A stretch of DNA of 64,000 bases, taken from positions 21,023-85,022 of the forward strand of contig DUMJ01000043.1 in assembly GCA_012839925.1 (NCBI GenBank). The letters are read 5' to 3'. The translations under genes were made by a program, and so were the position numbers. Each line of letters begins with the position of its first letter. Within the stretch, counting starts at the first letter, position 1. Positions 1 through 64,000 of the stretch are shown piece after piece. The DNA comes from a bacterium. GTDB taxonomy: Bacteria > DUMJ01. The notes under the pieces were generated by a model. That model did not search any database and had not been told where the DNA came from. It saw only the letters and a list, made by a program, of their open reading frames with translations.

Positions 1-627
1 CGTATTAAATAGGGTAAGAAGATTAATTCTTGCATTATTTTTGGCTGATTCATATGATATCTGGCTACCCTTTAGACTCAACTGAGCATCCATTAAATTG
101 CTCTCTGTTATAGCTTTTTTGCTGAATTTATCCTGTGCTACACTGAGCTGTTTTTCTGCTAATGAAAGACTTCTCTCTGATAACTCTAGCTCTTTCTGTG
201 CTAATAGTACATTAAAGAACTGTTCAGTAATCTTCAGTTTTAAATTCCTTAACCCGCTGAGATAATTATTCTGTGCCTTATAAAAATTTAACCTTGCAGC
301 CAGCAGAGATGTCCCTGCCGGAGAATTTTCACTGAGATTATATGTCAGGGTTAATGTTGCACTTGGCTGGTCAACCTGAATCGTTCCATTATTTACTGCA
401 CTCTCACCCCTCGTATATCCAACTGTCCCATTGAGCTTCGGCAAGAATAGAGCCTGTGCCTGTTTTAGCTGTGAATCAGCGCTTTCAAGTTGAGCCTTAA
501 GAACTTTTAGTTCAGGTGCATTATCTATATTCTTAAGTGCGGTCTCGAGATTCCAAACCTCTCCAGCCAATGCCAGCCCTGGAATTAAAAGAAATATTAT
601 CAGTAAAATCCTCAAGCTTTTTATCAT
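1..627 (-). CDS. TolC/OEP-family outer-membrane channel protein, N-terminal ~209 aa (gene continues beyond window edge)
   Basis: Absent from the ORF track because the window edge truncates it. A reverse-strand ATG at 627-625 overlaps the htrA stop (ATGA). Translation begins MIKSLRILLIIFLLIPGLALA (signal peptide), followed by Leu/Ala/Gln-rich helical repeats (e.g. ITESNLMDAQLSLKGSQISYESAKNNARINLL) typical of outer-membrane efflux proteins. Confidence 0.4.
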   Translation of the reverse strand, partial: MIKSLRILLIIFLLIPGLALAGEVWNLETALKNIDNAPELKVLKAQLESADSQLKQAQALFLPKLNGTVGYTRGESAVNNGTIQVDQPSATLTLTYNLSENSPAGTSLLAARLNFYKAQNNYLSGLRNLKLKITEQFFNVLLAQKELELSERSLSLAEKQLSVAQDKFSKKAITESNLMDAQLSLKGSQISYESAKNNARINLLTLFNT

Positions 628-1691
628 AAATATCCTCCATTGGTAGCAAATTGCTTTGGTCTTTCATCTATCTGTACTTTTAATTCTAATTTACTGGACT
701 TCCTCATTATCTGTAGCGTTACCGTATTATTTTTAGTTTTTAAAATCTTTAAAAGCAAGGTATTCCATGAATCTATCCTCTCGTTGTCTACTCCTACAAT
801 TACATCTCCAACCTTAAGCCCTGCTCTGTCTGCAGGACTGGATTTGACAACCTCTCCTATAATGACACCATAATCTATCGGAAGACCATAGTAAAGAGCC
901 GTCCTTCGATTCAGTGTTTCTCCTTTTATCCCTAACCATGGATGACTTGCATACCCCTTCTCTATAATGTCTTCAGCTATCTTTTTAGCTACATTACTCG
1001 GTATGGCAAATCCAATACCCTGTGCCCCCTGATATATCGCGGTGTTAATACCTATTATCTCACCATTACTTCCGACCAGCGCACCACCGCTATTACCAGG
1101 ATTTATTGCAGCGTCTGTCTGTATAAGACTTTCTATTATTACTCCCTGATCGGGCTGAATACTTCTCTCCAGGGCACTGACTATCCCTGCTGTTACGGTC
1201 TTTCCAAGTCCAAATGGATTCCCTATGGCGATAGCTATCTGTCCAACTTTAAGCCTGGAAGGATCCGAAAATTTTGCATATGGCAAATCGGTCATATTAA
1301 CCTTGATTACCGCTATATCTGTAAATGGGTCCCTTCCGATGAGCTTCCCTTCCAGAGTTTGTCCATCTTCCAGTGTAACTTTTATACTCTTTGCCCCCTC
1401 TACAACATGGTTATTGGTAATGATATAACCATCTCTACTTATTATCACCCCTGAGCCAGCTCCCTCTGCAGGGATAGGCTGGAAGAAATACTGGACTATA
1501 CTAACTGTACTTATATTCACCACGCTGGGACCAAGCTTTTCTGCAATACTCACATAAATTGCTTCTTCATTTGATAAAAACTCCGTTTGAGCCAGAGCAG
1601 AGTTTATACTGTTCTCTCTATTACCAACATATCCCAGTATTAATCCTCCTAAAAATGCCAGTATAGCTGTGAGAGCTATAATCCTGCGCAT
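624..1691 (-). CDS. htrA: HtrA/DegP-family periplasmic serine protease with C-terminal PDZ domain
   Basis: 355 aa with an N-terminal membrane anchor. Trypsin-fold catalytic motifs are present: ITNNHVV (His), D, and TDAAINPGNSGGALV (Ser). A PDZ-like C-terminal segment follows (GLKVGDVIVGVDNERI). Confidence 0.9.
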   Translation of the reverse strand: MRRIIALTAILAFLGGLILGYVGNRENSINSALAQTEFLSNEEAIYVSIAEKLGPSVVNISTVSIVQYFFQPIPAEGAGSGVIISRDGYIITNNHVVEGAKSIKVTLEDGQTLEGKLIGRDPFTDIAVIKVNMTDLPYAKFSDPSRLKVGQIAIAIGNPFGLGKTVTAGIVSALERSIQPDQGVIIESLIQTDAAINPGNSGGALVGSNGEIIGINTAIYQGAQGIGFAIPSNVAKKIAEDIIEKGYASHPWLGIKGETLNRRTALYYGLPIDYGVIIGEVVKSSPADRAGLKVGDVIVGVDNERIDSWNTLLLKILKTKNNTVTLQIMRKSSKLELKVQIDERPKQFATNGGYL

Positions 1692-1703
1692 ACGACTCCT
1701 CCT

Positions 1704-2696
1704 CTACCTGATGCTTTTTATCAATTCTTCTATTATATCTCTTTCTACCATTCCTATCACTAGAAAGCTCTCTTTTTTATAATTCCAGGCGAACCCGTTT
1801 ATGCTATCAATCTGCCAGTAGGAATACCTTATACCATCTGTTGTAATCTTTTTAGAAGAGGGTGGGATGGGTGGTAGACTCTCAAGATTGAAGACCATAA
1901 AATTTTTAATCCCATCGGAGAATTGACAGGCTATACCTCCGGGAACCTCTTTTATACCTATACACTCATATCCTTTCTTTTGAAAAGAGTAAGGGATCTC
2001 TGGACCATACTTTCCAGCTTCCTCTAAAGGTATGAATTTTTCTTTATGTTCTATTACCCTGAACTCTTCCTTTGGTTTTATCCATACAAATAACCTTTCA
2101 TTGGGAATAACGTTAAAGTCTATGTCTGTATAAAAACTATACTCGTATATTTTCCCATCAGGGAGATATTTTTCTCTCTTAAGTATTACATTGGTCTGAT
2201 TATCTATCCAGAGGATAAGTAGTGGAAACCTGCCATCTGCCGGATAAACAGATATCCTGGACACATCTCTACCTAGATATTTATCTGAAGAGCTAACAAG
2301 GTTATAATTTCTTAGTATAAGTTTTAGAAGCTTATTATGAGATTCCCTCTGAGAGGGTTCAAATATAGAAGGACTTATGGTTAGCACCTTCTTCTGTGAT
2401 TGATAGTAGTAGCTTCTGGTGCCATCGTCTATTAGAAGGTCCCCCACTAAAAATGGAGGGAATATATACTCTCTTCTAAACTTATTCTCTGAGAGAGAGA
2501 ATACTCTACTTATGGTAACATTAAATTTATCTCGGACATACATTCCTGTAGTTTCAGTTGCTATAAAGTTTATCTTACCATCAATGTTCCATGCAGTAGT
2601 TAATATATCTGAAGGGGTCTTATCAGCTGCTAATAATTGGGATGTTATAGCCACAGTAAAGATTAATACAAAAAATAAATTGAGTAATTTCTTCAC
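1704..2696 (-). CDS. Secreted LolA-fold / RseB(MucB)-like protein, putative sigma-E pathway component
   Basis: 330 aa with signal peptide MKKLLNLFFVLIFTVAITSQLLA. No strong motif was recognised. The call rests on size and on position between an anti-sigma gene (4-nt ATGA overlap) and htrA, mirroring rpoE-rseA-rseB. Confidence 0.35.
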   Translation of the reverse strand: MKKLLNLFFVLIFTVAITSQLLAADKTPSDILTTAWNIDGKINFIATETTGMYVRDKFNVTISRVFSLSENKFRREYIFPPFLVGDLLIDDGTRSYYYQSQKKVLTISPSIFEPSQRESHNKLLKLILRNYNLVSSSDKYLGRDVSRISVYPADGRFPLLILWIDNQTNVILKREKYLPDGKIYEYSFYTDIDFNVIPNERLFVWIKPKEEFRVIEHKEKFIPLEEAGKYGPEIPYSFQKKGYECIGIKEVPGGIACQFSDGIKNFMVFNLESLPPIPPSSKKITTDGIRYSYWQIDSINGFAWNYKKESFLVIGMVERDIIEELIKSIR

Positions 2697-3148
2697 CTGG
2701 CAGTCTCTCCTGTAGAACTTATAGCTGTAATTAGTCCCGGGTCATTCCCTGCTATATGTCTACCCGATGTCTCTATATATTCTTGAAGATAAGTGTCAAG
2801 ACTGGCATAAGATTGTGCAGGCTCATTTTGACCAGGCTGATACTTGAAAGTTACTAGGAAGAGAAGTATTCCCCCTAATGCAAAACCTATTGCCAGTTTA
2901 AGTCCAAGGTGGTGTCTTTTCCTCGTGCTTTCTCTCTCTATTTTTTCTATAACTTGAGCCTCAAAATAAGGACCAGCCTCTAAGACGGGGAAAGATTCCA
3001 TCAGCCCGTGGATTCTTTCTATCTTCCTCAGCTCTGAAGCACAAGAGTTACAGTATTTAAGATGCTCTTTTATCTTAAGCATCTTATCTTCAGATAATTC
3101 CCCATCAAAATATGCTGAAAGTGATCTTTTTACTTCATTACACCTCAC
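2693..3148 (-). CDS. Zinc-finger (HxxxCxxC) transmembrane anti-sigma factor
   Basis: 151 aa. The N-terminus carries an HLKYCNSC zf-HC2-type motif. A single TM helix is present (LKLAIGFALGGILLFLVTF). The start overlaps the upstream ECF sigma gene by 11 nt. Confidence 0.65.
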   Translation of the reverse strand: MRCNEVKRSLSAYFDGELSEDKMLKIKEHLKYCNSCASELRKIERIHGLMESFPVLEAGPYFEAQVIEKIERESTRKRHHLGLKLAIGFALGGILLFLVTFKYQPGQNEPAQSYASLDTYLQEYIETSGRHIAGNDPGLITAISSTGETAR

Positions 3149-3725
3149 TTTCTTCTGTTACCTCCTCCACAGTCCTGAGGTCACTTAAGAGAGTCTTTAA
3201 CTTCATTCTGGCTCTGTATATTCTGGATTCCACAGTCCCGATAGGTATATTTAACATCTTGCTGATCTCCTCATAGGACAGGTCTTCAAGTTCTCTTAAT
3301 ACAAAAACTACTCTGAGTTCTTCCGGCAGGCTTGCTACCGCCTTCCTTATCTTCTCCTGGATCTCCATCCTTTCTGCTGTTTCTTCTGGATCATAATAAC
3401 TGTTTTGAGGTATTGTGAGCCAGACCCCATCTTCCAGATTCTCTTCTTTATGAGACTTACTCCTAAATTTGTCCCTGCATAAGTTTATAGCTATCTTTGA
3501 TAACCAGGTAGAAAACTTACTTTCCTCTCTAAATTTCTTTATATTATTATAAGCCTTTATAAAGGTTTCTTGTGCTATATCTTCAGCGTCTTCTGAATAA
3601 CCCAGAGTTCTGTATACCAGATTTAAAATATACCTTTCATATCTTTTTACCAGTTCACTGAACGCAGATACATCGCCCTTTTTAGCCATTTTAATTAGTA
3701 TCTCTTCAGGTTCTTCTCTCTTCAT
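3138..3725 (-). CDS. ECF (sigma-70 family, sigma-24/RpoE-like) RNA polymerase sigma factor
   Basis: 195 aa. Region 2 (ETFIKAYNNIKKFREESKFSTWLSKIAINLCRDKFR) and region 4 HTH (LSYEEISKMLNIPIGTVESRIYRARMKL) are recognisable. Confidence 0.9.
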   Translation of the reverse strand: MKREEPEEILIKMAKKGDVSAFSELVKRYERYILNLVYRTLGYSEDAEDIAQETFIKAYNNIKKFREESKFSTWLSKIAINLCRDKFRSKSHKEENLEDGVWLTIPQNSYYDPEETAERMEIQEKIRKAVASLPEELRVVFVLRELEDLSYEEISKMLNIPIGTVESRIYRARMKLKTLLSDLRTVEEVTEESEV

Positions 3726-3756
3726 CTTTAACCTCTATTTTAGATTTCTAAATTAA

Positions 3757-3784
3757 GAGACGGAAATCAACCCCAAAATATTCC
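3757..3784 (-). promoter_or_regulatory. Candidate ECF-type autoregulatory promoter (-35 GGAAAT, ~18-nt spacer, -10 CGTCT) upstream of the sigma operon
   Basis: The minus strand reads aattccGGAAATattttggggttgatttcCGTCTcttaat about 35 nt upstream of the sigma start codon. This resembles the GGAAC...CGTC architecture of ECF promoters. Confidence 0.3.
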
Positions 3785-3894
3785 GGAATTTTAAAATCTA
3801 TACAACAGTATTTATTATACAACAATAATGTGATAATATAGAGATAAACTGAAGAGATGCTGTAATTTGCATAAATATTTGGTTATAGGAGGAA

Positions 3895-4953
3895 ATGAAA
3901 ATGGAGATTGAGAAGATGTTTTATGGTTTGACAAGGGATGAGGTTCCTGTCTATCAATATATGCTCATAAATAATAATGGGCTCATTTCAAAGGTTATAC
4001 CTTACGGTTGTGCCATTACCGAATTATGGGTACCGGATAAGAATGGATTACTTGAGGATATAGTGCTTGGCTTTGATACTATAAGTGAATATGAAAACAA
4101 TACCCCATATCTTGGTTGTATCGCCGGACGTTATGGTAATCGAATAGCTAGGGGTAGATTTACCATTGATGGAGTAACTTATCAGCTCGCCCTGAATGAG
4201 AAGGATAAATCAAATCATCTCCATGGAGGGGTTAAAGGTTTTAGAGATGTTGTCTTCAAGGCTATCCCCATGAAAACTCCATATGGACCTGCTCTCAGGA
4301 TGAAATATTTAAGTCATGATGGGGAAGAGGGGTATCCCGGGAACTTAGATGTGACTGTAACATATACTCTTACAAATGACAACGAATTCAGAATAGATTA
4401 TTTTGCTACTACTGATAAACCGACCATACTTAATCTTACCAATCATACCTACTTTAATCTTGCAGGTAACTGCTCCAGAGATATCTTAGAGCATGAACTT
4501 ATGCTTAATGCAGATTATTATACACCGGTTGATGAATATTTGATACCAACAGGAGATATTGCACCGGTAAAAGATTTTGCTATCGACTTTACTGATCCGA
4601 GGAAGATAGGGGAGAGAATAGGCGAGTATAGCAACCCACCATTTGGGGGTTATGACCATAACTTCATAATAAACAGAAAAAAAAGTGGAATTAATCTGGC
4701 TGGTATTCTTAAAGAGTATACTACTGGAAGAGTGATGGAGGTATACACTACAGAACCAGCTATAGTACTTTATACTGGAAACTGGCTGGATATTAAAGGC
4801 AAGGGTGGAAGATTTTACAGCAGATATTCAGGGCTCTGCTTGGAGACACAGCATTGTCCTGATTCTCCAAATCATCCAAACTTTCCATCTACTATCTTAA
4901 GACCAGGAGAATCATTCTCTTCCACAACCGTATACAAATTTGGCATAATCTAG
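3895..4953 (+). CDS. galM: Aldose 1-epimerase (galactose mutarotase)
   Basis: 352 aa with classic mutarotase motifs: GCIAGRYGNRIARGRFTIDGVTYQLALNE...NHLHGG and HTYFNL. The RBS is aggagg. Confidence 0.85.
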   Translation: MKMEIEKMFYGLTRDEVPVYQYMLINNNGLISKVIPYGCAITELWVPDKNGLLEDIVLGFDTISEYENNTPYLGCIAGRYGNRIARGRFTIDGVTYQLALNEKDKSNHLHGGVKGFRDVVFKAIPMKTPYGPALRMKYLSHDGEEGYPGNLDVTVTYTLTNDNEFRIDYFATTDKPTILNLTNHTYFNLAGNCSRDILEHELMLNADYYTPVDEYLIPTGDIAPVKDFAIDFTDPRKIGERIGEYSNPPFGGYDHNFIINRKKSGINLAGILKEYTTGRVMEVYTTEPAIVLYTGNWLDIKGKGGRFYSRYSGLCLETQHCPDSPNHPNFPSTILRPGESFSSTTVYKFGII

Positions 4954-4960
4954 GAGAAGT

Positions 4961-5977
4961 ATGATGAAGGCGGTTTATTTAGAGAGACCAGAAGATATTT
5001 ATATAAAGGAGATAGATGAGCCCCTCTGTCCTGCAGGTTATGCCAGGGTAAGGGTAAGAGCAGTAGGTATCTGTGGTTCTGACATCTCTGCGTATAAAGG
5101 TACCTCTCCAATGTGCACTTATCCTAGGATAATAGGGCATGAGGTGGTGGGAGACATAGTAGAAGTAAATAGCAGTTCTTCTCAACTTAAGGTTGGAGAT
5201 AGAGTGATTCTTGAACCGTATATTTACTGTGGGAAATGTTACCCCTGTCTGAATGGAAGGACAAATTCCTGTGAAAATCTGAAAGTTCTTGGCGTTCATA
5301 TAGATGGGGGTATGACCGAGTATATATCGCATCCGGTCCATCTTATCCATAAATTGCCCGAGAAACTTTCTGATGAGGAATGGGTAATGGTTGAACCTCT
5401 TTCTATAGCAATGCATGCTCTTCACAGGTTAAAGGTAAAGGAGGGAGAACACATAGCAATTTTTGGCGGGGGACAGATAGGGAACCTTGCTGCCCAGAGC
5501 GCCCTGATTATTGGTGCTATCCCGATCCTTATAGATTTACTGGATGAAAGACTGGGAAAAGCCAGAGAAGTCGGCATAGAAAATGTCCTTAATCCTCAGA
5601 AAGATAACATTATGGAGAAAATAAAAGAAATTACCGGTGGAAGAATGGCTGAATGCGTTGTGGAGGCTACTGGAGCCTTGTCTGCAATAAGAACTACGCT
5701 TGATGTGGTAGCCTGCACAGGTAGGATTGCCTTTGTTGGCTGGCCTAGCCAGGAGATAAGTCTTCCTACAGCGTTAATAACCAGAAAGGAGCTTGATATA
5801 TATGGCTCTAGAAATAGTGTGGGAGAATTCCCTGGTGCGATAGATTTTATATCTACCGGTAGAGTCGATGTGAAACCCGTTATAAGTAAGGTGGTCTCTC
5901 TTGAAGAGATACCTGAATATGTAAGAATACTTGCAGAAGAGCCAGGTAGATTTCTGAAAGTAATTGGTAAGTTATAG
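4961..5977 (+). CDS. Zn-dependent medium-chain dehydrogenase/reductase (sorbitol/threonine/galactitol-1-P dehydrogenase-like)
   Basis: 338 aa. It carries GICGSDISAYKG...GHEVVGDIVEV, a structural-Zn Cys cluster (CGKCYPCLNGRTNSC) and a Rossmann motif (IFGGGQIGNLAAQ). Confidence 0.8.
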   Translation: MMKAVYLERPEDIYIKEIDEPLCPAGYARVRVRAVGICGSDISAYKGTSPMCTYPRIIGHEVVGDIVEVNSSSSQLKVGDRVILEPYIYCGKCYPCLNGRTNSCENLKVLGVHIDGGMTEYISHPVHLIHKLPEKLSDEEWVMVEPLSIAMHALHRLKVKEGEHIAIFGGGQIGNLAAQSALIIGAIPILIDLLDERLGKAREVGIENVLNPQKDNIMEKIKEITGGRMAECVVEATGALSAIRTTLDVVACTGRIAFVGWPSQEISLPTALITRKELDIYGSRNSVGEFPGAIDFISTGRVDVKPVISKVVSLEEIPEYVRILAEEPGRFLKVIGKL

Positions 5978-5982
5978 GGGGT

Positions 5983-6831
5983 ATGTCGATGAAAATATTA
6001 AGGAAGCTTTTCATTTTATCTCTGTTATTTTTTCTTACCTCAAATATATATCCAGCCACTGTTGTAAGGGGTAGAGTTACAGTAAAGGGTTCTGATACGA
6101 TGGTTATACTTGTTCAGTTATTGGCAGAAGAGTATATGACAAGATATAGAGGTAAGATTATTCAGGTAACAGGAGGTGGAACTGGAATAGGTGTTGCCGG
6201 ACTTATAAATAAGGTTACTGATATAGCTAATGCGTCGAGACCTTTGACGTCGGAGGAGAGAGAGCGGATAAAGAAAGCCTGGGGAAAAGAACCAAAGGAA
6301 GTAAAGATCGCCCTGGATGGTATCACTATATATGTTCATCCTGAGAATCCGATTAAAGAGATCTCTCTGGAACAGCTGAAGAGCATATATACAGGTAAAG
6401 TTAAAAGCTGGAAAGATTTTGGATGGGAGGATAGACCAATAATAGTTTATACACGCGAAAATAATTCTGGTACATATGTATTTTTTAAAGAACACGTGTT
6501 GGATAATGAAGACTATACTAACAGAGCGCAGAGTTTACCCGGGACAGGGGCTGTGGTGGATGCAGTTTCAAAAGAAAGATATTCTATAGGTTATGGTGGA
6601 GTGGCTTACTCTAAAGGGGTAAAGATATTGCCTGTAAAGACCGACAATAAATCTAAGGCGTATCTACCAACAGAGGCTAATATAAGAAAAGGATTATATC
6701 CTATAAGTAGAGCCCTGTATATGTATACCTGTAACTATGATGATCCAGATGTGAAATCTTTTATAGATTGGATTTTGACTCCTGACGGGCAAAAGATTGT
6801 ATCCAAAGTTGGTTACTTCCCATTGAAGTGA
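5983..6831 (+). CDS. PstS-family periplasmic phosphate-binding protein (orphan, no pstCAB adjacent)
   Basis: 282 aa with a signal peptide. PBP_like_2 motifs are present: KGSDTM, VTGGGTGIGVAGL, DIANASRPLTSEE, DGITIYVHPENPI and LEQLKSIYTGKVKSWKDFG. Confidence 0.7.
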   Translation: MSMKILRKLFILSLLFFLTSNIYPATVVRGRVTVKGSDTMVILVQLLAEEYMTRYRGKIIQVTGGGTGIGVAGLINKVTDIANASRPLTSEERERIKKAWGKEPKEVKIALDGITIYVHPENPIKEISLEQLKSIYTGKVKSWKDFGWEDRPIIVYTRENNSGTYVFFKEHVLDNEDYTNRAQSLPGTGAVVDAVSKERYSIGYGGVAYSKGVKILPVKTDNKSKAYLPTEANIRKGLYPISRALYMYTCNYDDPDVKSFIDWILTPDGQKIVSKVGYFPLK

Positions 6832-6835
6832 TCTG

Positions 6836-7794
<959 letters not shown>

Positions 7795-7942
7795 TATCTT
7801 AGTCTCCAATATTTTCAGGAAAATTCTAGCAGGGTCTTGATGTCTTTATTAAGATAATACAGCAAAACTAAGCTCCATTCTACCTTTCCAAGTTCTATTT
7901 TTATGATATAATATCCAAAAATGTGGAAAGGGGTGACTGGTA

Positions 7943-9910
7943 ATGTTCGAACTGGGGCGTAAGGGTTCATTAAAGACCAATCTTATTGTGTGGTTCCTTA
8001 TCCTTTCTCTTGTCCCTCTATCTCTGCTAGGTTATCTTGGATATTCCAGATTTAAAAGTTCTCTGGAGGATGTAAATGTAAAAGCTCTCTCTAATTTGTC
8101 TTATACTCAGGCTGAAGCTATAAGGAATCTTCTCGAAGAAAATCTGTCAAAGCTGGAGATGATTTCGGGGAGAACAGACCTTATAATGAGCAGATTGGAG
8201 GAATACGCAAAAAGGAATCCAAATTGGGAGAGTATTTTTATGACTGACAACAGAGGGATGGGGCTAACCACCAATGGAACCAGTATAGATGTATCGGATA
8301 GAGATTACTTTAAGACTGTAATGAGTACAGCTAAATCTATGATATCAAGTGATATATCACCGGATACTAAAACCCCTGTTATTGTTCTTGCCGCACCTAT
8401 TGTTGATCCCAGCGGTAATCCGTATGGGGTTCTTGGAGTAAATTATAAGCTCAAACCAATAATTGAAAAGTGTAAATCGGCTAAGGTTTCTCAGGATGGC
8501 TATGGGGTTATTATCAGGGATGATGGATTGATTCTTGCCTATCCTGAGGAGTCAGAGATTTTGAAGACAAATTTGTTGCAGTCTGATTCTGAAAGTCTGA
8601 AAAAGATGATTGAGAAGGCTTTAAATGGAGAAATGGGGGTTTCAAGATATGATTATGAGGGGATACGCAAGATAGGTGCTTATACCCCTTTAGGTATTAA
8701 TAAATGGGTATTCTGGGTACAGGAACCAGAGACGAGTATATTTGCTCAGGCCAGTGCAATGCTTAATTTTATTCTTATTGTTTTTATTGTAACAACCCTG
8801 GCGGTTCTTATAGTTTCTTATCTTGTGGGGGTAAACATTGCTGATCCAATAGTTAAGCTTGCCGGTATTGCTGATTCGATTGCCCAGGGTAATCTTGCTA
8901 CCAAAATAGAAGGAAATTTTAGAAGTGAAACAGCCAGACTTGCAGAAAGTCTGGCTAAAATGGTCGATAATTTTTCCGCTATAATTATCACAGCAGAGGA
9001 GACATCCAATGATATAAGTTCCACAGGCAACCAGATAAATGATTTTACAAATCAAACTGTTCAGGCAATTCAGCAGATTTCAGCTACCATTCAGGGTATA
9101 GCGAATGGGGCGCAGGAGACAGCAAGAAATATACAGGAGGTATCACAGGCTGTAGAGAGCATGAGTGAGAGGGTAGTTGGACTGGCTAAAGACGCTGAAA
9201 CAGTTTCGAATAGTAACAATGAAACTGTAAGGTTAGTTCAGGAAGGTCAGCTTGTAGTGGACGATTTAAATAAAGGGTTCAATGATATCTCCTCTGCCAC
9301 AGGGTCTGTGGTTGATGCCACATCTGAACTTGAGAGACTTGCCAATGAGATAGGTCGTATTGTTGAGGCTATAACTGCCATAAGTTCTCAGACTAATCTT
9401 TTAGCTCTCAATGCAGCCATAGAGGCTGCCAGGGCAGGGGAGGCTGGACGTGGATTTGCCGTAGTAGCAGATGAGGTAAGAAAACTTGCCGAAGAATCTA
9501 GTAGGAGTGCTCAGCAGATAGCAGCTTTTATTGAGCAGGTGAGGTCTCAGATAAAGAGAACAGCTGAGAGTATAAATAATACATTGGCTATAATGGATAG
9601 ACAGGTAGAAATAGGTTCCAGAGTTACTGACACGTTTGTTAACATAAGAGAAGGGGCTGAATCAGCCCTTAGAGCTGTTCAGGGTATAGCTCTAACGATC
9701 TCATCCCTTACTGAAGAGAGTAGAAGGATATCGGAATCTGTGCAGAGTATCGCAGCTATAGCAGAAGAGAATGCTGCTTCTACTGAAGAGGTTTCTGCTG
9801 CGGTAGAAGAGGTAAATGCCTCTGTAGAAGAGATAAATAAGAGTATAAGTAATTTGAGTAATTTAGCAAACAGCTTGAATGAGATTATATCCAGATTTAC
9901 TGTCAGTTAA
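7943..9910 (+). CDS. Methyl-accepting chemotaxis protein (dCache-type sensor, HAMP, MCP signalling domain)
   Basis: 655 aa with two TM segments flanking a ~250-aa periplasmic domain. A HAMP domain is present. The highly conserved MCP core [34 protein letters not shown] is present. Confidence 0.9.
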
Positions 9911-9924
9911 TGCTGGGAAAATTA

Positions 9925-9958
9925 CAGCCCCCTGATCCCTCAGGGGGCTGTTTATTTG
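9925..9958. terminator. Intrinsic terminator (10-bp GC stem cagccccctg/cagggggctg, then tttatttg), probably bidirectional between the MCP gene and the convergent creatininase-like gene
   Basis: The hairpin and T-run are seen directly. The A/T-rich 5' flank gives a weaker U-tract on the opposite strand. Confidence 0.7.
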
Positions 9959-9969
9959 TCATTGAAGAC

Positions 9970-11088
9970 TTAAAAACCTATCTTTGGAAGAGAATATACT
10001 GTCTTCCAGCCTTCTGATTCTGGCTCCTTAAGATATGGTTCCATCTCCTTTGCTGATCTCAGAGTTACTTCTTCTACTGGAGGAACTTTACCAGGGGGAA
10101 ATACTTCCAGTATTTGGTCTATAACTAGGGTTAGATATTTCAGGATTGCTGCCACAGGTCTTTTTGCTTTCCTAGCTGAACCTGCAGTAGCCCTACCTAC
10201 GACCCCTTCTGGTTGTGCGAATATCTCTATAGGGGCATGTCCTTCACCCTCAGACCACCTGTGTGGTCTGTGGTATGGCTCTACAGATTTATCAAAATGC
10301 CCATCAGGTAGATAACTCTGTCCTTTACCAACCGTGTCCTCCGCCAGACTCATATCTACCATACCTTCAGGAAACAGGAGAAGCCCTAGAGATGTCTCTG
10401 ATTCGTCTGCGTGAACGAATGGGGTTTCCACAGTATCAGGTTTACCCTTCGGATAGAAAAATTCCCTTACCGCTCTATGCCAGTCTAATACCTGGAAGAT
10501 ACCTGGTAACTGATATCTATACATAAATTCATGAAGGGCAGATTCCAGTACCCATAGCTGTCCATGATTGTTTATAAAAATCTGTTTTCTGAATCCATCG
10601 TTCCATAAACCTAACATTACATTTACTAAAAGCTCTTTTACCACTTCCTGAGGAATAATTACTGTTCCGGGCATTCCGATATGGTGATACGGATGTGCTC
10701 CATAATTCAATGGTGACCATACAAGATTTACTGGGTGCCCCTGTTTCTCTGTATATCTTCTTACGCCTTCTGCAATCTGTGTTACTACCAGTGTATCCAA
10801 CCCAGAGATTGTATGTCTGCCATGTTTTTCAGTGCAGCCTAAAGGGATCAGTACTATATCGTTCTTTCTCCTATTTTCTATCACCTGCTGTCTTACAGTG
10901 GTCTGTATGTATGTTCCGGGTTTTCCGAGTTCAGGTAGAGATGGGATACCGTAATCTTCTAAAATCTTGTCTATCTCTTCCTCACTGGCGTCCCATATCT
11001 TCTTCTTCAACCTTCCAACCTCAGTATTTTCAAACACTATTCCTGGATTTTCTGTTGTTAACCAGAGTCCATTCTGCATATCTATCAC
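9970..11088 (-). CDS. Creatininase-family metal-dependent amidohydrolase with N- and C-terminal extensions
   Basis: 372 aa. IVLIPLGCTEKHGRHTISGLD matches the creatininase LPxGxxEQHGxH motif. IFINNHGQ matches the creatininase VLMNGHYEN region. It is ~110 aa longer than canonical family members. Confidence 0.65.
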   Translation of the reverse strand: MIDMQNGLWLTTENPGIVFENTEVGRLKKKIWDASEEEIDKILEDYGIPSLPELGKPGTYIQTTVRQQVIENRRKNDIVLIPLGCTEKHGRHTISGLDTLVVTQIAEGVRRYTEKQGHPVNLVWSPLNYGAHPYHHIGMPGTVIIPQEVVKELLVNVMLGLWNDGFRKQIFINNHGQLWVLESALHEFMYRYQLPGIFQVLDWHRAVREFFYPKGKPDTVETPFVHADESETSLGLLLFPEGMVDMSLAEDTVGKGQSYLPDGHFDKSVEPYHRPHRWSEGEGHAPIEIFAQPEGVVGRATAGSARKAKRPVAAILKYLTLVIDQILEVFPPGKVPPVEEVTLRSAKEMEPYLKEPESEGWKTVYSLPKIGF

Positions 11089-11094
11089 CCCCTC

Positions 11095-19385: not shown

Positions 19386-21335
19386 GTGAGTAAGATTTTA
19401 AAGTACTTTTTAGTTACACTACTTAGTATTTCTTTAGTAACAGGTATAATCTCTGTTTCTTTTTCACAACAAAAAGTTGCTCCAGGACAATATGCCACTA
19501 TAGCTGAGTATCAGAAGGTCTCTGGGAAGAAAATAACCAAATTTAGCGAGGCTCCACAACTGGCAGATCTAGTAAAACAGGGGAAGCTCCCATCGGTAGA
19601 GAAGAGGCTATCAGAAGAACCAGCGGTGGTGGAGCCGATAGAGGAGATAGGTCAGTATGGTGGAAGCTTACAGGGTCCGCATCTTGGGAGATCTCCTCAG
19701 TATACCAGAATAACCTATGAGCCACTTGTCAGATGGAATCTAGAGACAGACAAGGTTATTCCTAACGTAGCTAAGAGCTGGAAGATAAGTAATGGTGGAA
19801 AGGTGATAACATTCTATCTCAGGAAGGGAATGAAATGGTCTGATGGAGAACCATTTACAGCAGATGACATTATATTCTGGTATGAAGATATAACACTGAA
19901 TAAAGACCTCACCCCTGTATTCCCAGCCTGGTTGATTGCTGGTGGAAAACCTGGTAAGGTAGAAAAAGTGGACAACTACACCGTGAGATTTGTATTTGAT
20001 GTTCCGTACACATTCCTCCTTCAAAGGATAGCCAGTGGACAGGACTGTTATGCCCCCAAGCACTATCTTAAGAAGTTTCATCCCAAATACACCTCGATGG
20101 ATGAAATAATGAAGCAGGCTAAAGAAGAAGGTTTTGACGCATGGTATAAACTATTTAGTACAAAAGCAACAAGATGGCAGAATAAAGCCCTTCCAGTAGT
20201 AACCGCATGGAAAGTTATAACACCACTAAGCGACGCTGTGTTTACTGCCGAGAGAAATCCATATTATTGGAAGGTAGATCCGGCTGGAAATCAGTTGCCG
20301 TATATTGATAAGATTGTCTGGACACTTTCTCCAGACAGAGAAGTAAGGGTAATGAAGCATATAAGTGGAGAGGCAAGTATAGGTTACTATGATACTTTTG
20401 AGTCCGACTATACCATTGTTATGGAAAACCAGCAAAAGGGTGGATATAGAGTTCTAAAATGGCTGCCAGCCCTTACCAATGTTGGGACTCTATTTATCAA
20501 TCAGAATGTAAAAGACCCTGTATTGAAGAAATTATTTACCAATGTTCAGTTTAGAAGGGCTCTATCTCTAGCTATTAACCGTAATGAAATTGCCCAGCTC
20601 ATATATTCAGGAAATGCTACACCCAGGCAGGCAGTTCCATTTAAAGGCTCACCGTACTATGAAGAGAGGTTCGAAAAATCTTACATAGAATATAACCCCA
20701 AAAAAGCCAGTCAGATGTTAGATCAGGTGGGGTTAGCTAAAAGAGATAAAGATGGTTATAGAATAGGACCTGATGGTAAGACATTGGAGATATTGATTGA
20801 GGTCTTACCTGGAATAGGTCCAGAGCCAGATATAGCAGAGATGATAAAGGGATACTTCAGGAATGTAGGATTAAAGGTTAGTGTCAAAACAGAGGAAACG
20901 TCACTCTGGGTGACAAGGGCTAAAGCAGGTGAACAGCAGATTGGTCTCTATGCATCAGCTGGGGCTTACTATCCACTTCTAGACCCTGTCTGGTTCTTCC
21001 CGGTATCTGACTTCTGTTACTGGGCTCCTCTGTGTGGATTATGGTATTCATCTAATGGAAAATCTGGCGAAGAGCCATCGGGAGAGATAAAGCAGCTATT
21101 GAACGTCTATGATCAGGCGGTATTAGCTGTTGGAGAAAAGGAAAGGACACTGTTAATAAAGAGAGCTCTGGATATATACTCCAAGAATCTCTGGACTATT
21201 GGTATAGTAGCTCCAAATACAAGGCTAGTTATAGTTAAGAATGAGCTCAGGAATGTTCCTGAGGTTACTATTCATGAAAATATAAATAACTGCCCTGGAC
21301 ATACAAATCCAGAACAGTGGTTCTTCAAAAAGTAA
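19386..21335 (+). CDS. ABC transporter family-5 solute-binding protein, orphan
   Basis: The ORF track starts at TTG 19377, but aggagg at 19371-19376 gives it no spacing. The in-frame GTG at 19386 lies 9 nt downstream (MSKILKYFLVTLLSISLV signal peptide). The protein is about 50% identical by eye to the SBPs at 13067 and 28898 (shared EEIGQYGGS and RKGMKWSDGEPFTADDIIFWYED). Confidence 0.85.
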   Translation: MSKILKYFLVTLLSISLVTGIISVSFSQQKVAPGQYATIAEYQKVSGKKITKFSEAPQLADLVKQGKLPSVEKRLSEEPAVVEPIEEIGQYGGSLQGPHLGRSPQYTRITYEPLVRWNLETDKVIPNVAKSWKISNGGKVITFYLRKGMKWSDGEPFTADDIIFWYEDITLNKDLTPVFPAWLIAGGKPGKVEKVDNYTVRFVFDVPYTFLLQRIASGQDCYAPKHYLKKFHPKYTSMDEIMKQAKEEGFDAWYKLFSTKATRWQNKALPVVTAWKVITPLSDAVFTAERNPYYWKVDPAGNQLPYIDKIVWTLSPDREVRVMKHISGEASIGYYDTFESDYTIVMENQQKGGYRVLKWLPALTNVGTLFINQNVKDPVLKKLFTNVQFRRALSLAINRNEIAQLIYSGNATPRQAVPFKGSPYYEERFEKSYIEYNPKKASQMLDQVGLAKRDKDGYRIGPDGKTLEILIEVLPGIGPEPDIAEMIKGYFRNVGLKVSVKTEETSLWVTRAKAGEQQIGLYASAGAYYPLLDPVWFFPVSDFCYWAPLCGLWYSSNGKSGEEPSGEIKQLLNVYDQAVLAVGEKERTLLIKRALDIYSKNLWTIGIVAPNTRLVIVKNELRNVPEVTIHENINNCPGHTNPEQWFFKK

Positions 21336-21340
21336 ATTCC

Positions 21341-21367
21341 AAAAAAGGGGGGTACCCCCCTTTTTTT
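21341..21367. terminator. Bidirectional intrinsic terminator aaaaaa-ggggggtacccccc-ttttttt
   Basis: A palindromic GC stem is flanked by A6 and T7. It lies 6 nt after the SBP stop and 80 nt after the convergent permease gene. Confidence 0.85.
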
Positions 21368-21445
21368 ATTTTGAGGATTAAGGAAGTCTAAATTTTATCC
21401 CCTAAAATTTGTTAAGGGAAATTCCGAAATCTACTTTTTAAGATC

Positions 21446-22288
21446 CTATGTTCCAGCTAAGGACCCTGCCAGAAGTCCCCTCATAAAATAGCGTCCCAAA
21501 AAAATATATATAATGAGTGGGGGGATAGCTGTCAATAATGCCCCCGCCATCTGTATATTCCACTCTACAAAGTATGAACCTGCAAGGTTGTTAAGAGCTA
21601 CTGTTATAGGCTGTATACTTGGCTTCTGAGCAACTATAAGTCCAAATAAAAAATCATTCCATATTGAGGTAAACTGCCATATCATTACCACTGCAAATCC
21701 AGGCATAGAAACAGGCAAGATCATTCTGTTATAGATGCTAAGAAACCCTGCACCATCTATTCTTGCAGCCTCCAATATCTCGGTGGGAATAGATGCATAA
21801 TAATTTCTAAAGATCAGCGTAGCTATAGGAATTCCATATACACAATGTACAAAAACCAGTCCTGGGATGGAACCATAAAGTCTCAACTTCTGTAGTACCT
21901 GAACCATAGGGATCAGAACACTCTGATATGGTATAAACATGCCAAATATAATAATAGAAAAAAGAGTATCTGAATACCTGAATTTCCATTTTGCAAACAC
22001 ATAACCATTCATAGACCCTAAGAAGGAAGAGATGATAGTTGCAGGTATAACTAGATATATACTATTCATAAAATTTTGAGATAGACCTTTCAACCCCTTT
22101 GATGGGTTACCTTTCCAGGCTATTATAAAACTATCCAGGCTTATACTCTTTGGAAGTTTCCACATCGATCTTAGACTTACCTCAGAAAAGCTTTTAAGAC
22201 TAGTCGTAAGAATAACATAGATAGGTAAAAGATAAAAAATCGCAAAAACTATTAGTACAAGATATAAAAAGAACTTACTCAGTCGCAT
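21446..22288 (-). CDS. CUT1-family sugar ABC transporter permease (MalG-like)
   Basis: 280 aa with six TM segments. The EAA-loop region is ILEAARIDGAGFLSIYNRMILP. Confidence 0.85.
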   Translation of the reverse strand: MRLSKFFLYLVLIVFAIFYLLPIYVILTTSLKSFSEVSLRSMWKLPKSISLDSFIIAWKGNPSKGLKGLSQNFMNSIYLVIPATIISSFLGSMNGYVFAKWKFRYSDTLFSIIIFGMFIPYQSVLIPMVQVLQKLRLYGSIPGLVFVHCVYGIPIATLIFRNYYASIPTEILEAARIDGAGFLSIYNRMILPVSMPGFAVVMIWQFTSIWNDFLFGLIVAQKPSIQPITVALNNLAGSYFVEWNIQMAGALLTAIPPLIIYIFLGRYFMRGLLAGSLAGT

Positions 22289-22289
22289 T

Positions 22290-23183
22290 TTATCCTCCAG
22301 ATTTCAGACTATATCTAAGATATGGGACAATAATAATTGCGATAGAGATTAAGAGTATAGTTGCAATAGCAGCCCCCTGTGCAAAGAAGTTCCCCCTGAA
22401 TGTTGTATCATACATAAATAAAGCAGGAACATCACAGGAAAACCCGATTCCAGCTCCAGTCATAGCTACTACCAAATCAAATATCTTTAAAGAGATGTGG
22501 GTAAGGATTATCACAGCTCCCAGAGTCACTGGACGTAATAATGGTAAGATGATATACCTGTATATCTGCCAGATGCTAGCTCCATCTACCTGTGCCGCTT
22601 CTGAGAGTTCACCGGGGATACTTCTTATACCAGCAAGATACATAGCCATCACATATCCTGACATCTGCCAAACTGCGGCTATTACTACTGCCTTTATCCC
22701 TATACTGGGGTCTGTATACCATTTACTTTTTAAAAAGCCAAGACCAATCTGCTCTAAAAGCATATTTATCCCCAGAGAGCCACTGGCTTCAGTCCCAGGG
22801 TTTAAAAGCCACCTCCACACTACCCCAGTCACAATAAAAGATATCGCCATAGGAAACAGATAGATACTTCTAAAGATATTCTCATATCTGATCTTCCTAT
22901 CTAAGAGGATAGCTAATAGAAGCCCAATGAAGATACTGGATAGCAAGAATAGAACTGTAAAGACCATGATATTTTTGAAGTCTATCTGAAAACGGAGATT
23001 CTGAAAAAGATCAATATAATTTCTTAATCCTACAAAGCTAAAATCTGGAAAGACATCTCTCCAGTTAGTTAAAGAAATCCATCCTGTCCAGATAATAAAG
23101 CCATAAACAAAGACCGAAATAAGGACAATGGATGGGGCAATAAACAGGAAAGATAAAATCCTTTCTTCCTTTATCTTTCTCAC
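22290..23183 (-). CDS. CUT1-family sugar ABC transporter permease (MalF-like)
   Basis: 297 aa. The EAA motif is LSEAAQVDGASIWQIYRYIILP. It abuts the downstream permease gene with a 1-nt gap. Confidence 0.85.
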   Translation of the reverse strand: MRKIKEERILSFLFIAPSIVLISVFVYGFIIWTGWISLTNWRDVFPDFSFVGLRNYIDLFQNLRFQIDFKNIMVFTVLFLLSSIFIGLLLAILLDRKIRYENIFRSIYLFPMAISFIVTGVVWRWLLNPGTEASGSLGINMLLEQIGLGFLKSKWYTDPSIGIKAVVIAAVWQMSGYVMAMYLAGIRSIPGELSEAAQVDGASIWQIYRYIILPLLRPVTLGAVIILTHISLKIFDLVVAMTGAGIGFSCDVPALFMYDTTFRGNFFAQGAAIATILLISIAIIIVPYLRYSLKSGG

Positions 23184-23202
23184 AGGTTTCTCCTTTTAAT
23201 AT

Positions 23203-23230
23203 CCTAAGGGGAGAATATTCTCCCCTTAGG
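23203..23230 (-). terminator. 28-nt perfect palindrome (cctaaggggagaat/attctccccttagg) between the SBP and permease genes
   Basis: Seen directly in the sequence. It lies 12 nt after the SBP stop and upstream of the permease RBS. There is no U-tract, so it is an intra-operon hairpin. Confidence 0.5.
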
Positions 23231-23242
23231 AAGAAAAGATAT

Positions 23243-24496
23243 CTATTGCTTTACACCAGCTCTATTGGCAATCTGTATTAAGGCTTTCTGTGTTGTAGAA
23301 ATATCTGGACGAGCTATAAATAGAGAGATGACATCCTTAAATTCAGTAACCCATCCTTCAGCAGCTGCAGCTCCGTGTATTACACTTGGAACTATAGTAT
23401 CCTTCATCCAATCTTCCATACAAGACTTTTGATATTCAGGGAAAAGATTCTTATTTATATCAGTCCTGGCAGGAATAGACCCCTTCTTAATATTAAAGGC
23501 TTCCTGTCCTTCTTTAGAGCCTAAAACCCTCAAGAATGCTATTACATTATCTCTATTCTTACAACCCTTGGGAAGCCCAAAGCTATCAGATAGAGCATCA
23601 AATACACCAGCTGTCTCTGGGACAGGAGCCCATCCAAAATCAGGATAGCCCTTTGAGAAGAAATATCCTGCTGCCCAGTCACCCATAATACTCATCGCAC
23701 CTTTTCCACTGATTATATACTGATACGCCTCATCCCACGTAGCTGCTGAATGATCAGGATTTATATAGGTAAATAATTTTTTAAGTATCTCTAATGCTTC
23801 AGTAACCTTTGGATTTGACCACTTCGTTTTACCAGTCCATAACCCTTTATAGCCTTCTGCACCCAATTTTGCAATCAGTATAGTTTCAAACACATGCGCT
23901 GCTTCCCAACCATCCTTCGTCCCTAGCACAAATGGGATTACTCCTTTTGCCTTTAAGGCATCAGCTACTTTGAAGAATTCATCGAACGTCTTCGGTGGTG
24001 TTAAACCATTATCCTTAAATACCTTCTTGTTATACCAGAGGACATTAGCTCTATGGATGTTGACAGGGACAGACCAATAATTACCCCTATAAGAAACAAT
24101 GTCTAGTATACCCTTTGGCATTACCTTTAACCAGCCCTCGGATTTGAAGAGATCAGTTAGCGGTTCCATAAAACCTGTCTTTACCCAGGTATCAGTTAAC
24201 TCTTTCCCCGCGTGTACCTGGAAAGTATCCGGTGGATCTCCACCCAGCATCCTGGTCTTCAAAACTGCCTTGGCATTCGTTCCCGCACCACCAGCAACAG
24301 TAGCGTTAATAACCTTTACATCTGGATACTTCTTGGTATAGATGTCAAACAGAGCTTGAAGTCCCTCAGCTTCTCCTCCTGCTGTCCACCAGGAGAAGAT
24401 CTCTATTTCTCCTTTAAGCTGAGCAAAAGCAGGGAATGACAAAGAGAAAACTAATAACAAAGAAACTATTAAAGACACCCACTTATTCCTATTCAC
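23243..24496 (-). CDS. Family-1 extracellular solute-binding protein (sugar ABC, CUT1)
   Basis: 417 aa with signal peptide MNRNKWVSLIVSLLLVFSLSFPAFA. It has the typical MalE-like fold signatures and is adjacent to two CUT1 permeases. Confidence 0.8.
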   Translation of the reverse strand: MNRNKWVSLIVSLLLVFSLSFPAFAQLKGEIEIFSWWTAGGEAEGLQALFDIYTKKYPDVKVINATVAGGAGTNAKAVLKTRMLGGDPPDTFQVHAGKELTDTWVKTGFMEPLTDLFKSEGWLKVMPKGILDIVSYRGNYWSVPVNIHRANVLWYNKKVFKDNGLTPPKTFDEFFKVADALKAKGVIPFVLGTKDGWEAAHVFETILIAKLGAEGYKGLWTGKTKWSNPKVTEALEILKKLFTYINPDHSAATWDEAYQYIISGKGAMSIMGDWAAGYFFSKGYPDFGWAPVPETAGVFDALSDSFGLPKGCKNRDNVIAFLRVLGSKEGQEAFNIKKGSIPARTDINKNLFPEYQKSCMEDWMKDTIVPSVIHGAAAAEGWVTEFKDVISLFIARPDISTTQKALIQIANRAGVKQ

Positions 24497-24680
24497 ACCT
24501 TCACCTCCTAGAGATATTTTTTAGATTTAACCCTAATATTATTATACCACTAAATACAAAAAAGATGTTCAATCGACAGAAATTACTAAAAATATCGTTC
24601 TAGAAGTTATTAATTCAGGGAAGGATAAAATGGAGTTTTAGAGTTTTCAAAAATTTTGTATAATAAGACAAGTTTAAAAT

Positions 24681-26150
24681 TTGGTAAGAGAGGAGATTCA
24701 TATGGATCAAGAGTATACTTTTAATTTTAACTTTACAAAAGAGGATACCAAAAAACATTTTCCTATAACATTCGAAGTAAAAGAGGGTGCAAGAGAGATA
24801 GTAATAGAGGGTTCTTATCAGCCTGAACATCCCGGTAAGGAAGAGTCCTGGGAACTTGCAAAAGAGGCAGTAAGGATATATTTAAGTCAGGGGGATTCTC
24901 CTTTAGATGTTGACCAGCTACCCCGGCACATCTTAGAAAAAGTTATGGAAGAATATATTCCAGTTCGAAATCTCATAAATTTCAGAATATTCGACCCATT
25001 GGGTAATTTCAGGGGGAGTGGAGACAACAGAATCTCCAAAGGGATTCCAATAAAGATAGGCAAAGATGTAAGTTCATTTGGTTGTGTTTCTGGGGAGATA
25101 TATCCTGGTATCTGGAAACTTATAGTTGAGACTCATGCAGTTGTTAACTACTGTAAACTTGAATTAAAGATAGAAATAAACGATACGGAAAGGGATGATG
25201 TACCAGAACTGGCAAAACCCTATAGACCTGTCCTGAGAGATTATCCGGTAAAAAGAGGGTGGATTAAGGGAGATTTTCATTCACATTCTGTCCATAGTGA
25301 TGGAAGTTTATCTATAGAAGACTTGGTCCAGAATGCCATTGATAGGGGACTTGACTTTATCTTTCTCACAGATCATAACAAGATCTCTGGATGGGAAACT
25401 GCCAGGGAAGAAAAATTTTCCCTATTACCCGGAATAGAATTTACCACTTTCTGGGGGCATTTTACCTCCTTTGGTATAACTGAATATATAGAGTGGGATA
25501 AGATAAACCCTGACAGGGGGATAAGAGAAGTTTCAGGGCTGGTCCATTCCCAGGGAGGGCTCTTCTGCGTAGCCCATCCATTTACTATAGGTGACCCTGT
25601 ATGCACAGGTTGCAGATGTATTATGGATATAGATTGGAATTATGTGGATGCTCTCGAAGTATGGGCTGGAACATTCAGTCAGAGAAGGCATGAAAATACA
25701 GAGGCATTGAAACTCTGGCGAAACCTTTTAAATCACGGTTATCGGATAGCAGGTATAGGTTCTACAGATATCCATTCTCTAAAAGATATATATCCAGATG
25801 TGCCCGTGACTTACGTCTTAGTGGAAGAGCTGAATCTTATTAATCTATTGGATTCTATAAAGAAGGGAAGGGTATATATCTCAAGAGGTCCTGAAGTAAG
25901 TTTCAATATTAATGATGTCTCTATAGGTGATACCATAAAAGTATCTGAAATCCCCCTGAAGTTGAGATACTCAATCTCCAGAGCATCTGACCTTAGAGTT
26001 ATCTCCAATGGTAAGGAGGTCAGTTCTATTACCAATACGTCTTCCGGGGAAATAACACTTGATATTACCGATCCAGGTTATATATATCTTGAATTCTGGA
26101 AGAGAGGAGAACTTATAGCTCTAACTAACCCGATATTTATAGCCCAATAG
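24681..26150 (+). CDS. PHP-domain (CehA/McbA-like) metal-dependent phosphoesterase with an N-terminal ~190-aa beta-rich domain
   Basis: 489 aa. The PHP motifs GDFHSHSVHSDGSLSIEDLV and FIFLTDHN are present. The true start may be the internal M at 24702. An extended -10 promoter (tttgtataat) lies upstream. Confidence 0.55.
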   Translation: MVREEIHMDQEYTFNFNFTKEDTKKHFPITFEVKEGAREIVIEGSYQPEHPGKEESWELAKEAVRIYLSQGDSPLDVDQLPRHILEKVMEEYIPVRNLINFRIFDPLGNFRGSGDNRISKGIPIKIGKDVSSFGCVSGEIYPGIWKLIVETHAVVNYCKLELKIEINDTERDDVPELAKPYRPVLRDYPVKRGWIKGDFHSHSVHSDGSLSIEDLVQNAIDRGLDFIFLTDHNKISGWETAREEKFSLLPGIEFTTFWGHFTSFGITEYIEWDKINPDRGIREVSGLVHSQGGLFCVAHPFTIGDPVCTGCRCIMDIDWNYVDALEVWAGTFSQRRHENTEALKLWRNLLNHGYRIAGIGSTDIHSLKDIYPDVPVTYVLVEELNLINLLDSIKKGRVYISRGPEVSFNINDVSIGDTIKVSEIPLKLRYSISRASDLRVISNGKEVSSITNTSSGEITLDITDPGYIYLEFWKRGELIALTNPIFIAQ

Positions 26151-26275
26151 GGCTTAATAGCAACTCTGATATCTTTTTCCCTGGAAGTCTTACTGGATTT
26201 TAGTTAGTCTTTTATCTCTATAGTATAATCTAGAAGAACAGTCCCTTACGATACCATTAATACTTCCTTAACGCT

Positions 26276-28825
26276 TTAGACCTTATCAAGCCTGTAGTTG
26301 ACTGTCAAAGTTTTTCTTGATAACAGGTCCAGCTTCTCTTTGAAATCAAAGATAACTTCGTAATAGTCCTGCTTATTGTTTTTAGCTTCTACAGAGTTAA
26401 TCTCATATCCCTTAAATTGAAAGTCAGATAGGGTGTACCCCTTAATTCCCTTTAGAATTAGAGAGTTTAGAGAAAAATCCCTATCTAAAGTGATATTACA
26501 GGAGATGTAAACTGAGGAATCCTCTTTTCTTTCAATCCATTTTAAATTTCCCCAGAGGTCTCCTGTAACTATAGGGGAGATAAAGTTAGTTTTCCATTCT
26601 TCCGGAATATTAGGGGAGAATCGCATCTTGCCATTCCTTATATCTATCCAGAAACCTTGGATCGCCCATAAAAGATGCCATATAGAGCCTGAGTTCATAT
26701 ATCTGTCGCCTCTGATCTTTTTATATGGACTAAGACTTAGGGGCTGATCCCATGCCTTCTTATAATGATTAAAAATCAATTCCCATATTCCTTCTACTGC
26801 ACCCAGCCCATCTTCAGATAATCCTTCATATAGAGCTTCGCTGGCAAAATGAGCAACAGAAAACCCTGGCCAATTCCAGTCCACAGGAGTTTCATTTTCA
26901 AATTCTTCCTGTTTAATTATATATTTTCCTTCACTCTCTGGAATATCTATCTTCAGAATCTTTAACATAGACGAGAGTACTTTCTCAATCCTTTCTCTAG
27001 GGTGAAGATATCCTTTGTAGAGAAAGTGACTATACCATTGTCCAGCCAACTGATCATCTCTGCATTGAGTATTTGGATCAATAGAACCCTTTTCAGTACA
27101 TTTTATATAATATCCCTTTTCTTCACTCCACAACTTCTTCTCAAAAGATTCACTGGCTTTCTCAAATAACTTTTCGTACTTTTGAGCTACAGATTCTTCG
27201 TCCATAAGTCTTGCTATCTCAGGGAATACCTTTAAAGCACAAAGCCATAACCCACCATCATAGCTATCTGCACCATAGAATCTGCTCTCATAAGTATTGC
27301 AGTTTCCATAACCTTCAGGTAGTCCATCTCCATCTTTATCTAGCTCTATCTCCCTTTCCATAGCCTCTTTCATCTTATAGTAGAGATCTTTTAAATTATC
27401 TATATTGCCAGTATAGAGATAGTTTCTCCAGCATAAAAGGACAAATTTAGGATTGAGGTCTATCCAGTTGTAACCGTAGGTATTAAATGCATCTATTCTG
27501 TTATTACCAAAATCATGGTAGATTTGACCTCTATTTTGTTTTGTAATTTCATACATTTTGTCAGAGTACTCTGCATACATCATAAGTTCACGATGTTCTA
27601 ATGATGGAACAAATATTAGAGTCGCAGGTGAACCATAAAAACGCTGATCTAAAGTACCAATACAGGGACAATTTGGAGATTCCAGAATAGAGTATCTCCC
27701 ATCTTTAGCCCAATATTGAGTAGCAGACAAGATATAATTATTGTTTATCAGCATTTCCTTTAGCCAATCTGGTAGTGTAGAATCCAGAATCCTACCCTGC
27801 CAACCTTCCACCTTTCCCAGATAATCTTCTGCCCTATCTATATGGGATTTCACTATATCAAGAGAAGAATTATAGAGGTTTGCATACCAGTGCCCTATTT
27901 TTTTACCGGCAAAATCATATGGTGTGGCAAGACGTCCATATCTTATACTTCCATCTCCGAATCCCCAGCAGTCCGGAGTATACCAGCTGAGAGTATATAT
28001 AATTCTTTTCTTTTCTCCAGGATTAAGCCTGAAAGAGCTAGAAATGATGCCAGCATACTCTCCAGTATTGTTATCTATTTTGTCTGGAAGATGACCGCTC
28101 TTATTCAGTAGTTTTATGACTTCTTCGACATTATCAGGGTTATATTGGTAGGTATAATTATCAATACCATCTTCTGCTCTAACAGCTAATGTATAATCTC
28201 CCCAGGCAAAATTTGCTACTTCTGGATGATTATCCCTGTGATGAAAGGAAAGAGCAATAGCATTATCCAGTCTGTTAACCCTTATTATTCCTCTATCATC
28301 ACTGAAATGGGGTTCAGTCGCTGGCACCCAGCTATCCCATGACACTTTACTTCCCCAGCAGCCATTTATATCTTCCCACGAGAAATTTAAACTTATGTCG
28401 ATTTGATCTTCTCCAGTATTTTCTATATCAAAGAGGAAATAAATAATAGGCAGGCAGTCCATTTCTAAATTCTTAGGCATAATGGGAGAAAATGCAGTAA
28501 GTTTTATGTTTACAGGGAGATCTTTGGGAAGGTATGTTACATTACATCTGGGCCATAGACCCTTATAAAGAATCTCATCCTGGTTTAAAAATATCCCTTC
28601 CTCTTTAATTTCAAATAAAGGATAACTTGTTAGAATCCTGGTTTTTGTCTCTTTATTCCATTTGCAGGTTAAAGATAAAAATGTCCCTTTCATTCCGTCA
28701 ATAGGAAATACATAGTTGTTGTTTACAGTAAAGTGTCTGAACATCCCATCAGGGGTAATTTCTATTTTCCCTGTTCCTATCCCACCCAAGGGAACACCCA
28801 CTATTTCTTTTGGATCTATATTCAT
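26276..28825 (-). CDS. GH116-family glycoside hydrolase (beta-glucosidase/beta-xylosidase/GBA2-like)
   Basis: 849 aa. The N-terminus VGVPLGGIGTGKIEITPDGMF matches the GH116 N-terminal beta-sandwich signature. A C-terminal (alpha/alpha)6-type region follows. The RBS is aggagg and there is no signal peptide. Confidence 0.65.
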   Translation of the reverse strand: MNIDPKEIVGVPLGGIGTGKIEITPDGMFRHFTVNNNYVFPIDGMKGTFLSLTCKWNKETKTRILTSYPLFEIKEEGIFLNQDEILYKGLWPRCNVTYLPKDLPVNIKLTAFSPIMPKNLEMDCLPIIYFLFDIENTGEDQIDISLNFSWEDINGCWGSKVSWDSWVPATEPHFSDDRGIIRVNRLDNAIALSFHHRDNHPEVANFAWGDYTLAVRAEDGIDNYTYQYNPDNVEEVIKLLNKSGHLPDKIDNNTGEYAGIISSSFRLNPGEKKRIIYTLSWYTPDCWGFGDGSIRYGRLATPYDFAGKKIGHWYANLYNSSLDIVKSHIDRAEDYLGKVEGWQGRILDSTLPDWLKEMLINNNYILSATQYWAKDGRYSILESPNCPCIGTLDQRFYGSPATLIFVPSLEHRELMMYAEYSDKMYEITKQNRGQIYHDFGNNRIDAFNTYGYNWIDLNPKFVLLCWRNYLYTGNIDNLKDLYYKMKEAMEREIELDKDGDGLPEGYGNCNTYESRFYGADSYDGGLWLCALKVFPEIARLMDEESVAQKYEKLFEKASESFEKKLWSEEKGYYIKCTEKGSIDPNTQCRDDQLAGQWYSHFLYKGYLHPRERIEKVLSSMLKILKIDIPESEGKYIIKQEEFENETPVDWNWPGFSVAHFASEALYEGLSEDGLGAVEGIWELIFNHYKKAWDQPLSLSPYKKIRGDRYMNSGSIWHLLWAIQGFWIDIRNGKMRFSPNIPEEWKTNFISPIVTGDLWGNLKWIERKEDSSVYISCNITLDRDFSLNSLILKGIKGYTLSDFQFKGYEINSVEAKNNKQDYYEVIFDFKEKLDLLSRKTLTVNYRLDKV

Positions 28826-28852
28826 CTTTTATCCTCCTGTCATACAAAGGGT

Positions 28853-28879
28853 TAAGGGCGGAGTTCTTCTCCGCCCTTA
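28853..28879 (-). terminator. GC hairpin (taagggcggag...ctccgccctta) between the SBP gene and GH116
   Basis: Perfect 11-bp stem seen directly, 19 nt after the SBP stop. The U-tract is weak. Confidence 0.45.
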
Positions 28880-28897
28880 TAATTTCTATAGTGTCTT

Positions 28898-30877
28898 TTA
28901 TTTTATAAAGAACTGAACTGGTTCATACATATTCTCCCAATAGACATCATAACCACTGTATCCTACCTGGGGGACGTTATGCAGTTTATTACTTACCAGA
29001 CAGGGTTGAGGAATTAATCCTACAGTACCTATTATCCAGAGATTTCTTGCCTGAGACCTTAAGATTTCTCTCCCTGCTATAGTTCTCTCTCCTTCTTTGG
29101 TAGTAGTTTGCATCGTTTCAAACCACTTGAAGAGTCTCTTTATTTCTATTGGTGGCTCTTCTCCTGATTTCCCTCCTGTAGAATACCATGTGTACCAGAG
29201 AGGAGCAAATGTTGTTTGAGAACTGATAGGGACAAACCACTGGGGTTCTAGGGTAAATAATATATCTGTGCACCTATCTAGATGTCCTGAAGTGACTTCT
29301 AATTCATTAGCGTCTCTTCTTGTAGATAGAAGCTCTGATGTTGCTGGTTTAAGTGCAACCTTTATACCTATCTTCTCCCAATAATTTTTAACAAGTTCCC
29401 AGACTTCTCCCTCCGGGGCTTCACTAGATGGGTTAAATTCTGCCGTCAGAGTTAAGGGCTTACCATCTGGTCTTAGTCTGAATCCATCCTTATCCTTCTT
29501 CAGCCCCATACTATCTAAAAGTTTATTAGCCTGAGCGGGATCGTACTGTGCATAAGCAGTATCAAAACCCTTCTCAAAGTATCTACTCTCAGGTAAAACA
29601 GTAGCCTGTCTGGGAGTTCCCAAACCTAAAAATAGAAGTTGATTGATCTCTTCCCTATTTATAGCTAAAGAAAGTGCCCTTTTAAATCTTACATCATTTA
29701 TAATCTTTCTCATTACCGGATCTTTATGGGTATGATTCAACTTAATAGTTACAGCATTACCCCATGTCTGTCTCCAGAGTCTTACGCTGTAATTCCCCTT
29801 CTTTTCATTCTCTTTAAGAAGCGAATAGTCCTTTAGATTGGTACTGATTAGTCCAAAATCTACCTCCCCTCCGATAGCTTTCATATTCCAGAGTTCCCTA
29901 TTTGAAACTGCTGTTACCCGAATCCTATCGATATATGGAAGTTGTTTTCCTTCTGGATCTATCTTCCAGTAGTATGGATTACGTTCTAAACTAACATATT
30001 CTGTAGTAGCTTTTGTGACTATCCATGGTTCAATAGTAGGAACGCCAGCACTATTTAGAGAATGTCTTGTATTAGCTACTTCAGAAAATAGGTTGTACCA
30101 AGAATCAAATCCTTTCTCTTTTGCCAGTTCATTGGCTTTAGAATTATATTTGATATGAAATTGCTGGAGATAATGCTTGGGAAGATATGAACCCCAGGTG
30201 AGAGCCTCTCCTCTGTCTCTTGTAAGATTATATATAAACATAGGATAAGGAGCAGAGAAAGAAAACTCTACAGTATAATCATTTATCTTTTTAACCTTGA
30301 AAACCTCTCCACCAGGTTTTGTCCAGGCAGGGATGGACGGTGTAAGATCTTTGTTGAGAAGTACATCCTCATACCAGAAGACAAAATCATCTGCAGTAAA
30401 TGGATATCCATCAGACCATCGCATCCCTTCTCTTAAGAATAAGGTGCATTTTTTATAATCCCCTGAGTACTTATAACCTTTTGCTACGTTAGGGACAATA
30501 GTCTTAAGGTCGGGGAGTAGCTTGAATAATCTTTCAGCCTTCCAGTTGGCAAGAACCCAACCCATTGGATTTCCAGTATCTGCTAGATTCAAACTTCCTC
30601 CATACTGTCCAATCTCTTCTAGAGGTTCTATTACTCTTGGCTCTTTGGGAAGCCTCTCTCCAATGGGCGGAAGTTTTCCTGACTTTACAAGGTCTGTTAA
30701 CATAGGTGATTCGTTAAACTTGGTAATCTTTTTACCTGTAGTTTTTTCATAATCCTGTAGTGTAGTATAAGACTTAATCGTAGGCATCTTCTCTTGAGCA
30801 AAACTCAACGGTATTATCCCTCCAACTGAGATACATAAAGCTAATACTAAAATTAACACCCTTATACATCTATTCAT
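28898..30877 (-). CDS. ABC transporter family-5 solute-binding protein, orphan
   Basis: The ORF-track start (GTG 30886) is possible. The ATG at 30877 has an agaggtg RBS 8 nt upstream (MNRCIRVLILVLALCISV signal peptide). It is a paralog of the 13067 and 19386 SBPs. Confidence 0.85.
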   Translation of the reverse strand: MNRCIRVLILVLALCISVGGIIPLSFAQEKMPTIKSYTTLQDYEKTTGKKITKFNESPMLTDLVKSGKLPPIGERLPKEPRVIEPLEEIGQYGGSLNLADTGNPMGWVLANWKAERLFKLLPDLKTIVPNVAKGYKYSGDYKKCTLFLREGMRWSDGYPFTADDFVFWYEDVLLNKDLTPSIPAWTKPGGEVFKVKKINDYTVEFSFSAPYPMFIYNLTRDRGEALTWGSYLPKHYLQQFHIKYNSKANELAKEKGFDSWYNLFSEVANTRHSLNSAGVPTIEPWIVTKATTEYVSLERNPYYWKIDPEGKQLPYIDRIRVTAVSNRELWNMKAIGGEVDFGLISTNLKDYSLLKENEKKGNYSVRLWRQTWGNAVTIKLNHTHKDPVMRKIINDVRFKRALSLAINREEINQLLFLGLGTPRQATVLPESRYFEKGFDTAYAQYDPAQANKLLDSMGLKKDKDGFRLRPDGKPLTLTAEFNPSSEAPEGEVWELVKNYWEKIGIKVALKPATSELLSTRRDANELEVTSGHLDRCTDILFTLEPQWFVPISSQTTFAPLWYTWYSTGGKSGEEPPIEIKRLFKWFETMQTTTKEGERTIAGREILRSQARNLWIIGTVGLIPQPCLVSNKLHNVPQVGYSGYDVYWENMYEPVQFFIK

Positions 30878-31083
30878 ACTGTTCACCTCTATAAAATAAG
30901 AATTTTAAAAATTCTAAACTTTCGCCTAAACTCAAGTACCATCTAATACTACCTTTTCAGGTTAACTTGCCTGGGTTACTCTTTAATCTTTTGATAACTT
31001 CTATGTCTCTTCTCAAGCATCACTTCCTTTTTAAACTACAGTTTTACCATTTACCCTTCCATTACTCAGCTCTGGATCTGAGA

Positions 31084-34000
31084 TCATTCATAGCGTATAG
31101 CATTACCGAAAACAGGAATGTAAGATACCTTCCCATTATAGGCAAGCTTTACAATAGCCCAGGCAGAACTAGGAAGTGCTTGAGGGTCCTCCTCTGGAAG
31201 TTCCAGTTTAAAGCTGAGATCTATTGCTCCATTTCCTGGGAGTGAAAACCCCCTGCTTCTGGGCGATATACATCCGAGAGATATCTGACCTGTTAGTTCC
31301 TTTGACCAGAGTTCAATTGGAGAGACAACAAATACTTCTCCACAGATTTCATCACAATTTGGATTCCTCAGGGAAACCGTGATCTCTCCTGTCGCTTCAT
31401 CAAAATCAACCTGATAGTCCAGCAGATTTTCTCCTCCTACTTCCATAATATCTTCGATTACCTGACCATCGTGTACAAGCCTTGCTGTAATGATACCTTT
31501 ATCAGGCTGTGGACGATAACGAAGACTTCCGTCAGTGATGAAACTTATCACCACATCTTTCGTCAGGTGTTCTCCCGGTTCCAGGTTGTACTCAATAGTC
31601 TGGGGATAGGACCTCCAGCCTTCAGGAGTGATTATCTCCACCTCTCCGCTTACAGTTCGGTCTACATAATCGTTTACCACAGACACAGATATTGTATTTA
31701 TACTTACACCTCCCTGTCGGATATGGACACCTGTCTTTACCTCACCATGAAGAACAACCCCGACAGGGCAGTAACCTATAGGGTCAGCACCTAAATTATG
31801 CCTCCAGTATCTGAGATATACAGGCTGGGCAATCTCTTTCTCCCTGCCAAGCTTTATCCTATCATCAGGCAGGATGCTCCAGGTAGTAGGTATGAGGCAC
31901 CATGTTTCGATGGAGAAAGGACCAGTTTCCACGTCAAGGGAACACTTCCCGGAAAGGGAAACATCTCCCTCCTTTTCTTCTAGCAGGTTAGTGCGGTAGG
32001 CTGAGACCAGAGGTCTAAAGAACGATATTCTGCCAGAACTTTCAATTCCTGTGGCTTCGTAAGCTCTTATAATTATTCCTCTTAAACTCTCAGGAACTTC
32101 CTTGCTCAAAGCGGCTGTGCCAAAACCCAGAGGTTTCATAGCAGTCATAACAAGGTTATCTCCTTCGAACTTAACAAATGCCTCTTCTGGGGGAATCTTA
32201 CCCTGATGAAGTTCTAGTTGTCTTCCGATAAGCGGGTTATTATACTCGTATCCAGCCCGAAAAGCCCTGGCTGAACGCCAGTCGCCCTGATGGGGATAGA
32301 GGGCGTAAAGAAATTGATGGGTCTTCCATTCTGGCACGAACATATAGGGGAGACGGTCTTTGCCCCATGGAGTACTCCCCCATGCAGCCGTGTGCATCAA
32401 GAACAGGACCAGTGTATTATCATGCTCTACCGAACCCAGTACATTCCCGGTATTAAGAAGGATTAATCCATAATCATCAACTGTCGAAGAGATACCTGTG
32501 GCATTAGAATCAGCTGGGAGCTTGATGAGTCCCTGCGGAATGTTACAGAGGATGCTATCAATGGCTTTCTCCAGGCTTTCTATATCCTTTGCTCCTACAA
32601 GTAAGACCGGTAGTGGAGTCCAGCCTTCTGGGATGTCATGGTCTAGAGAAATTATACATGCAAAACCTTTAGTCTTCAGCTGCTCCCGATAATAAGCTTT
32701 TTTATCATCAGGTATAGTTTCAAATACCTTCTGGAAATAGCTGTTATCTCCGTCTAGGTCAAGAGCAACCCTGAATGAAGTTCCCCAGGGAAGGTCCTCA
32801 TTTAGATTCTCAGTGGGCATACATGAATCCTGAACGGGAAGGGAAGACCTGCGTTCTATATCTAGGTCATCAAAGAATGGTGTAACTGGAATCCCCCGGC
32901 GGATCAGTGACTCCTGAATCCTCTCTGAAAGAGTAAAAACCTTCGGGTTATGACCGGTAACGAGTCCTACCATACCGATAACAACCTGTGTATACCCTTC
33001 GTCGCCTTTATCTCCACATTCGATCATGCCGTTTTGCCCGAGACCAAACCACTGGTAGCATCGCCTTGCCCCGCATTCTGAATAGTTTCTCCACTGCCAG
33101 GTGCGGAAATCGAGATAACCCTTGCTCTTACGTTTCACTGTAGCTCCGAAACGCTCTTCAAATACCGGTTCAAGTCCGTTAAGATCTGCTGGAAATGTTA
33201 TCACGTAAAGGTCATGGGCTCCTGAATAACCCTCAAGTCTGGTCAAGAATTCTACCCTTGGTATTCCTCTATAGAGAATTATCTCCTGGTAACGCTGGCA
33301 GTCTTTCATATCACCTTTTATGATGAGCTTCGATATGAGGGGACCTGACTTGACATTTACACTGGCAGGGTAATCTCTTGAGAAGACCTTTTCACCTGTG
33401 GTGAAGATTTCCCAGGCAGGTTCATGACGTGCAGGATCTTCTGAGAGAGCTACAAGCTCGTTTCCAGGGATACCTGAGCCTTTAGAATTGGATGGAATAA
33501 GTTCCTTCCCGGCGAGTTTATCATAAAGACTTACTATACCACCTCCAAGTGTAGGATCGACTGTGATTCGGAAGAAATCATTCTCAATGGTATTTCCCTC
33601 AGAGGATGGTATCTCAGCAGGGGAACCCTCCATAGGTACCGCATAAAAGACTTTATACCCTAAAGATGGCACATCCTCGGCAAGGATGAGTATTTCAGCC
33701 TTTATGATTTTGCCATTTCCATTTCGATTCACCTGGAGTATCTCAAAGCATACCTCTTTCCCAGTGTGGTCTATTACCTTGAAATTATCCACTCCTTGCG
33801 GAAAACTGACTTCAATACGGCATACATCCGTGCGCTCCCAGTTAAGTGAGTTAAAGACTGCAAAGGGGACAGCATTCTCTGACCGAACGCCAGAGGTGTC
33901 TATATACTTTCCTATATAATCAAGGGAGTTATCCAGAACTTCTCGACCAATCTCCAGTGCCTCACGGTATCCGAGCATCAGGTCTATGTAAGAACGGTCA

Positions 34001-35016
34001 CATAAAGGACCTGTTATTGCATCGTGATGCTGGTTAAAAAGTAGTTGGCGCCAGGCTTTGTCCAGAGCTTTATCTGGATATTCAGCACCCAGATAATTTG
34101 CGATGGTGGCGAACTTCTCTGCATCCAGCAAGAGGTTTTCACCCTTTCGGTTGGCAAGCTTAAACTCTATCCGTGAAACACCTGTACCCTGGTGGTGCCA
34201 TTCGAAATCCCTGGCGGTTGTGGGAATCAAAAGTTTCCTTTCTTCTATCTCATGAAGAGTTTTTCTGAACCACTTTTCATGCCCTATCCCTGAGATGATA
34301 ATCCTTGGATTTCGGCTTTTAAGCTCGGCACATCTTCCCACAAGCCATGCAGATGGAGGTTTGAAATCTCCAGCATCGAGGCGTACATCAGATGTAAGCC
34401 CTAATGAGGCTATTTCATAAGAATGGTCCTCAAGATACTTGATAAATTCCTCTTCAAAACCACTTCCCCGTATCCCGTAATTCATTCTTTTGAAGAGAAG
34501 ACGAGTTCCGTCGAGGGATAGGTGCCAGAATACAGGTTCAGCTCCCCTTATATCCTTTGACCATATACAGCCAGTAAATCTTGATTTCCTCAGGATTTGT
34601 CCGAGTTGTGCTGAATGTCCAAACACATCCCAGGGCATATAAATCTCAGGTTTCGAATGAAGCACCCCTTCATGGAAAAGTCGACCATAGATGATATTCC
34701 GGATGAGACCTTCAGGTCCGATAAGAGTTTCGGCGGGCTGGCTATGAGAACCACCCGTTCCAACCCGACCGTCACGGATGAGTGATTTGAGAAATTCCCT
34801 GTTCCAGGGATATGTATCAAAATATGGCTTCAGGTATGTCAGTTCATGGAGAAAGACTCCATAATGTGGATCAGCCCTGCAGACCTGAATGTTCTGATCA
34901 GCGTCTCCAAGTAAAACTGTCGCATAGTCACGCTGGTCTTCAAGCCAAACTACGTCAGAGTGGAATCCCGGTACCACCCAGATCTCTTTAATAGAATCAG
35001 TAAAATTTTTACTCAT
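31084..35016 (-). CDS. GH38-family alpha-mannosidase-like protein, unusually large (1310 aa) with a long C-terminal extension
   Basis: The N-terminus IWVVPGFHSDVVWLED aligns with the GH38 metal-binding HxHxDxxW region. WDVFGHSAQLGQIL matches the GH38 DPFGHS motif. About 400 extra residues (~900-1310) have no recognised counterpart. The RBS is aggaggg. Confidence 0.65.
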   Translation of the reverse strand: MSKNFTDSIKEIWVVPGFHSDVVWLEDQRDYATVLLGDADQNIQVCRADPHYGVFLHELTYLKPYFDTYPWNREFLKSLIRDGRVGTGGSHSQPAETLIGPEGLIRNIIYGRLFHEGVLHSKPEIYMPWDVFGHSAQLGQILRKSRFTGCIWSKDIRGAEPVFWHLSLDGTRLLFKRMNYGIRGSGFEEEFIKYLEDHSYEIASLGLTSDVRLDAGDFKPPSAWLVGRCAELKSRNPRIIISGIGHEKWFRKTLHEIEERKLLIPTTARDFEWHHQGTGVSRIEFKLANRKGENLLLDAEKFATIANYLGAEYPDKALDKAWRQLLFNQHHDAITGPLCDRSYIDLMLGYREALEIGREVLDNSLDYIGKYIDTSGVRSENAVPFAVFNSLNWERTDVCRIEVSFPQGVDNFKVIDHTGKEVCFEILQVNRNGNGKIIKAEILILAEDVPSLGYKVFYAVPMEGSPAEIPSSEGNTIENDFFRITVDPTLGGGIVSLYDKLAGKELIPSNSKGSGIPGNELVALSEDPARHEPAWEIFTTGEKVFSRDYPASVNVKSGPLISKLIIKGDMKDCQRYQEIILYRGIPRVEFLTRLEGYSGAHDLYVITFPADLNGLEPVFEERFGATVKRKSKGYLDFRTWQWRNYSECGARRCYQWFGLGQNGMIECGDKGDEGYTQVVIGMVGLVTGHNPKVFTLSERIQESLIRRGIPVTPFFDDLDIERRSSLPVQDSCMPTENLNEDLPWGTSFRVALDLDGDNSYFQKVFETIPDDKKAYYREQLKTKGFACIISLDHDIPEGWTPLPVLLVGAKDIESLEKAIDSILCNIPQGLIKLPADSNATGISSTVDDYGLILLNTGNVLGSVEHDNTLVLFLMHTAAWGSTPWGKDRLPYMFVPEWKTHQFLYALYPHQGDWRSARAFRAGYEYNNPLIGRQLELHQGKIPPEEAFVKFEGDNLVMTAMKPLGFGTAALSKEVPESLRGIIIRAYEATGIESSGRISFFRPLVSAYRTNLLEEKEGDVSLSGKCSLDVETGPFSIETWCLIPTTWSILPDDRIKLGREKEIAQPVYLRYWRHNLGADPIGYCPVGVVLHGEVKTGVHIRQGGVSINTISVSVVNDYVDRTVSGEVEIITPEGWRSYPQTIEYNLEPGEHLTKDVVISFITDGSLRYRPQPDKGIITARLVHDGQVIEDIMEVGGENLLDYQVDFDEATGEITVSLRNPNCDEICGEVFVVSPIELWSKELTGQISLGCISPRSRGFSLPGNGAIDLSFKLELPEEDPQALPSSAWAIVKLAYNGKVSYIPVFGNAIRYE

Positions 35017-35195
35017 AATATCTGCCCTCCTGATAATAGATTCTACTCCTCTATTTTAATATGTCAACAGTTTTACATTATACACATTGTATTTTTACAT
35101 AAATTCAAACATAAATATATACTGATTCTTGTAAATTTTTATTGCTGTGTTAGAATATAGTCAAAATTAATCCGCTCTGATAGGAGGATAAGGAT

Positions 35196-36512
35196 ATGGA
35201 AGAATATATACCATATGAGTTGAAGGGCAAAGAACTTCTGGAGGTTATAAACCTTGGTTCAAAGTTTAGCAAAGAGGAGTCTATAGAGCTTAAATTTTAT
35301 GTAAAGACTACCGGAAATCTGGTCAAGGTAGCGCAGGATATAGCCAGAGACGAAACAACCGGACCCTGGGTAGGGCAGGGAGAACCTACCCAATTATTTA
35401 TCCGATCTCAGGCAGATGTTGATAGGATAGAGAGATACGGTGAAAAAGAAGGAGTTATTTATATAAGAACACCCCTTTTCAATATTTCCAGTGAGACAGA
35501 CCCTCTATACCAGTTTATTATGCTTGCGGTAGGGGGACCCGTGCTTGAATTTGTTTATTATCAGGAGGTCGCGCTTCTGGATTTTTCTTTTCCCAGAAAT
35601 TTCCTGGAAAGATTCCCCGGACCAAAGTTTGGTATAAATGGGGTGAGGAAACTGTTAAATCTTAAGGATGGAGAACCTATAATAGGCACAATTGTGAAAC
35701 CCTGTGCTGGTCTTACCCCCAGAGAAGTAGCGGAAAAATGTTATCAATCTGCTTTAGGAGGGGTGATGTTTATAAAGGATGATGAAAAGATGCTTGGTCC
35801 AGACTATTGTCCCTTGGAAGAAAAGGTAAAACTTGTCTCTCAGGCTTTAAAGAGGGCAGAGGAGGAAACCGGTAGAAAATGTCTCTATGCACCACATATT
35901 GTTGCTAGGGCTGACAAGATTAAAGATGTGGCAAAGAGGGCTATAGAATGGGGAGCCACTGCATTAATGTTTAATGCGGTCCTGGGTCATACCTATGAAG
36001 CTCTCAGTATTCTGGCTGAGGATAAGGAGATAGATGTTCCTCTTTATGCCCATTCTGGTGGAAGATCAGGGCTTTCTACCGGACCAAGAAGGATAGACGA
36101 TACTGTGATAGCAAAGCTACTGCGGTACAGTGGAGCAGATTTCTTCCAGCATGGGGTTTTTGGTATGAAAGAGATGCATGTTGCCTCTCTGGATGACGGA
36201 CTCCTCCATAACCTTGTCAGAGTTATGAGAGAAGATGTGGGCGTAAGAGACACGATACCTGTAGCTGCAGGTGGTCTGGGTGTAACCAATGCTGGAATTA
36301 ATCTTAAAGAGCATAAAGACGAAAGATTTGGTTATAGTGTGGCTCTTTTAGCTGGTTCAAATATTCTGAAGCATCCAGATGGTCCCAAAGCTGGAGCGAC
36401 AGCTATGCATCAGGCAGTTCAGGCTTACTATGAAAAGGGGATAACTGAAAAGGGGCAATTGAAAGAGTATGCCATTAAGAGAGGGTGGGAAGAATTACTG
36501 AAGATATTATAG
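35196..36512 (+). CDS. RuBisCO large-subunit-like protein (form IV-type RLP)
   Basis: 438 aa. GTIVKPCAGL aligns with RuBisCO GTIIKPKLGL, keeping K175 but with K177 replaced by Cys. GGVMFIKDDE keeps K201, D203 and E204. FFQHGVFGMKEM keeps the H327 and K334 equivalents. PVAAGGLGV has S379 replaced by Ala, and LLAGSNILKHP replaces the GGG motif with AGS. The RBS is aggagga. Confidence 0.8.
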   Translation: MEEYIPYELKGKELLEVINLGSKFSKEESIELKFYVKTTGNLVKVAQDIARDETTGPWVGQGEPTQLFIRSQADVDRIERYGEKEGVIYIRTPLFNISSETDPLYQFIMLAVGGPVLEFVYYQEVALLDFSFPRNFLERFPGPKFGINGVRKLLNLKDGEPIIGTIVKPCAGLTPREVAEKCYQSALGGVMFIKDDEKMLGPDYCPLEEKVKLVSQALKRAEEETGRKCLYAPHIVARADKIKDVAKRAIEWGATALMFNAVLGHTYEALSILAEDKEIDVPLYAHSGGRSGLSTGPRRIDDTVIAKLLRYSGADFFQHGVFGMKEMHVASLDDGLLHNLVRVMREDVGVRDTIPVAAGGLGVTNAGINLKEHKDERFGYSVALLAGSNILKHPDGPKAGATAMHQAVQAYYEKGITEKGQLKEYAIKRGWEELLKIL

Positions 36513-36518
36513 AAAGAC

Positions 36519-38003
36519 TTAACCTAATACCCTGGCTCCTATAAATATGATTACTCCCATAATTAAGAGATAAAAGAGGAAATATGGAAAGACTATCCTC
36601 ATAAGTTTCCCCTCTTCTCCTTTTTTGTTTATACCTGAAACAGCCAGGGTGAGATTCTGAATGGATATTAGTTTCCCTCCGGTAGCCCCTGTGGCATTGG
36701 CACTGGCCAGCCATACGGGAGAAACGCCTATACTTTTAGCTGCCTCTGTCTGGAGAGCCCCAAAGAGTGCATTGGATGTGGTATCACTTCCACCAAGAAA
36801 GGTCCCAATAGCTCCAAGAAATGGGGAAACAAATGGGTAGAAATATCCAAATACATCTATAAGTTTAATGGCAAGGAATTTTGTCATACCAGCATAATTC
36901 ATAATGTTCGATATAAGGACCATAGAGGTTATGACTAAGAATGTTGGCAGAATCTGCGAGAATGTCCCTATAAAAGCCTTTTTATAGTCCGAGGGTTTAG
37001 CCTTCAATATTATTCCACCTATGATAGCTGAGAGCAGTATGAGTGAGCCCGGTGTGTATAAGAATTCTATCTCTGTAGTCTTATTGAGCGGTCCCATTGA
37101 GAATGATATGGAAAATGGGTAGTTAGAGAATATATTGCTGAGATTGGCGCTAAATCTTGTTATAAGTATAAGAATGATAATTAATGCATAGGGGGACCAT
37201 GCTTTTAAATCTTCTCTGCGTATATCTGGTCTCTCTCCTTTTACCCGTAGATATATTAACAGGAATACTATGGTTAAGAATGGAGCCAGAATCGCAGGAA
37301 GCTCTGGTCCAATAAACCAGCCTACAAGAGTCTGAGTAAGGGCAAATACCAATCCTGTTCCCAGGATAAGGACAAAAGGAACGTTCTCCTTTATCTCTCT
37401 TTTTATAAGAAATGGTATTATTAATGTTACTGGAAAGAGCTGTAATCCTATGGTCCCGCTGAGTGCTTTTAATGGAAGATCTGTAGCTTTTGCCAGGGCG
37501 ATTACCGGAACACCTACGGCTGCATATACTACCGGGACAGTATTAGATATCAGAGATATCATGGCTGATTGATATGGAGGGAAACCTAATGATAGCAATA
37601 TCGCTGACGGAATTATAACCGACGTCCCAAAACCGGCTATCCCTTCAAGGAGAGAGCCAAAACAAAATGCTACTATAAAAGCCTGTATCAGTCTGTTGTT
37701 GGAAATACCTGATAGACTTCTCTTTATCCCCTCTATAGCCCCTGTTTCACATACCAGTCTATAGGTAAAAAGAGCGGTGAATATTGTCCAGATAATAGGG
37801 AATAGAGAAAATATAACTCCGTCTAAAATACTCCAGAGGAGGATATCAGCTGATATCCTCCAGACGGTTATAGAAGCTATACCGGTTATTAATAGAGATA
37901 TAATACATGCTATATGCGGTCTTACGATTCTGGAGATAAGGGCATAACCAAGCCATATCAGAGGTAGAAGAGTAGAGATTAATCTTATTATTTCGACAGT
38001 CAT
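36519..38003 (-). CDS. lctP: LctP-family lactate/glycolate permease
   Basis: 494 aa. It aligns near-colinearly with E. coli LldP: IVAFCFGSLLEGIAGFGTSVIIPSAILLSLGF against [32 protein letters not shown], and GGSDTTSNALFGALQ against TGSDTSSNALFAALQ. Confidence 0.85.
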   Translation of the reverse strand: MTVEIIRLISTLLPLIWLGYALISRIVRPHIACIISLLITGIASITVWRISADILLWSILDGVIFSLFPIIWTIFTALFTYRLVCETGAIEGIKRSLSGISNNRLIQAFIVAFCFGSLLEGIAGFGTSVIIPSAILLSLGFPPYQSAMISLISNTVPVVYAAVGVPVIALAKATDLPLKALSGTIGLQLFPVTLIIPFLIKREIKENVPFVLILGTGLVFALTQTLVGWFIGPELPAILAPFLTIVFLLIYLRVKGERPDIRREDLKAWSPYALIIILILITRFSANLSNIFSNYPFSISFSMGPLNKTTEIEFLYTPGSLILLSAIIGGIILKAKPSDYKKAFIGTFSQILPTFLVITSMVLISNIMNYAGMTKFLAIKLIDVFGYFYPFVSPFLGAIGTFLGGSDTTSNALFGALQTEAAKSIGVSPVWLASANATGATGGKLISIQNLTLAVSGINKKGEEGKLMRIVFPYFLFYLLIMGVIIFIGARVLG

Positions 38004-38413
38004 CTGTCTGATAAGATTTTGTATACCTCTCTTACAGTGTCCCTGTCTGAATCATAACCACAGAGTTCTGTGGCAAAGTCTATCTGTACCCACTTTGCCT
38101 CTTTTATCTCACCATACCTGGGGTTTATCTCTTCGGATTCGGCTCTTCCCAGATACCAGTAGACTGTTTTTTCTATAGTTCCTCTATTCTCATCTGTGTA
38201 ACTGTAGTTTGTCTCTCTTATATATTGCTCTATCTTTACTTTTATCCCGGTCTCTTCCTCTAATTCCCTTATAGCGGTTTCTTCCAGAGATTCACCTTCT
38301 TCTATCTTTCCCTTTGGAAATGTCCATTTACCAAATCGGTCCAAAATCATAAGTAGATAGACATCATTATTTTCTATCTTATAGACTATACATCCAGAAG
38401 ATATCTCTTTCAT
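38000..38413 (-). CDS. Nudix hydrolase
   Basis: 137 aa. The Nudix box GKIEEGESLEETAIRELEEETGI is present. There are 4-nt overlaps with both neighbouring genes. Confidence 0.85.
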   Translation of the reverse strand: MKEISSGCIVYKIENNDVYLLMILDRFGKWTFPKGKIEEGESLEETAIRELEEETGIKVKIEQYIRETNYSYTDENRGTIEKTVYWYLGRAESEEINPRYGEIKEAKWVQIDFATELCGYDSDRDTVREVYKILSDR

Positions 38414-39084
38414 ATCTCCTCCATCATCTCTAATACTTTTAATGGGTCACTTGCATTGTATATGGGTCTACCTATAACAACAAAGTCTACCCCTCTTTCT
38501 CTGGCCTCTCTATAAGATGCGGTTCTCTTCTGATCATCTCCGCCTGAAGATAGCCTTATCCCAGGAGTTACAACAATAAATTCTTTCCCCAGCTCTTCTT
38601 TAATAAGGGCAGCCTCTCTGGCACTTGCCACTACACCGGATAGACCCGCCTCTTTACAGAGTTTAGCTCTTTTCAGGACTATGTCTTCAACCTCTCCATA
38701 TATACTTAAATCTTTCAGATCTTCCTTGTCCAGACTGGTCAGTAGAGTTATACCCAGTAAATTTGTCTTTCCCCTAGCCGCTTCCTGTGCTTTAGTTAAG
38801 GCATCTCTACCTATACTGCTGTGTATTGTCAGGAAGGAAGGGTTATGTTCTGTGACTAATGTTACAGCATTGGATACGGTATTGGATATATCGTCCAGTT
38901 TTAAGTCTAACATCACTTTTTTCCCCATACTGTAAAGTCTATCAACTAATTCCCAGCCAAATTTATAGAAGGCTATATAACCTATCTTATAGTATGAGAT
39001 AGCATCTCCCAATCTGTCTATAAGTTCGAATATTCTGATACTATCTGTAATGTCTAAGGCTACTATTATCTCAGGATTCATCAC
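38410..39084 (-). CDS. pyrF: Orotidine-5'-phosphate decarboxylase
   Basis: 224 aa with the standard PyrF motifs: IVALD, the DLKLDDI Lys-Asp catalytic region, VVTPGIR and GRPIY. Confidence 0.85.
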   Translation of the reverse strand: MMNPEIIVALDITDSIRIFELIDRLGDAISYYKIGYIAFYKFGWELVDRLYSMGKKVMLDLKLDDISNTVSNAVTLVTEHNPSFLTIHSSIGRDALTKAQEAARGKTNLLGITLLTSLDKEDLKDLSIYGEVEDIVLKRAKLCKEAGLSGVVASAREAALIKEELGKEFIVVTPGIRLSSGGDDQKRTASYREARERGVDFVVIGRPIYNASDPLKVLEMMEEI

Positions 39085-39090
39085 TATCCC

Positions 39091-39417
39091 CTAGAATATC
39101 CATCCCAGTATCCAGGAAACTATACTTATAAAGAGTCCCCCCAATATGGCAGACCAGAAAGATACTATAGAAAATCCGGGGATAAGCCAGGCTACCATCT
39201 CCAGCAAGATAGCATTTATCACCAGCGTAAATAAACCCAATGTAATTATGTTTATGGGTAATGTTAGTATCTTAAGTACAGGTTTTATTATTATATTTAG
39301 AATGCCTAAGATTAAAGCAGCTATAAGAGCATCTACAAAGCTCCTTACTGATATCCCGGAGATGATATAGGGTGTGAGACATATTGCTATCGTAAGTATA
39401 AGCCAACGTTTTAACAT
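39091..39417 (-). CDS. Small 4-TM membrane protein, YvlD/DUF360 ('phage holin 4_2') family
   Basis: 108 aa, entirely hydrophobic with four TM segments. Its size and profile match the YvlD-like family. Confidence 0.5.
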   Translation of the reverse strand: MLKRWLILTIAICLTPYIISGISVRSFVDALIAALILGILNIIIKPVLKILTLPINIITLGLFTLVINAILLEMVAWLIPGFSIVSFWSAILGGLFISIVSWILGWIF

Positions 39418-39869
39418 ACCATTACTCCTTCCAGTTTTAATAGTAAGAGTTTCTTCTGGATTCCAAACCCATAGCCTCCCAGTCCATTTTTACCTATTAC
39501 TCTGTGGCAGGGTATTACTATCGGACATGGATTAATCCTCATTGCATTACCAACCACTCTTGCATATCTAGGTTTTCCAATCATCTCTCCTATCTCGGAA
39601 TAGGTATGAACCTTTCCATAAGGTATGCTCCTCACTATTTCCAGTATTCTCCTGTAGGTAGAATTTATATTACCGTAGTCTATGGGTATATCACCGAAAT
39701 TTATCCTTTCACCAATAAAATATCTCTTAAGCAGATCTCCCAGACCCAAAGGGTCATTTTCATCCCCTTCAGTTTTTATCCCATCCAGCCATTCTAGATC
39801 TGTTAAACCTTTATCATTCATTTTGTATTTAAATACACCGTATAGCGGTACACTCAACGAGTATGTCAT
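39411..39869 (-). CDS. ogt: Methylated-DNA--protein-cysteine S-methyltransferase (Ogt/MGMT)
   Basis: The C-terminal motif IPCHRVIGKNGLGGYGFG (PCHRV active-site Cys) is present. The start is taken as the internal ATG (MTYSLSV), just after the uvrC stop, rather than the ORF-track start at 39884. Confidence 0.85.
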   Translation of the reverse strand: MTYSLSVPLYGVFKYKMNDKGLTDLEWLDGIKTEGDENDPLGLGDLLKRYFIGERINFGDIPIDYGNINSTYRRILEIVRSIPYGKVHTYSEIGEMIGKPRYARVVGNAMRINPCPIVIPCHRVIGKNGLGGYGFGIQKKLLLLKLEGVMVC

Positions 39870-41611
39870 AGATTTTCCACCCATTTTTTTACCTCTTCTG
39901 CCACATTTTTAGGGATGCGACAACTCTTAGCTAGTTCTTCTACAGGTATATCCTTTATGGTTGATAGATCAGGATAAGACAACAGTATCTTTTTCGTCCT
40001 TTCTTTACCTACGCCAGGTATATCCAGGAGACTTGATTGCAACTCCTTTTCTCTTAGCTGGTGGTGATATTTTACAGCAAATCTATGAGCCTCATCCCTT
40101 ACCTTCTGCAGTAATCTTAAAGCCTCGGACCTTCTGGAAAGTCTAAGGCTGTTACCCTCAGGAAACCAGATTACCTCTTCCCTCTTTGCCAGTCCTATCA
40201 CCGGTATATCTAGCCCTTTTGATGCCAGAACTTCCCTTGCTGCTCCAACCTGTCCCAGTCCACCGTCTATCAGTATGAGATCAGGTAATTCTAAGTCACC
40301 ATTGTCTAACCTTCTCCAGAGGACCTCCTGCAGCATTGCATAGTCGTTAGGTCCTTCTACCGTTTTTATCCTGAACTTTCTGTAGCCATTTTTGTATGGT
40401 TTACCGTTTTTAAATACAACCATAGAACCAACTGCAGTCATTCCTCTTATATTGGAGATGTCATAGCCTTCTATTGTCTCTGGAAGTTTGGATAATCCGA
40501 GTACCTCTTTCAGGCTTATAAGAGGGTCTTCTATAGAAACTATCTTTTGATTAAATCTCTCCAAAACGTTTTTCTCTGCTATGTCTAAAAGCTTTTTAAG
40601 CTCTCCCTTTCTTGGATATTTTATGTCTACCCTCCTCTGAGACCTTGAGTTCAGCCACTCTTCCAGGAGTTTTTTATCCTTTATCTCCTGATTGACAACT
40701 ACAAGTGGCGGGATATAGTTTCCATTTCTATAAAATGCAGTAACGAATGCCCCCAGTACATCCTCTTCACCAGGATTTTCAATCTCAAAATCTTCCAGTC
40801 CTATAAGTACCCCTCTTCTTATGAATAGTACTACTGCACTGTAATTTGATTTAAGAGTGAAAATAGCAAATACATCTGCATCTATCTTTTTGGTACTTAC
40901 CACATATTGTTTTTCTGCTGTCTTTTTCAGGGCTATTATCTGATCTCTCAAGACTGCAGCCTTCTCAAAATCTAACTCTCCTGCCATATGGAACATCTCT
41001 TCTTTCAAGTCGTTAATTATCTCTTTGCTATCTCCATTTAACACTTTTACAGCTTCTTTTATATCTTGCATATATGATTTGTGGAATGTTAGGCTATCGT
41101 TTATACAGGGAGCAGAACACAGTCCCAGATGATAGTTCAGGCAGGCATTCTTAAATCTGGTAGGATCCCCTGTACAGCTTCTTATCTTAAATCTCTTACG
41201 TATCACATGTATAACCGCTCTGAGCGCCTGGGTACTTGTATAAGGACCGAAGTATTCCCCTTTATCCTCTATCCTCCGTGTCACAGTGAGGATTGGATAT
41301 TTGTCTTTAGTAATCAGGATATACGGGTAAGTTTTATCGTCTTTAAGTCTTACATTATAAGGAGGTCTATACTGTTTTATTAGATTATTTTCTAACACTA
41401 AGGCTTCAATCTCCGAAGATGTGACAATATAATCTACATCTTCTACCTGAGATACCATATCTCGTATCCTTGGATTGTCTGGATTTATATATGACCTGAT
41501 TCTATTCTGCAGGACCTTTGCTTTCCCAACATACAGCACATTATTGTTTTTATCTCTCATTATATATACGCCTGGATTCTCAGGAAATATATCATCTATT
41601 AGACTAGGCAT
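39866..41611 (-). CDS. uvrC: Excinuclease ABC subunit C
   Basis: 581 aa. The GIY-YIG N-terminus ([29 protein letters not shown]), a UvrBC-interaction region, an RNase H-like endonuclease domain and C-terminal HhH are present. Confidence 0.95.
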
Positions 41612-44438
41612 AAACCTCTTCCTCTATCTTCAGTACCCTTTTTAGAAACATTCCGGTATAAGATTTAGGGTTTTTAGATATCTCTTCAGGTGTTCCCTCT
41701 GCTATAATATAGCCACCTTTATCTCCACCTTCAGGTCCCAGGTCTATTATATAATCTGCTACCTTTATTACATCTAAGTTATGTTCTATCACTACCACCG
41801 TGTTTCCCATATCTACAAGTCTTTGCAGCACATTTATAAGCTTCTCTATATCGGCAAAGTGTAACCCTGTTGTTGGTTCATCAAGTATGTACAGGGTTTT
41901 ACCGGTACTTTTTCTGGAGAGTTCTGAGGCCAGTTTTACCCTTTGAGCCTCCCCACCAGATAGGGTGGGTGCTGGCTGACCCAGCTTTATATACCCAAGC
42001 CCTACATCCTGCAGTGTCTGAAGTTTCTGCCTTACCGCCGGGACATTTTCGAAATGTATCAATGCCTGGTCTACTGTCATATCAAGCACATCTGCGATAC
42101 TTGCCCCCTTATACTTTACCTCTAATGTTTCTCTGTTATACCTCTTACCATTACACACCTCACAGGGGACATATACATCCGGGAGAAAGTGCATCTCTAT
42201 CTTTATCATCCCATCCCCGTGGCATGCCTCACATCTTCCTCCCCTTACATTAAAGCTAAATCTCCCGGGTTTATAACCCCTGGTCTTTGCAGAATGCGTC
42301 TCTGCAAAGACTTTTCTTATATCATCAAATACTCCAGTGTAGGTAGCGGGATTTGATCTGGGTGTTCTACCTATGGGAGACTGATCTATATTTATCACTT
42401 TATCTACATTTTCAATTCCAATTATCCTGCCATATTTGCCCGGAGTCACCCTTGCCCTGTGGAGTTCTCTCTCCAATGCTTTGTAGAGTATATCATTTAC
42501 CAGCGTACTCTTTCCAGAACCAGAGACACCTGTTACCAGGACCAATACTCCTAAAGGAATATTTACGGTTATATCCTTCAGATTGTGTTCCTTAGCTCCA
42601 ACTATCGTGAGGTATTTACCATTTGGTTCCCTTCTACGGGCTGGTATAGGAATACTTCTCTTACCGGAAAGATACTGACCAGTTATTGATTCTTCACATC
42701 GCATAATCTCTTCCAATGTTCCAGATGCTACCAGATATCCACCATTTTCTCCAGCTCCTGGTCCTATGTCTACTATATAATCAGCTGATCTCATCATAGA
42801 TTCATCGTGTTCTACTACTATTACAGTATTCCCTAAATCTCTCAGTTTCTTTAATGTTTCTATAAGTTTAGACTCATCTCTTGCATGAAGCCCTATACTT
42901 GGTTCATCCAGGATATACAGAACGCCCATAAGACCTGAACCTATCTGGGTTGCAAGCCTTATCCTTTGAGCTTCCCCACCTGATAATGTGGCGGCTGGAC
43001 GCTCAAGAGATATGTAGTCTAATCCTACATCTATCAAGAATTGGAGTCTTGCCTTTATCTCTTTAAGTAGTTGATGGGCTATATAGGTTTCTCTCTCTGT
43101 AAGTTGAAGATTGTTTATAAAGTCTATAAGTTCCTCAGGAACCATACCGATAATCTCTGCTATAGATTTTCCCCCAATCTTTACCGCCAGACTCTCAGGC
43201 TTTAATCTCTTTCCGTTACAGCTGGGACAGGGTTGAGGTCTCATATACTGCTCAATCTCTTCTCTGGAATAATCTGATTCTGTCTCCACATATTTCGCTT
43301 CTAGCATGGGGATGATTCCTTTATAGTACATATTTACATATTTCTTCTGACCAGCAAAACCCCAAAAACTAAATCTGAGAAAGATATTTGGATCCCCATA
43401 GAGTAAAATTTTCAGCTGTTCATCTGTAAGTTCTCTCACCGGGGTAGTCAGATAAAAGCCCAGCTCTTCACCCAGTGCCTCAAGCATACTGGCATGATAG
43501 CTCCCAAGGGGGACCCAGGGGGCAATGGCTTCCATCAGGGGAAGATTTTTATCTGGAATTACCAGATCTGGATCCACCTCCATTTTAAATCCCAAGCCAG
43601 AACACTCTGGACAGGCACCATAAGGGCTATTAAAAGAAAAGATTCTTGGACTAAGCTCTTCCATACTTACCCCACAGTATGGACAGGCAAACTTCTCACT
43701 CAATAAAAGCTCTTCTCCCCCCTCTAGACTTACAATAGCTATACCTTCCCCCATCTTAAGAGTCGTCTCCAGAGATTCGGCAAGTCTGGACCTTACATCT
43801 GGCTTTACAATAATTCTGTCTACTATGACTTCTATATTGTGTTTCTTATTTTTATCAAGATTAATTTCGTCTTCAAGTTCTACCATCTTCCCATCTATTC
43901 TTACCCTCAAGAATCCTGCTCTTCTGATCTCCTCCAGTACACTTTTATACTCTCCCTTTCTTCCTCTTACCACTGGAGATAATAACTGTAATTTTGTCCC
44001 CTGATCCATTGACATTATCTGATCCACCATCTGATCCACCGTTTGCTGAGAGATAGGTCTACCACATTTCCAGCAGTGTGGATGTCCTATCCTGGCAAAG
44101 AGAACCCTGAGGTAATCATATATCTCCGTTACTGTCCCAACTATAGACCTTGGGTTATGTGATACGCTCTTCTGATCTATAGATATCGCAGGGGATAAAC
44201 CGTCAATAAGGTCTACATCAGGTTTATCCATCAATCCGAGGAATTGTCTTGCATATGCAGATAGAGACTCTACATAACGGCGTTGTCCTTCGGCATATAT
44301 GGTGTCAAAGGCAAGAGAAGACTTACCAGAGCCACTTACCCCTGTAAGTACTATAAGCTTATCCCTGGGTATCTCTAAATCTATATTCTTAAGATTGTGC
44401 TGTCTGGCTCCTTTTATAATAATCTTATTTAGAGGCAT
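41604..44438 (-). CDS. uvrA: Excinuclease ABC subunit A
   Basis: 944 aa with two ABC ATPase modules ([16 protein letters not shown] and [16 protein letters not shown]), zinc-finger Cys clusters and LSGGEAQR signature motifs. Confidence 0.95.
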
Positions 44439-46411
44439 TATCTATTTACCGGCTGTCCCAAGATCTCCCGTAGTCTTATAATTTCATCCCTTATATTGGC
44501 TGCTCTCTCAAACTCAAGATTCTCCGCTGCTCTTCTCATCTCTTTCTCTAAATCCTTCAATTTTTTAGCCATCTCTTTTTTAGAGAGTTCCTCCACGTCA
44601 TAACTCTCTTCCTCTTCCGCTACATCCAGCATATCTCTTACTTCTTTTTTTATCGAGGTAGGGGTAATATTATGCAATTTATTATATTCTAGCTGGACCA
44701 TCCTTCTCCTATTTGTCTCTTCTATGGCTCCTCTCATAGAAGAGGTAACAAAATCTGCGTACATTATAACCCTACCGTTTATATTCCTTGCTGCTCTTCC
44801 CATTACCTGTATCAGAGACCTCTCGGACCTTAAAAATCCCTCTTTATCTGCATCCAGTATGGCAACCAGCGTTACCTCCGGCAGGTCCAGCCCTTCTCTT
44901 AGCAGATTTATTCCCACCACTACATCATATTTCCCACTTCTCAGTCCTTTTATAATCTTTGTCCTCTCGATAGCGTCTATCTCAGAGTGAATATAGGTTA
45001 CCTTTATATTTAATTCTTTTAAGAACTGGCTCAGGTCTTCAGCCATTCTCTTTGTAAGGGTAGTTACCAGGACTCTTCCACCGGCATCTATCGTCTTTTT
45101 TATCTCTCCAATCAGATCATCTATCTGTCCTTCAGTTGGTCTTATCTGTATCTCGGGGTCTGTAACCCCTGTAGGTCTTATCAATTGTTCCACAACCTGG
45201 TTGGAGACCTCCAGCTCGTATGGACCGGGGGTTGCTGAGACAAATATCGTCTGATCCACAATATTTATAAATTCATCAAACTTGAGAGGTCTATTATCCA
45301 AAGCGGACGGAAGTCGGAACCCATACTCTACCAGAGTTTCTTTCCTGGACCTATCTCCCTCATACATACCTCTGAGTTGAGGAAGAGTTACATGGGACTC
45401 ATCTATAAAGAGAAGAAAATCTCTGGGGAAGTAATCTATAAGAGTATATGGTCTTTCTCCAGGTTTACGATCACTCAGATGTCTCGAATAGTTTTCTATC
45501 CCAGAACAGTAGCCTATTTCTAAGAGCATCTCTATATCATAAAGGGTTCTGGACTCAAGTCTCTGCGCTTCAAGTAATTTACCCTGAGCTCTGAGTTCTT
45601 TTAATCTTTCTTCTAATTCAGCCTTTATACTTTCTACTGCTTTGAGTAACTTGCTTCTTGTAGTTACAAAATGTTTGGCTGGATATATAACTATATAATT
45701 GAGGGTTCCTAGTATCTCTCCGGTAATCGGATCGAATTCTACTATTCTGTCAACTTCATCTCCGAAACAATCTATCCTGTATATTATCTCTTCAGAAGAT
45801 GGAAATATCTCTATAATATCTCCTCTGACTCTGAAGTTTCCCCTGCTGAGCTCAGTGTCGTTCCTCTCATACTGCAGGTCAACCAGTTTTTCCAGTAACT
45901 TATCTCTATCTATGGTGTCTCCCACCCTTATCTGTACGGTAATCTCCTGGTAGTCTTCAGGAGAACCTAAGCCGTAAATACAGGAGACACTGGCAACTAT
46001 TATAACATCTCTGCGTTCCATAAGGGCTTGAGTGGCAGCATGTCTCATCCTGTCTATCTCATCGTTTATGGAGGCATCCTTTTCTATATAAGTATCGGTG
46101 GTGGGTATATATGCTTCTGGTTGATAGTAATCGTAATAACTGATGAAATATTCTACCGCATTATATGGGAAGAAACTTTTAAACTCACTGTACAACTGAG
46201 CAGCCAGAGTTTTATTATGGGCAATAACAAGTGCAGGTCTTTTAACCTTCTCTATGATATTAGCCATAGTGAAGGTCTTTCCGCTTCCAGTTACTCCCAG
46301 AAGGGTCTGGAATCTATACCCCTTATTCAGTCCCTCTACCAGATTTTTAATAGCCTGCGGCTGATCACCGGTAGGTTTAAAATTAGAAACCAGTCTAAAT
46401 TCTCTATTCAT
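44438..46411 (-). CDS. uvrB: Excinuclease ABC subunit B
   Basis: 657 aa. Helicase motifs (GVTGSGKT and DESH) and the C-terminal UVR domain ([16 protein letters not shown]) are present. There is a 1-nt overlap with uvrA. Confidence 0.95.
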
Positions 46412-46480
46412 ATTATATCCCTCAATAAATTATACCACAGATATAAGGATACAGATTTATAAGATCAGAAATATAAAGGA

Positions 46481-46498
46481 GGATACACTTCTGTATCC
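46481..46498 (-). terminator. Hairpin ggataca-cttc-tgtatcc followed (minus strand) by a T-rich run, 3' of the transglutaminase-like gene
   Basis: A 7-bp stem with a 4-nt loop is seen directly. tttatattt follows on the minus strand. Confidence 0.45.
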
Positions 46499-46520
46499 CC
46501 CTTATAAGTTTAACTCTATC

Positions 46521-48509
46521 TTATCTTCTACTTATTGAAAATGTTCCATTTGCACCTGATTCAGGGATTGTATAGTTTCCTGAAATGGTATTTCCCTGAA
46601 CGACACCAATAAATGTGACATTGAATGATCCATAGTATGCGGTAACTTTTCCGGTAAATTGTATGTCTTTTCCCATGATAGTTCCACTTATATTCCCATT
46701 CCCCTCATTAACTAACTCTATCTCCCCCTGTATATTATTTCCAGTCTGGACTATTCTGAAATTCATATTTCCTATAGCTCCGGTGATATTATTCTTGTAT
46801 GTTCCCTGATATACTCCTGAGATATTTCCAGCTGTCTGTGGAGTGGGCTGTGGTACAGCCTGTGGGGTAGGCTGAGGAGTAACCTGTGGAGTGGGCTGAA
46901 TAGCTAATTCGGCTGGACCTTTATACCCCCACTGTTTGAGTGTATCAGCTGGAAGCTTTGGCAGTTCAGGGGTTGATATCCCCTGTTTCTGAAGCTCATC
47001 AACATCGATAATATAGTATCTTCCCATCTGTAGCTCCTGTATATTTTTTCTCCCAGCTTTTATCGCATCCTCAAAAGACATAGACTTTCCCACCGCTGCT
47101 CCTCCAACCCCGGTAGATTCTACCGCTAATAGCTGACCTGATGGCAGGATTACAACAGGAAAGGCATGTCCAGGTATAAGGATTACCCATGTTTTCAATC
47201 CTACCGCTTCACATACGCTGGAGTAGAGAATAGCTAGATCTATACAGGTGCCGGCTTTATCCCTTAAGACATCCCTGGGATACTTCAGGTCCTGTCCCAT
47301 GGACGTATACTCTACAAGGAATCCGGATGGTGTCTGGTATGATATCCCATTAAGGACTTCCAGATCATATAGGGCTTTACAGAATGTTACAGCATCATCA
47401 TCACTAGAAGCAGCTGCAACTCCTCCTGCGAATTGACTGACCATACCTGTAAATGCTCTTACTGCATCGTCTGACTTGGTAACAAATGCAGCTACCAGCG
47501 GAGAATTTGAAAAATTATCAGCCCAGGTTCCTGTTTTCTCTTCTTCAGGAAGATTAGAAAATTCGAATTGGTTTATACCCAAAATCTGTAATCTATAAGA
47601 CATAGTATCACTATATGTTTTACCTGAAGAATCTTTATAGGAATATTTTACTATTAAGTCACATGGAGTCGCACTTTTTAGTTCGGCTACCTTTTGGGAT
47701 ATTATCGGGTAGTAGAAGTCTACCACCGCTCCACCAGGGACTATCAGGCTATACGAATTCTCTGGGGACCAGGAGGCATAATCTCCAAGTCTATAACTTA
47801 TTTTCAAATCTGTAATATCTGAAGTTCCGGTATTTCTGAATATAGTTTTAGCTACCCAGTAACTACCATCAAATATCTCAGGATTTCCATATACTTTGTA
47901 CAGGGCGGACATAACTCTTGGCTTCAGTCTAACAACAATATCTGTTGAAGTCTTCCCCTTTGCTGTTTTTCTGCCTATATCATAAGTAAAAAGCCCAGAA
48001 TTACTGTCATACTTACAGTTTGAAACACCTTTTGGAAGAGTTATATTGAGTACCTCTATCATCACTATACCACCTTCGAAAGACTGTACCGTTAGAAATA
48101 TAGCCCTTTTACCATCAGAATATAACATATCTGCCCCTCTACCTATATTTACCGTCCATCTCTGCTTTTTATTTACCGATGCACCCAGGACATTCGCTGT
48201 AAGTTTTAGGGAGTTATTCTGATCTTCATAAAAAACCTTGGCGTTTCTGAGTTCCATAGTTGCTGATGTCCCCAGGAGATTTCTGGCTATTACATACGGG
48301 TTTGGATAAGCACTCTTAATTTGGAGATATGTAGAGGAAGTTGGAAAACTCCATCTTACACTTAAACTCATATCTCCCTTATCATTTATTACCCCCCACA
48401 GATTAACCTTGATGGTGTTTATCGCAGTTATAGTCTGTGAAAAGGCAGGTACAGATGAAAAGACTAATAAGAGCGAAAGCAGAATTATAAGACCTCTCTT
48501 TTTATTCAC
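46521..48509 (-). CDS. Secreted transglutaminase-like (Cys-His-Asp papain-fold) protein with a Pro/Thr/Gln-rich linker
   Basis: 662 aa with signal peptide MNKKRGLIILLSLLLVFSSVPAFS. The transglutaminase-core-like motif GTCIDLAILYSSVCEAVGLKTWVILIPGHAFPVV supplies the Cys and His. A PT-rich linker PTPQVTPQPTPQAVPQPTPQ follows. The C-terminal G/N/T-rich beta domain was not recognised. Confidence 0.5.
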   Translation of the reverse strand: MNKKRGLIILLSLLLVFSSVPAFSQTITAINTIKVNLWGVINDKGDMSLSVRWSFPTSSTYLQIKSAYPNPYVIARNLLGTSATMELRNAKVFYEDQNNSLKLTANVLGASVNKKQRWTVNIGRGADMLYSDGKRAIFLTVQSFEGGIVMIEVLNITLPKGVSNCKYDSNSGLFTYDIGRKTAKGKTSTDIVVRLKPRVMSALYKVYGNPEIFDGSYWVAKTIFRNTGTSDITDLKISYRLGDYASWSPENSYSLIVPGGAVVDFYYPIISQKVAELKSATPCDLIVKYSYKDSSGKTYSDTMSYRLQILGINQFEFSNLPEEEKTGTWADNFSNSPLVAAFVTKSDDAVRAFTGMVSQFAGGVAAASSDDDAVTFCKALYDLEVLNGISYQTPSGFLVEYTSMGQDLKYPRDVLRDKAGTCIDLAILYSSVCEAVGLKTWVILIPGHAFPVVILPSGQLLAVESTGVGGAAVGKSMSFEDAIKAGRKNIQELQMGRYYIIDVDELQKQGISTPELPKLPADTLKQWGYKGPAELAIQPTPQVTPQPTPQAVPQPTPQTAGNISGVYQGTYKNNITGAIGNMNFRIVQTGNNIQGEIELVNEGNGNISGTIMGKDIQFTGKVTAYYGSFNVTFIGVVQGNTISGNYTIPESGANGTFSISRR

Positions 48510-48608
48510 CTAAACTCACCTCCATAAATTTTTTCTATTTTAGCATAAAAATAAAATTGATAAAATGGATAGATTGGTATCATTACCTGCTGAACATTTG
48601 TTCTAGTA

Positions 48609-48636
48609 TTGACAGTAATTACTTAAGTCTTATAAT
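48609..48636 (+). promoter_or_regulatory. Near-consensus sigma-70 promoter TTGACA-N16-TATAAT, with a ~150-nt leader to the SBP gene
   Basis: ttgaca at 48609-48614 and tataat at 48631-48636 are seen directly. Confidence 0.55.
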
Positions 48637-48786
48637 ATATTGCAAGAGGTAGAATTTTGGGTGTGGATAAGGAGGTGATGACATCTGAATGTGAGAAGTT
48701 TTTGTAGATTTTGTAAGACTGTATTAATTAGGTCTTATTATTTTCAGGTCTCTATTTATATCTAATAAAAGAGGAGGAAAAATAAA

Positions 48787-50688
48787 ATGTCAAAAGGTAA
48801 AGCAAGAAAGTTTTTAACAAGTTTATTTGTACTTCTTTTTAGTGTTGTCCTTGTTGGAGAGGTAAGTTTTGCTCAATTACCAGTTGATATTCCCAGAAAT
48901 GAAACTCTGATACTGGATCAAATCTTTAGATATGGTCTTCCAAGGAATTTTAACCTGTGGAATCCAAACGCTGCGAACCCTACTAGGCAGGGATTGGTTT
49001 TTGATACTTTATGGTATATTGACCAGCAGACCGGTAAGTGGATAAATGCGCTGGCCAAAGAGCCTCCTACCTATAATAAAGATTATACAGAGATGACGGT
49101 TAAGTTACGAGATGGAATATACTGGAGTGATGGTGTTAAGTTTACTGCAGATGATGTGGTCTTTACTATTCAGAATATTAAGAAGACTCCAGGAATGCTC
49201 TGGAATGCACAATTTGATCTATATGTAGATAGTGTCCGTAAGGTCGATGACTTTACGGTGGTTATAAAACTGAAAGAACCTTATCCAAGATTTGATTCTC
49301 TATTTACATCCAGATATAATGCATGTTATATTCAACCTAAACATGTCTTTGAGAAAGTTGAAGATCCATTAAGATTTACTTTTTATCCTCCGGTATCTCT
49401 GGGAGCTTATGTCCTCAAAGATTCAGATCCTGCCGGCTACTGGGAACTCTATGAGAGAAGGAAGGATTGGAGTAGAACAAGTACTGGAATAGTTACTAAG
49501 AAGCCAGGTCCAAGGTATGTTCTGACGATTTTTTATGGTCCTAACGAGAAGAAAGTTGCTGCTATGATACAGCATAATCTTGATGTATTGATGGATCTTG
49601 ATATCGAGGCATTTCAAACTCTTATAAAGAGAAATTCTTATGCTCGTTCTTGGTATAAGGATTTCCCATGGGCATGGGGAGATGAGATAGACCATAGGTT
49701 CTTTGGATTTAATCTGGAAAAAGCTCCTTATAACATAAAGGATGTTAGATGGGCTTTAGCTTTAGCATTAGATATAGTTAAATTGAATACCGATTACATA
49801 GGTGGGGTTACTAGAGTTACTCCTATACCTCAACCTGCAACATCTTTTCATATGAAATATTATCATAAGCCCTTGCTACCATGGTTAAGAGATTTTAAGA
49901 TTGAAGTGGCTAATAACGAGTATTTCAAGCCATTTGATGCATCTGTACCAGAACGCTTGGTCAAGTGGGCTAAGGACCAGGGTTATACTGTTAGTGGTAA
50001 ACCACAGGATGTCTTTGGAGTTGGATGGTGGAAATATGCTCCTGAGGTATCAGAGAAGCTATTGACAAAGCATGGATTTAAACGTGGTAAAGATGGTAAA
50101 TGGTTATTGCCTGATGGTACTCCTTGGAAGATTCCCATTATAGCCTGCCCGGATGAAGTTGATGTCTTTAGATTGGCAATTGGAGCTGCTGATCAGTGGA
50201 AGAAATTTGGCATAGATGTGACTATAGAATCTCTGGAGAGAGATCCGTATTATGTGAAGCAGAGAATGGGGGACTTCGTCTGTACATCTAGCTGGGGTAT
50301 GGCAGATGGTGGTGGCGCAAGTGCAATAATAGATAAATGGCCATTTGCTTACTTTTTACATTCTGATTACTATGTCCCTACAGGACAATCCGCTAATGCT
50401 GGTAATTCCTTAAGAATAAAGTCTAAAGAGGTTGATAATCTTTTAGAGAAGATGGGGGCATTGAGTCCAAATGATCCCAAGATATTGGAGCTGGGAAGAG
50501 ATTGGATGAAGTTATTTGTAGAGAATATGTGGGGTATACCTACCCTCAGTTTTAAGAAGTTTGTAACGGTAGATAATTATTACTGGACTAATTTCCCCAC
50601 CGCAGAAAATCCTTATGGTCAACCCTGTTACTGGTTTATGGGGGGAAGATTTATACTACCAAATATGAGGCAAACTGGCAGAAAGTAA
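48787..50688 (+). CDS. ABC transporter family-5 solute-binding protein (first gene of a complete Opp/Dpp-like operon)
   Basis: 633 aa with a signal peptide. Family-5 SBP signatures are present. It is divergent from the three orphan SBP paralogs. The RBS is gaggagg. Confidence 0.85.
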   Translation: MSKGKARKFLTSLFVLLFSVVLVGEVSFAQLPVDIPRNETLILDQIFRYGLPRNFNLWNPNAANPTRQGLVFDTLWYIDQQTGKWINALAKEPPTYNKDYTEMTVKLRDGIYWSDGVKFTADDVVFTIQNIKKTPGMLWNAQFDLYVDSVRKVDDFTVVIKLKEPYPRFDSLFTSRYNACYIQPKHVFEKVEDPLRFTFYPPVSLGAYVLKDSDPAGYWELYERRKDWSRTSTGIVTKKPGPRYVLTIFYGPNEKKVAAMIQHNLDVLMDLDIEAFQTLIKRNSYARSWYKDFPWAWGDEIDHRFFGFNLEKAPYNIKDVRWALALALDIVKLNTDYIGGVTRVTPIPQPATSFHMKYYHKPLLPWLRDFKIEVANNEYFKPFDASVPERLVKWAKDQGYTVSGKPQDVFGVGWWKYAPEVSEKLLTKHGFKRGKDGKWLLPDGTPWKIPIIACPDEVDVFRLAIGAADQWKKFGIDVTIESLERDPYYVKQRMGDFVCTSSWGMADGGGASAIIDKWPFAYFLHSDYYVPTGQSANAGNSLRIKSKEVDNLLEKMGALSPNDPKILELGRDWMKLFVENMWGIPTLSFKKFVTVDNYYWTNFPTAENPYGQPCYWFMGGRFILPNMRQTGRK

Positions 50689-50713
50689 CTAATTTACTAG
50701 TACATCTAAGTAT

Positions 50714-50739
50714 CCCCCCTGGAGACGTCTCCAGGGGGG
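50714..50739 (+). terminator. 26-nt perfect palindrome cccccctggagacg/cgtctccagggggg between the SBP and permease genes, with no U-tract
   Basis: Seen directly in the sequence. It lies 26 nt after the SBP stop and 19 nt before the permease start. Confidence 0.55.
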
Positions 50740-50757
50740 AAGAAAGGATTAAGGACT

Positions 50758-51759
50758 ATGGAGAATCTTTTAAAGTATATAATTCCCAGGATTTTTCAAT
50801 GTATGATCGTAATTTTTGTGGGAGTAACTATAGTATTTATAGTGCCAAGACTTACACCTATGGATCCTGTACAGTCCATAATCAGTAGAGTAACTGCTCT
50901 CGTAGATACTGATCCAAGAGCCGTCGAAAAGCTGGTGGAGACCTTAACAGATCTTTATGGTTTGAGAGGAAGTTTATTGGAGCAATACTTGAGATTCTGG
51001 AAACATCTTTTATCCGGGGATCTAGGACCTTCTCTTACTATGTTTCCCGCAAGTGTAGTGGATATAATTAAGATTTCACTGCCATGGACTATAGGTTTAA
51101 TGACTATTTCCACTATAATAGCATGGCTTTTAGGTATTATTTTAGGAACTCTTGCCGGCTATTTCTCCAATAAAAGATGGTCTCAGATCTTGGGTACTGT
51201 AGTTATGTGTATTTATCCTATTCCCTATTATATAATAGCATTAATCCTGGTGCTTCTTTTTGCCTATCTACTTCCAATATTCCCTCTTATGGGGGGGGCG
51301 TCAATAGGCTTAAAACCCTCCTTTAGCTGGAGTTTTATCACTAGCTTACTTAAACACGGATTTCTTCCTGCCATTTCTCTTGTTATAGGCACTATTGGCT
51401 GGATATTTATGAGTCAGAGGGCTCTGATTTCGAGGTTAGTTGCCAGTGATTTTATAGTCTTTGCAGAAACAGCATCTTTGCCTAGGAAAAAGATTCTCTC
51501 TTACCTGATCAGAAATAGTATGTTACCTCAAATTACTGACCTTGCACTTTCTTTGGGAGGTATTTTTAGTGGTGCTATTATCACGGAGCAGGTATTCTCT
51601 TATCCCGGGATAGGTGTGGTACTTTATTCTGCCATACTTCAAGGGGATTTCAATCTTATGATGGGAATATCAATATTTTCGATAATAGGAATCGCTACAG
51701 CAGCTTTAGTTTTGGATCTTATCTATCCTCTTTTAGATCCGCGAATTCGATATAAGTGA
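50758..51759 (+). CDS. Opp/Dpp-type ABC permease (DppB/OppB-like)
   Basis: 333 aa with six TM segments and the BPD_transp_1 EAA region. Confidence 0.85.
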   Translation: MENLLKYIIPRIFQCMIVIFVGVTIVFIVPRLTPMDPVQSIISRVTALVDTDPRAVEKLVETLTDLYGLRGSLLEQYLRFWKHLLSGDLGPSLTMFPASVVDIIKISLPWTIGLMTISTIIAWLLGIILGTLAGYFSNKRWSQILGTVVMCIYPIPYYIIALILVLLFAYLLPIFPLMGGASIGLKPSFSWSFITSLLKHGFLPAISLVIGTIGWIFMSQRALISRLVASDFIVFAETASLPRKKILSYLIRNSMLPQITDLALSLGGIFSGAIITEQVFSYPGIGVVLYSAILQGDFNLMMGISIFSIIGIATAALVLDLIYPLLDPRIRYK

Positions 51760-51775
51760 AGGGGGTCAAAGTGAT

Positions 51776-52642
51776 ATGTCTGCATTTAAGGAATTACTCA
51801 AAACTGATAGAAGATTTCTTATAGGTTTCTTTATAATTGTAACTGTCATCATACTGGCTTTTATGTCTTTCTTCTCGCCATATAAACCAGATGAACGTCA
51901 CGTACTTCCTAAAGATCAGTCTCCTTCTCTTCAACATCCTCTTGGCACAAGTTCACTTGGGCAGGATATATTCTGGTTATTAACATTTGCGATAAAGAAT
52001 TCGCTCATAATAGGGCTCCTTGCCGTATTCTTTTCAAGGATAGGTGCTATTGCAATTGGTTTACTTTCTGGATATATAGGAGGTAATACTGATAAAGTAT
52101 TAACGACATTAGCAGATAGTTTTATCGTTCTACCACGTTTACCAATCTTAATACTCCTCTCCTTTGCTTTTAGAAGCAACTTGAACTTTTTAACTATGGC
52201 TTTTTTGCTTGCCTTTTTAGACTGGGCATGGCCTTCAAAGAGGTATAGGTCACAGATTTTAAGCTTAAAAGAGATGGAATTTACGACTACTGCAATATTT
52301 TCTGGCAGGAGAACTCTTGGGGTAATATTAAAAGAACATATACCCTTTCTTATCCCTTATATAATGGCTGACTTTATAAGTGGATTTTTATGGGCTATAG
52401 GGATGGAAATTACCCTATCTGTTTTGGGACTCTCTAATTTAGATACCCCTACCATAGGGACAATGATTTATTGGGCGAATTATTATCAGGCTATGCTTAA
52501 AGGAACTTGGTGGTGGATTGGTCCGCCTGTCATCGCATTAATCATTACAGTTATCGGATTTTATCTTCTATCTGTAAGCATAGGTAACTTCCTTGATCCT
52601 AGAACGAGGATTCAGAGGATAGGAGGATGGAGGACTGAATGA
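51776..52642 (+). CDS. Opp/Dpp-type ABC permease (DppC/OppC-like)
   Basis: 288 aa TM protein. It overlaps the downstream ATPase gene by 4 nt. Confidence 0.85.
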   Translation: MSAFKELLKTDRRFLIGFFIIVTVIILAFMSFFSPYKPDERHVLPKDQSPSLQHPLGTSSLGQDIFWLLTFAIKNSLIIGLLAVFFSRIGAIAIGLLSGYIGGNTDKVLTTLADSFIVLPRLPILILLSFAFRSNLNFLTMAFLLAFLDWAWPSKRYRSQILSLKEMEFTTTAIFSGRRTLGVILKEHIPFLIPYIMADFISGFLWAIGMEITLSVLGLSNLDTPTIGTMIYWANYYQAMLKGTWWWIGPPVIALIITVIGFYLLSVSIGNFLDPRTRIQRIGGWRTE

Positions 52643-53655
52643 GATCGAACCCTTTATCGATAGTTAAGGTGGAAGAGCTAAAAGCATACTACGTGTCAGA
52701 GTCTTATGGGATTAATAGTGTTGTTAAGGCTGTTGATGACGTTTCTTTTGAGATATATGAAGACGAGATCCTGGGAATTGCTGGGGAATCAGGTTGTGGT
52801 AAGACTACCCTGTTAAAAACACTTCTGGGTACAATTAAACCCCCGCTTTCTATATTTGGAGGTAGGATATTCTACAGAATAGAGGATGAGTATAGAGATA
52901 TTCTCTCTTTTAGAGAAGGAGAACTTAGAGATATAAGATGGAAGATAGTTTCTTACATACCACAGGGGTCGATGAGTGTCCTCAATCCGGTGAGGAAGAT
53001 AAAGGATACATTCTTGGATTTTATGGAAGCACATAGACCTGATATCAGTAAGAGTGAATTTGATTCTCTTGTTAAGAATTACCTAGGGGCTCTTGGTCTA
53101 CCCACAGAAGTTTTGGATTCTTATCCCCATCAGCTTTCTGGTGGGATGAGGCAGAGGGTCACAATTGCCCTGTCTACCATCTTTAAGCCAAAGATTGTAT
53201 TGGCGGATGAACCGACTACCGCCTTAGATGTTGTTGTTCAAAGAGGTATCTTACAACTTCTGAGAAAGATCCAGAGGGAAGAGAAAAATACTCTGGTTGT
53301 GGTCTCCCATGATATGGGGGTACATGCTCGTATAAGTGATAGAGTTGGAATTATGTATGCCGGTAAGATAATAGAAATTGGTAACACTGAAGAGATATAT
53401 ACCAATCCTCTCCATCCGTATACGAGATATTTGATAAGTTCTTTACCAAAGATAGGAGATAAGGCTTATAGGACTGGCGTTCCCGGTAGTCCTCCATCAC
53501 TTTCAAACCTGCCAGCTGGATGTCGTTTTCAGGATCGATGTCCTGAGATAAAAGATATATGCAGGGAAGAGGAGCCATCTCTAGTTGAAGTGAATGATAA
53601 TCATAAGGTAGCCTGTTTTCTCGTATCGAAGGGAGAAGAAAACTATGAATCATAA
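52639..53655 (+). CDS. Opp/Dpp-type ABC ATPase (DppD/OppD-like) with C-terminal oligopeptide-transporter domain
   Basis: 338 aa. Walker A (GESGCGKTT), the signature LSGGMRQR and Walker B (VLADEPTTALD) are present. Confidence 0.9.
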   Translation: MRSNPLSIVKVEELKAYYVSESYGINSVVKAVDDVSFEIYEDEILGIAGESGCGKTTLLKTLLGTIKPPLSIFGGRIFYRIEDEYRDILSFREGELRDIRWKIVSYIPQGSMSVLNPVRKIKDTFLDFMEAHRPDISKSEFDSLVKNYLGALGLPTEVLDSYPHQLSGGMRQRVTIALSTIFKPKIVLADEPTTALDVVVQRGILQLLRKIQREEKNTLVVVSHDMGVHARISDRVGIMYAGKIIEIGNTEEIYTNPLHPYTRYLISSLPKIGDKAYRTGVPGSPPSLSNLPAGCRFQDRCPEIKDICREEEPSLVEVNDNHKVACFLVSKGEENYES

Positions 53656-54622
53656 TAATAAATTACTTTTTATTAAAAATTTAACAAAGATTTTTAGCGC
53701 AGGAAGTTTTCTTTTTAAGAGTAATATAGTTGCAGTAAATAATGTCTCACTTGAGTTAAACGCCCAAAGAGCTGAAATATTTACCCTGGCAGGGGAAAGT
53801 GGGAGTGGTAAGACAACTCTTGCTCGAATAATCCTTGGGTTGGTTCGTCCCACTTCTGGAACCATACTATATAAGGGCAGAGATATAACTCAGATAAAAA
53901 GTGCTAAGGATTGGAAATGGTTTACCAGAGAAGTACAACCTATTTCGCAGAATCCCTTTGATACTTTTAGCCCATTGAACAAGGTAGAGACGTATCTTTA
54001 TGATACCGCTATAAATTATAATATAGTTACCAATAAATCCGAAGTTTACAATATTTTAGATGAAAAACTAAAAGCGGTTGGGCTTTCTTGGGATGAGGTA
54101 AGGGGTAAATATCCGAATGAGTTCTCTGGAGGACAGCTACAGAGGCTTTCTATAGCCAGGGCTATTATTACAAATCCCTCTCTGATAGTGGCAGACGAAC
54201 CTGTCTCTATGATAGATGCATCTCTACGAATGTCCATAGTTAACCTTTTTAAGAATCTTAAAGAGCAGTTTAATGTAAGTGTTATATATATTACCCATGA
54301 TCTTGCCACCGCATATTATATAAGTGATCGGATAGCAATAATGCTGAGAGGTTCTATAGTAGAATCCGGTCCAGTAGAAAAAGTTTTGAACGCACCATTA
54401 CATCCCTATACGAAATTGCTTAAACAATCAATACCTGAACCTACTATAGATGTGCAGTGGGAAGAAGAAATTCAGTTATCTGTCACTGAGATCAAAGAAT
54501 TTACTGCGTCTGGATGTAAGTTTGCAGCCAGATGTCCTTATGTAATGGAAACCTGTAAGACTAAAGAACCAGAAGAAACTTTTGTAGATGAAAGAGCTGT
54601 AAGATGTTATTTATATAAGTGA
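53645..54622 (+). CDS. Opp/Dpp-type ABC ATPase (DppF/OppF-like)
   Basis: 325 aa. Walker A (GESGSGKTT), the signature FSGGQLQR and Walker B (IVADEPVSMID) are present. Confidence 0.9.
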   Translation: MNHNNKLLFIKNLTKIFSAGSFLFKSNIVAVNNVSLELNAQRAEIFTLAGESGSGKTTLARIILGLVRPTSGTILYKGRDITQIKSAKDWKWFTREVQPISQNPFDTFSPLNKVETYLYDTAINYNIVTNKSEVYNILDEKLKAVGLSWDEVRGKYPNEFSGGQLQRLSIARAIITNPSLIVADEPVSMIDASLRMSIVNLFKNLKEQFNVSVIYITHDLATAYYISDRIAIMLRGSIVESGPVEKVLNAPLHPYTKLLKQSIPEPTIDVQWEEEIQLSVTEIKEFTASGCKFAARCPYVMETCKTKEPEETFVDERAVRCYLYK

Positions 54623-54673
54623 GTAGAAAAAGAGATAACTGCCAGATCTATTGAATTGACCCAAGTCAAATAT

Positions 54674-54704
54674 AGAGAGACCCAAGTATTCAGTGGGTCT
54701 CTCT
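54674..54704. terminator. Convergent (bidirectional) terminator hairpin agagagaccca...tgggtctctct between dppF-like and glpK
   Basis: An 11-bp stem with a 9-nt loop is followed by ctcttcttac on the plus strand and tatatttgac on the minus strand. Confidence 0.5.
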
Positions 54705-54706
54705 TC

Positions 54707-56194
54707 TTACTCACTGAGGCTAAGTTTTACTGCCTGCTTCCATCCACCGTATAGTCTTTCTCTTTCCGCTGAACTCATCTCTGGTATAAATACCCTGTCT
54801 ATCTCTCTCAGAGATGTAAGTTCATCTGGATTATTCCATATTCCTGTTGCCAGACCGGCAATAAATGCTGATCCAAGTGCTGATAGTTCCTCAATTTTAA
54901 CCCTGACTACCGGAACATTTAAAATATCTGCCTGAAATTGCATTAGAAAGTTGTCTCTTGTAGGTCCACCGTCAACTCTAAGCTCTTTTAAAGTTATGCT
55001 TGATTCTTCTGTCATCAACTCTATAATATCTCTTATCTGATAAGCTATTGATTCTTCGGCAGCCCTTATAATATGCGCCTTTCTGGTATTTGATGACATA
55101 CCTGTAATTATCGCTCTTGCGTCACTATCCCAATATGGTGCTCCTAATCCAACGAATGCAGGGACAAAGTATACGCCATTGTTATCATCCACTGTACTTG
55201 CTAAAATTCCAGCCTCTTTTGAATTAGCAAGAAGCTCTAGATTTTCTACCAGCCACTTTATTGTGGCACCGGTATAATTTATATTTCCCTCCAGAACATA
55301 AGAAATTCCATTTTTAGTATTCCAGCCTATAGATGTTACTATACCGCTGGCAGGAATTACCAATCTATCTCCTATATTCATCATTACAGAAGAGCCAGTG
55401 CCATATGTTGCTTTAGCCATACCCTTTTCAAAACAGGCTTGACCAAAGAGTGCAGCATGGGAGTCTCCTGTGATTCCTGTTACAGGAATACTTCTCCTGA
55501 TCTTGTTTCCTAGTGAAAAATATCCAAATATCTCATCAGATTTTTTCACCATGGGCATCATAGATTCTGGTATAGTAAATATCTCTAAAAGTTCTTTGTC
55601 CCAGCTTAATTCTCTAATATTGAACAGCTGGGTACGGCTGGCATTGGTGTAATCGGTCAGGTGGTTTTCACCATTTGTAAGTTTCCATATAAGCCAGGAA
55701 TCAATAGTTCCACATAGTAATTCTCCTGATTCAGCCCTCTCTCTGGCTGATTCTATATTATCCAGGATCCACTTTATTTTGGATGCTGAGAAGTAAGGTG
55801 ATAAGACTAGTCCGGTTTTTTCTTTTATAGTTTTCTGGAGACCTTCCCTCTCTAACTTTTTACATATCTCTGAGCTACGCTGACATTGCCATACAACAGC
55901 GTTGCATACCGGTTTTCCGGTCTTTTTACTCCAGACCACAGCGGTTTCTCTCTGATTTGTTATAGATAATGCAGCTATATCTTCTATAGCCACCCCACTT
56001 TCCTGGATCACTTTATTAATAGCTATAAGTGTATTTTCATATATCTCTTCAGGATTGTGCTCTACCCAACCTGGCTTTGGATAATATTGCTTATGCTCAA
56101 TATTAAATCTGTGAACCAGTTTTCCCACACTGTTAAAAATAATTGCTTTTGTACTGGAGGTGCTCTGGTCTATAGATAGGATATATCTTTCCAT
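54707..56194 (-). CDS. glpK: Glycerol kinase
   Basis: 495 aa. It aligns colinearly with E. coli GlpK: YPKPGWVEHNP, ITNQRET, GKPVCNAVVWQCQRS, TDYTNASRTQLFNI, GMAKATYGTGS, NGVYFVPAFVGLGAPYWD, LRVDGGPTRDNFLMQFQADIL and YGGWKQAVK. Confidence 0.9.
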   Translation of the reverse strand: MERYILSIDQSTSSTKAIIFNSVGKLVHRFNIEHKQYYPKPGWVEHNPEEIYENTLIAINKVIQESGVAIEDIAALSITNQRETAVVWSKKTGKPVCNAVVWQCQRSSEICKKLEREGLQKTIKEKTGLVLSPYFSASKIKWILDNIESARERAESGELLCGTIDSWLIWKLTNGENHLTDYTNASRTQLFNIRELSWDKELLEIFTIPESMMPMVKKSDEIFGYFSLGNKIRRSIPVTGITGDSHAALFGQACFEKGMAKATYGTGSSVMMNIGDRLVIPASGIVTSIGWNTKNGISYVLEGNINYTGATIKWLVENLELLANSKEAGILASTVDDNNGVYFVPAFVGLGAPYWDSDARAIITGMSSNTRKAHIIRAAEESIAYQIRDIIELMTEESSITLKELRVDGGPTRDNFLMQFQADILNVPVVRVKIEELSALGSAFIAGLATGIWNNPDELTSLREIDRVFIPEMSSAERERLYGGWKQAVKLSLSE

Positions 56195-56200
56195 AGAAAC

Positions 56201-57658
56201 CTATTCCTTAATCTGTTTAAGCCTTATTGCAATATAGGGCTTTGATGGAAGACATATTTTAAACTCACCCTCATATATCCCAGGGACTTCTTCTACTGTC
56301 ATATCCCAGGTGTCTATAATCTCAACCTTGAATCTTATCCCCGAAGGTAACTTAAATATTCTATATGCCGGCTGATTAAAACCAAGATAGATAATATAAT
56401 ATTCTCCCTCTATTCCACCACATGGTACATCGGTATACATATGTATCGGATTTATCCCGTAATTTGGTCCTTCCTCTATTATTCTTCTTAAAAATGCTAT
56501 TCTCTCTGGACTCTTGCCGTATAACTTCCCACCTTTTGACCACCACAGTATATCCTCTGGATGGAGATATGTTTCACCATGCCCTACATATCCACCTCTA
56601 ACATATCCCTCCCAGAATCTCCTTACCATTTCTTCGCCGGTTATGCTTCCCCATCCTCTATGTATATTTCCTTCATAGGCACATTCATCTATCACCACAG
56701 GTTTTTTGTATGTTTCTCTCCAGGTATCAGTATTCTCAGCAGTTTTATACCAGTCCACTCTCTGAATGCTGCAGTGGGTTACCCATGGTTTTGTAAAATC
56801 ATACATAACTCTACAGTTATGTATGGACCTCAAATGTCCATAGGGGTCATTTTCCCTTATTATTCTGGCAAATCTCTCCCAATCCAACAGGGTTTTGGAT
56901 CGCATGATGTCATACTCGTTTGCCAGCGACCACCATACATTTCTGAATGCAGAAAAACGGGCTATTACATATTTGAGATATCTATCATCAAATTCTCCAT
57001 CCATTGTTGAGAAACCCCAGCGGTCATAAGGATGAAAGAGTATCATATCTGCCTCTATTCCCAAATCCTGCAGGTCCTTTATCCTTACCTCCATATGCCT
57101 GAAGAATTCGACGTTAAACCTGCTAAAATCCCAACCTCTCTCTGGAGAGCCTTCAAAGGGATAATACTCAGGCTCATTATGGTTAAACTCATAATGTTTT
57201 GGGAATACACACATCCTCAGTTTATTAAATGGTGATTTTTTCAGGGTATCCAGTGTCTGTTTCTCAAGCTCTTCTCCCTGATGTACCCAGGCGTAACATG
57301 TTGTTCCTATTGGATAATAAGGCGTTCCATCTTCGTAGGCAAAGTGAAATGTATTCACAACCCTTACAGGTCCGTGGTTATTTTGAGAGGGGGGCACACA
57401 TAAAAATTTACCTTCTATCCTATCCAGTGAGTTGATGTTACTTGCTGTTGTAAAGCTCCATTCTCCTTCTGAGTCGGGCATAAATCTTATCTTATAGGTT
57501 CCATCTCCATCATAAAAACCTTCAACTTCAACCTTTTTATTTTTGTATTTGAATTCTGCCCTTATACTGATGTCTAAAAAGGGATTACCCTCAGATGGTC
57601 CATTTAATGTAGTTTCGAATATCCCCCACCTCTCAACTTTCATAAGACTTTCTTCCAT
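56201..57658 (-). CDS. DUF5060 + DUF4038 protein (GH140-like putative glycoside hydrolase), cytoplasmic
   Basis: 485 aa. The N-terminus VERWGIFETTLNGPSEGNPFLDISIRAEFKYKNKKVEVEGFYDGDGTYKIRFMPDSEGEW matches my recollection of the DUF5060 Ig-like domain preceding a DUF4038 TIM-barrel. There is no signal peptide. It lies 6 nt upstream of glpK. Confidence 0.45.
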   Translation of the reverse strand: MEESLMKVERWGIFETTLNGPSEGNPFLDISIRAEFKYKNKKVEVEGFYDGDGTYKIRFMPDSEGEWSFTTASNINSLDRIEGKFLCVPPSQNNHGPVRVVNTFHFAYEDGTPYYPIGTTCYAWVHQGEELEKQTLDTLKKSPFNKLRMCVFPKHYEFNHNEPEYYPFEGSPERGWDFSRFNVEFFRHMEVRIKDLQDLGIEADMILFHPYDRWGFSTMDGEFDDRYLKYVIARFSAFRNVWWSLANEYDIMRSKTLLDWERFARIIRENDPYGHLRSIHNCRVMYDFTKPWVTHCSIQRVDWYKTAENTDTWRETYKKPVVIDECAYEGNIHRGWGSITGEEMVRRFWEGYVRGGYVGHGETYLHPEDILWWSKGGKLYGKSPERIAFLRRIIEEGPNYGINPIHMYTDVPCGGIEGEYYIIYLGFNQPAYRIFKLPSGIRFKVEIIDTWDMTVEEVPGIYEGEFKICLPSKPYIAIRLKQIKE

Positions 57659-57815
57659 ATTAACCTCCTGTTATTATAATATTGGGACTACTTTTATAGA
57701 TGCCTTTTTCTATCAGGTTAAGAGCCTCTTCTAAGGACCCGAATTTCTCTTCTTTAATCCACTACAGTATAAATAACATATTCATAGCTACCAGTCAACA
57801 GCTTCTAATTTTTCC

Positions 57816-58913
57816 TTATCCCCAATCCATCTCTGCTTTTCTTATCAGTTCTTTTGCGACCTCTAATTCTGTTATTGGAAATAGGAGATACAGTCCGTCT
57901 GCTCCATAACGTTTTACTATTTTATCTGCTTTTTTTATCCAATCATCAAAATTTCCTTCTTCAATACTGATCCAGAGAGATTTTCCAGCGTTTCTTACCA
58001 TATCATATACGGGATACCAGTCTTCACTACCTCCATCTGGTTTACCTGCCCCTGGAGTCCACTGGATAGCATCTACTTTTTCCACTTTAAGTATGGCAGG
58101 CAGATGTTTTATAGCATCTGGTCCATCGAGGTGATATAAAACATAATCCAGTCTATTACACTGATATGTAAGTGACGGTATAAAGAACTCATAAAACTGT
58201 TTCGGAGACATAACAGCTGAAAAATCACACTGGACTTTAGCGGTCTTACCAGGTCCCCATATATCGAATACTGTATAGCTACTGCTTCCATCTGTACATT
58301 TTACGATTTCATACATGGCATCATAGTATTTAAAGTAGAGCTCATCTGTCTGCTTTATATATTTTTTTACTATATCAGGGCTATCAATAAGGTCATATAT
58401 AAATTTTTGTGCCCCCCTTAAAGAGGAAAGAATATCTATGCTCTCTATTATATCCGGTATATTTACGAGGAAATCATCGCCTGCCAACTCCTTAGCTTTA
58501 CGGATCAGGCTCAGGTGGAGTTTCCACCAGTAGTTATCTTCATCATATCTCAGAGGTCCCCAATCAGACCAGTCAGAAGTAACACATGGTGTATACCATA
58601 CCGTATCCCAGGAGAATACAGGTTCTGAGCCTAAATACGTAGCCATTGAGCCTGGTCCTATATTTATATTTAGAGAGGGAAATGATTCTGCCAGGAAGAG
58701 GTGAGTTCGGCAAAAATTACGTAATTCTTTTACTTTTCTATCTACATCTAGATGATATTCCATTGGGGTTCTGGGAGGTTCTATTATTTCTAAGGGCTCT
58801 ACAGGGTCTTCCAGTCTTCCTATAACCCTCATCATAGGTCTATCTATCCTGGAGTGCCTCCACCAGGCGACAAATCGACTTTTAGTTTCTTCCCAATTAT
58901 CTTTATATCTCAT
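57816..58913 (-). CDS. URO-D/MtaA-superfamily protein, uncharacterised subfamily (paralog A)
   Basis: 365 aa. IDRPMMRVIGR resembles the URO-D DRxPVWxMRQAGR motif. NIGPGSMATYLGSE resembles GFAGAPWTLMTYMVEG. LRGAQKFIYDLIDSPDIV resembles the LRGxE...DxxxxPExV region. The YHLDGP and IQWTPGAG motifs are shared with paralog B. It lies downstream of the split transketolase. Confidence 0.4.
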   Translation of the reverse strand: MRYKDNWEETKSRFVAWWRHSRIDRPMMRVIGRLEDPVEPLEIIEPPRTPMEYHLDVDRKVKELRNFCRTHLFLAESFPSLNINIGPGSMATYLGSEPVFSWDTVWYTPCVTSDWSDWGPLRYDEDNYWWKLHLSLIRKAKELAGDDFLVNIPDIIESIDILSSLRGAQKFIYDLIDSPDIVKKYIKQTDELYFKYYDAMYEIVKCTDGSSSYTVFDIWGPGKTAKVQCDFSAVMSPKQFYEFFIPSLTYQCNRLDYVLYHLDGPDAIKHLPAILKVEKVDAIQWTPGAGKPDGGSEDWYPVYDMVRNAGKSLWISIEEGNFDDWIKKADKIVKRYGADGLYLLFPITELEVAKELIRKAEMDWG

Positions 58914-58952
58914 AAATTTCCTCCTAGCCCTTTATTGCTCCCGCAGTGATTT

Positions 58953-59906
58953 TTATCCCCTCCTCAACTCTTTCAATACAATATTACTGATACCTTCTGG
59001 AGTGATGTTATAATGCTCTAGTATCTCCTTTTGAGAGCCAGTTATCGAAAACTCATCAGGTATGCCTGCTATATACATTTTTACCGGAAGTCTCCTGATT
59101 AATACTTCTGCCACAGCAGACCCCAGCCCTCCCTTTATATTGTGCTCTTCAACAGTAACTATGAATTCAGTTTTTCTGGCAGATTCTATTATAATTTCTT
59201 CATCTATCGGCTTAACTGTATGCATATCTATAACTCTAGTATATATACCTTTATCCCTCAGAATTAAGGCAGCATCATAGGCTGTTTTGACAACTTCTCC
59301 TGTGGCAATTATAGTGGCATCAGCTCCATCTGATAACAGGTTAGCCTTGCCTATGTTGAAAAAGATATTCTCATCATAGACATTTTCAACAGGATTCCTT
59401 CCCATTCTGATATAAGCAGGCTTATTGTAAGATACAAGAGATTTAACCAGAGCCTTTGTCTGATTTACATCGCAGGGGAGTATTACAGTCATATTGGGAA
59501 TGGCTCGCATAAAGGCTATATCTTCTAAGGAGTGATGGGTAGAACCTAAGGGACCATAACTGACACCTCCGCTTACTCCAATTATCTTAACATCCCTGTT
59601 TGTATAGGCAACATCTATCTTTATCTGCTCAATACTCCTTGTACTTAAAAAACAGGCTGGAGCAAAAACGAATGGCTTCTTTCCACAACCTGCAAGTCCA
59701 CTTGCTATACTTATCAGGTTCTGTTCTGCTATCCCAACGTCTATAAACTGTCCTGGAAGATGTTCTGCAAAATTTTCTACACTGGCAGACCCTCTGGAGT
59801 CAGAAGTTAAAACAACGATATCCCTGTCTTCTTTAGCCAATTCAAATAATGCCTCGCTAAAAGCCTTTCTACACGGCAGAACCGATGTCTTCTCTGACAT
59901 TATCAT
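58953..59906 (-). CDS. Transketolase, C-terminal subunit (pyrimidine-binding + C-terminal domains)
   Basis: 317 aa. Motifs: FIDVGIAEQNLISIASGLA, FVFAPACFLSTRSIEQI and GPLGSTHHSLEDIAFMRAIP. Confidence 0.9.
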   Translation of the reverse strand: MIMSEKTSVLPCRKAFSEALFELAKEDRDIVVLTSDSRGSASVENFAEHLPGQFIDVGIAEQNLISIASGLAGCGKKPFVFAPACFLSTRSIEQIKIDVAYTNRDVKIIGVSGGVSYGPLGSTHHSLEDIAFMRAIPNMTVILPCDVNQTKALVKSLVSYNKPAYIRMGRNPVENVYDENIFFNIGKANLLSDGADATIIATGEVVKTAYDAALILRDKGIYTRVIDMHTVKPIDEEIIIESARKTEFIVTVEEHNIKGGLGSAVAEVLIRRLPVKMYIAGIPDEFSITGSQKEILEHYNITPEGISNIVLKELRRG

Positions 59907-60726
59907 CCTCCTGATTTAATTCCCTGATCATTCTGGTATACTCTTCTGAGGTAGGAATCTTGTGATGCCATTCTGGTTTGTCCTCAATGAATGATACCCC
60001 TTTACCCTTTACAGTATGAGCCAGTATGAGAGTGGGTTTATTATATTTTACTGGCACACTCTCAAATACTGTTACTAATTGACTAATGTTGTGTCCGTTC
60101 ACCTCCACCACTTCCCAGCCAAAGGAAGCCCACTTTGCAGACAGATCTCCTAAACTCATAACATACTCGGTAGGTCCGCCAATTTGAAGTTTATTCCTGT
60201 CCACTATACCAATAAGATTGTCCAGTTTATAATGCTTGGCACACATAGCTGCTTCCCATATAGAACCCTCTGCCTGTTCTCCATCTCCCATCAATACATA
60301 CACCTTATAATCTTTTTTATCCATCTTCCCCGCAAGAGCCATCCCTACCCCAAGAGAGAGTCCATGCCCTAAAGAGCCGGTATTAGCTTCTACTCCAGGG
60401 ATTTTGACCGTTGGATGACCTGTTAATCTCGAATTGAATTTACAGTAGGTTTTCAGTTCTTCTCTATCTATAAATCCTAGATCTGCCAGAATAGTATAAT
60501 ATCCCTCCACACTATGTCCCTTGCTTAAGATAAATCTATCTCTGTCGGTCCAGACGGGATTCCTAGGGTCTATCCTCAGGATCTTATAATAAAGTGTAAC
60601 TAGTATGTCGGTAGATGAAAGAGACCCTCCAATATGTCCTGTCCCTGAATGATAAATCATATCCACTATATTCCTTCTTATCTCTTTTGCCTTATTCTCC
60701 AGGAATGAGATGTCTATACCTTCCAT
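59869..60726 (-). CDS. Transketolase, N-terminal subunit (TPP-binding)
   Basis: 285 aa. Motifs: GHIGGSLSSTDILVTLYYK, SKGHSVEGYYT and GSLGHGLSLGVGMALA. It overlaps the C-terminal subunit gene by 38 nt. Confidence 0.9.
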   Translation of the reverse strand: MEGIDISFLENKAKEIRRNIVDMIYHSGTGHIGGSLSSTDILVTLYYKILRIDPRNPVWTDRDRFILSKGHSVEGYYTILADLGFIDREELKTYCKFNSRLTGHPTVKIPGVEANTGSLGHGLSLGVGMALAGKMDKKDYKVYVLMGDGEQAEGSIWEAAMCAKHYKLDNLIGIVDRNKLQIGGPTEYVMSLGDLSAKWASFGWEVVEVNGHNISQLVTVFESVPVKYNKPTLILAHTVKGKGVSFIEDKPEWHHKIPTSEEYTRMIRELNQEDDNVREDIGSAV

Positions 60727-60841
60727 TATCTTCTCCTATGTCTTATTTTAGAATATTTTACACTTATATGAATAAGATTGGCAACATAAAAAGGAATGAA
60801 GAAGGGGTGGTAAAAAAAGGGTCTGTATGACCAGAATCTGC

Positions 60842-60871
60842 TTGCAGATATTACAGGGATTATTGTATAAT
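60842..60871 (+). promoter_or_regulatory. Sigma-70-type promoter (ttgcag-N18-tg-tataat) upstream of the FMN riboswitch
   Basis: An extended -10 tgtataat at 60864-60871 and a -35-like ttgcag at 60842-60847 are seen directly. Confidence 0.5.
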
Positions 60872-60895
60872 ATCTCAAGAATTGAATGTTGATAG

Positions 60896-61020
60896 TGTTA
60901 CCTTCGGGGATGGGTGAGGAGTATTTACTCCAACTCCCTACCGGCGGTAAAGCCCGCAAGCCTTTATGGCAGAACTGGTGAAATTCCAGTGCCGACGGTA
61001 TAGTCCGGATGGGAGAAGGT
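60896..61020 (+). ncRNA. FMN riboswitch (RFN element) aptamer
   Basis: The sequence contains ccttcgggg...ctaCCGGCGGTAAAGCCCGCAAGC...GGTGAAATTCCAGTGCCGACGGTATAGTCCGGATGGGAGAAGG. These are the hallmark conserved blocks of the RFN element (compare B. subtilis ribD leader ...GACCGGCGGTAGTAAAGC...GCCGACAGTGAAAGTCTGGATGGGAGAAGGA). It lies on the same strand as, and immediately 5' of, an ECF S-component gene. Confidence 0.8.
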
Positions 61021-61040
61021 ATTTTTTATTGGTTAAAAAT

Positions 61041-61070
61041 AGCCCCGAAGTTCTTCGGGGCTTAAATTTT
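61041..61070 (+). terminator. Riboswitch expression-platform intrinsic terminator (agccccgaa-gttc-ttcggggct + taaatttt)
   Basis: A 9-bp GC stem with a U-rich tail lies 20 nt after the aptamer and just before the RBS aaggagg (61073-61079). The stem-arm sequence cttcgggg also occurs at the 5' end of the aptamer (60902-60909). Confidence 0.6.
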
Positions 61071-61087
61071 ATAAGGAGGTTTGTGCT

Positions 61088-61624
61088 ATGCGTAGGAGTA
61101 TCAAAATATATGTTGGAGGAGCGTTATTGTCTGCTATCGGATTTATACTGATGCTCTTTCAGGTTCCTCTTATACCGGAGGCAAATTTCTTACTCTATGA
61201 TCCAGGAGATGTCGCTGTTCTTCTTGCTGGTATTGTATATGGACCCTGGATAGGATTTCTCTCTATTTTAATAAAGAATATCCTTTACTTTATTATAAAA
61301 GGTCTGGGTGGTCCTATAGGTGTCCTTATGAATACCATAGCAACTGGAGGTTTTGTAATTGTACCTGCCCTTATCCTTAAATATAATAGTAAAATTCTTA
61401 TCCCAGCTCTTCTGGCGGGAGTGGCTGCCAAAACATTAATAATGATACCGGTAAATCTGGTTTTTACACCTATGTACACAGGACTTCCAGTGGCAGAAGT
61501 ATGGAATCTTATAAAGGTGGCAGTTATTCCGTTTAATATAGTTCAAGGATCAATTAATATGCTCTTGTTTTTACTGATCTATGGGGTGTTAGAGCGGTAT
61601 TTAAAAAAGATGGTAGCCAAATGA
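61088..61624 (+). CDS. ribU: ECF-transporter substrate-specific (S) component, riboflavin-type (RibU-like)
   Basis: 178 aa with about six TM segments. LSAIGFILMLFQVPL is typical of ECF S-components. It sits directly behind an FMN riboswitch. No EcfA/EcfT genes are adjacent, so this is a group-II S-component. Confidence 0.65.
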   Translation: MRRSIKIYVGGALLSAIGFILMLFQVPLIPEANFLLYDPGDVAVLLAGIVYGPWIGFLSILIKNILYFIIKGLGGPIGVLMNTIATGGFVIVPALILKYNSKILIPALLAGVAAKTLIMIPVNLVFTPMYTGLPVAEVWNLIKVAVIPFNIVQGSINMLLFLLIYGVLERYLKKMVAK

Positions 61625-61682
61625 AATTTTTAAAGGGATAGCCATCATAGAATAAGACTATCCCCTGTCTTAACAGACTGGA

Positions 61683-62741
61683 TTACCTCACACTTTTAAG
61701 GAATTCCCTTGCACCAGTTTCACTATCAAACCAGGTAGATATTAACACCCCTTTACCCGAAAATTCATCAAAGATCCTGGAGATATTATTTTTGTCATCA
61801 AATGACTGGAGGACTAATAATTTATTGTGGGCTAATATCTTTTTATAGATGGGAAACCATCTGGGAGAGTCACACTGGGGGTTACCCTCTCCTGGAACCC
61901 ACTGTATTCCAGTTAATTCTGGAATATCCAGCAGGATGTCAAGATGTGGTATCTCTCCCGGACCATCTAGATGATATATGGAGTAATCCAGCCATTTACA
62001 CTGTTCTATTAAATAAGGAGCTACAAACTTTTCAAACATCTTTGGAGATATCATATAGGAGAAGTCACACTGTAATGGGTACCATCTTTTATGACACCAT
62101 ATACCCATCCATGCCGATGTCCCCTCTTGATACTCCTTTATCATACTGTATAAATCGTCATATACCTTAAACCAGGACCTCAGTATCTTATCTGACATAT
62201 ATAGCACTCTCTCCGGCTCTTCAATCAGGTCTATTAAAAGATTCTTAGCACCTCTAAAAGATGAGAGAACATCTAAAACTCCCCCAATATCTGTTGTCCC
62301 AACTATAAACTTATCCTTTCCCCTCTCGATTGATAATCTGGTGATATATTTTGTATACTGCCACCACTCACCATCTTCTTTAAATTCCAATCTTTCTACA
62401 TCTTCCCAAGGGAGTGGACACTCGAACCAGGAAGTATTGGTATTTCCGTCAAACTTCAGGAAATCAGTATAATATGAGGCTAAGACGCCAGGTCCCAGAT
62501 TCATCCAGAGGTTAGGGAATGATTCTCCTCCAAAGAAAGTCTCACTGCATCTTTTTTCAAACAGGTCTATATTTTTCTCTGGACAAGATTTATACCTTAA
62601 GAATCCCCACCCATCATAACCCTCATAATCTTTTATCCCCTCTTTAGGACTTGCTACCTGCAGAAGAGGATAATCCAGCTCTTTATTCCACCACACTTTA
62701 TATATCTCTTTAATCTTATCCCAATCTTCTCTGTAAAACAT
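61683..62741 (-). CDS. URO-D/MtaA-superfamily protein, uncharacterised subfamily (paralog B)
   Basis: 352 aa. It shares motifs with paralog A throughout: FPNLWMNLGPGVLASY against FPSLNINIGPGSMATY, LSSFRGAKNLLIDLIEEPERV, QCDFSYMISPK, YHLDGP and IQWVPGEG. Confidence 0.4.
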   Translation of the reverse strand: MFYREDWDKIKEIYKVWWNKELDYPLLQVASPKEGIKDYEGYDGWGFLRYKSCPEKNIDLFEKRCSETFFGGESFPNLWMNLGPGVLASYYTDFLKFDGNTNTSWFECPLPWEDVERLEFKEDGEWWQYTKYITRLSIERGKDKFIVGTTDIGGVLDVLSSFRGAKNLLIDLIEEPERVLYMSDKILRSWFKVYDDLYSMIKEYQEGTSAWMGIWCHKRWYPLQCDFSYMISPKMFEKFVAPYLIEQCKWLDYSIYHLDGPGEIPHLDILLDIPELTGIQWVPGEGNPQCDSPRWFPIYKKILAHNKLLVLQSFDDKNNISRIFDEFSGKGVLISTWFDSETGAREFLKSVR

Positions 62742-62806
62742 CTATTTCTCCTTTTTTGCATAAAAGTCTTTTTACCATTATAATTATCTAAAGAGGTGAT
62801 TACAAG

Positions 62807-63619
62807 ATGATAAAATTATTGGCTTTCGATCTGGATGGGACTATCCTTGAAAATGGACTGGTAATCCCTGAAGAAACTAAAGAGGTATTGAATAAAATAG
62901 TGAATTTAGGTGTAAAGATTTCAACCGCCAGTGGACGCAAAATAGAGGACCAGATAAATATTATAAATTCTAATGGGCTGGGGGATGGGATGGGTTATCC
63001 TCATTCGCTTATAGTAAATGAATCTCAGATATACCTGTTAGATGGGGATCAGTATATCCCTCTGGATTCCTGGAATAGAAGGGTATCCGAAGAGTGGAAA
63101 GAACTCTATCCTTTAGCAGAAAGAATAATTTTAGAGGAGATGGGTAGACTAAAGAGTATGGGTGTAGGAGTTTCTATCCATATAATAGGAGAGGTCTCCC
63201 TGATTAGAAATATGGTGGCTGTGAGATTTAGCAGTATAGAGGAGGCAAAGAATTACGAGAAACAGTTAAGAGAAAAACTAAAATCCTCAGGGGTGCCTCT
63301 CTGGAGTAATTATAATTTTAGTCTGGTCCAGATACTTCCTCCATCGGCAGGTAAGGGGAATACAGTCTTAACTCTATCTAGGCATCTTGGATTACTACCA
63401 GAAGAGGTTCTGGTTATTGGAGATTCGGGGAATGATAAGGATATGCTTGATGGGAGATTTGGATTTCGGGTTGCTACAGTATCTAATGCTGAGCCAGAGA
63501 TAAAAGAAACTGTTGAAAGAAATGGTGGGTATGTAGCGGAAAATCCTGTAAGTAGAGGTATAATAGAGATTGTAAATAAACTTATACTGGGAGAGATAAA
63601 ATATGAGACTGGAATTTAA
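62807..63619 (+). CDS. HAD-superfamily (Cof-like, type IIB) phosphatase
   Basis: 270 aa. Motif I is FDLDGTIL. The C-terminal region VLVIGDSGNDKDML carries motifs III and IV. Confidence 0.8.
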   Translation: MIKLLAFDLDGTILENGLVIPEETKEVLNKIVNLGVKISTASGRKIEDQINIINSNGLGDGMGYPHSLIVNESQIYLLDGDQYIPLDSWNRRVSEEWKELYPLAERIILEEMGRLKSMGVGVSIHIIGEVSLIRNMVAVRFSSIEEAKNYEKQLREKLKSSGVPLWSNYNFSLVQILPPSAGKGNTVLTLSRHLGLLPEEVLVIGDSGNDKDMLDGRFGFRVATVSNAEPEIKETVERNGGYVAENPVSRGIIEIVNKLILGEIKYETGI

Positions 63620-64000
63620 TTCGGAAAAGTATCAGACTCAGATTGAAGAGTCCAGAAGAAGGCTTGAAATAGCCAGGAGCTTTAAAGAACCGGATAGGGT
63701 CCCAATCACTATAAGTACAGGTGGAAGTTTCTATTCCAGGTTGTTTGGTTTTAATATAAGAGATTATTACACCAATTTGGATGTTCAGATCGAGGTTCAG
63801 GTGAAGGGATTGAAGTGGGCATTTGAAGAATTGCAGGATGATAGAGTTGGATATGGTGTTAACCTTGATTTAGGACCTGTTTATGAGGGTATATATTTTG
63901 ATCTTCCTATAGAATATCCTGATGACACGTCTCCCTGGGTGGTGAGGACCATGAGTCTTCCGGAAGCGGTAGAAAGGCTGAAAACTCCTGACCCGGAAGA
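63614..64000 (+). CDS. URO-D/MtaA-superfamily protein, N-terminal 129 aa (gene continues beyond window)
   Basis: The partial ORF MRLEFNSEKYQ...EPDRVPITISTGGSFYSRLFG matches the URO-D/MtaA N-terminal DRVPV motif region. It overlaps the HAD gene by 6 nt. It is not in the ORF track because of edge truncation. Confidence 0.35.

Follow-up and report, generated by a model that had tools for sequence, protein, structure and literature searches.

Only a handful of reactions have been assigned to RuBisCO-like proteins (RLPs), comprising enolase, 1,3-isomerase, decarboxylase/transcarboxylase and oxygenase activities. RuBisCO itself converts RuBP to XuBP in a side reaction, by misprotonation. To our knowledge, the IV-AMC, IV-GOS and IV-Aful clades of RLPs (Tabita 2007) are functionally uncharacterised. 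The general chemistry of all characterised RLPs is that of a metal-stabilised enediolate (PMC10176493). The R. rubrum RLP (IV-DeepYkr) is a 5-methylthio-D-ribulose-1-phosphate 1,3-isomerase, and the O. anthropi RLP is a 3-keto-D-ribitol-1,5-bisphosphate oxygenase of the D-hamamelose pathway (PMC10176493); these provide precedents for isomerase action and for action on a bisphosphate that two kinases produce, respectively. OiaX and other RLPs linked to DUF1537 kinases serve the breakdown of acid sugars (D-apiose) (Carter et al. 2018, via PMC10176493; NCBIfam NF042437), and their role is in sugar catabolism, not sulfur salvage.

Here we analysed an RLP gene within a 64 kb stretch of bacterial DNA, referred to below as the window. 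With a probability of roughly 0.65, we propose that its product is a functional enzyme belonging to a form IV RLP subfamily that is distinct, compact and as yet uncharacterised; the enzyme would use Mg2+ and a lysine carbamate to enolise a phosphorylated, keto-sugar-like substrate. The open reading frame is real and encodes a full-length RuBisCO large-subunit homologue (Pfam RuBisCO_large PF00016, E 8e-35, 120.9 bits against a cut-off of 30.1). The protein is identical to NCBI HHV81187.1, HOK29586.1 and HRR90756.1, which carry the name 'RuBisCO large subunit C-terminal-like domain-containing protein'. Its AlphaFold (AF2) model (pLDDT 93.8) aligns in Foldseek with form III RuBisCO and RLP structures over about 420 columns at TM 0.81-0.84, and in this model the two-domain RuBisCO large-subunit fold, an N-terminal alpha/beta domain followed by a C-terminal TIM barrel, is shown. 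The best matches are to form III RuBisCO (139-167 bits; TM 0.83-0.84), which has the same length, domain order and Mg/carbamate site. In NCBIfam, by comparison, the protein falls far under the cut-off of every RuBisCO or RLP model, be it for MtnW, OiaX or form III (for NF003252, 150.7 against 438 bits; for NF010002, 120.5 against 489).

The coordinates of the gene, its candidate signals, its neighbours and its active-site stretches are collected in Table 1. The promoter candidates come from a consensus scan only, in a region that gave 11 sites where 4.2 were expected. An Rfam search around the gene (30-40 kb of the window) found no riboswitch or other RNA element at E<=0.1, the 179 bp between the RLP and GH38 genes held no notable operator-like repeat, and no terminator was found downstream of the RLP gene.

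Table 1. Features at the RLP locus, in positions of the window
Feature	Position	Strand	Basis
RuBisCO-like protein gene (438 aa + stop)	35196..36512	+	ATG start; PF00016; AF2 model; Foldseek
Shine-Dalgarno-like AGGAGGAT, good ribosome-binding site about 5-7 nt before the RLP ATG	35183..35190	+	direct sequence reading
Two overlapping sigma-70-like candidate promoters for RLP: TTTACA-18-TATACT; TTGTAA-16-TAGAAT with extended TG	35094..35156	+	consensus scan
Candidate promoter toward GH38: TTGACA-16-TAGAAT	35067..35040	-	consensus scan
Long-form GH38 alpha-mannosidase-family gene (1310 aa), divergent from RLP across 179 bp	31084..35016	-	Pfam/NCBIfam
LctP-family permease gene (494 aa), convergent with RLP, stop codons 6 nt apart	36519..38003	-	Pfam/NCBIfam
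K168-P169-C170 = RuBisCO K175-P-K177; Lys kept, K177 replaced by Cys (invariant, 40/40)	35697..35705	+	
K194-D195-D196-E197 = K201 (carbamylated Lys), D203 and E204 (Mg2+ ligands)	35775..35786	+	
H286 (H294, kept), S287 (R295 lost), R290 at H298, family-invariant T295-G296-P-R298-R299	36051..36092	+	
Loop-6 region: Q318 at H327; invariant H328; no conserved K334-type Lys	36147..36179	+	
A358-G359-G360 (S379 replaced by A; G380 and G381 kept) and G387-S388-N389 (G403 replaced by S, G404 by N)	36267..36362	+	

Residues were mapped using HMMER and MAFFT alignments to RuBisCO references, and conservation was evaluated over 40 family members. K168, K194, D196, E197 and H286, corresponding to RuBisCO K175, K201, D203, E204 and H294, are all kept and are invariant in 40/40 members. 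The initial annotation had correctly read K175 and the K201-D203-E204 group (in its FIKDDE motif), as well as the replacement of K177 by Cys and of S379 by Ala. The K194-E197 stretch falls inside a KDDEKM motif that is common to the family and its sister clades. Two further readings had to be revised. H327 and K334 had been described as retained, whereas both alignments place Q318 at H327 and show no conserved Lys for K334; the residues presumably meant, H319 and K325, are not constant among family members (position 319 is H or I; position 325 is K, R, L, F or A). Similarly, the GGG motif had been matched to A386-G387-S388 but aligns with the triplet one residue further on. Together with A358-G360, G387-N389 is the predicted remodelled P1 phosphate site. 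Loop 6 exceeds that of the form I reference by three residues and that of form III 6hun by two, with Q318 and H328 invariant across the family.

The bona fide RuBisCO set N123/K177/R295/H298/H327/K334/S379/G403/G404 thus becomes P/C/S/R/Q/no conserved Lys/A/S/N, with P115 at N123, and T65 is replaced by P57; the changes at N123, T65, R295 and H298 were absent from the initial annotation. Given these nine replacements carboxylase chemistry is not expected, and since K177, the K334 Lys, H327 and N123, the residues of carboxylation and C-C cleavage, are among those lost, the protein is, as judged from the full alignment, not a CO2-fixing carboxylase, in agreement with the initial annotation. The N-domain loops DETTGxW and GGPxLE are conserved in the family and, in RuBisCO, these loops complete the active site across the dimer. 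Both belong to some 75 further positions that are invariant across phyla. The subfamily signature can be written as GTI-KPC-G, KDDEKM, YAHSGGR, TGPRR, FFQ-G and H-V-[AN]-S.

We placed the family in a neighbour-joining tree of 393 columns, in which no DeepYkr, AMC, GOS or Aful reference sequences were included. The family is monophyletic at 100% bootstrap and forms its own compact group outside MtnW, the OiaX/DUF1537-linked RLPs, the Photo-type RLP and form III. With two sister clades that share KDDEKM it makes up a superclade, also at 100% bootstrap. The MtnW clade and the OiaX/DUF1537 group (OiaX and seven more RLPs, five of them beside a four-carbon acid sugar kinase) are each separate at the same support, and the form III references lie apart from all RLPs in a split without bootstrap. 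Consistent with this compactness, just 3 of 1443 superfamily representatives are at least 51% identical to the RLP. The initial annotation had left the subgroup unassigned, and a separate clade with scores under all NCBIfam cut-offs bears this out. Regarding IV-Photo, the single full-length reference, from Thiodictyon, branches outside the family and carries different residues (E at N123, N at K177, F at R295, V at H327 and R at K334), and 1ykw and 1tel score just 126 bits against the RLP. Close membership in IV-DeepYkr is unlikely, judging indirectly from PDB scores, as the best PDB RLP match reaches at most 139 bits compared with more than 500 bits for family members at least 51% identical. 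The cupin/methionine-salvage context of the R. rubrum gene and the hamamelose context of the O. anthropi gene are likewise absent around the RLP.

Family members were found in Poribacteria, Omnitrophota, Ratteibacteria, Planctomycetota and Dictyoglomota-like MAGs; the subfamily is widespread and so far comes almost solely from uncultured bacteria. No publication on this clade turned up in a literature search, the closest mention being a function-unknown RLP of 'Ca. Scalindua' related to RLPs of Planctomyces and Magnetobacterium (PMC3655542). The gene is under strong purifying selection. Compared with an 88% identical relative, dN is 0.068 and dN/dS 0.037, the dN being about 2.7-fold below that of the flanking LctP gene, and the RLP is 86-88% identical among relatives in which neighbouring orthologues reach 66-73%.

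To describe the gene neighbourhood, all open reading frames within 7 kb were clustered by BLAST and 90 flanking frames were scanned with Pfam. Across 34 lineages of the family no conserved neighbour was found beyond synteny within lineages, namely TilS/FAD oxidoreductase in Ratteibacteria and Omnitrophota and GH38/LctP in the lineage of the window. The RLP gene is normally stand-alone in its subfamily, and the GH38/LctP linkage, absent in 28 other lineages, is specific to the window's lineage. Pfam and NCBIfam searches of nearly every open reading frame of at least 100 aa found no MtnA (IF-2B), MtnK, MtnB (Aldolase_II), DUF1537 or PfkB protein in the window, as the initial annotation had stated for mtnA/K/B and the DUF1537-type kinase, and no DUF1537 kinase lies beside the RLP in any of the 34 family lineages. 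The window does hold a GH140 'apiosidase'-like gene and a split transketolase about 18-20 kb from the RLP gene. An apiose reading of this cluster is weakened by its FGGY gene, which is a GlpK equivalogue (700 bits), and housekeeping genes also set the cluster apart from the RLP.

Several other explanations were weighed against the proposed enolising enzyme. That the protein is a bona fide form III-like RuBisCO carboxylating RuBP has next to no probability. Form III structures are its top sequence and structure matches (6hun and 2cwx/2d69; 6hun, 2cwx and 1geh are the H. butylicus, P. horikoshii and T. kodakarensis enzymes, respectively) and the five residues of the retained set are shared, but identity is 26-28%, TIGR03326 gives 163.9 bits against a cut-off of 497, the nine replacements hold family-wide, and the tree groups form III apart. 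An MtnW/YkrW-type 2,3-diketo-5-methylthiopentyl-1-phosphate enolase of methionine salvage, its partner mtn genes lying elsewhere in the genome, is highly improbable in spite of several likenesses. The DK-MTP-1-P enolase model NF007095 is the top-scoring NCBIfam model, JGI pipelines have given some family members this name, and MtnW structures (the IV-YkrW RLPs 2zvi and 2oek) rank among the top matches both by sequence and by fold. MtnW also shares the two-domain fold (TM ~0.8), keeps K175, K201, D203, E204 and H294, has lost K177, R295, H298, H327 and K334, and presumably begins with a metal-stabilised enolisation. However, the NCBIfam scores are under half of the cut-offs (183.6 against 409 bits for NF007095; 151.7 against 513.6 for the MtnW-type TIGR03332), and the 28-31% identity to MtnW is not above that to form III or OiaX. 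The N123 position is the invariant Pro115 in the family but Lys in 3/3 MtnW references, where this residue is catalytic (Lys98 by G. kaustophilus numbering). MtnW further differs in keeping S379 and G403/G404 and in residing in mtn operons, whereas none of mtnA, K, B, X and D lies within the window. The 100% bootstrap split from the MtnW clade agrees with the initial annotation, which had set the protein apart from this type. A non-catalytic protein that keeps the fold for a regulatory or binding role is very unlikely. The Chlorobium IV-Photo RLP, which has a stress or regulatory phenotype without known activity (PMC6389311), is a precedent for it, and the stand-alone gene lacks a pathway context; against it stand the metal/carbamate triad, K175, H294 and the other positions invariant across phyla, a conservation pattern centred on the catalytic pocket, and the low dN/dS.

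Two alternatives draw on the neighbouring genes. The initial annotation had pointed to glycolate as a link between the RLP and LctP, and in such a reading the protein would belong to the Oia-type RLPs (decarboxylase or transcarboxylase/hydrolase of 3-oxo-isoapionate-4-phosphate) or to related RLPs of acid sugars, with the permease handling glycolate or another hydroxy-acid product. LctP adjoins the RLP in 7/7 loci of the window's lineage, directly or across GH38; in relatives, the genes flanking the block include members of the LarA (2-hydroxyacid racemase/epimerase), DHDPS, aldehyde dehydrogenase and TAL/FSA families; the window has the GH140-like gene and split transketolase; and the Mg/carbamate site is the same. 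We nevertheless consider this reading unlikely, and the glycolate lead did not hold up. The OiaX model scores 140.2 bits against a cut-off of 700, the OiaX/DUF1537-linked clade leaves the family out at 100% support, and its members keep R295, K334 and G403/G404, all lost here, and lie beside a four-carbon acid sugar (DUF1537) kinase, of which none was found in the window or beside the RLP in the 34 family lineages. The lctP gene of this genome is the distal member of a tightly packed housekeeping string, uvrB-uvrA-uvrC-ogt-holin-pyrF-NUDIX-lctP, and the FGGY gene beside the GH140-like gene is the GlpK equivalogue. It is conceivable, though doubtful, that in the window's lineage the RLP works with the long-form GH38, and possibly LctP, downstream of the hydrolase in the catabolism of mannosides or mannosyl-hydroxyacids; this would refine the proposed function for one lineage with the same chemistry. 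In five of six relatives at 86-88% identity, a co-directional GH38 gene starts 4-17 nt after the RLP. It is a paralogue, 38% identical over its full length to the divergent GH38 of the window, so that two GH38 paralogues sharing one unusual architecture of 1200-1300 aa stay beside the RLP while the outer flanks differ, and glycoside hydrolases and sugar ABC transporters surround the block. This linkage, however, concerns a single lineage, in which synteny inherited among genomes rich in glycosidases could account for it; one of the lineage's loci (L010) has no GH38 beside the RLP, the 28 other family lineages have neither neighbour, and no kinase is present to phosphorylate the product. The gene order given by the initial annotation, with GH38 divergent and the permease convergent, stands; its 'sugar-utilisation locus' applies to the seven loci of this lineage but not to the rest of the family, and its 'monocistronic' to the window but not to the relatives with a co-directional GH38.

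We therefore return to the enolising enzyme as the preferred reading, for which the KDDEKM sister clades give the closest functional hints. These clades, likewise uncharacterised, come from MAGs of Anaerolineae, Armatimonadota, Planctomycetota, Verrucomicrobiota and Chitinophagaceae (loci L036-L087). They are 35-46% identical to the family and share with it KDDEKM, Y204-C205, H234, N260, Y284 and N369. They differ at K177 (T or G, as KPT/KPG, against C in the KPC of the family), H327 (R or D against Q), K334 (Y against H) and S379 (S against A). In contrast to the stand-alone genes of the family, theirs are operon members, alongside genes for sugar kinases (PfkB and FGGY), aldolases (LacD/DeoC) and ribulose-phosphate-3-epimerase-like and xylose-isomerase-like proteins. 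A PfkB cluster lies within 7 kb of the RLP in 26/50 lineages, and Pfam-defined examples are PfkB-FGGY-DeoC/LacD-RLP (L051), GFO-AP_endonuc_2-hydrolase-RPE-RLP-PfkB-LacI (L041) and cupin-Mannitol_dh-RLP-DeoC/LacD-PfkB (L036).

The retained residues allow us to hypothesise how the enzyme would act. As in every characterised RLP, it would bind Mg2+ via the lysine carbamate. A proton alpha to a carbonyl would then be abstracted to give a metal-stabilised enediolate, which would be reprotonated without addition of CO2, so that the protein is most likely a Mg2+/carbamate-dependent isomerase, epimerase or enolase. Because the sister clades occupy kinase/aldolase sugar operons, the likeliest substrate is, by analogy, a RuBP-related ketose or keto-acid in phosphorylated form, and the two kinases and aldolase of those operons suggest the bisphosphate of a ketose. 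If such a bisphosphate were epimerised at C3, this would be the productive form of RuBisCO misprotonation. With its gene usually standing alone, the enzyme probably carries out one conserved conversion step instead of working within a dedicated catabolic operon.

Some observations sit less easily with this substrate class. The sister clades behind it differ from the family at the active-site positions K177, H327, K334 and S379, and within the subfamily no kinase or aldolase gene is conserved beside the RLP. The two phosphate sites are also remodelled (R295 to S, G403 to S and G404 to N), which makes a non-phosphorylated or carboxylate substrate possible; the invariant R298-R299 pair could bind it.

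More tentatively, the KPC-type RLPs may catalyse a reaction new to the RuBisCO superfamily, for example a stereo-inverting reprotonation of a ketose bisphosphate or related keto-phosphate (3-epimerisation or 1,3-isomerisation), in which the invariant Cys that replaces K177 and the His328 of the extended loop 6 would act as second acid/base. It would be a stand-alone step of sugar-phosphate metabolism or repair common to Omnitrophota, Ratteibacteria, Poribacteria, Planctomycetota and Dictyoglomota-like bacteria, and the sister clades would represent a new two-kinase/aldolase ketose pathway.

Uncharacterised RLP clades are already acknowledged, so the surprise is moderate, and the family has no bearing on CO2 fixation itself. 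Each newly assigned RLP reaction, however, reveals a pathway and contributes ideas on how carboxylation evolved from enolisation chemistry. Because it is strongly conserved, clearly separated and spread over several mostly uncultured phyla, and has an active-site signature and sister clades with testable two-kinase and aldolase operons, the family offers a practical entry point to a new RLP function and possibly to a new ketose-bisphosphate route.

The RuBisCO-like protein (RLP) of the window, whose ATG is preceded by AGGAGGAT as read from the sequence, matches the RuBisCO large-chain catalytic domain in Pfam (PF00016, 8e-35). An AlphaFold2 model built from 40 sequences of its KPC-type subfamily was confident along the whole length (pLDDT 93.8, pTM 0.92). 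It superposed on form III RuBisCOs, MtnW enolases and a Chlorobium RLP with TM scores of 0.81-0.84 over ~420 columns, at only 23-28% identity, so the protein has its N-terminal domain as well as the TIM barrel. Identical NCBI entries (HHV81187.1, HOK29586.1, HRR90756.1) are generically named, the label on a 97% variant reads 'Dictyoglomi/Dictyoglomota bacterium', and the contigs with this gene come from biogas-fermenter metagenomes. Comparison with an 88% relative gave a dN of 0.068 and a dN/dS of 0.037, with synonymous sites saturated; this dN is ~2.7-fold below that of the flanking LctP permease gene. To judge from the low dN and dN/dS, the gene is clearly functional.

Active-site residues were mapped using HMMER alignments to form III structures and an 80-sequence MAFFT alignment with a form I sequence as its anchor (canonical RuBisCO numbering first, RLP numbering in brackets). 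K175 (K168), K201, D203 and E204 (K194, D196, E197), H294 (H286), and G380 and G381 (G359, G360) are kept. Changes affect T65 (P57), N123 (P115), T173 (I166), K177 (C170), R295 (S287), H298 (R290), H327 (Q318), S379 (A358), and G403 and G404 (S388, N389). Loop 6 exceeds that of the form I reference by three residues and that of form III 6hun by two, and has no conserved lysine across the subfamily; the K334 column holds an invariant H328 by MAFFT and E326 by HMMER. Both alignments agree with the initial annotation on all but two details. The H327 and K334 equivalents it described as retained are presumably H319 and K325, which vary within the subfamily (H or I; K, R, L, F or A), and the AGS it assigned to the GGG motif is one residue out, G-S-N being the true equivalent.

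All six NCBIfam RuBisCO/RLP models match the protein, each far under its curated cut-off, including the two DK-MTP-1-P enolase models (183.6 against 409; 151.7 against 513.6), form III (163.9 against 497) and OiaX (140.2 against 700). PDB chains reach at most 139 bits, and subfamily members at least 51% identical exceed 500 bits. We built a neighbour-joining tree (393 columns, 100 bootstraps) with references from annotated plasmid records (MtnW, OiaX, six more RLPs, a Thiodictyon Photo-type RLP, a Vibrio RLP and a form I enzyme) and PDB alignments (three form III and two MtnW enzymes). Five of the six additional plasmid-record RLPs adjoin DUF1537 'four-carbon acid sugar kinase' genes. The subfamily is monophyletic and forms a superclade with two sister clades sharing its KDDEKM motif; MtnW and the OiaX/DUF1537 group are each set apart from it (100% bootstrap throughout), and the Thiodictyon RLP and form III fall outside too. 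The protein is 23-32% identical to each reference, and its subgroup is distinct from those represented in this set, which is without DeepYkr, AMC, GOS and Aful. Only 3 of 1443 superfamily representatives, from a library clustered at 50% identity, are at least 51% identical to it, so the subfamily is compact. The Vibrio nigripulchritudo RLP, encoded on conjugative plasmid pVNTG1 with genes for a transketolase C-terminal domain and an FGGY kinase on either side, is very divergent (23% identical) and has its own long branch.

These data exclude three assignments. An MtnW enolase would carry a catalytic Lys at the N123 position, which is missing here, and the sub-threshold scores and separate tree position also oppose it, as does the neighbourhood, where Pfam/NCBIfam annotation found no mtn genes within the 64-kb window; nor were DUF1537 or PfkB genes found there. 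Membership of the Oia type is excluded by score, tree, residues and the absent DUF1537 kinase, and an acid-sugar role other than Oia is possible. Nine residue replacements rule out a form III RuBisCO.

Scanning the GTDB species representatives gave 80 loci. Subfamily hosts (49-88% identity) are unclassified and Dictyoglomota-like MAGs, Poribacteria, Ratteibacteria, Omnitrophota, Aerophobetes and Planctomycetota (Brocadiia, Isosphaeraceae). The context set comprised 39 loci in 34 lineages, including the window's own strains and separately fetched loci (L001-L008). ORF clustering across these lineages revealed no common neighbour beyond within-lineage synteny, nor did Pfam annotation of 90 ORFs flanking the gene in 28 lineages, where the top count was 5/90 (TilS and an FAD oxidoreductase, in Ratteibacteria and Omnitrophota). 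Standing alone is therefore a property of the subfamily. Window annotation, lineage comparison and tree together uphold the core call of the initial annotation, a stand-alone RLP of unassigned subgroup without methionine-salvage or DUF1537 context. Besides the two residue details, its glycolate lead, drawn from adjacency to lctP, proved unsupported: this lctP lies at the distal end of a string of overlapping genes, uvrB-uvrA-uvrC-ogt-holin-like-pyrF-NUDIX-lctP. The string is itself unusual, its eight genes having overlapping or nearly abutting ends; the holin-like gene encodes a Phage_holin_4_2-family membrane protein.

Coordinates and composition of features
Feature	Source	Coordinates	Strand	Description
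RLP gene	window	35196-36512	+	ATG start, 438 aa
GH38 gene	window	31084-35016	-	
GH38 gene	relative L005	11337-14963		
GH116 and SBP_bac_5 genes	window	26276-30886		between PHP-domain gene and GH38
uvrB-to-lctP string	window	36519-46411	-	
IolN and IolM genes	window	9970-12249	-	adjacent
Kinase/transketolase cluster	window	54707-60726	-	
Proteins with Trp-rich N-termini	window	57816-58913; 61683-62741	-	~350-365 aa
LarA-family genes	relatives L009; L012; L006	7571-9810; 5701-7919; 17459-20722		
Vibrio RLP gene	plasmid locus L094	28976-30121		
Operon	L051, Pelolinea MAG	6440-11215		PfkB, FGGY kinase, DeoC/LacD aldolase, RLP
Operon	sister-clade L041			GFO/IDH/MocA, xylose-isomerase-like, hydrolase, ribulose-phosphate-3-epimerase-like, RLP, PfkB, LacI
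Operon	sister-clade L036			cupin, mannitol-dehydrogenase-family, RLP, DeoC/LacD aldolase, PfkB

Same-species strains keep the order GH38(-), RLP(+), LctP(-). In five of six species-level relatives a co-directional GH38 gene begins 4-17 nt after the RLP gene and convergent lctP comes next; the sixth (L010) has RLP then LctP without GH38. RLP and LctP are orthologous between window and relatives (86-88% and 66-72% identity; PHP-domain neighbour, 72-73%). The GH38 proteins share a long architecture and lie on opposite sides of the RLP gene in opposite orientations, at 38% identity over ~1300 aa (full length). Given this disparity, two different paralogues flank the RLP, as would follow from differential loss or repeated recruitment. 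A lineage-specific functional link of the RLP to GH38 and LctP is possible, and the support is weak. The GH38-RLP intergenic region has divergent promoter-like sites, with no Rfam element or notable repeat. On the flanks of the block, some relatives carry LarA-family, DHDPS-family, aldehyde dehydrogenase and TAL/FSA genes. The LarA-family genes (nickel-pincer 2-hydroxyacid racemase/epimerase) recur with either a DHDPS-family gene or aldehyde dehydrogenase and TAL/FSA genes, which gives the surroundings of the permease a hydroxy-acid theme.

Elsewhere in the window, the GH116 and SBP_bac_5 genes form a strain-variable glycoside-utilisation island, absent from two strains with identical RLP (L003, L004). 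IolN (3-dehydro-scyllo-inosose hydrolase, 309.9 against a cut-off of 245) and IolM (scyllo-inosose 3-dehydrogenase, 573.7 against 450), of the Thermotoga-type inositol pathway, reach NCBIfam equivalogue cut-offs and adjoin an SBP_bac_5 binding protein. A further cluster encodes a GlpK-equivalogue FGGY kinase, a GH140-like protein (DUF5060, PF13204 'Apiosidase', DUF5605), a 365-aa protein without Pfam match and a transketolase split into separate, overlapping N- and C-part genes; strain L101 has an ABC transporter and two-component system in place of the transketolase part. Two proteins with similar Trp-rich N-termini (…W..K..F..WW…) and no Pfam/NCBIfam match flank the split transketolase and an ECF S-component gene.

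The sister clades (35-46% identical to the RLP) occur in Anaerolineae/Pelolinea, Armatimonadota, Planctomycetota, Verrucomicrobiota, Acidobacteriota and one Chitinophagaceae MAG. They share KDDEKM, Y204-C205, H234, N260, Y284 and N369 with the KPC-type subfamily but have KPT or KPG, R or D at H327 (Q318 here), Y at K334 (where the subfamily has no conserved Lys) and a retained S379 (A358 here). Their RLPs sit in carbohydrate operons, and 26 of 50 lineages have a PfkB-kinase cluster no more than 7 kb away; the commonest families among 128 flanking ORFs are PfkB, FGGY and AP_endonuc_2 (7 each), Mannitol_dh and DeoC/LacD (6 each) and RPE (5). The tight L051 operon, whose RLP is 39% identical to ours and whose gene order is repeated in L049, L053, L055, L066 and L072, has the look of an undescribed ketose pathway in which two kinases and an aldolase work together with an RLP.

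Every characterised RLP makes an enediolate stabilised by Mg2+, and the reactions diverge from there (PMC10176493). Exactly the residues predicted to serve this first step are kept here (carbamate Lys, D/E, K175, H294) and those that would serve CO2 addition, hydration and cleavage are lost, so the reaction is expected to be of the enolase, isomerase or epimerase type. The two sugar kinases and tagatose-bisphosphate-type aldolase of the sister-clade operons point to a ketose (bis)phosphate as the probable substrate class. RuBisCO misprotonates the RuBP enediolate to give XuBP; C3 epimerisation of a ketose (bis)phosphate would be the productive counterpart of this misprotonation. Speculatively, substrate specificity or a second acid/base could be provided by the family-invariant C170 (K177 position), Q318, H328 and R298-R299. 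The RLP is a real and testable target for function discovery.

Follow-up and report, generated by a model that had tools for sequence, protein, structure and literature searches.

The window, the whole 64,000-nucleotide stretch of DNA that was analysed, carries five consecutive minus-strand genes (60726-54707) for a split transketolase, a URO-D-fold protein, a glycosidase and a GlpK-like kinase. They make up what is probably an intracellular apioside-utilisation operon. The features of the locus, with two further window genes or gene sets that bear on its interpretation, are the following:

60755..60784, minus strand: candidate operon promoter, sigma-70-like (TTGCCA, 18-nt spacer, TAAAAT; consensus scan only)
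59869..60726, minus strand: transketolase N-terminal (TPP-binding) subunit, AptA-like (PF00456, 174.8 bits)
58953..59906, minus strand: transketolase C-terminal subunit (pyrimidine-binding and C-terminal domains), AptB-like (PF02779, PF02780)
57816..58913, minus strand: 365-residue protein outside Pfam families, with a predicted URO-D/MtaA-methyltransferase-like TIM-barrel fold (AF2, Foldseek)
56201..57658, minus strand: three-domain glycoside hydrolase of the 4N0R family, predicted cytoplasmic, 485 residues (Pfam, 4N0R match, AF2)
54707..56194, minus strand: GlpK-like FGGY kinase, 495 residues, FGGY_N and FGGY_C (Pfam, TIGR01311)
54673..54704, minus strand: candidate terminator, a GC-rich hairpin (AGAGAGACCCA...TGGGTCTCTCT) followed by ATATTT, as read from the sequence
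48787..54622, plus strand: Opp/Dpp-type ABC transporter (SBP_bac_5, two permeases, two ATPases; Pfam), convergent on the kinase gene
35196..36512, plus strand: RLP, 20 kb away, beyond uvrABC

The transketolase genes overlap by 38 nt, and the glycosidase ORF lies upstream of the kinase ORF across an intergenic gap of 6 nt, an AAGGA Shine-Dalgarno sequence sitting within the 3' end of the glycosidase ORF; the gap, the coordinates and the gene calls had been given correctly in an earlier note on this DNA. We infer that the five genes are cotranscribed. The candidate promoter lies ~30 nt 5' of the first transketolase gene; matches in the sigma-70-like consensus scan were no more numerous than in shuffled sequence, so that the operon boundaries are placed provisionally. 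The hairpin begins just inside the 3' end of the kinase ORF and is a candidate terminator common to this operon and the convergent ABC transporter operon.

The glycosidase is composed of a DUF5060 beta-sandwich (PF16586, 88.6 bits; cut-off 27.2), a clan GH-A TIM barrel (PF13204, 'Apiosidase-like catalytic domain', 66.5 bits; cut-off 26.5) and DUF5605 (PF18310, 104.9 bits; cut-off 25), in that order and each above its Pfam gathering score: the DUF5060 and PF13204 domains that had been called earlier are confirmed by HMMER, with the third in addition. The same order of three domains characterises PDB 4N0R, a structural-genomics 'putative glycoside hydrolase' from Bacteroides vulgatus (BVU_0362), to which the window protein is matched by phmmer at E 3e-124 and by Foldseek at TM 0.92, the structurally aligned residues being 42% identical. 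4N0R, a Bacteroides protein, comes with neither a publication nor a known activity; the window protein differs in its origin and lacks any N-terminal hydrophobic stretch (maximum 15-residue Kyte-Doolittle average of 0.14 in the first 60 residues), and is predicted, as had been proposed, to be a cytoplasmic enzyme made without a signal peptide. In sequence and AF2 model (pLDDT 87) it has what is expected of a retaining enzyme of clan GH-A: the barrel, a glutamate after strand 4 in an NE motif, and a glutamate after strand 7. E248 and E325 stand where strands 241-247 and 321-325 end, and all of 23 homologues have N247-E248 and E325. The catalytic pair that the earlier note had hoped to locate by structure prediction would thus consist of E248 as putative acid/base (NE motif, end of strand 4) and E325 as putative nucleophile (DEC motif, end of strand 7).

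The 4N0R family is large (about 680 clusters at 50% identity, at E no higher than 1e-30), and in the literature on DUF4038, DUF5060, DUF5605, 4N0R and apiosidases we found no function assigned to it. A 2026 preprint sets 4N0R apart as a family of its own and a distant relative of GH140, and reports catalytic residues that are conserved across 4N0R, GH140 and the preprint's own new family; three 4N0R homologues were produced in that work, and no activity was detected on its substrate panel. The window protein had been taken for GH140-like. It has in common with GH140 (BT1012, PDB 5MSY/3KZS; the metagenomic PDB 8T9W) a clan GH-A barrel, the Pfam model PF13204 and, as proposed below, the sugar, GH140 enzymes being beta-D-apiosidases. 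However, GH140 proteins have a C-terminal PF12904 domain instead of DUF5060 and DUF5605, and neither phmmer nor a 23-sequence profile, run against all PDB sequences, found 5MSY, 3KZS or 8T9W at E up to 10; identity is about 15% and the Foldseek TM 0.60, and by sequence membership in GH140 is rejected. Nor is BT1012 the only characterised GH140 member, as had been supposed: 8T9W is a second apiosidase. BT1012 acts on RG-II, reportedly within the RG-II degradation system of B. thetaiotaomicron, whereas the window protein is predicted to be cytoplasmic. The best characterised whole-length structural neighbour is the GH5 beta-mannanase ManDH5 of Dictyoglomus thermophilum (9GPG, 9GPA; TM 0.74, E 3.5e-26), ahead of GH140, which is likewise one of the closest structural relatives of known function and whose characterised members are apiosidases. 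ManDH5 is an endo-mannanase, 14-16% identical to the glycosidase, and no genomic link between the glycosidase family and mannan genes was seen. With a GH5 mannanase structurally nearer than GH140, homology alone does not indicate apiose; it is the genomic context from which we propose that the glycosidase is an apioside hydrolase.

The central element of that context is the kinase. It scores 658.1 bits on TIGR01311 'glycerol kinase GlpK', above the equivalog cut-off of 590.35 (other glycosidase-linked kinases score 619 and 567, either side of the cut-off, and E. coli AplK 495), and matches no NCBIfam AplK model. Its identity is 49% to E. coli GlpK, 49-51% to canonical GlpKs and 42% to the apulose kinase AplK of E. 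coli SE15. With GlpK (E. coli b3926; S. aureus PDB 3G25) it is colinear and has the same fold, sharing R83, E84, Y135 and D245. The specificity-determining residues of GlpK are these four and F270 (Zhang et al. 2011, PMC3245297); at the five positions the window kinase has R-E-Y-D-S, GlpK R-E-Y-D-F and AplK R-E-L-D-S, so that it departs from GlpK in having Ser in place of F270. This F270S change and Q246S are found likewise in AplK (EC 2.7.1.233; characterised as Pectobacterium Q6D5T8), here compared through the E. coli SE15 homologue, which also has a split-transketolase neighbour. The corresponding motifs, GDSH and YGTGSSV where GlpK has GDQQ and YGTGCFM, follow a pattern, GDS[HQ] with YGTG[STA]S, that is common to all glycosidase- or transketolase-linked kinases and E. 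coli AplK; that of canonical GlpKs is GDQQ with YGTG[CG]F. In a neighbour-joining tree, the canonical GlpK clade (eight sequences from four phyla, five of them adjoining glpF and/or glpD) is recovered in 100/100 bootstraps with the window kinase outside it. The Chloroflexota and Acidobacteriota kinases cluster with AplK, also in 100/100, and the window and Bacillales kinases, which keep Y135, branch apart from the AplK group. Of the 17 glycosidase-linked kinases not one is canonical, and none has glpF or glpD beside it; almost all adjoin a transketolase. The 'bona fide glpK' of the earlier note is one by the automatic model but not by clade or by pocket residues. The label 'glycerol kinase' is thus given by the GlpK equivalog model to a separate subfamily of kinases that are linked to transketolases. 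We propose, from its residues and neighbours, that the window enzyme is an apulose (or apulose-like) kinase; glycerol could still be a substrate, since the kinase keeps Y135, is closer to canonical GlpK than to AplK and passes the GlpK equivalog cut-off.

The adjacency to glpK had been read as a sign that the glycosidase releases glycerol: a true glycerol kinase would phosphorylate, on site, glycerol freed by a glyceryl glycoside hydrolase from a compatible solute such as glucosyl- or mannosyl-glycerol. Sulfoquinovosyl-glycerol was considered as a further substrate of this kind. The TIGR01311 score (658 against 590), the retention of four of the five specificity residues, 49-51% identity to validated GlpKs and the 6-nt spacing, which is kept in close relatives, speak for such a coupling; it is nevertheless very unlikely, given a kinase that falls outside the canonical clade with AplK-type pocket changes, partners that are a transketolase and a glycosidase instead of glpF and glpD, and an isomerase, a transketolase and Rhizobium apiose genes (see below) that it leaves unexplained.

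The split architecture of the transketolase and its adjacency to the kinase gene are as for AptA/AptB (EC 2.2.1.13); identities to the subunits of the E. coli SE15 apiose cluster (AptA 45%, AptB 35%) are ordinary for split transketolases and do not discriminate. The genes named 'aptA/aptB' by Prokka on an Apilactobacillus plasmid stand in a non-sugar context, and the name looks like a best-hit assignment. The D-apiose transketolase pathway through ApsI, AplK and AptA-AptB is reportedly that of Carter et al. in 2018. As entered in MetaCyc (PWY-8089), it consists of apiose isomerase, kinase and split transketolase, and a cluster of this type (ECSF_RS02670-02715 of E. coli SE15) supports growth on D-apiose (PMC13001218). 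The locus resembles it in having a GlpK-branch FGGY kinase with S246 and S270, a split transketolase and, in most relatives, an aldose-to-ketose step; it differs in that no isomerase is recognisable in the window and the kinase retains Y135. A second difference is one of substrate entry: in the described clusters, which lack a glycosidase, free apiose enters by an ABC transporter of the ribose type, whereas the window module is joined to a glycosidase and a transporter of the oligosaccharide type.

Gene content, gene order and their conservation, the phylogeny and pocket residues of the kinase, and the co-location of the glycosidase family with curated apiose genes are observed; the substrate and every catalytic step of the scheme that follows we infer. 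On balance, and with slightly better than even confidence, we take the five genes for an operon by which plant glycosides or oligosaccharides that contain apiose are used inside the cell. The glycoside would be imported by an ABC transporter, for which the convergent Opp-type system (48787-54622) is the candidate, and D-apiose would be freed in the cytoplasm by the retaining clan GH-A glycosidase with E248 as acid/base and E325 as nucleophile. Apiose would then be converted to the ketose apulose, a step for which no enzyme is recognisable in the window, and apulose would be phosphorylated by the GlpK-like kinase; the glycerol-like C(OH)(CH2OH)2 tail of apulose would explain both the likeness to GlpK and the pocket enlarged by F270S and Q246S. 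The split transketolase would finally transfer a C2 unit from apulose-4-phosphate to glyceraldehyde-3-phosphate; DHAP and xylulose-5-phosphate would result, as has been published for the route through AplK and AptAB. The link of the transketolase to apiose, which the earlier note had called speculative, is the better of its ideas, since uptake of an apioside, its hydrolysis and the transketolase route make up the best-supported reading of the locus.

The pairing of glycosidase and kinase extends beyond the window genome: the window gene order is found in loci L001-L005 and L086, and the order kinase, glycosidase in Bacillales, Monoglobus and Chloroflexota. At some 20 loci, spread over three phyla, both transketolase subunits and the kinase are encoded within 10 kb of the glycosidase, and a module of isomerase, transketolase and kinase accompanies the glycosidase family in Bacillota (including Monoglobus pectinilyticus), Chloroflexota and Acidobacteriota. 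In Bacillales and the pectin specialist M. pectinilyticus the order is LacI< isomerase-family > TK > TK > kinase > glycosidase; the spacing of 2-40 nt between genes and the LacI regulators in common are signs of operon organisation. That there is no coupling at all, the glycosidase being a general cytoplasmic oligosaccharide hydrolase with housekeeping pentose-phosphate and glycerol genes nearby by chance, is hardly to be credited when the same partners and a non-canonical kinase recur in three phyla in differing gene orders and such tight spacing, even though split transketolases are the main transketolase of many anaerobes and apiose genes within 10 kb are missing from 70% of the 80 family loci sampled. 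At least one apiose-module gene is present within that distance at 24 of the 80, and no other sugar pathway recurs among them.

The isomerase of the Bacillota operon belongs to the L-fucose/L-arabinose isomerase (FucI) family; the sole NCBIfam match of the Bacillales and Monoglobus proteins is to the sulfoquinovose isomerase SftI, at 120 bits (cut-off 700). This distant relationship, together with the part that a split transketolase plays in the published sulfo-TK pathway, counts toward glycerol release in the form of sulfoquinovosyl-glycerol (sulfo-TK plus glycerol kinase). That variant is rejected: the SftI score falls far below the cut-off, sulfonate-specific genes are absent (no sulfoacetaldehyde reductase or isethionate exporter was seen), and clan GH-A enzymes cut beta-D or alpha-L equatorial linkages, not alpha-sulfoquinovosides.

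A different apiose pathway, the oxidative one, accompanies the glycosidase elsewhere. On three Rhizobium plasmids a single same-strand string of genes comprises the DUF5060 glycosidase, OiaX (780 bits; NCBIfam cut-off 700), ApnL (1061 bits; NCBIfam cut-off 750), an OiaK-like kinase, an apiose-type ABC transporter (its SBP 49% identical to the E. coli counterpart), Gfo/Idh/MocA, DhaKL and a CUT1 ABC transporter. In Paenibacillus sp. H1-7, OiaX-like and OiaK-like genes lie 6 kb upstream of the glycosidase on the same strand, and in three Arthrobacter loci an ApnL-like gene is directly downstream of it. Flanking genes elsewhere specify GH78 rhamnosidase, GH3, GH43, GH30, GH42, esterase and oligosaccharide ABC transporters, the set expected for plant di- and oligoglycosides. 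The association of the 4N0R family with two non-homologous pathways in different phyla suggests that it is tied to apiose catabolism. The same architecture might instead serve another uncommon aldose (a pentose, a tetrose or a branched sugar), freed, isomerised, phosphorylated and cleaved by transketolase, with the Rhizobium apiose genes reflecting a multi-sugar substrate and not the bond that is cut. This is the direction in which the weak SftI match of the isomerase, the separate branching and retained Y135 of the Bacillota kinases, the GH5 mannanase as nearest characterised fold, and an SBP-permease-permease-glycosidase-UgpC cassette in Aureimonas and Martelella, which is without apiose genes, all point; the recurrence of two apiose pathways, the pocket changes in common with AplK and the 80 loci just described make it the less likely reading. 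The ribose-type SBP of Monoglobus was considered as an apiose-binding protein and set aside, its 28-30% identity to the SBPs from the apiose clusters of E. coli and Rhizobium being uninformative.

For the Opp/Dpp transporter of the window, homologous five-gene systems lie directly upstream of the glycosidase in the Chloroflexota loci L050, L059 and L077 (SBPs 30-32%, ATPases 47-51% identical); its convergent orientation and the modest identities leave its assignment as the glycoside uptake system tentative. A search of the window for an apiose-to-apulose enzyme, covering the FucI-family isomerase, the E. coli SDR pair and the sugar isomerase of L086, brought up two distant Zn-ADHs 45-50 kb off and otherwise nothing. 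OiaK and ApnL homologues were not found in the window. The RLP does lie in the window alongside the split transketolase, as had been noted; its suggested connection to apiose fails, for it scores 140 bits on the OiaX model NF042437 (cut-off 700), has DK-MTP-1-P enolase as its top match (184 bits; cut-off 409) and is ruled out as an OiaX/OiaC-type enzyme by score and location.

Pectin (RG-II, apiogalacturonan) has apiose as a signature sugar, and so do many secondary glycosides of plants, among them apiin, aroma precursors and saponins. The apiose catabolic pathways known to us begin with free apiose, and we know of no bacterial apiosidases other than those of GH140, characterised on RG-II or from a lignocellulose-enriched metagenome. 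A generalisation that may be drawn, and that we give a little less than even odds, is that proteins of the 4N0R type (DUF5060/PF13204/DUF5605) form a large, cross-phylum family of cytoplasmic apiosidases coupling imported plant apiosides to apiose catabolism, and that Bacillota have an undescribed version of the transketolase route, with an apiose isomerase of the FucI family and an AplK-like kinase that retains Y135 and now goes by the name 'glycerol kinase GlpK' in databases. If so, the 4N0R family is the missing entry step into bacterial apiose catabolism, and 4N0R, with a solved structure and no activity in screens, acquires a concrete and cheaply testable function; a DUF family is given a role and the systematic misannotation of a kinase subfamily is exposed. 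It would also define an apioside route for Monoglobus, Paenibacillus, Rhizobium and other bacteria of gut and soil, and provide enzymes for deglycosylating apiosylated natural products.

The 365-residue protein encoded between the transketolase and glycosidase genes has no match in Pfam or NCBIfam; its AF2 model (pLDDT 93) has 4AY7/4AY8 (MtaA) and URO-D as top Foldseek matches (TM ~0.65). A paralogue is encoded at 61683-62741, and homologues lie near the glycosidase-kinase pair in L086 and adjoin a gene of GH140 architecture in L090 and L091.

The glycosidase and the kinase lie on the minus strand where the earlier note had placed them, as the last two members of a string of five genes:

59869-60726 and 58953-59906, minus strand: split transketolase (N-terminal subunit TKN and C-terminal subunit TKC), upstream of the glycosidase
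57816-58913, minus strand: 365-residue protein with no Pfam match, upstream of the glycosidase
56201-57658, minus strand: glycosidase, 485 residues; PF16586 (DUF5060), PF13204 and PF18310 (DUF5605), all above gathering thresholds
54707-56194, minus strand: FGGY kinase, 495 residues; TIGR01311 'glycerol kinase GlpK', 658 bits against a cut-off of 590

A promoter-like site is located 5' of the transketolase genes and a hairpin 3' of the kinase, with no terminator-like site found between the two; the five genes are therefore read as one operon. The glycosidase stop codon and the kinase ATG are 6 nt apart, with the ribosome-binding site of the kinase (AAGGA) inside the 3' end of the glycosidase gene; a 157-nt gap separates the latter from the gene of the 365-residue protein. 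Pfam confirms the DUF5060 and PF13204 assignments and adds PF18310, a third domain that had not been noted previously; the current Pfam name of PF13204 is 'Apiosidase-like catalytic domain'. A hydrophobic N-terminus was looked for in the glycosidase and is absent.

Within the PDB the glycosidase has a single sequence relative, 4N0R (E 3e-124), a Bacteroides vulgatus protein from structural genomics that is unpublished and annotated as 'putative glycoside hydrolase'. The AlphaFold model of the window protein (pLDDT 87) matches 4N0R at TM 0.92 and the GH5 mannanase ManDH5 at TM 0.74, whereas GH140 structures reach only ~0.60, at 15% identity. By sequence the protein does not belong to GH140: searches with it and with a profile built from 23 family sequences recover neither BT1012 nor 8T9W, both GH140 apiosidases. 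Structure prediction, proposed in the earlier note as the way to locate the catalytic glutamates, places the invariant clan GH-A pair at E248, which follows strand 4 within an NE motif, and at E325, which follows strand 7. A May 2026 preprint sets 4N0R apart as a family of its own that is only a distant relative of GH140; three homologues were produced, and activity was undetected. The 4N0R-type family is large (676 clusters at 50% identity, E <= 1e-30) and unusually conserved, with 57-68% identity across Bacillota, Actinomycetota, Chloroflexota, Acidobacteriota and Planctomycetota. Judged by its sequence and model, the window protein is a real and probably active retaining glycosidase of the cytoplasm. 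Its Bacillales relatives (P0019, P0034, P0045 and P0068, from Paenibacillus, Cohnella, Priestia and Neobacillus) carry an N-terminal extension of 96-100 residues, which the window protein lacks; the extension has an acidic linker and is not a signal peptide.

The kinase had been taken for a bona fide glycerol kinase. It was compared with eight canonical GlpKs, five of them adjoined by glpF and/or glpD (E. coli, Cytobacillus, S. aureus, Listeria and Deinococcus; the others are from Paenibacillus cellulosilyticus, Acetoanaerobium and Fusobacterium), with 15 kinases encoded beside the glycosidase family or split transketolases, and with AplK, the apulose kinase encoded in the D-apiose cluster of E. 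coli SE15, a cluster whose function growth on apiose has confirmed (PMC13001218). GDQQ and YGTG[CG]F occur in all eight canonical GlpKs, against GDS[HQ] and YGTG[STA]S in the window kinase, in E. coli AplK and in every glycosidase-linked kinase. (A transketolase-linked kinase of Agrobacterium has GDSH, but no match to the second motif was found.) The changes in the window kinase correspond to Q246S and F270S by E. coli numbering, and F270 is one of five specificity-determining residues of GlpK, touching the glycerol backbone (PMC3245297). In a neighbour-joining tree, the canonical GlpKs form a clade without the window kinase (100/100 bootstraps), and the Chloroflexota, Acidobacteriota and Agrobacterium kinases cluster with AplK (100/100 bootstraps). 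Y135 is replaced by Leu or Met in AplK and in these last three groups, and is retained in the window, Bacillales and Monoglobus kinases; overall, the Bacillota branch is nearer to GlpK than to AplK. The NCBI GlpK model fails to split the groups, with scores of 658, 619, 567 and 495 scattered around the 590 cut-off. The motif changes and the tree placement thus identify the window kinase as a GlpK-like paralogue, with a predicted enlarged pocket, that is not demonstrably a glycerol kinase.

The company that the glycosidase family keeps was surveyed within 10 kb in 80 genome loci retrieved with the family profile. A GlpK-like kinase is present in 17 of these, always of the S246/S270 type (17/17) and nearly always beside TKN-TKC. 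Conservation of the glycosidase-kinase pair, which the earlier note had suggested examining, is seen in close relatives known from digester metagenomes (L001-L005 and L086; gaps of 7-40 nt, transketolase nearby) and in further loci. In Paenibacillus, Cohnella, Neobacillus and the human-gut pectin specialist Monoglobus pectinilyticus, an oppositely oriented LacI gene precedes an operon for an L-fucose/L-arabinose-isomerase-family protein, two transketolase subunits, the kinase and the glycosidase; the Bacillales versions are flanked by GH78, GH3, GH30, GH42, GH43, esterase, oligosaccharide ABC transporter and two-component regulator genes. An Opp-type ABC transporter homologous to that at 48787-54622 in the window is directly upstream of the glycosidase in three Chloroflexota loci. 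According to the summary in PMC13001218, the D-apiose transketolase pathway (ApsI, AplK, AptAB; MetaCyc PWY-8089) follows the same logic of isomerase, GlpK-branch FGGY kinase and split transketolase. Identity between the window proteins and those of E. coli is 42% for AplK, 45% for AptA and 35% for AptB, the transketolase values not being discriminating. The recurrence of kinase and split transketolase beside the glycosidase family supports a transketolase-apiose link that had been offered as speculative.

No recognisable apiose-to-apulose enzyme was found in the window. A candidate for a non-orthologous apiose isomerase is the isomerase-family protein that heads the operons of Bacillales and Monoglobus (UL127_RS03635 in the latter). 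It is 470-520 residues long (L009:4899-6332 and homologues; L105:12552-13952), has no sequence relative in the PDB, and its sole NCBIfam match, to the sulfoquinovose isomerase SftI, is weak (120 bits against 700). Elsewhere, an Apilactobacillus kunkeei plasmid (L106, 9010-10738) carries genes labelled 'aptA/aptB apulose-4-phosphate transketolase' amid ddl, ilvE and methyltransferase genes, with sugar genes absent; these names are probably best-hit transfers, and caution against taking AptAB labels as evidence.

A second set of neighbours belongs to the oxidative apiose pathway, which has no enzymes in common with the transketolase route. Rhizobium johnstonii 3841 (pRL12), R. tropici CIAT 899 and Rhizobium sp. 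11515TR each have a same-strand gene string that ends with a glycosidase homologue 49% identical to the window protein. The string encodes the decarboxylase OiaX (acting on 3-oxo-isoapionate-4-phosphate; 780 bits against a cut-off of 700), the D-apionate lactonase ApnL (1061 bits against 750), an OiaK-like kinase, a Gfo/Idh/MocA dehydrogenase, DhaK/DhaL and two ABC transporters. One of these is of ribose type, comes with DUF2291 and has a solute-binding protein sharing 49% identity with its counterpart in the E. coli apiose cluster; the other, a CUT1 system, flanks the glycosidase. This string is the oxidative apiose pathway. Paenibacillus sp. H1-7 encodes, 6 kb upstream of the glycosidase and on the same strand, an OiaK-like kinase (511 bits) and a RuBisCO-like protein with OiaX as its best model (473 bits), and an ApnL-like gene lies directly 3' of the glycosidase in three Arthrobacter loci. 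At least one apiose-module gene lies within 10 kb in 24 of the 80 loci; 70% of the family's loci have none nearby. It is mainly because two unrelated apiose pathways recur beside the family in different phyla that apiose is assigned as the released sugar.

The window's own RuBisCO-like protein (35196-36512, plus strand), previously tied to apiose, does not sustain that connection: its OiaX score is 140 bits against 700, it lies 20 kb away beyond uvrABC, and OiaK and ApnL neighbours are absent. It falls below every NCBIfam cut-off (DK-MTP-1-P enolase, 184 against 409) and is flanked by a 1310-residue GH38-like gene and a lactate-permease-family gene.

On these grounds there is a somewhat better than even chance that the window operon serves import, hydrolysis and transketolase-route use of apiosides. 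An apioside would be imported and hydrolysed in the cytoplasm to release apiose; apiose would be converted to apulose, which the GlpK-like kinase would phosphorylate, and transketolase cleavage would yield DHAP and xylulose-5-phosphate. A GlpK scaffold lacking F270 can be rationalised because apulose has a glycerol-like C(OH)(CH2OH)2 group. The earlier proposal, that the glycosidase acts on a glyceryl glycoside, presupposes a genuine glycerol kinase; kinase phylogeny, the residues of the pocket and the regular association with transketolase all count against one, and the proposal is very improbable.

The chemistry of apiose pathways is already known and Pfam already uses the name 'apiosidase-like'. 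What is rated as new is a distinct cytoplasmic glycosidase family joined to the apiose module, with a kinase subfamily mis-named GlpK in databases. No paper assigning a function to the 4N0R-type family or noting its link with apiose genes was found, although a remark by Carter et al. 2018 is possible.

In Aureimonas plasmid pAU20b (L101, 5815-10478 and the adjoining 10811-16596), an SBP-permease-permease-glycosidase-UgpC cassette comes directly after hydroxyquinol/3-oxoadipate genes (maleylacetate reductase, intradiol dioxygenase, CoA-transferase and thiolase), a juxtaposition that hints at a phenolic glycoside substrate whose aglycone is also catabolised.

The 365-residue protein has a paralogue at 61683-62741 (minus strand; 31% identical) and belongs to a family that has no Pfam model and the NCBI name 'trimethylamine corrinoid protein 2'; its AF2 model has an MtaA-methyltransferase/URO-D fold (TM 0.65). 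Homologues (L090/L091, 10001-11152; L088) lie beside a true GH140-architecture gene (PF13204 + PF12904) and B12-binding, URO-D and CobW genes, and in another locus among GH29, GH31 and GH4 genes. The family may thus function in O-demethylation of methylated plant sugars by a corrinoid-dependent route, or have another sugar-modifying role.

Divergent from the transketolase operon, an FMN riboswitch (RF00050, 106 bits; 60896-61024, plus strand) precedes a RibU-like ECF-transporter S component (61088-61624, plus strand); what looks like a terminator at 61041-61062 probably belongs to the riboswitch as its expression platform, and the pair appears unrelated to the sugar operon. The 64-kb window also encodes the following:

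13067-15052, 19377-21335, 28898-30886 and 48787-50688: four SBP_bac_5 solute-binding proteins, 633-662 residues
46521-48509: fifth ORF, 662 residues, no Pfam match

GH116, GH38 and CUT1 transporter genes occur as well and, with the four SBP_bac_5 proteins, make this a region rich in genes for oligosaccharide uptake.

Follow-up and report, generated by a model that had tools for sequence, protein, structure and literature searches.

Described relatives

The closest described systems to the genes analyzed here include methyltransferases of the UroD superfamily. The MT2 enzymes MtaA and MtbA (PDB 4ay7) carry a zinc motif, HxCG, whose His and Cys, together with a downstream Cys, we take to be the metal ligands. 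The UroD-type MT1s of anaerobes (MtvB/OdmB/VdmB/MtoB type; CdmB, PDB 9rui, PMC13222342) are substrate-specific methyl donors to Co(I) and act on aromatic ethers or halomethanes. MetH follows a modular logic, in which a substrate-binding barrel (the Hcy-binding PF02574) is combined with a pterin-binding barrel, a B12-binding domain, and an AdoMet activation domain, while HemE (PF01208; PDB 1j93, 4exq, and 2eja) shares the fold alone. With respect to gene content, the xyloglucan cluster of Ruminiclostridium cellulolyticum (PMC4780118) combines a sensor kinase and AraC response regulator, a CUT1 ABC transporter, and a cytoplasmic GH31 α-xylosidase that is partnered with a GH3 β-glucosidase.

Identification of a UroD family not covered by Pfam

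The window, i.e. the whole 64-kb stretch of DNA analyzed here, contains two full-length paralogs, A and B (Table 1), that are homologous over their entire length with 31% identity by BLASTP (E 6e-55), a value below the 35-40% estimated by eye in an earlier, sequence-only reading of this DNA. All of the conserved blocks noticed in that reading (FPxLxxNxGPG, LSS(L/F)RGA, QCDFS, YHLDGP, and IQWxPGxG) are found in both proteins, and most of them fall on invariant columns of an 88-sequence alignment of the family, for which we use the working label FAM. The invariant residues (W17, W18, G86, W106, W129, D154, R166, W219, D230, H261, D263, G264, H270, Q284, and W285) are the same in B, and the invariant Trp, Asp, and His sit at the strand C-termini of the barrel. 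FAM comprises approximately 1,100 clusters at 50% identity (E ≤ 1e-30), and the host taxa seen are almost all anaerobes. Paralog B has 1297 homologs, the nearest cultured one being that of Mahella australiensis (72%). Several FAM hosts, e.g. Mahella, are fermenters without an obvious methyl sink.

Table 1 Features of the analyzed region.
Feature	Coordinates	Strand	Remarks
Glycerol kinase, FGGY family	54707..56194	-	NCBIfam GlpK, 700 and 658 bits, above cut-offs
Glycoside-hydrolase-like protein, cytoplasmic	56201..57658	-	Pfam DUF5060 / apiosidase-like catalytic domain / DUF5605
Paralog A, UroD/MtaA superfamily	57816..58913	-	365 aa, cytoplasmic, Pfam-less family FAM
Transketolase C-terminal half (tktB)	58953..59906	-	Pfam Transket_pyr + Transketolase_C
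Transketolase N-terminal (TPP-binding) half (tktA)	59869..60726	-	Pfam Transketolase_N, E 3e-51
Paralog B, FAM, other subfamily	61683..62741	-	352 aa; divergent from HAD/URO-D operon
Cof-type HAD-IIB phosphatase	62807..63619	+	Pfam Hydrolase_3 / S6PP; NCBIfam HAD-IIB
Third URO-D gene, N-terminal 132 codons	63603..64000	+	PF01208 at full length, separate subfamily

On the basis of structure and profile comparison, A and B are almost certainly members of the UroD superfamily. Structure comparison with URO-D and MtaA upheld a UroD-type (β/α)8 barrel for FAM, an hhalign comparison of A1 with the aligned PF01208 neighbours gave a probability of 99.2% (E 3e-19, 251 columns), and a plain HMM built from these neighbours matches both A (E 1.4e-13) and B (E 5.5e-21). 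The search against PF01208 that had been proposed with the sequence-only reading gave no match: Pfam retrieved neither A nor B even at E ≤ 10 (the gathering cut-off of PF01208 is 23.9 bits), NCBIfam showed no significant match to either, and a precomputed PF01208 match exists for only 3 of 120 listed B homologs. These results agree with the earlier assignment of A and B to an uncharacterized branch of the URO-D/MtaA superfamily; FAM is a large unnamed branch, nearest to the MtaA-type corrinoid methyltransferases.

FAM nevertheless differs from MtaA/MtbA in several respects. The two are 14% identical, FAM lies under every Pfam and NCBIfam threshold, and it has two additions, a hairpin (residues 98-127) and an N-terminal helix rich in Trp. 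Inspection of the zinc site revealed that HxCG is replaced by HxDG ("YHLDG" aligns with "H-x-C-G" of the neighbours), and the FAM alignment has a gap where the C-terminal "..C..P.EN" segment of the URO-D neighbours stands, the segment that presumably holds the third zinc ligand of MtaA. As judged by alignment, FAM has lost the zinc-thiolate motif of MtaA. Neither A nor B matched the hemE equivalog model (TIGR01464) at E ≤ 1; for the mtaA_cmuA and MtaA_Meth models of NCBIfam, the best score of A was 11.3 bits with MtaA_Meth (E 0.12, cut-off 400) and B had none, in contrast to a URO-D gene of another locus (L066), which scores 146-172 bits.

Genomic context of FAM

The usual neighbours of FAM genes encode sugar ABC transporters, AraC-type regulators, GH31 α-xylosidase, GH95, GH106, a GH138-like enzyme, and further URO-D proteins, a setting of carbohydrate loci in fermenting anaerobes that, unlike that of MtaA/MtbA, is without CoM metabolism. 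The GH31 gene is present in 21 loci (directly upstream in 10), and GH95, GH106, and a BPa0997 homolog recur as well. An MtaA-like or PF01208 gene is found no more than 10 kb away in 26/84 loci of the A-type set and 12/76 of the B-type set. B-type loci are heterogeneous and often located amid housekeeping genes; NAD-dependent GH4 and GFO/IDH neighbours occur among them. FAM copies found beside different GH families mix within one clade. Many FAM loci have the regulators, transporter type, and GH31 of the R. cellulolyticum cluster in common, whereas the partner of GH31 is FAM instead of GH3. Pectic (RG-II-type) side chains are suggested, at least in part, by the presence of GH138-like, GH106, and apiosidase-like partners.

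The carbohydrate setting of A and B described in the sequence-only reading holds, as does its statement that corrinoid and heme genes are absent here. No corrinoid protein or pterin-binding methyltransferase was detected in the 64-kb window by Pfam analysis of the ORFs or by a six-frame HMM search, no corrinoid protein gene was found in the 10 kb beyond it, and the annotated window ORFs include no heme biosynthesis genes. Without CP or MeTr in the window, A and B are not part of an MT1-type gene cluster with CP and MT2; this gene set is approached only by rare relatives, namely a fusion protein (P0376) and the loci L090 and L115.

Fusion and adjacency to corrinoid proteins

At the level of sequence, domain fusion is the decisive evidence for a predicted corrinoid function of FAM. 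P0376 (975 aa) consists of a pterin-binding methyltransferase (residues 1-258; PDB 4o0q, E 1.5e-94; AcsE 1f6y, E 5e-36; also MetH), a corrinoid-binding domain (residues 287-483; 1y80, E 6e-54; also MtmC and MtaC), and FAM (residues 581-963), and would therefore unite MT1, corrinoid protein, and MT2 in a single polypeptide. It is encoded by one continuous ORF with precomputed Pfam matches to Pterin_bind, B12-binding_2, and B12-binding. Its N-terminal 470 residues align to the folate and B12 modules of MetH (E 1e-44), although the domain order is different, FAM replaces the Hcy-binding barrel, and the AdoMet activation domain is missing; A and B each consist of a single domain. Next to the P0376 gene are genes for an AraC regulator and a GH31; this GH31 shares 44-64% identity with those that accompany unfused FAM. 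Two further proteins, P0489 and P0509, encoded on independent contigs, combine FAM with a B12-binding domain, and the FAM domain of P0489 is 40% identical to paralog B (E 1e-66). Fusions are uncommon, with 2 architectures seen in the 150 best representatives, but they occur in the A-type as well as the B-type subfamily with the invariant residues kept, at 40-45% identity to A and B.

Six of the 146 unfused loci (L048, L051, L068, L090, L139, and L166) carry a stand-alone corrinoid protein gene within 10 kb. In L166, which holds the nearest unfused relative of P0489 and P0509, it is directly upstream of FAM; in L048, L051, and L068 it is accompanied by a PocR-AraC regulator beside FucU-GH31-FAM, and in L090 by MtaB and two URO-D genes. 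L115 has a MeTr-like gene in the FAM cluster. The fusions with B12-binding and methyl-THF-methyltransferase domains and these six loci counter the earlier argument that the lack of a corrinoid protein here speaks against a methyltransferase. Conversely, orthologs are not always beside corrinoid proteins, as 96% of loci are without one.

Possible function of A and B

Because FAM is fused to B12-binding and MeTr domains in relatives, a corrinoid-dependent mechanism is most likely, and judging from these sequences FAM probably performs corrinoid-dependent methyl transfer. The location of FAM in plant-sugar loci of anaerobes, combined with the B12 fusions, makes the removal of methyl groups probable, so demethylation would be the direction of transfer. 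We propose, with the chances evenly balanced, that A and B are MT1-like substrate modules of corrinoid-dependent demethylation in carbohydrate catabolism, served by a corrinoid protein that would be encoded elsewhere in the genome. The substrates may be O-methylated sugars of plant cell-wall side chains; an O-methyl sugar such as 2-O-methyl-xylose, which could be freed by the adjoining GH31 α-xylosidase in relatives, is a tentative candidate. The TIM barrel would take up the substrate at its C-terminal face, which has a lining of invariant Trp, Asp, and His (D154, Q228-C229-D230, H261-x-D263, and Q284-W285). The methyl group of the substrate would pass to Co(I) of the corrinoid protein, and from there a pterin-binding methyltransferase would transfer it to tetrahydrofolate.

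The small number of unfused loci with a nearby corrinoid protein gene, and its absence from the window, count against this proposal, as does the usual clustering of known MT1, CP, MT2, and AE genes (PMC10989822). The GH31/GH95 neighbourhoods also fit xyloglucan, a glycan without methyl ethers (PMC4780118), and no precedent for Co(I) cleaving alkyl (sugar) methyl ethers is known to us or was found in the literature. In addition, the fused proteins could differ in function from A and B, given their rarity and their moderate identity, and the heterogeneity of the B-type loci and the fermenting hosts without an obvious methyl sink also speak against the proposal.

The fusion and adjacency evidence serves equally for a corrinoid methyltransferase acting on a non-sugar, such as a cell-wall methoxy-aromatic (ferulate, syringate, or vanillate type) or pectin-ester methanol, with the O-demethylase MT1 enzymes or MtaB as models. 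For the MeTr domain of P0376 the best match is 4o0q, which we take to be the THF methyltransferase in the aromatic O-demethylase system of Desulfitobacterium hafniense. FAM lies beside MtaB and MtaC-like genes in L090, a marginal profile match (E 0.6) connects it with the UroD-type MT1 CdmB, and the six invariant Trp could stack on an aromatic ring no less than on a sugar. We consider such substrates rather unlikely, however: the genes that recur near FAM encode sugar importers and exo-glycosidases rather than esterases or aromatic-acid functions, and PF01208, which presumably covers the known UroD-type MT1s, does not recognize FAM. Genes of aromatic O-demethylases are found together with those for CP, MT2, and AE (PMC10989822), whereas FAM genes mostly are not, and the presumed FAM substrates are sugar-linked.

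Another improbable reading is that most FAM proteins, A and B among them, act on carbohydrates without a corrinoid. They would then have arisen from a methyltransferase and become a metal-dependent sugar isomerase, lyase, or esterase, or else a new type of glycosidase, and the ancestral function would survive in the minority with B12 fusions. The scarcity of corrinoid protein genes, the altered zinc site with its missing third-ligand segment, invariant Trp/Asp/His placed as in sugar-active TIM barrels, the GH4 and GFO/IDH neighbours, the position of FAM beside GH31 in place of a β-glucosidase, and the occurrence of URO-D subfamilies of the third-gene type from sugar loci in phyla also including aerobes are consistent with this idea. 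On the other hand, the same invariant residues occur in fusions of both subfamilies, the fused A-type gene shares its GH31/AraC context with unfused ones, and the intermixing of FAM copies by different GHs argues against a GH-like co-specialization. Moreover, we know of no UroD-fold glycosidase or isomerase.

The sequence-only reading had favored an enzyme whose substrate is a sugar phosphate or some other metabolite linked to transketolase, and which was probably co-transcribed with tktA-tktB. As stated there, paralog A directly follows the split transketolase genes, likewise on the minus strand; the 39-nt gap shows no terminator-like site, and A has its own AGGAGG ribosome-binding site. The order tktN-tktC-FAM occurs again in L009 and L011, with an insertion in L010 and as tktN-tktC-(651 aa)-FAM in L020, and FucI-like isomerases and FGGY kinases recur close to FAM. 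The co-occurrence analysis does not bear out a functional tie: a split transketolase lies within 10 kb in only 7/80 A-type genome loci, from two lineages, and 1/80 B-type loci. In addition, tktB and A are not adjacent in L004, a strain variant of this organism, where a sensor/transporter cassette of five genes lies between them. B and the third gene are outside the transketolase operon (an unrelated FMN riboswitch-riboflavin transporter unit stands between B and transketolase), and both halves match the generic transketolase of NCBIfam. A transketolase is expected anyway where pentoses (xylose) are released; it is most likely a pentose-catabolism neighbour of A, not a mechanistic partner, and the transketolase-linked function is very unlikely.

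That A or B is an ordinary HemE or methylcobamide:CoM methyltransferase (MtaA/MtbA) has nothing but likeness of fold in its favor and is excluded by family cut-offs and motif analysis, in addition to the lack of heme or methanogenesis genes nearby.

Third URO-D gene and adjacent genes

The three URO-D-like genes had been grouped into one subfamily, whereas the region combines two Pfam-less FAM genes with one gene of another URO-D subfamily. The latter shows no BLASTP similarity to A or B and is the PF01208 scorer of the three; its full-length product (369 aa, from the same organism's contigs, L001-L005) matches PF01208, as do all of its 300 homologs, while the 132-aa fragment in the window alone falls below the cut-off. 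It also carries HxDG (LHADGP) where MtaA has HxCG. Its start, earlier placed at 63614, is corrected to the ATG at 63603, which overlaps the HAD gene by 17 nt; the phosphatase is the first gene of this operon, followed by the URO-D gene, the order also found in L002-L005.

The glycoside-hydrolase-like gene starts 157 nt downstream of paralog A. Its product matches PDB 4n0r, a "putative glycoside hydrolase" (E 3e-124), and its family (cluster c14) is found near FAM in 4 loci. The glycerol kinase gene closes the minus-strand gene run.

The locus

Paralogs A and B align over their full length with 31% identity (E 6e-55), and the sequence blocks quoted as common to both are indeed found in each; the two ORFs stand as the sequence-only reading described them. 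They belong to one family of the UroD/MtaA superfamily without a Pfam model, which we call FAM, and represent its A-type and B-type subfamilies. In an alignment of 88 sequences covering both subfamilies, the invariant columns (numbering of A) are W17, W18, G86, W106, W129, D154, R166, W219, D230, H261, D263, G264, H270, Q284, and W285, with Q228 and C229 almost invariant. The third URO-D-like ORF, previously placed at 63614, begins at the ATG at 63603 and runs over the stop codon of a HAD gene. Contigs of the same organism, from biogas and other metagenomes, reach beyond the window; in them the full-length product is a PF01208 (Pfam URO-D) protein, with VOC/glyoxalase, UbiA, DUF362, and PMT_2 genes downstream. 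Because BLASTP finds no similarity between it and A or B, the locus comprises two genes of one family and one of another URO-D subfamily, rather than three genes of a single subfamily as had been proposed.

Features of the window discussed in the text
Feature	Position	Strand	Remark
SBP_bac_5 (Opp-type), copy 1	13067-15052	-	~655 aa
SBP_bac_5 (Opp-type), copy 2	19377-21335	+	~655 aa
SBP_bac_5 (Opp-type), copy 3	28898-30886	-	~655 aa
RuBisCO-large-subunit-like protein (RLP)	35196-36512	+	
glpK	54707-56194	-	after the GH-like gene, last of the run
DUF5060/apiosidase-like/DUF5605 glycoside-hydrolase-like (GH-like) gene	56201-57658	-	after A
Paralog A	57816-58913	-	365 aa
tktB (split transketolase)	58953-59906	-	between tktA and A
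tktA (split transketolase)	59869-60726	-	first of the run tktA, tktB, A, GH-like gene, glpK
FMN riboswitch RF00050	60896-61024	+	106 bits; between tktA and B
Strong hairpin	61041-61062		within the riboswitch/S-component unit
ECF-transporter S component (RibU-like)	61088-61624	+	directly downstream of the riboswitch
Paralog B	61683-62741	-	352 aa
Third URO-D ORF	from 63603	+	369 aa at full length

A is separated from tktB by 39 nt, with AGGAGG preceding its start codon, and from the GH-like gene by 157 nt; since neither gap holds a terminator-like site, co-transcription is plausible. B is divergent from the operon of the HAD and third URO-D genes, 65 nt away. The FMN riboswitch and S component form an unrelated, self-contained riboflavin-uptake unit inserted between tktA and B. 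In a strain variant of the same organism (L004, 13870-19547), genes for a sensor kinase, an AraC response regulator, SBP_bac_1, and two permeases lie between tktB and A, the insertion site corresponding to about 58914-58952 of the window.

Family identity, fold, and motif

A profile comparison with PF01208 had been suggested; neither A nor B matches any Pfam model even at E<=10. The sole NCBIfam match is that of A to MtaA_Meth at 11 bits, PDB sequence searches with either protein returned nothing significant, and the FAM profile gave only marginal matches to MetE and CdmB in the PDB. The family is nevertheless large, with more than 1,000 homologs each of A and of B at 90% clustering, and a profile search of 1.84 billion representatives retrieved 1,101 clusters at E<=1e-30, a number that rises to 3,434 if the limit is relaxed to E<=1e-3. 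The source names of its members include 'trimethylamine corrinoid protein 2', '5-methyl-THF--homocysteine methyltransferase', and 'hypothetical'; the first of these and 'methionine synthase' are database mislabels of this family.

Profile-profile comparison of FAM with the PF01208 proteins encoded near its members gave a probability of 99.2% (E 3e-19), so the earlier assignment to the URO-D/MtaA superfamily is correct, and FAM is a separate clade of it outside Pfam coverage. The predicted structure and Foldseek comparison that the sequence-only reading advised bear this out: AlphaFold modeled A with very high confidence (pLDDT 96.6), a Foldseek search with the model left the order of matches unchanged, and the nearest structural relative is a corrinoid methyltransferase. 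In the profile-profile alignment, the FAM motif YHLDG falls on the HxCG of the neighboring URO-D proteins, which is the zinc motif of MtaA. As to the question raised earlier about the MtaA ligands, FAM has lost this motif, with aspartate in place of the cysteine, and the segment bearing the third ligand is absent. HxDG also occurs in the third ORF and in a subset of other URO-D proteins from sugar loci. DSSP analysis of the model places D154, Q228-C229-D230, H261/D263, and Q284/W285 where successive strands end on their C-terminal side, or just beyond; in TIM barrels this is the face that usually carries the active site.

Genomic neighborhoods

We compared 80 A-type loci from genomes and 80 B-type loci from metagenomes, together with a few looked up by protein, using our own ORF calls, BLAST clustering, and annotation of cluster representatives. 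The A-type loci are carbohydrate utilization loci. Their neighbors include AraC-type response regulators (31 loci), sensor kinases (22), CUT1 permeases (24 and 23), SBP_bac_1 (17), GH31 (21, in 10 of them immediately upstream on the same strand), FGGY kinases (7), GH106 and sulfatases (5 each), and GH95, apiosidase-like GH, and a 916-aa protein (4 each). The GH31 partner resembles alpha-xylosidases (E 1e-133 to CjXyl31A and BoGH31A), and the GH95 partner known fucosidases, the XyGUL enzyme of B. ovatus among them. The 916-aa protein is closely related (E 7e-190) to BPa0997, a GH138 alpha-galacturonidase specific for rhamnogalacturonan II (RG-II) chain A. The commonest enzyme neighbor after GH31 is a PF01208-type URO-D protein (26/84 loci in the A-type set, 12/76 in the B-type set); most of these keep HxCG, and the one in L066 is clearly MtaA/CmuA-like. 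B-type loci vary in content: GFO/IDH, GH4, and sulfatases occur in them, along with many housekeeping genes.

In a neighbor-joining tree, FAM copies beside GH31, GH95, GH106, and the GH138-like gene are mixed inside one clade, and no clade is specific to one partner glycoside hydrolase; A groups with transketolase-linked and transporter-linked copies. Split transketolase accompanies only 7 of the 80 A-type loci, in two lineages, and is an occasional, non-defining neighbor. The transketolase-linked enzyme proposed by the sequence-only reading is therefore not supported by the wider comparison.

In three loci (L020, L022, and L023; about 1-11100), FAM is part of a long operon whose other products are a FucI-C-like isomerase, an Asp/Glu-racemase-like protein, a split transketolase, a TAL/FSA-type aldolase, a GH43/GH130-like beta-propeller, a second split transketolase, and a 651-aa (alpha/alpha)6-like protein; it looks like an uncharacterized sugar-rearrangement pathway.

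Association with corrinoid proteins

As had been noted, the 64-kb window encodes no corrinoid protein or heme enzyme, nor does it encode a pterin-binding methyltransferase. Separate corrinoid protein (CoP) genes are rare near FAM (6/146 loci). One locus from Caldicellulosiruptoraceae (L090) has the order CoP-CobW-URO-D/Trx-CoP-MtaB-URO-D-FAM-LacI-PfkB; in three others (L048, L051, and L068), a PocR-AraC regulator, a CoP, and a 217-aa Cys-rich protein adjoin FucU-GH31-FAM; a CoP lies within the co-directional run of FAM in L139 and directly upstream of FAM in L166. L115 combines FAM with three URO-D genes and a gene resembling a pterin-binding methyltransferase (MeTr).

The search of representatives also revealed natural fusions. 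P0376 (975 aa, a single uninterrupted ORF on its contig, with precomputed Pfam matches Pterin_bind, B12-binding_2, and B12-binding) consists of a pterin-binding methyltransferase domain (residues 1-258; E 1.5e-94 to 4o0q, 1e-36 to 1e-45 to AcsE and MetH folate domains), a B12-binding domain (residues 287-483; E 6e-54 to 1y80, with further matches to MtmC, MtaC, and 4jgi), and a full A-type FAM domain (residues 581-963; 45% identity to A, E 3e-117). Its neighbors encode DUF2284, a FucI-like isomerase, an AraC regulator, and a GH31 with 44-64% identity to the GH31 partners of unfused FAM. On two independent contigs, P0489 and P0509 (40% identity to B) join FAM to a C-terminal B12-binding domain, their nearest unfused relatives being those of L166 and L169 (54-55% identity). 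The source name of P0489 is 'methanogenic corrinoid protein MtbC1', from which the misleading 'corrinoid protein' label probably spread to unfused members.

The 217-aa protein (c36; L048 2713-3366, L051 4930-5583, L068 6198-6845) has no Pfam match, has a Cys-rich C-terminus (…HDCSTCSAKNC…), and in every case is encoded by the gene that follows the CoP gene next to the PocR-AraC regulator; ahead of P0376 lies a gene for a DUF2284 metal-binding protein (L175 65-601). Either may be an accessory or activation factor. The idea that c36, DUF2284, and a 178-aa neighbor (d64, flavin-reductase-like by eye) are shared accessory proteins was set aside, as comparison showed no homology among them. Other fusions carry an N-terminal domain that by eye is metallo-beta-lactamase-like (P0437, HDHADH motif), a C-terminal extension of ~670 aa (P0474, Planctomycetota), or an unassigned N-terminal domain of ~140 aa (P0502 and P0504).

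Proposed function

The nearest structural relative, the B12 fusions in both subfamilies, and the presence in one chain (P0376) of substrate-specific methyltransferase, corrinoid protein, and pterin-binding methyltransferase make it the most economical reading, and a fairly probable one, that FAM supplies the substrate-specific methyltransferase module in corrinoid-dependent methyl transfer. Against it, no activating enzyme was recognized, and known corrinoid demethylase systems are usually clustered (PMC10989822), whereas 96% of FAM loci, including the window, lack a corrinoid protein. That distribution would suit a corrinoid-independent sugar enzyme derived from a methyltransferase scaffold, with which the fusions are harder to reconcile. 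A corrinoid methyltransferase that acts on aromatic ethers or methanol would share the fusions and the structural kinship, but the sugar-catabolic context suggests demethylation of a carbohydrate-derived substrate. A-type loci resemble in architecture the xyloglucan-oligosaccharide cluster of R. cellulolyticum (PMC4780118), where GH3 has the position of FAM; a new glycosidase replacing GH3 in xyloglucan clusters was considered, and was demoted to a rival once the B12 fusions were found. The Bathyarchaeia-specific methyltransferase MtgB, of about 300 aa, is set apart by its description (PMC10989822) and probably belongs to a different family. A canonical HemE or MtaA is refuted. A sulfoquinovose (sulfo-transketolase) pathway, prompted by GH31, split transketolase, and glycerol kinase, was dropped because the GH31 partners are alpha-xylosidase-like.

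Within the reading of FAM as a corrinoid methyltransferase module, the nature of the substrate is a more tentative matter. The GH31/GH95/GH106/GH138-like/apiosidase-like neighborhood matches the enzyme needs of RG-II chain A, which carries 2-O-methyl-xylose; Ndeh et al. (2017) are reported to have found that 2-O-Me-Xyl-alpha1,3-Fuc is the one linkage that Bacteroides thetaiotaomicron cannot cleave. In Mahella, the B-type gene has a GH3 on one side and, on the other, an esterase faintly similar to glucuronoyl esterases, which would fit 4-O-methyl-glucuronate. On these two contexts, O-methyl sugars are possible substrates of FAM, at less than even chances; the conserved Asp/His(/Cys) site would then presumably polarize the ether oxygen, much as zinc activates methanol in MtaB. 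The GH31/GH95 contexts are also compatible with xyloglucan.

It is slightly less probable still that FAM is the catalytic part of an unrecognized anaerobic O-demethylation of sugar methyl ethers. In such a route, the conserved Asp/His(/Cys) site would hold the ether oxygen of the sugar (candidates are 2-O-methyl-xylose and 2-O-methyl-fucose of RG-II, 4-O-methyl-glucuronate of xylan, and algal 6-O-methyl-galactose), and the methyl group would pass to corrinoid Co(I) and on to tetrahydrofolate. To our knowledge, cleavage of a sugar methyl ether by corrinoid Co(I) is without precedent, and we know of no anaerobic route for demethylating such sugars. Our literature search found no description of FAM, no anaerobic removal of sugar-ether methyl groups, and nothing relevant on O-methyl-xylose demethylation or on URO-D with GH31, sugar, polysaccharide utilization, or rhamnogalacturonan.

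Pectin, xylan, and algal glycans commonly contain methyl-etherified sugars. If true, the proposed route would do in the absence of oxygen what P450 sugar demethylases do in aerobes, and would explain the use by gut and digester anaerobes of methylated sugars reportedly left behind by Bacteroides. FAM is a concrete candidate: its genes adjoin those for alpha-xylosidase, fucosidase, rhamnosidase, and galacturonidase, some members carry a complete corrinoid/tetrahydrofolate methyl-transfer module in the same chain, and P0376 offers a ready-made one-polypeptide system. This large, uncharacterized, and mis-annotated family is best regarded as corrinoid-dependent methyltransferase modules, with a plausible new class of substrates. 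Whatever the substrate, a new UroD-superfamily clade is defined, its annotation is corrected, and several URO-D subfamilies are shown to be regular parts of carbohydrate utilization loci.

Other observations

The third ORF belongs to a PF01208 subfamily with HxDG for HxCG that forms another uncharacterized URO-D clade of carbohydrate loci. This subfamily is widespread in Armatimonadota, Planctomycetota, Latescibacteria, and Chloroflexi. Its genes lie directly downstream of a Pect-lyase_RHGA_epim beta-helix protein (L172 5236-8119; L173 216-3099; L174), and DUF6785 membrane proteins are encoded nearby, as they are beside B-type FAM.

The RLP gene of the window adjoins genes for lactate permease and a GH38-like 1310-aa protein. 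The RLP scores under every NCBIfam cut-off, with best matches to DK-MTP-1-P enolase (184 bits) and apiose-pathway OiaX (140 bits). A D-apiose/apulose-4-P transketolase pathway, prompted by this gene, the apiosidase-like GH, and the split transketolase, is unsupported, as the transketolase scores as generic and the RLP falls under the OiaX cut-off. The three paralogous SBP_bac_5 genes are interspersed with genes for GH116, GH38-like proteins, and ABC transporters, which suggests heavy investment in the uptake of oligosaccharides.

Follow-up and report, generated by a model that had tools for sequence, protein, structure and literature searches.

What kind of control element lies in the intergenic leader of a small predicted transporter gene from an uncultured biogas-fermenter bacterium, and is there anything unusual in the way it would switch? 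A sequence-only reading of the 64-kb window, the whole stretch of DNA analysed here, had described an FMN riboswitch, a terminator and a riboflavin-transporter gene at this locus, and had flagged a repeated octamer as the sign of an atypical long-range anti-terminator. The locus is a real, conventional FMN riboswitch with a platform typical of its class, placed on a conventional ribU gene, and the system is one that is already known. Very probably it acts as a canonical FMN-sensing OFF riboswitch that works by premature termination and controls the solitary ribU of a group-II ECF transporter. The aptamer identity, the three alternative helices with their conservation and covariation, and the family of the encoded protein are computed here. 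The features used below are as follows.

60842-60871, + strand: putative sigma-70 promoter, TTGCAG (60842-60847) and TATAAT (60866-60871) with an 18-nt spacer, read by eye.
60896-61024, + strand: FMN riboswitch aptamer (RFN element), helices P1-P6, from the RF00050 cmscan match and the unconstrained fold.
60899-60905, + strand: P1 5' strand UACCUUC, partner of 61015-61021, from the cmscan structure line, the inverted repeat and the fold.
60902-60909, + strand: switching sequence CUUCGGGG, the predicted anti-terminator 5' strand, from the inverted repeat, the fold and the pattern in 54 of 64 other FMN riboswitches.
61015-61021, + strand: P1 3' strand GAAGGUA, from the cmscan structure line, the inverted repeat and the fold.
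61022-61027, + strand: candidate RNA-polymerase pause site, a U6 run right after P1 that fits TTNTTT, from a motif match.
61041-61072, + strand: predicted intrinsic terminator, hairpin AGCCCCGAA-GUUC-UUCGGGGCU (61041-61062) and U-tail UAAAUUUUAU, from the terminator scan.
61043-61050, + strand: CCCCGAAG, the predicted anti-terminator 3' strand, which doubles as the core of the terminator 5' arm, from the fold, the inverted repeats and the orthologue comparison.
61073-61079, + strand: Shine-Dalgarno sequence AAGGAGG, 8 nt 5' of the ATG, from the sequence and its conservation in orthologues.
61088-61624, + strand: ribU (fmnP), a predicted 178-aa riboflavin-specific ECF S-component, from Pfam, the RibU alignment and the riboswitch linkage.

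The aptamer and its competing helices

Across the whole 64-kb window, cmscan returned a single Rfam match at or above the gathering score. This match, to RF00050, lies at 60896-61024 on the plus strand (106.2 bits, gathering score 66.2; E = 1.1e-23) and is full length, covering model positions 1-138 of 138. The three RFN blocks on which the sequence-only reading had based its call of an FMN riboswitch are present, and the call stands well with this score. All of the helices appear in the cmscan alignment, where the outermost U-U of P1 is the sole non-standard pair, and the same P1-P6 arrangement is the unconstrained minimum-energy fold of 60878-61024 (-45.7 kcal/mol). Folding of 60880-61095, which joins the leader to the start of the coding sequence, missed the aptamer; it was recovered when the coding sequence was left out or when growing transcripts were folded. 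By its sequence the locus is a true FMN riboswitch, from which we infer that the RNA binds FMN. A 14-nt hairpin is inserted in aptamer loop L2 at 60917-60930. We considered this insertion as a possible novelty and rejected it, as roughly 15% of the sampled FMN aptamers have one of a similar kind.

Upstream of the aptamer, the TATAAT hexamer stands at the same distance in the orthologous leaders. A consensus promoter scan did not list the TTGCAG/TATAAT promoter, and its -35 hexamer matches at only 3 of 6 positions. A promoter at 60842-60871 would place the start of transcription at about 60878-60880.

The octamer CTTCGGGG that had drawn attention to this leader does occur as described, at 60902-60909 and 61053-61060, with its reverse complement at 61043-61050; the octamer has 4 matches in the 64-kb window where 0.82 would be expected, with 3 of them inside a stretch of 160 nt. 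The first copy, CUUCGGGG, joins the four final nucleotides of P1's 5' strand to the first four of J1/2. It includes the equivalents of the phosphate-contacting G10 and G11 (60907-60908) and can pair without a mismatch with the core of the terminator 5' arm. In the window leader, the scan, the folds and the repeats agree on a terminator and an anti-terminator helix that cannot form together and have the switching sequence in common.

The sequence-only reading had suggested a folding check on these alternative pairings, and we ran it on transcripts of different length. For a transcript that ends at 61052, with the hairpin 5' arm made and the 3' arm still to come, the anti-terminator is the minimum-energy fold (-54.6 versus -50.3 kcal/mol for the P1 state). 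For one that ends at 61072, the minimum-energy fold is P1 plus terminator (-63.4 versus -55.6 kcal/mol for the anti-terminator state). At equilibrium without ligand, the terminator state is still favored by about 8 kcal/mol, so that read-through would rest entirely on folding kinetics during transcription. The succession in these folds from aptamer to anti-terminator to terminator is how a kinetically driven OFF switch should behave, and kinetically driven switching has been reported for FMN riboswitches (PMC7573352).

Comparison within the clade points the same way. An anti-terminator of 7-11 bp is retained in all eight clade leaders, and in six of the eight it reaches into the terminator loop, which argues that it has been selected in its own right and is no mere by-product of hairpin symmetry. 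The most distant orthologue (L010) has TCTTCAGGG in the aptamer and CCCTGAAGA...TCAGGG in the terminator, a three-way compensatory change.

To judge how usual the arrangement is, we surveyed 120 FMN riboswitch loci from GTDB species representatives, retrieved with a pattern on the aptamer 3' core only. In 64 of the 120 the survey script located a terminator downstream as well as J1/2 and P1, and for each of these 64 we identified the 12-nt window anywhere in the leader that pairs best with the terminator 5' arm. The best partner was the P1 5' strand plus J1/2 in 54 of the 64 terminator-bearing FMN riboswitches (chance 12.5%; binomial p about 7e-39), and J6/1 plus the P1 3' strand in only two of the 64. 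The first J1/2 nucleotide (A/G) also covaries with CCTGA/CCCGA in the terminator arm (12, 1 / 4, 8; Fisher p = 0.0036). Aptamer residues 6-11 have been named 'the switching sequence' (PMC7573352), and a long-range antiterminator helix figures in the models described for the Bacillus subtilis and L. lactis FMN riboswitches. The proposal that the aptamer 5' end pairs with the terminator 5' arm is thus borne out by folds, conservation and covariation; its description as atypical is wrong, because FMN riboswitches as a rule pair P1 5'/J1-2 with the terminator 5' arm, which is no cause to flag a locus. In most other riboswitch classes the shared segment is the 3' strand of P1, and the first impression of oddity probably stems from those classes.

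Taken as a canonical OFF switch, the leader would work as follows. Transcription would begin at about 60878, and the aptamer (60896-61024) would fold as it is made. With FMN bound, P1 (60899-60905 with 61015-61021) would be held shut and the J1/2 guanines 60906-60909 would sit in the phosphate-binding pocket. Locked in this way, P1 and the guanines would leave the nascent CCCC without a foothold; the downstream segment would then form the terminator hairpin at 61041-61062, and the transcript would end in the U-rich tail before the ribosome-binding site. Without FMN, the nascent CCCC (61043-61046) would pair with the free J1/2 GGGG, and GAAG (61047-61050) would displace the last four pairs of P1. 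The resulting 8-bp anti-terminator would enclose the aptamer and consume the terminator 5' arm, and ribU would be transcribed. The choice would be kinetic, and the U6 run behind P1 may make the polymerase pause, giving FMN longer to bind. Both pausing and termination in vivo at the ribU leader are predicted steps of this scheme.

Termination and the ribosome-binding site

The terminator scan found a perfect hairpin of 9 pairs (6 G-C), AGCCCCGAA-GTTC-TTCGGGGCT at 61041-61062, and behind it TAAATTTTAT. The hairpin begins 16 nt after the aptamer, folds on its own at -15.5 kcal/mol and is conserved, together with its tail, among the orthologues. The GC hairpin, U-tail and ribosome-binding site reported at first are therefore all in place, with the qualification that the U-tail UAAAUUUUAU is broken by AAA directly after the stem, an interruption that is kept clade-wide. 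Because the tail is interrupted, intrinsic termination may be weak, or assisted by NusA or NusG.

A U6 run that fits TTNTTT follows P1 in eight of eight clade leaders, versus 17 of 120 random FMN leaders. TTNTTT is a NusG pause motif with a role in B. subtilis fmnP (PMC11602163), and the run at 61022-61027 suggests a programmed pause ahead of the decision point. Together with the interrupted U-tract, this run could mean that termination is factor-dependent (NusG/NusA), or that the hairpin also dampens translation, which we put forward as a tentative possibility. If true, the locus would be a very compact dual-level FMN switch, still a variation on the mechanisms of B. subtilis fmnP.

Control could also act mainly or additionally on translation, with an FMN-dependent structure that hides the ribosome-binding site and a hairpin that is an inefficient terminator. 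For B. subtilis ypaA/fmnP, hiding of the ribosome-binding site was the mode put forward first. When the leader is folded at full length, the tail UAAAUUUU can pair with GAGGUUUG, overlapping the Shine-Dalgarno sequence, but this pairing is weak, includes four G-U pairs and can form in both states; no ligand-dependent helix over AAGGAGG was found in the leader folds of either state. Although only 10 nt separate the end of the hairpin from the Shine-Dalgarno sequence, the hairpin lies at -47 to -26 from the ATG, mostly outside the ribosome footprint. The interrupted U-tail of the whole clade fits translational control, and B. subtilis fmnP uses translational repression as well as attenuation (PMC11602163); the switching architecture, however, is that of terminator-type FMN riboswitches. 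On balance we consider control at the level of translation unlikely, and keep to premature termination as the preferred reading.

The transported substrate and the ligand

The open reading frame behind the leader runs from an ATG at 61088 to 61624 (178 aa), and its start lies 64 nt from the end of the aptamer on the same strand. Two Pfam families hit the protein above their cutoffs, the ECF transporter S-component family PF12822 with 57.4 bits (cutoff 30.7) and the ECF-type riboflavin transporter S-component family PF07155 with 35.2 bits (cutoff 26.7); an NCBIfam search with the 178 aa gave no match. In a comparison with all PDB sequences, the only solved structures it matched at E <= 10 were three RibU sequences, and no other S-component, such as ThiT, BioY, FolT or PanT, was among the matches. 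Residues 9-173 align with residues 9-173 of Thermotoga maritima RibU 5kbw (E = 5.8e-18; 5kc0 up to about 1e-17), and residues 11-174 with residues 18-188 of Staphylococcus aureus RibU 3p5n (E = 1.3e-15). The protein is hydrophobic along its whole length, its hydropathy profile has about six hydrophobic segments across the 178 aa, and an AxxxA motif is present as ALLSA at residues 12-16; in group-II S-components, AxxxA in helix 1 serves docking on EcfT. The gene had been described from the sequence as a RibU-like ECF S-component with six transmembrane segments, in agreement with the two Pfam scores, the best solved matches and the hydropathy profile. Two outcomes that would speak against that description had been named with it, a sub-threshold RF00050 score and a non-riboflavin S-component; the score is not below the threshold, and we saw no sign of the latter. 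An identical protein is annotated as 'ECF transporter S component' in NCBI and as 'riboflavin transporter FmnP' in JGI, and has been found in biogas-fermenter metagenomes and in a MAG.

Identity to characterized RibU proteins is only about 30-35%, and the assignment of substrate specificity therefore rests on homology together with riboswitch linkage. This linkage recurs in other genomes. RF00050 scores 98-117 bits directly upstream in seven of seven orthologous loci, in which the proteins are 43-87% identical to the window protein and the flanking genes differ. In 32 of the 120 sampled FMN riboswitch loci, the gene directly behind the riboswitch, on the same strand, encodes a homologue of the window protein. 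Bacillus mojavensis (32% identity, E = 8e-16) provides one of these; it belongs to the B. subtilis group, in which this gene is fmnP/ribU. Given these counts (7/7 orthologous and 32/120 sampled loci), the pairing of an FMN riboswitch with a predicted ribU is very common.

The same evidence bears on whether the protein could be an S-component for another substrate, such as FMN, FAD or an unrelated vitamin. The general family PF12822 outscores the riboflavin-specific PF07155, but the latter is itself above its cutoff, and the missing NCBIfam equivalog match stands against PDB matches that are confined to RibU. Members of COG3601 tied to other pathways are known (PMC6298564); here, however, an FMN riboswitch precedes all seven orthologues in differing neighborhoods, and the protein is homologous to the product of the gene behind the Bacillus fmnP riboswitch. 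A different substrate is thus very improbable, and riboflavin is the predicted substrate of the ribU product.

As for the ligand, we took the FMN-contact positions from a published list (PMC6298564) and mapped them onto the window by way of the 3F2Q sequence. The equivalents of G10, G11, G32, A48, G62, G84, A85 and A99 (3F2Q numbering) all have the canonical base in the window (8/8). The 3F2Q sequence as used for this mapping reproduces all eight base identities in the published list. The 'subtype 1' variants of the FMN motif (Atilho et al. 2019) do not bind FMN, and in them the ribityl- and phosphate-contacting guanines are replaced, mostly by adenines (PMC6298564). That the window RNA is such a variant, with something else as its ligand and as the transporter substrate, is so improbable that we rejected it on the identities of the binding-pocket nucleotides: although these variants occur only ahead of transporter genes of COG3601, the family to which the window gene belongs, the equivalents of G10, G11, G32, G62 and G84 are all G and those of the flavin-contacting A48, A85 and A99 all A, the window RNA has a terminator whereas the Atopobium variants 5' of COG3601 genes are predicted to be translational (PMC6298564), and the window score is 40 bits above the gathering score of the true FMN model.

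Known systems and genomic surroundings

The arrangement resembles that of B. subtilis ribU/fmnP (ypaA), in which an FMN aptamer likewise stands in the leader of a solitary riboflavin-uptake S-component gene. B. subtilis fmnP is subject to FMN-dependent attenuation where nucleotides of the aptamer base-pair to the terminator's 5' part, and the terminator 5' arm of the window leader can pair with aptamer nucleotides in the same alternative way (PMC11602163). Both leaders have a TTNTTT motif between the aptamer and the decision point, with pausing putative in the window. Unlike fmnP, the window platform is much more compact (16 nt from aptamer to hairpin and 64 nt from aptamer to ATG) and has an inserted hairpin in L2, and no ligand-dependent hairpin that sequesters the Shine-Dalgarno sequence was found in the window.

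The leader of B. subtilis ribD, the archetypal terminating RFN element, uses a nearly identical pair, UUCGGGGC / GCCCCGAA. As in ribD, FMN would stabilize P1 and lead to the terminator, a long-range anti-terminator would form when FMN is absent, and control would be kinetic (PMC7573352). Unlike ribD, the window riboswitch is placed to control a transporter gene and not a biosynthetic operon, with a shorter linker and an interrupted U-tract. The Fusobacterium nucleatum impX aptamer (PDB 3F2Q, 2YIE, 6WJR) has the same junction and FMN-contact nucleotides as the window aptamer, which differs from it in the 14-nt L2 hairpin insert and a minimal P3; the window transporter is of the RibU family, not ImpX. 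Like RibU of T. maritima (5KBW, 5KC0, 5KC4) and S. aureus (3P5N), with which it aligns end to end, the window protein appears to be a multi-pass membrane protein of nearly the same size (178 aa versus 181-190 aa), but its identity to them is only about one third.

The locus has little significance beyond correct annotation. It marks ribU as a predicted FMN-repressed riboflavin-uptake gene in an uncultured bacterium of biogas fermenters, and it helps metabolic reconstruction by pointing to riboflavin salvage or cross-feeding.

None of the open reading frames of the 64-kb window encodes EcfA, EcfA' or EcfT, and the only ABC ATPases in it (52639-54622) are of the Opp/Dpp type with oligo_HPY domains. 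Group-II ECF modules normally have their genes at other places in the genome, and since the ribU product is a predicted group-II S-component, a window that lacks the module is what would be expected; we assume that the S-component forms a functional transporter with a partner module. No rib biosynthesis genes were found in the 64-kb window. We considered and rejected a link to the adjacent HAD-IIB phosphatase (62807-63619) as a YcsE-type enzyme of the riboflavin pathway: a YcsE-related model gave 46.9 bits, short of its cutoff of 220, and in the other orthologous loci the two genes are not neighbors. A neighboring gene is 72% identical to a Mahella australiensis protein.

Leader and putative promoter of ribU

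A U-run at 61022-61027 directly abuts the P1 3' strand of the FMN riboswitch aptamer upstream of ribU, the riboflavin S-component gene, and fits TTNTTT, the motif of NusG pausing in B. subtilis. Such a U-run abuts P1 in all eight leaders of the clade, that is, in the window and at the seven orthologous ribU loci (L005 and L007-L012); by comparison, among 120 unrelated FMN leaders just 17 have a U-run of this motif no more than 28 nt away. The run at 61022-61027 is a candidate programmed pause, which may precede the choice between terminator and anti-terminator. Further downstream, the terminator U-tract at 61063-61072 (UUAAAUUUU) is broken by AAA or AAAA immediately 3' of the stem. This unusual broken tail is kept clade-wide, in the window and in the orthologous leaders, a pattern of sequence conservation that hints at weak or factor-dependent termination at the ribU leader.

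The aptamer itself carries an insertion in loop L2:

60917-60930, 14-nt hairpin insert (GGAGU-AUUU-ACUCC) inside the UGA...AAYU loop motif

About 15% of the FMN aptamers sampled have a similar insertion in L2, and Chloroflexota and Alicyclobacillus account for many of these. Across the putative ribU promoter, a perfect 8-bp inverted repeat (60846-60853 and 60868-60875; AGATATTA / TAATATCT) is placed between the -35 and -10 hexamers, and may reflect either chance or a protein-binding site. At the orthologous locus L009, the public ribU gene call (2501-3124, 207 amino acids) begins within the aptamer (2382-2516), and is therefore probably about 30 codons too long.

Genes flanking ribU

A sugar and pentose gene cluster (54707-60726, minus strand) lies divergent from ribU, and two paralogous genes stand on either side of the transketolase-ribU region:

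54707-56194 (-), FGGY carbohydrate kinase
56201-57658 (-), apiosidase-like glycoside hydrolase with DUF5060 and DUF5605 domains
57816-58913 (-), paralogue of about 355 amino acids
58953-59906 (-), split transketolase, C-terminal subunit
59869-60726 (-), split transketolase, N-terminal subunit
61683-62741 (-), second paralogue of about 355 amino acids
62807-63619 (+), Cof-type HAD-IIB phosphatase

A split transketolase also adjoins the distant ribU orthologue at L010. The two paralogues are 31% identical to each other (E = 6e-55). Neither matched Pfam at E <= 1, and the 61683-62741 protein, the only one of the pair used as a query against PDB sequences, had no significant match there. Their family is large (>1297 homologues) and mostly labelled 'hypothetical', with a few members matching URO-D (PF01208) or named as methyltransferases; the closest match from a cultured organism is in Mahella australiensis (72% identity). 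Near the ribU orthologues at L005, L007 and L008 there are also genes of comparable length that have no assignment.

The convergent 61683-62741 gene separates ribU from the phosphatase, which is the second gene downstream. A role in flavin metabolism is unsupported, as its match to a YcsE-related riboflavin-metabolism phosphatase model is weak (46.9 bits versus a cutoff of 220) and its adjacency to ribU is not conserved at the other orthologous loci.

Other genes and lifestyle

Elsewhere in the window are the following genes:

13067-15052, 19377-21335, 28898-30886 and 48787-50688, four large family-5 solute-binding proteins (SBP_bac_5, 633-662 amino acids)
26276-28825, GH116 glycosidase
31084-35016, GH38-like glycosidase
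35196-36512 (+), RuBisCO large-chain catalytic domain ORF (PF00016, 120.9 bits)

The last of these probably encodes a protein of the RuBisCO-like or form III type; apart from this ORF, the host looks like a sugar-fermenting heterotroph. The presence of four SBP_bac_5 proteins together with the GH116 and GH38-like glycosidases within 64 kb suggests a lifestyle of scavenging oligosaccharides or peptides.
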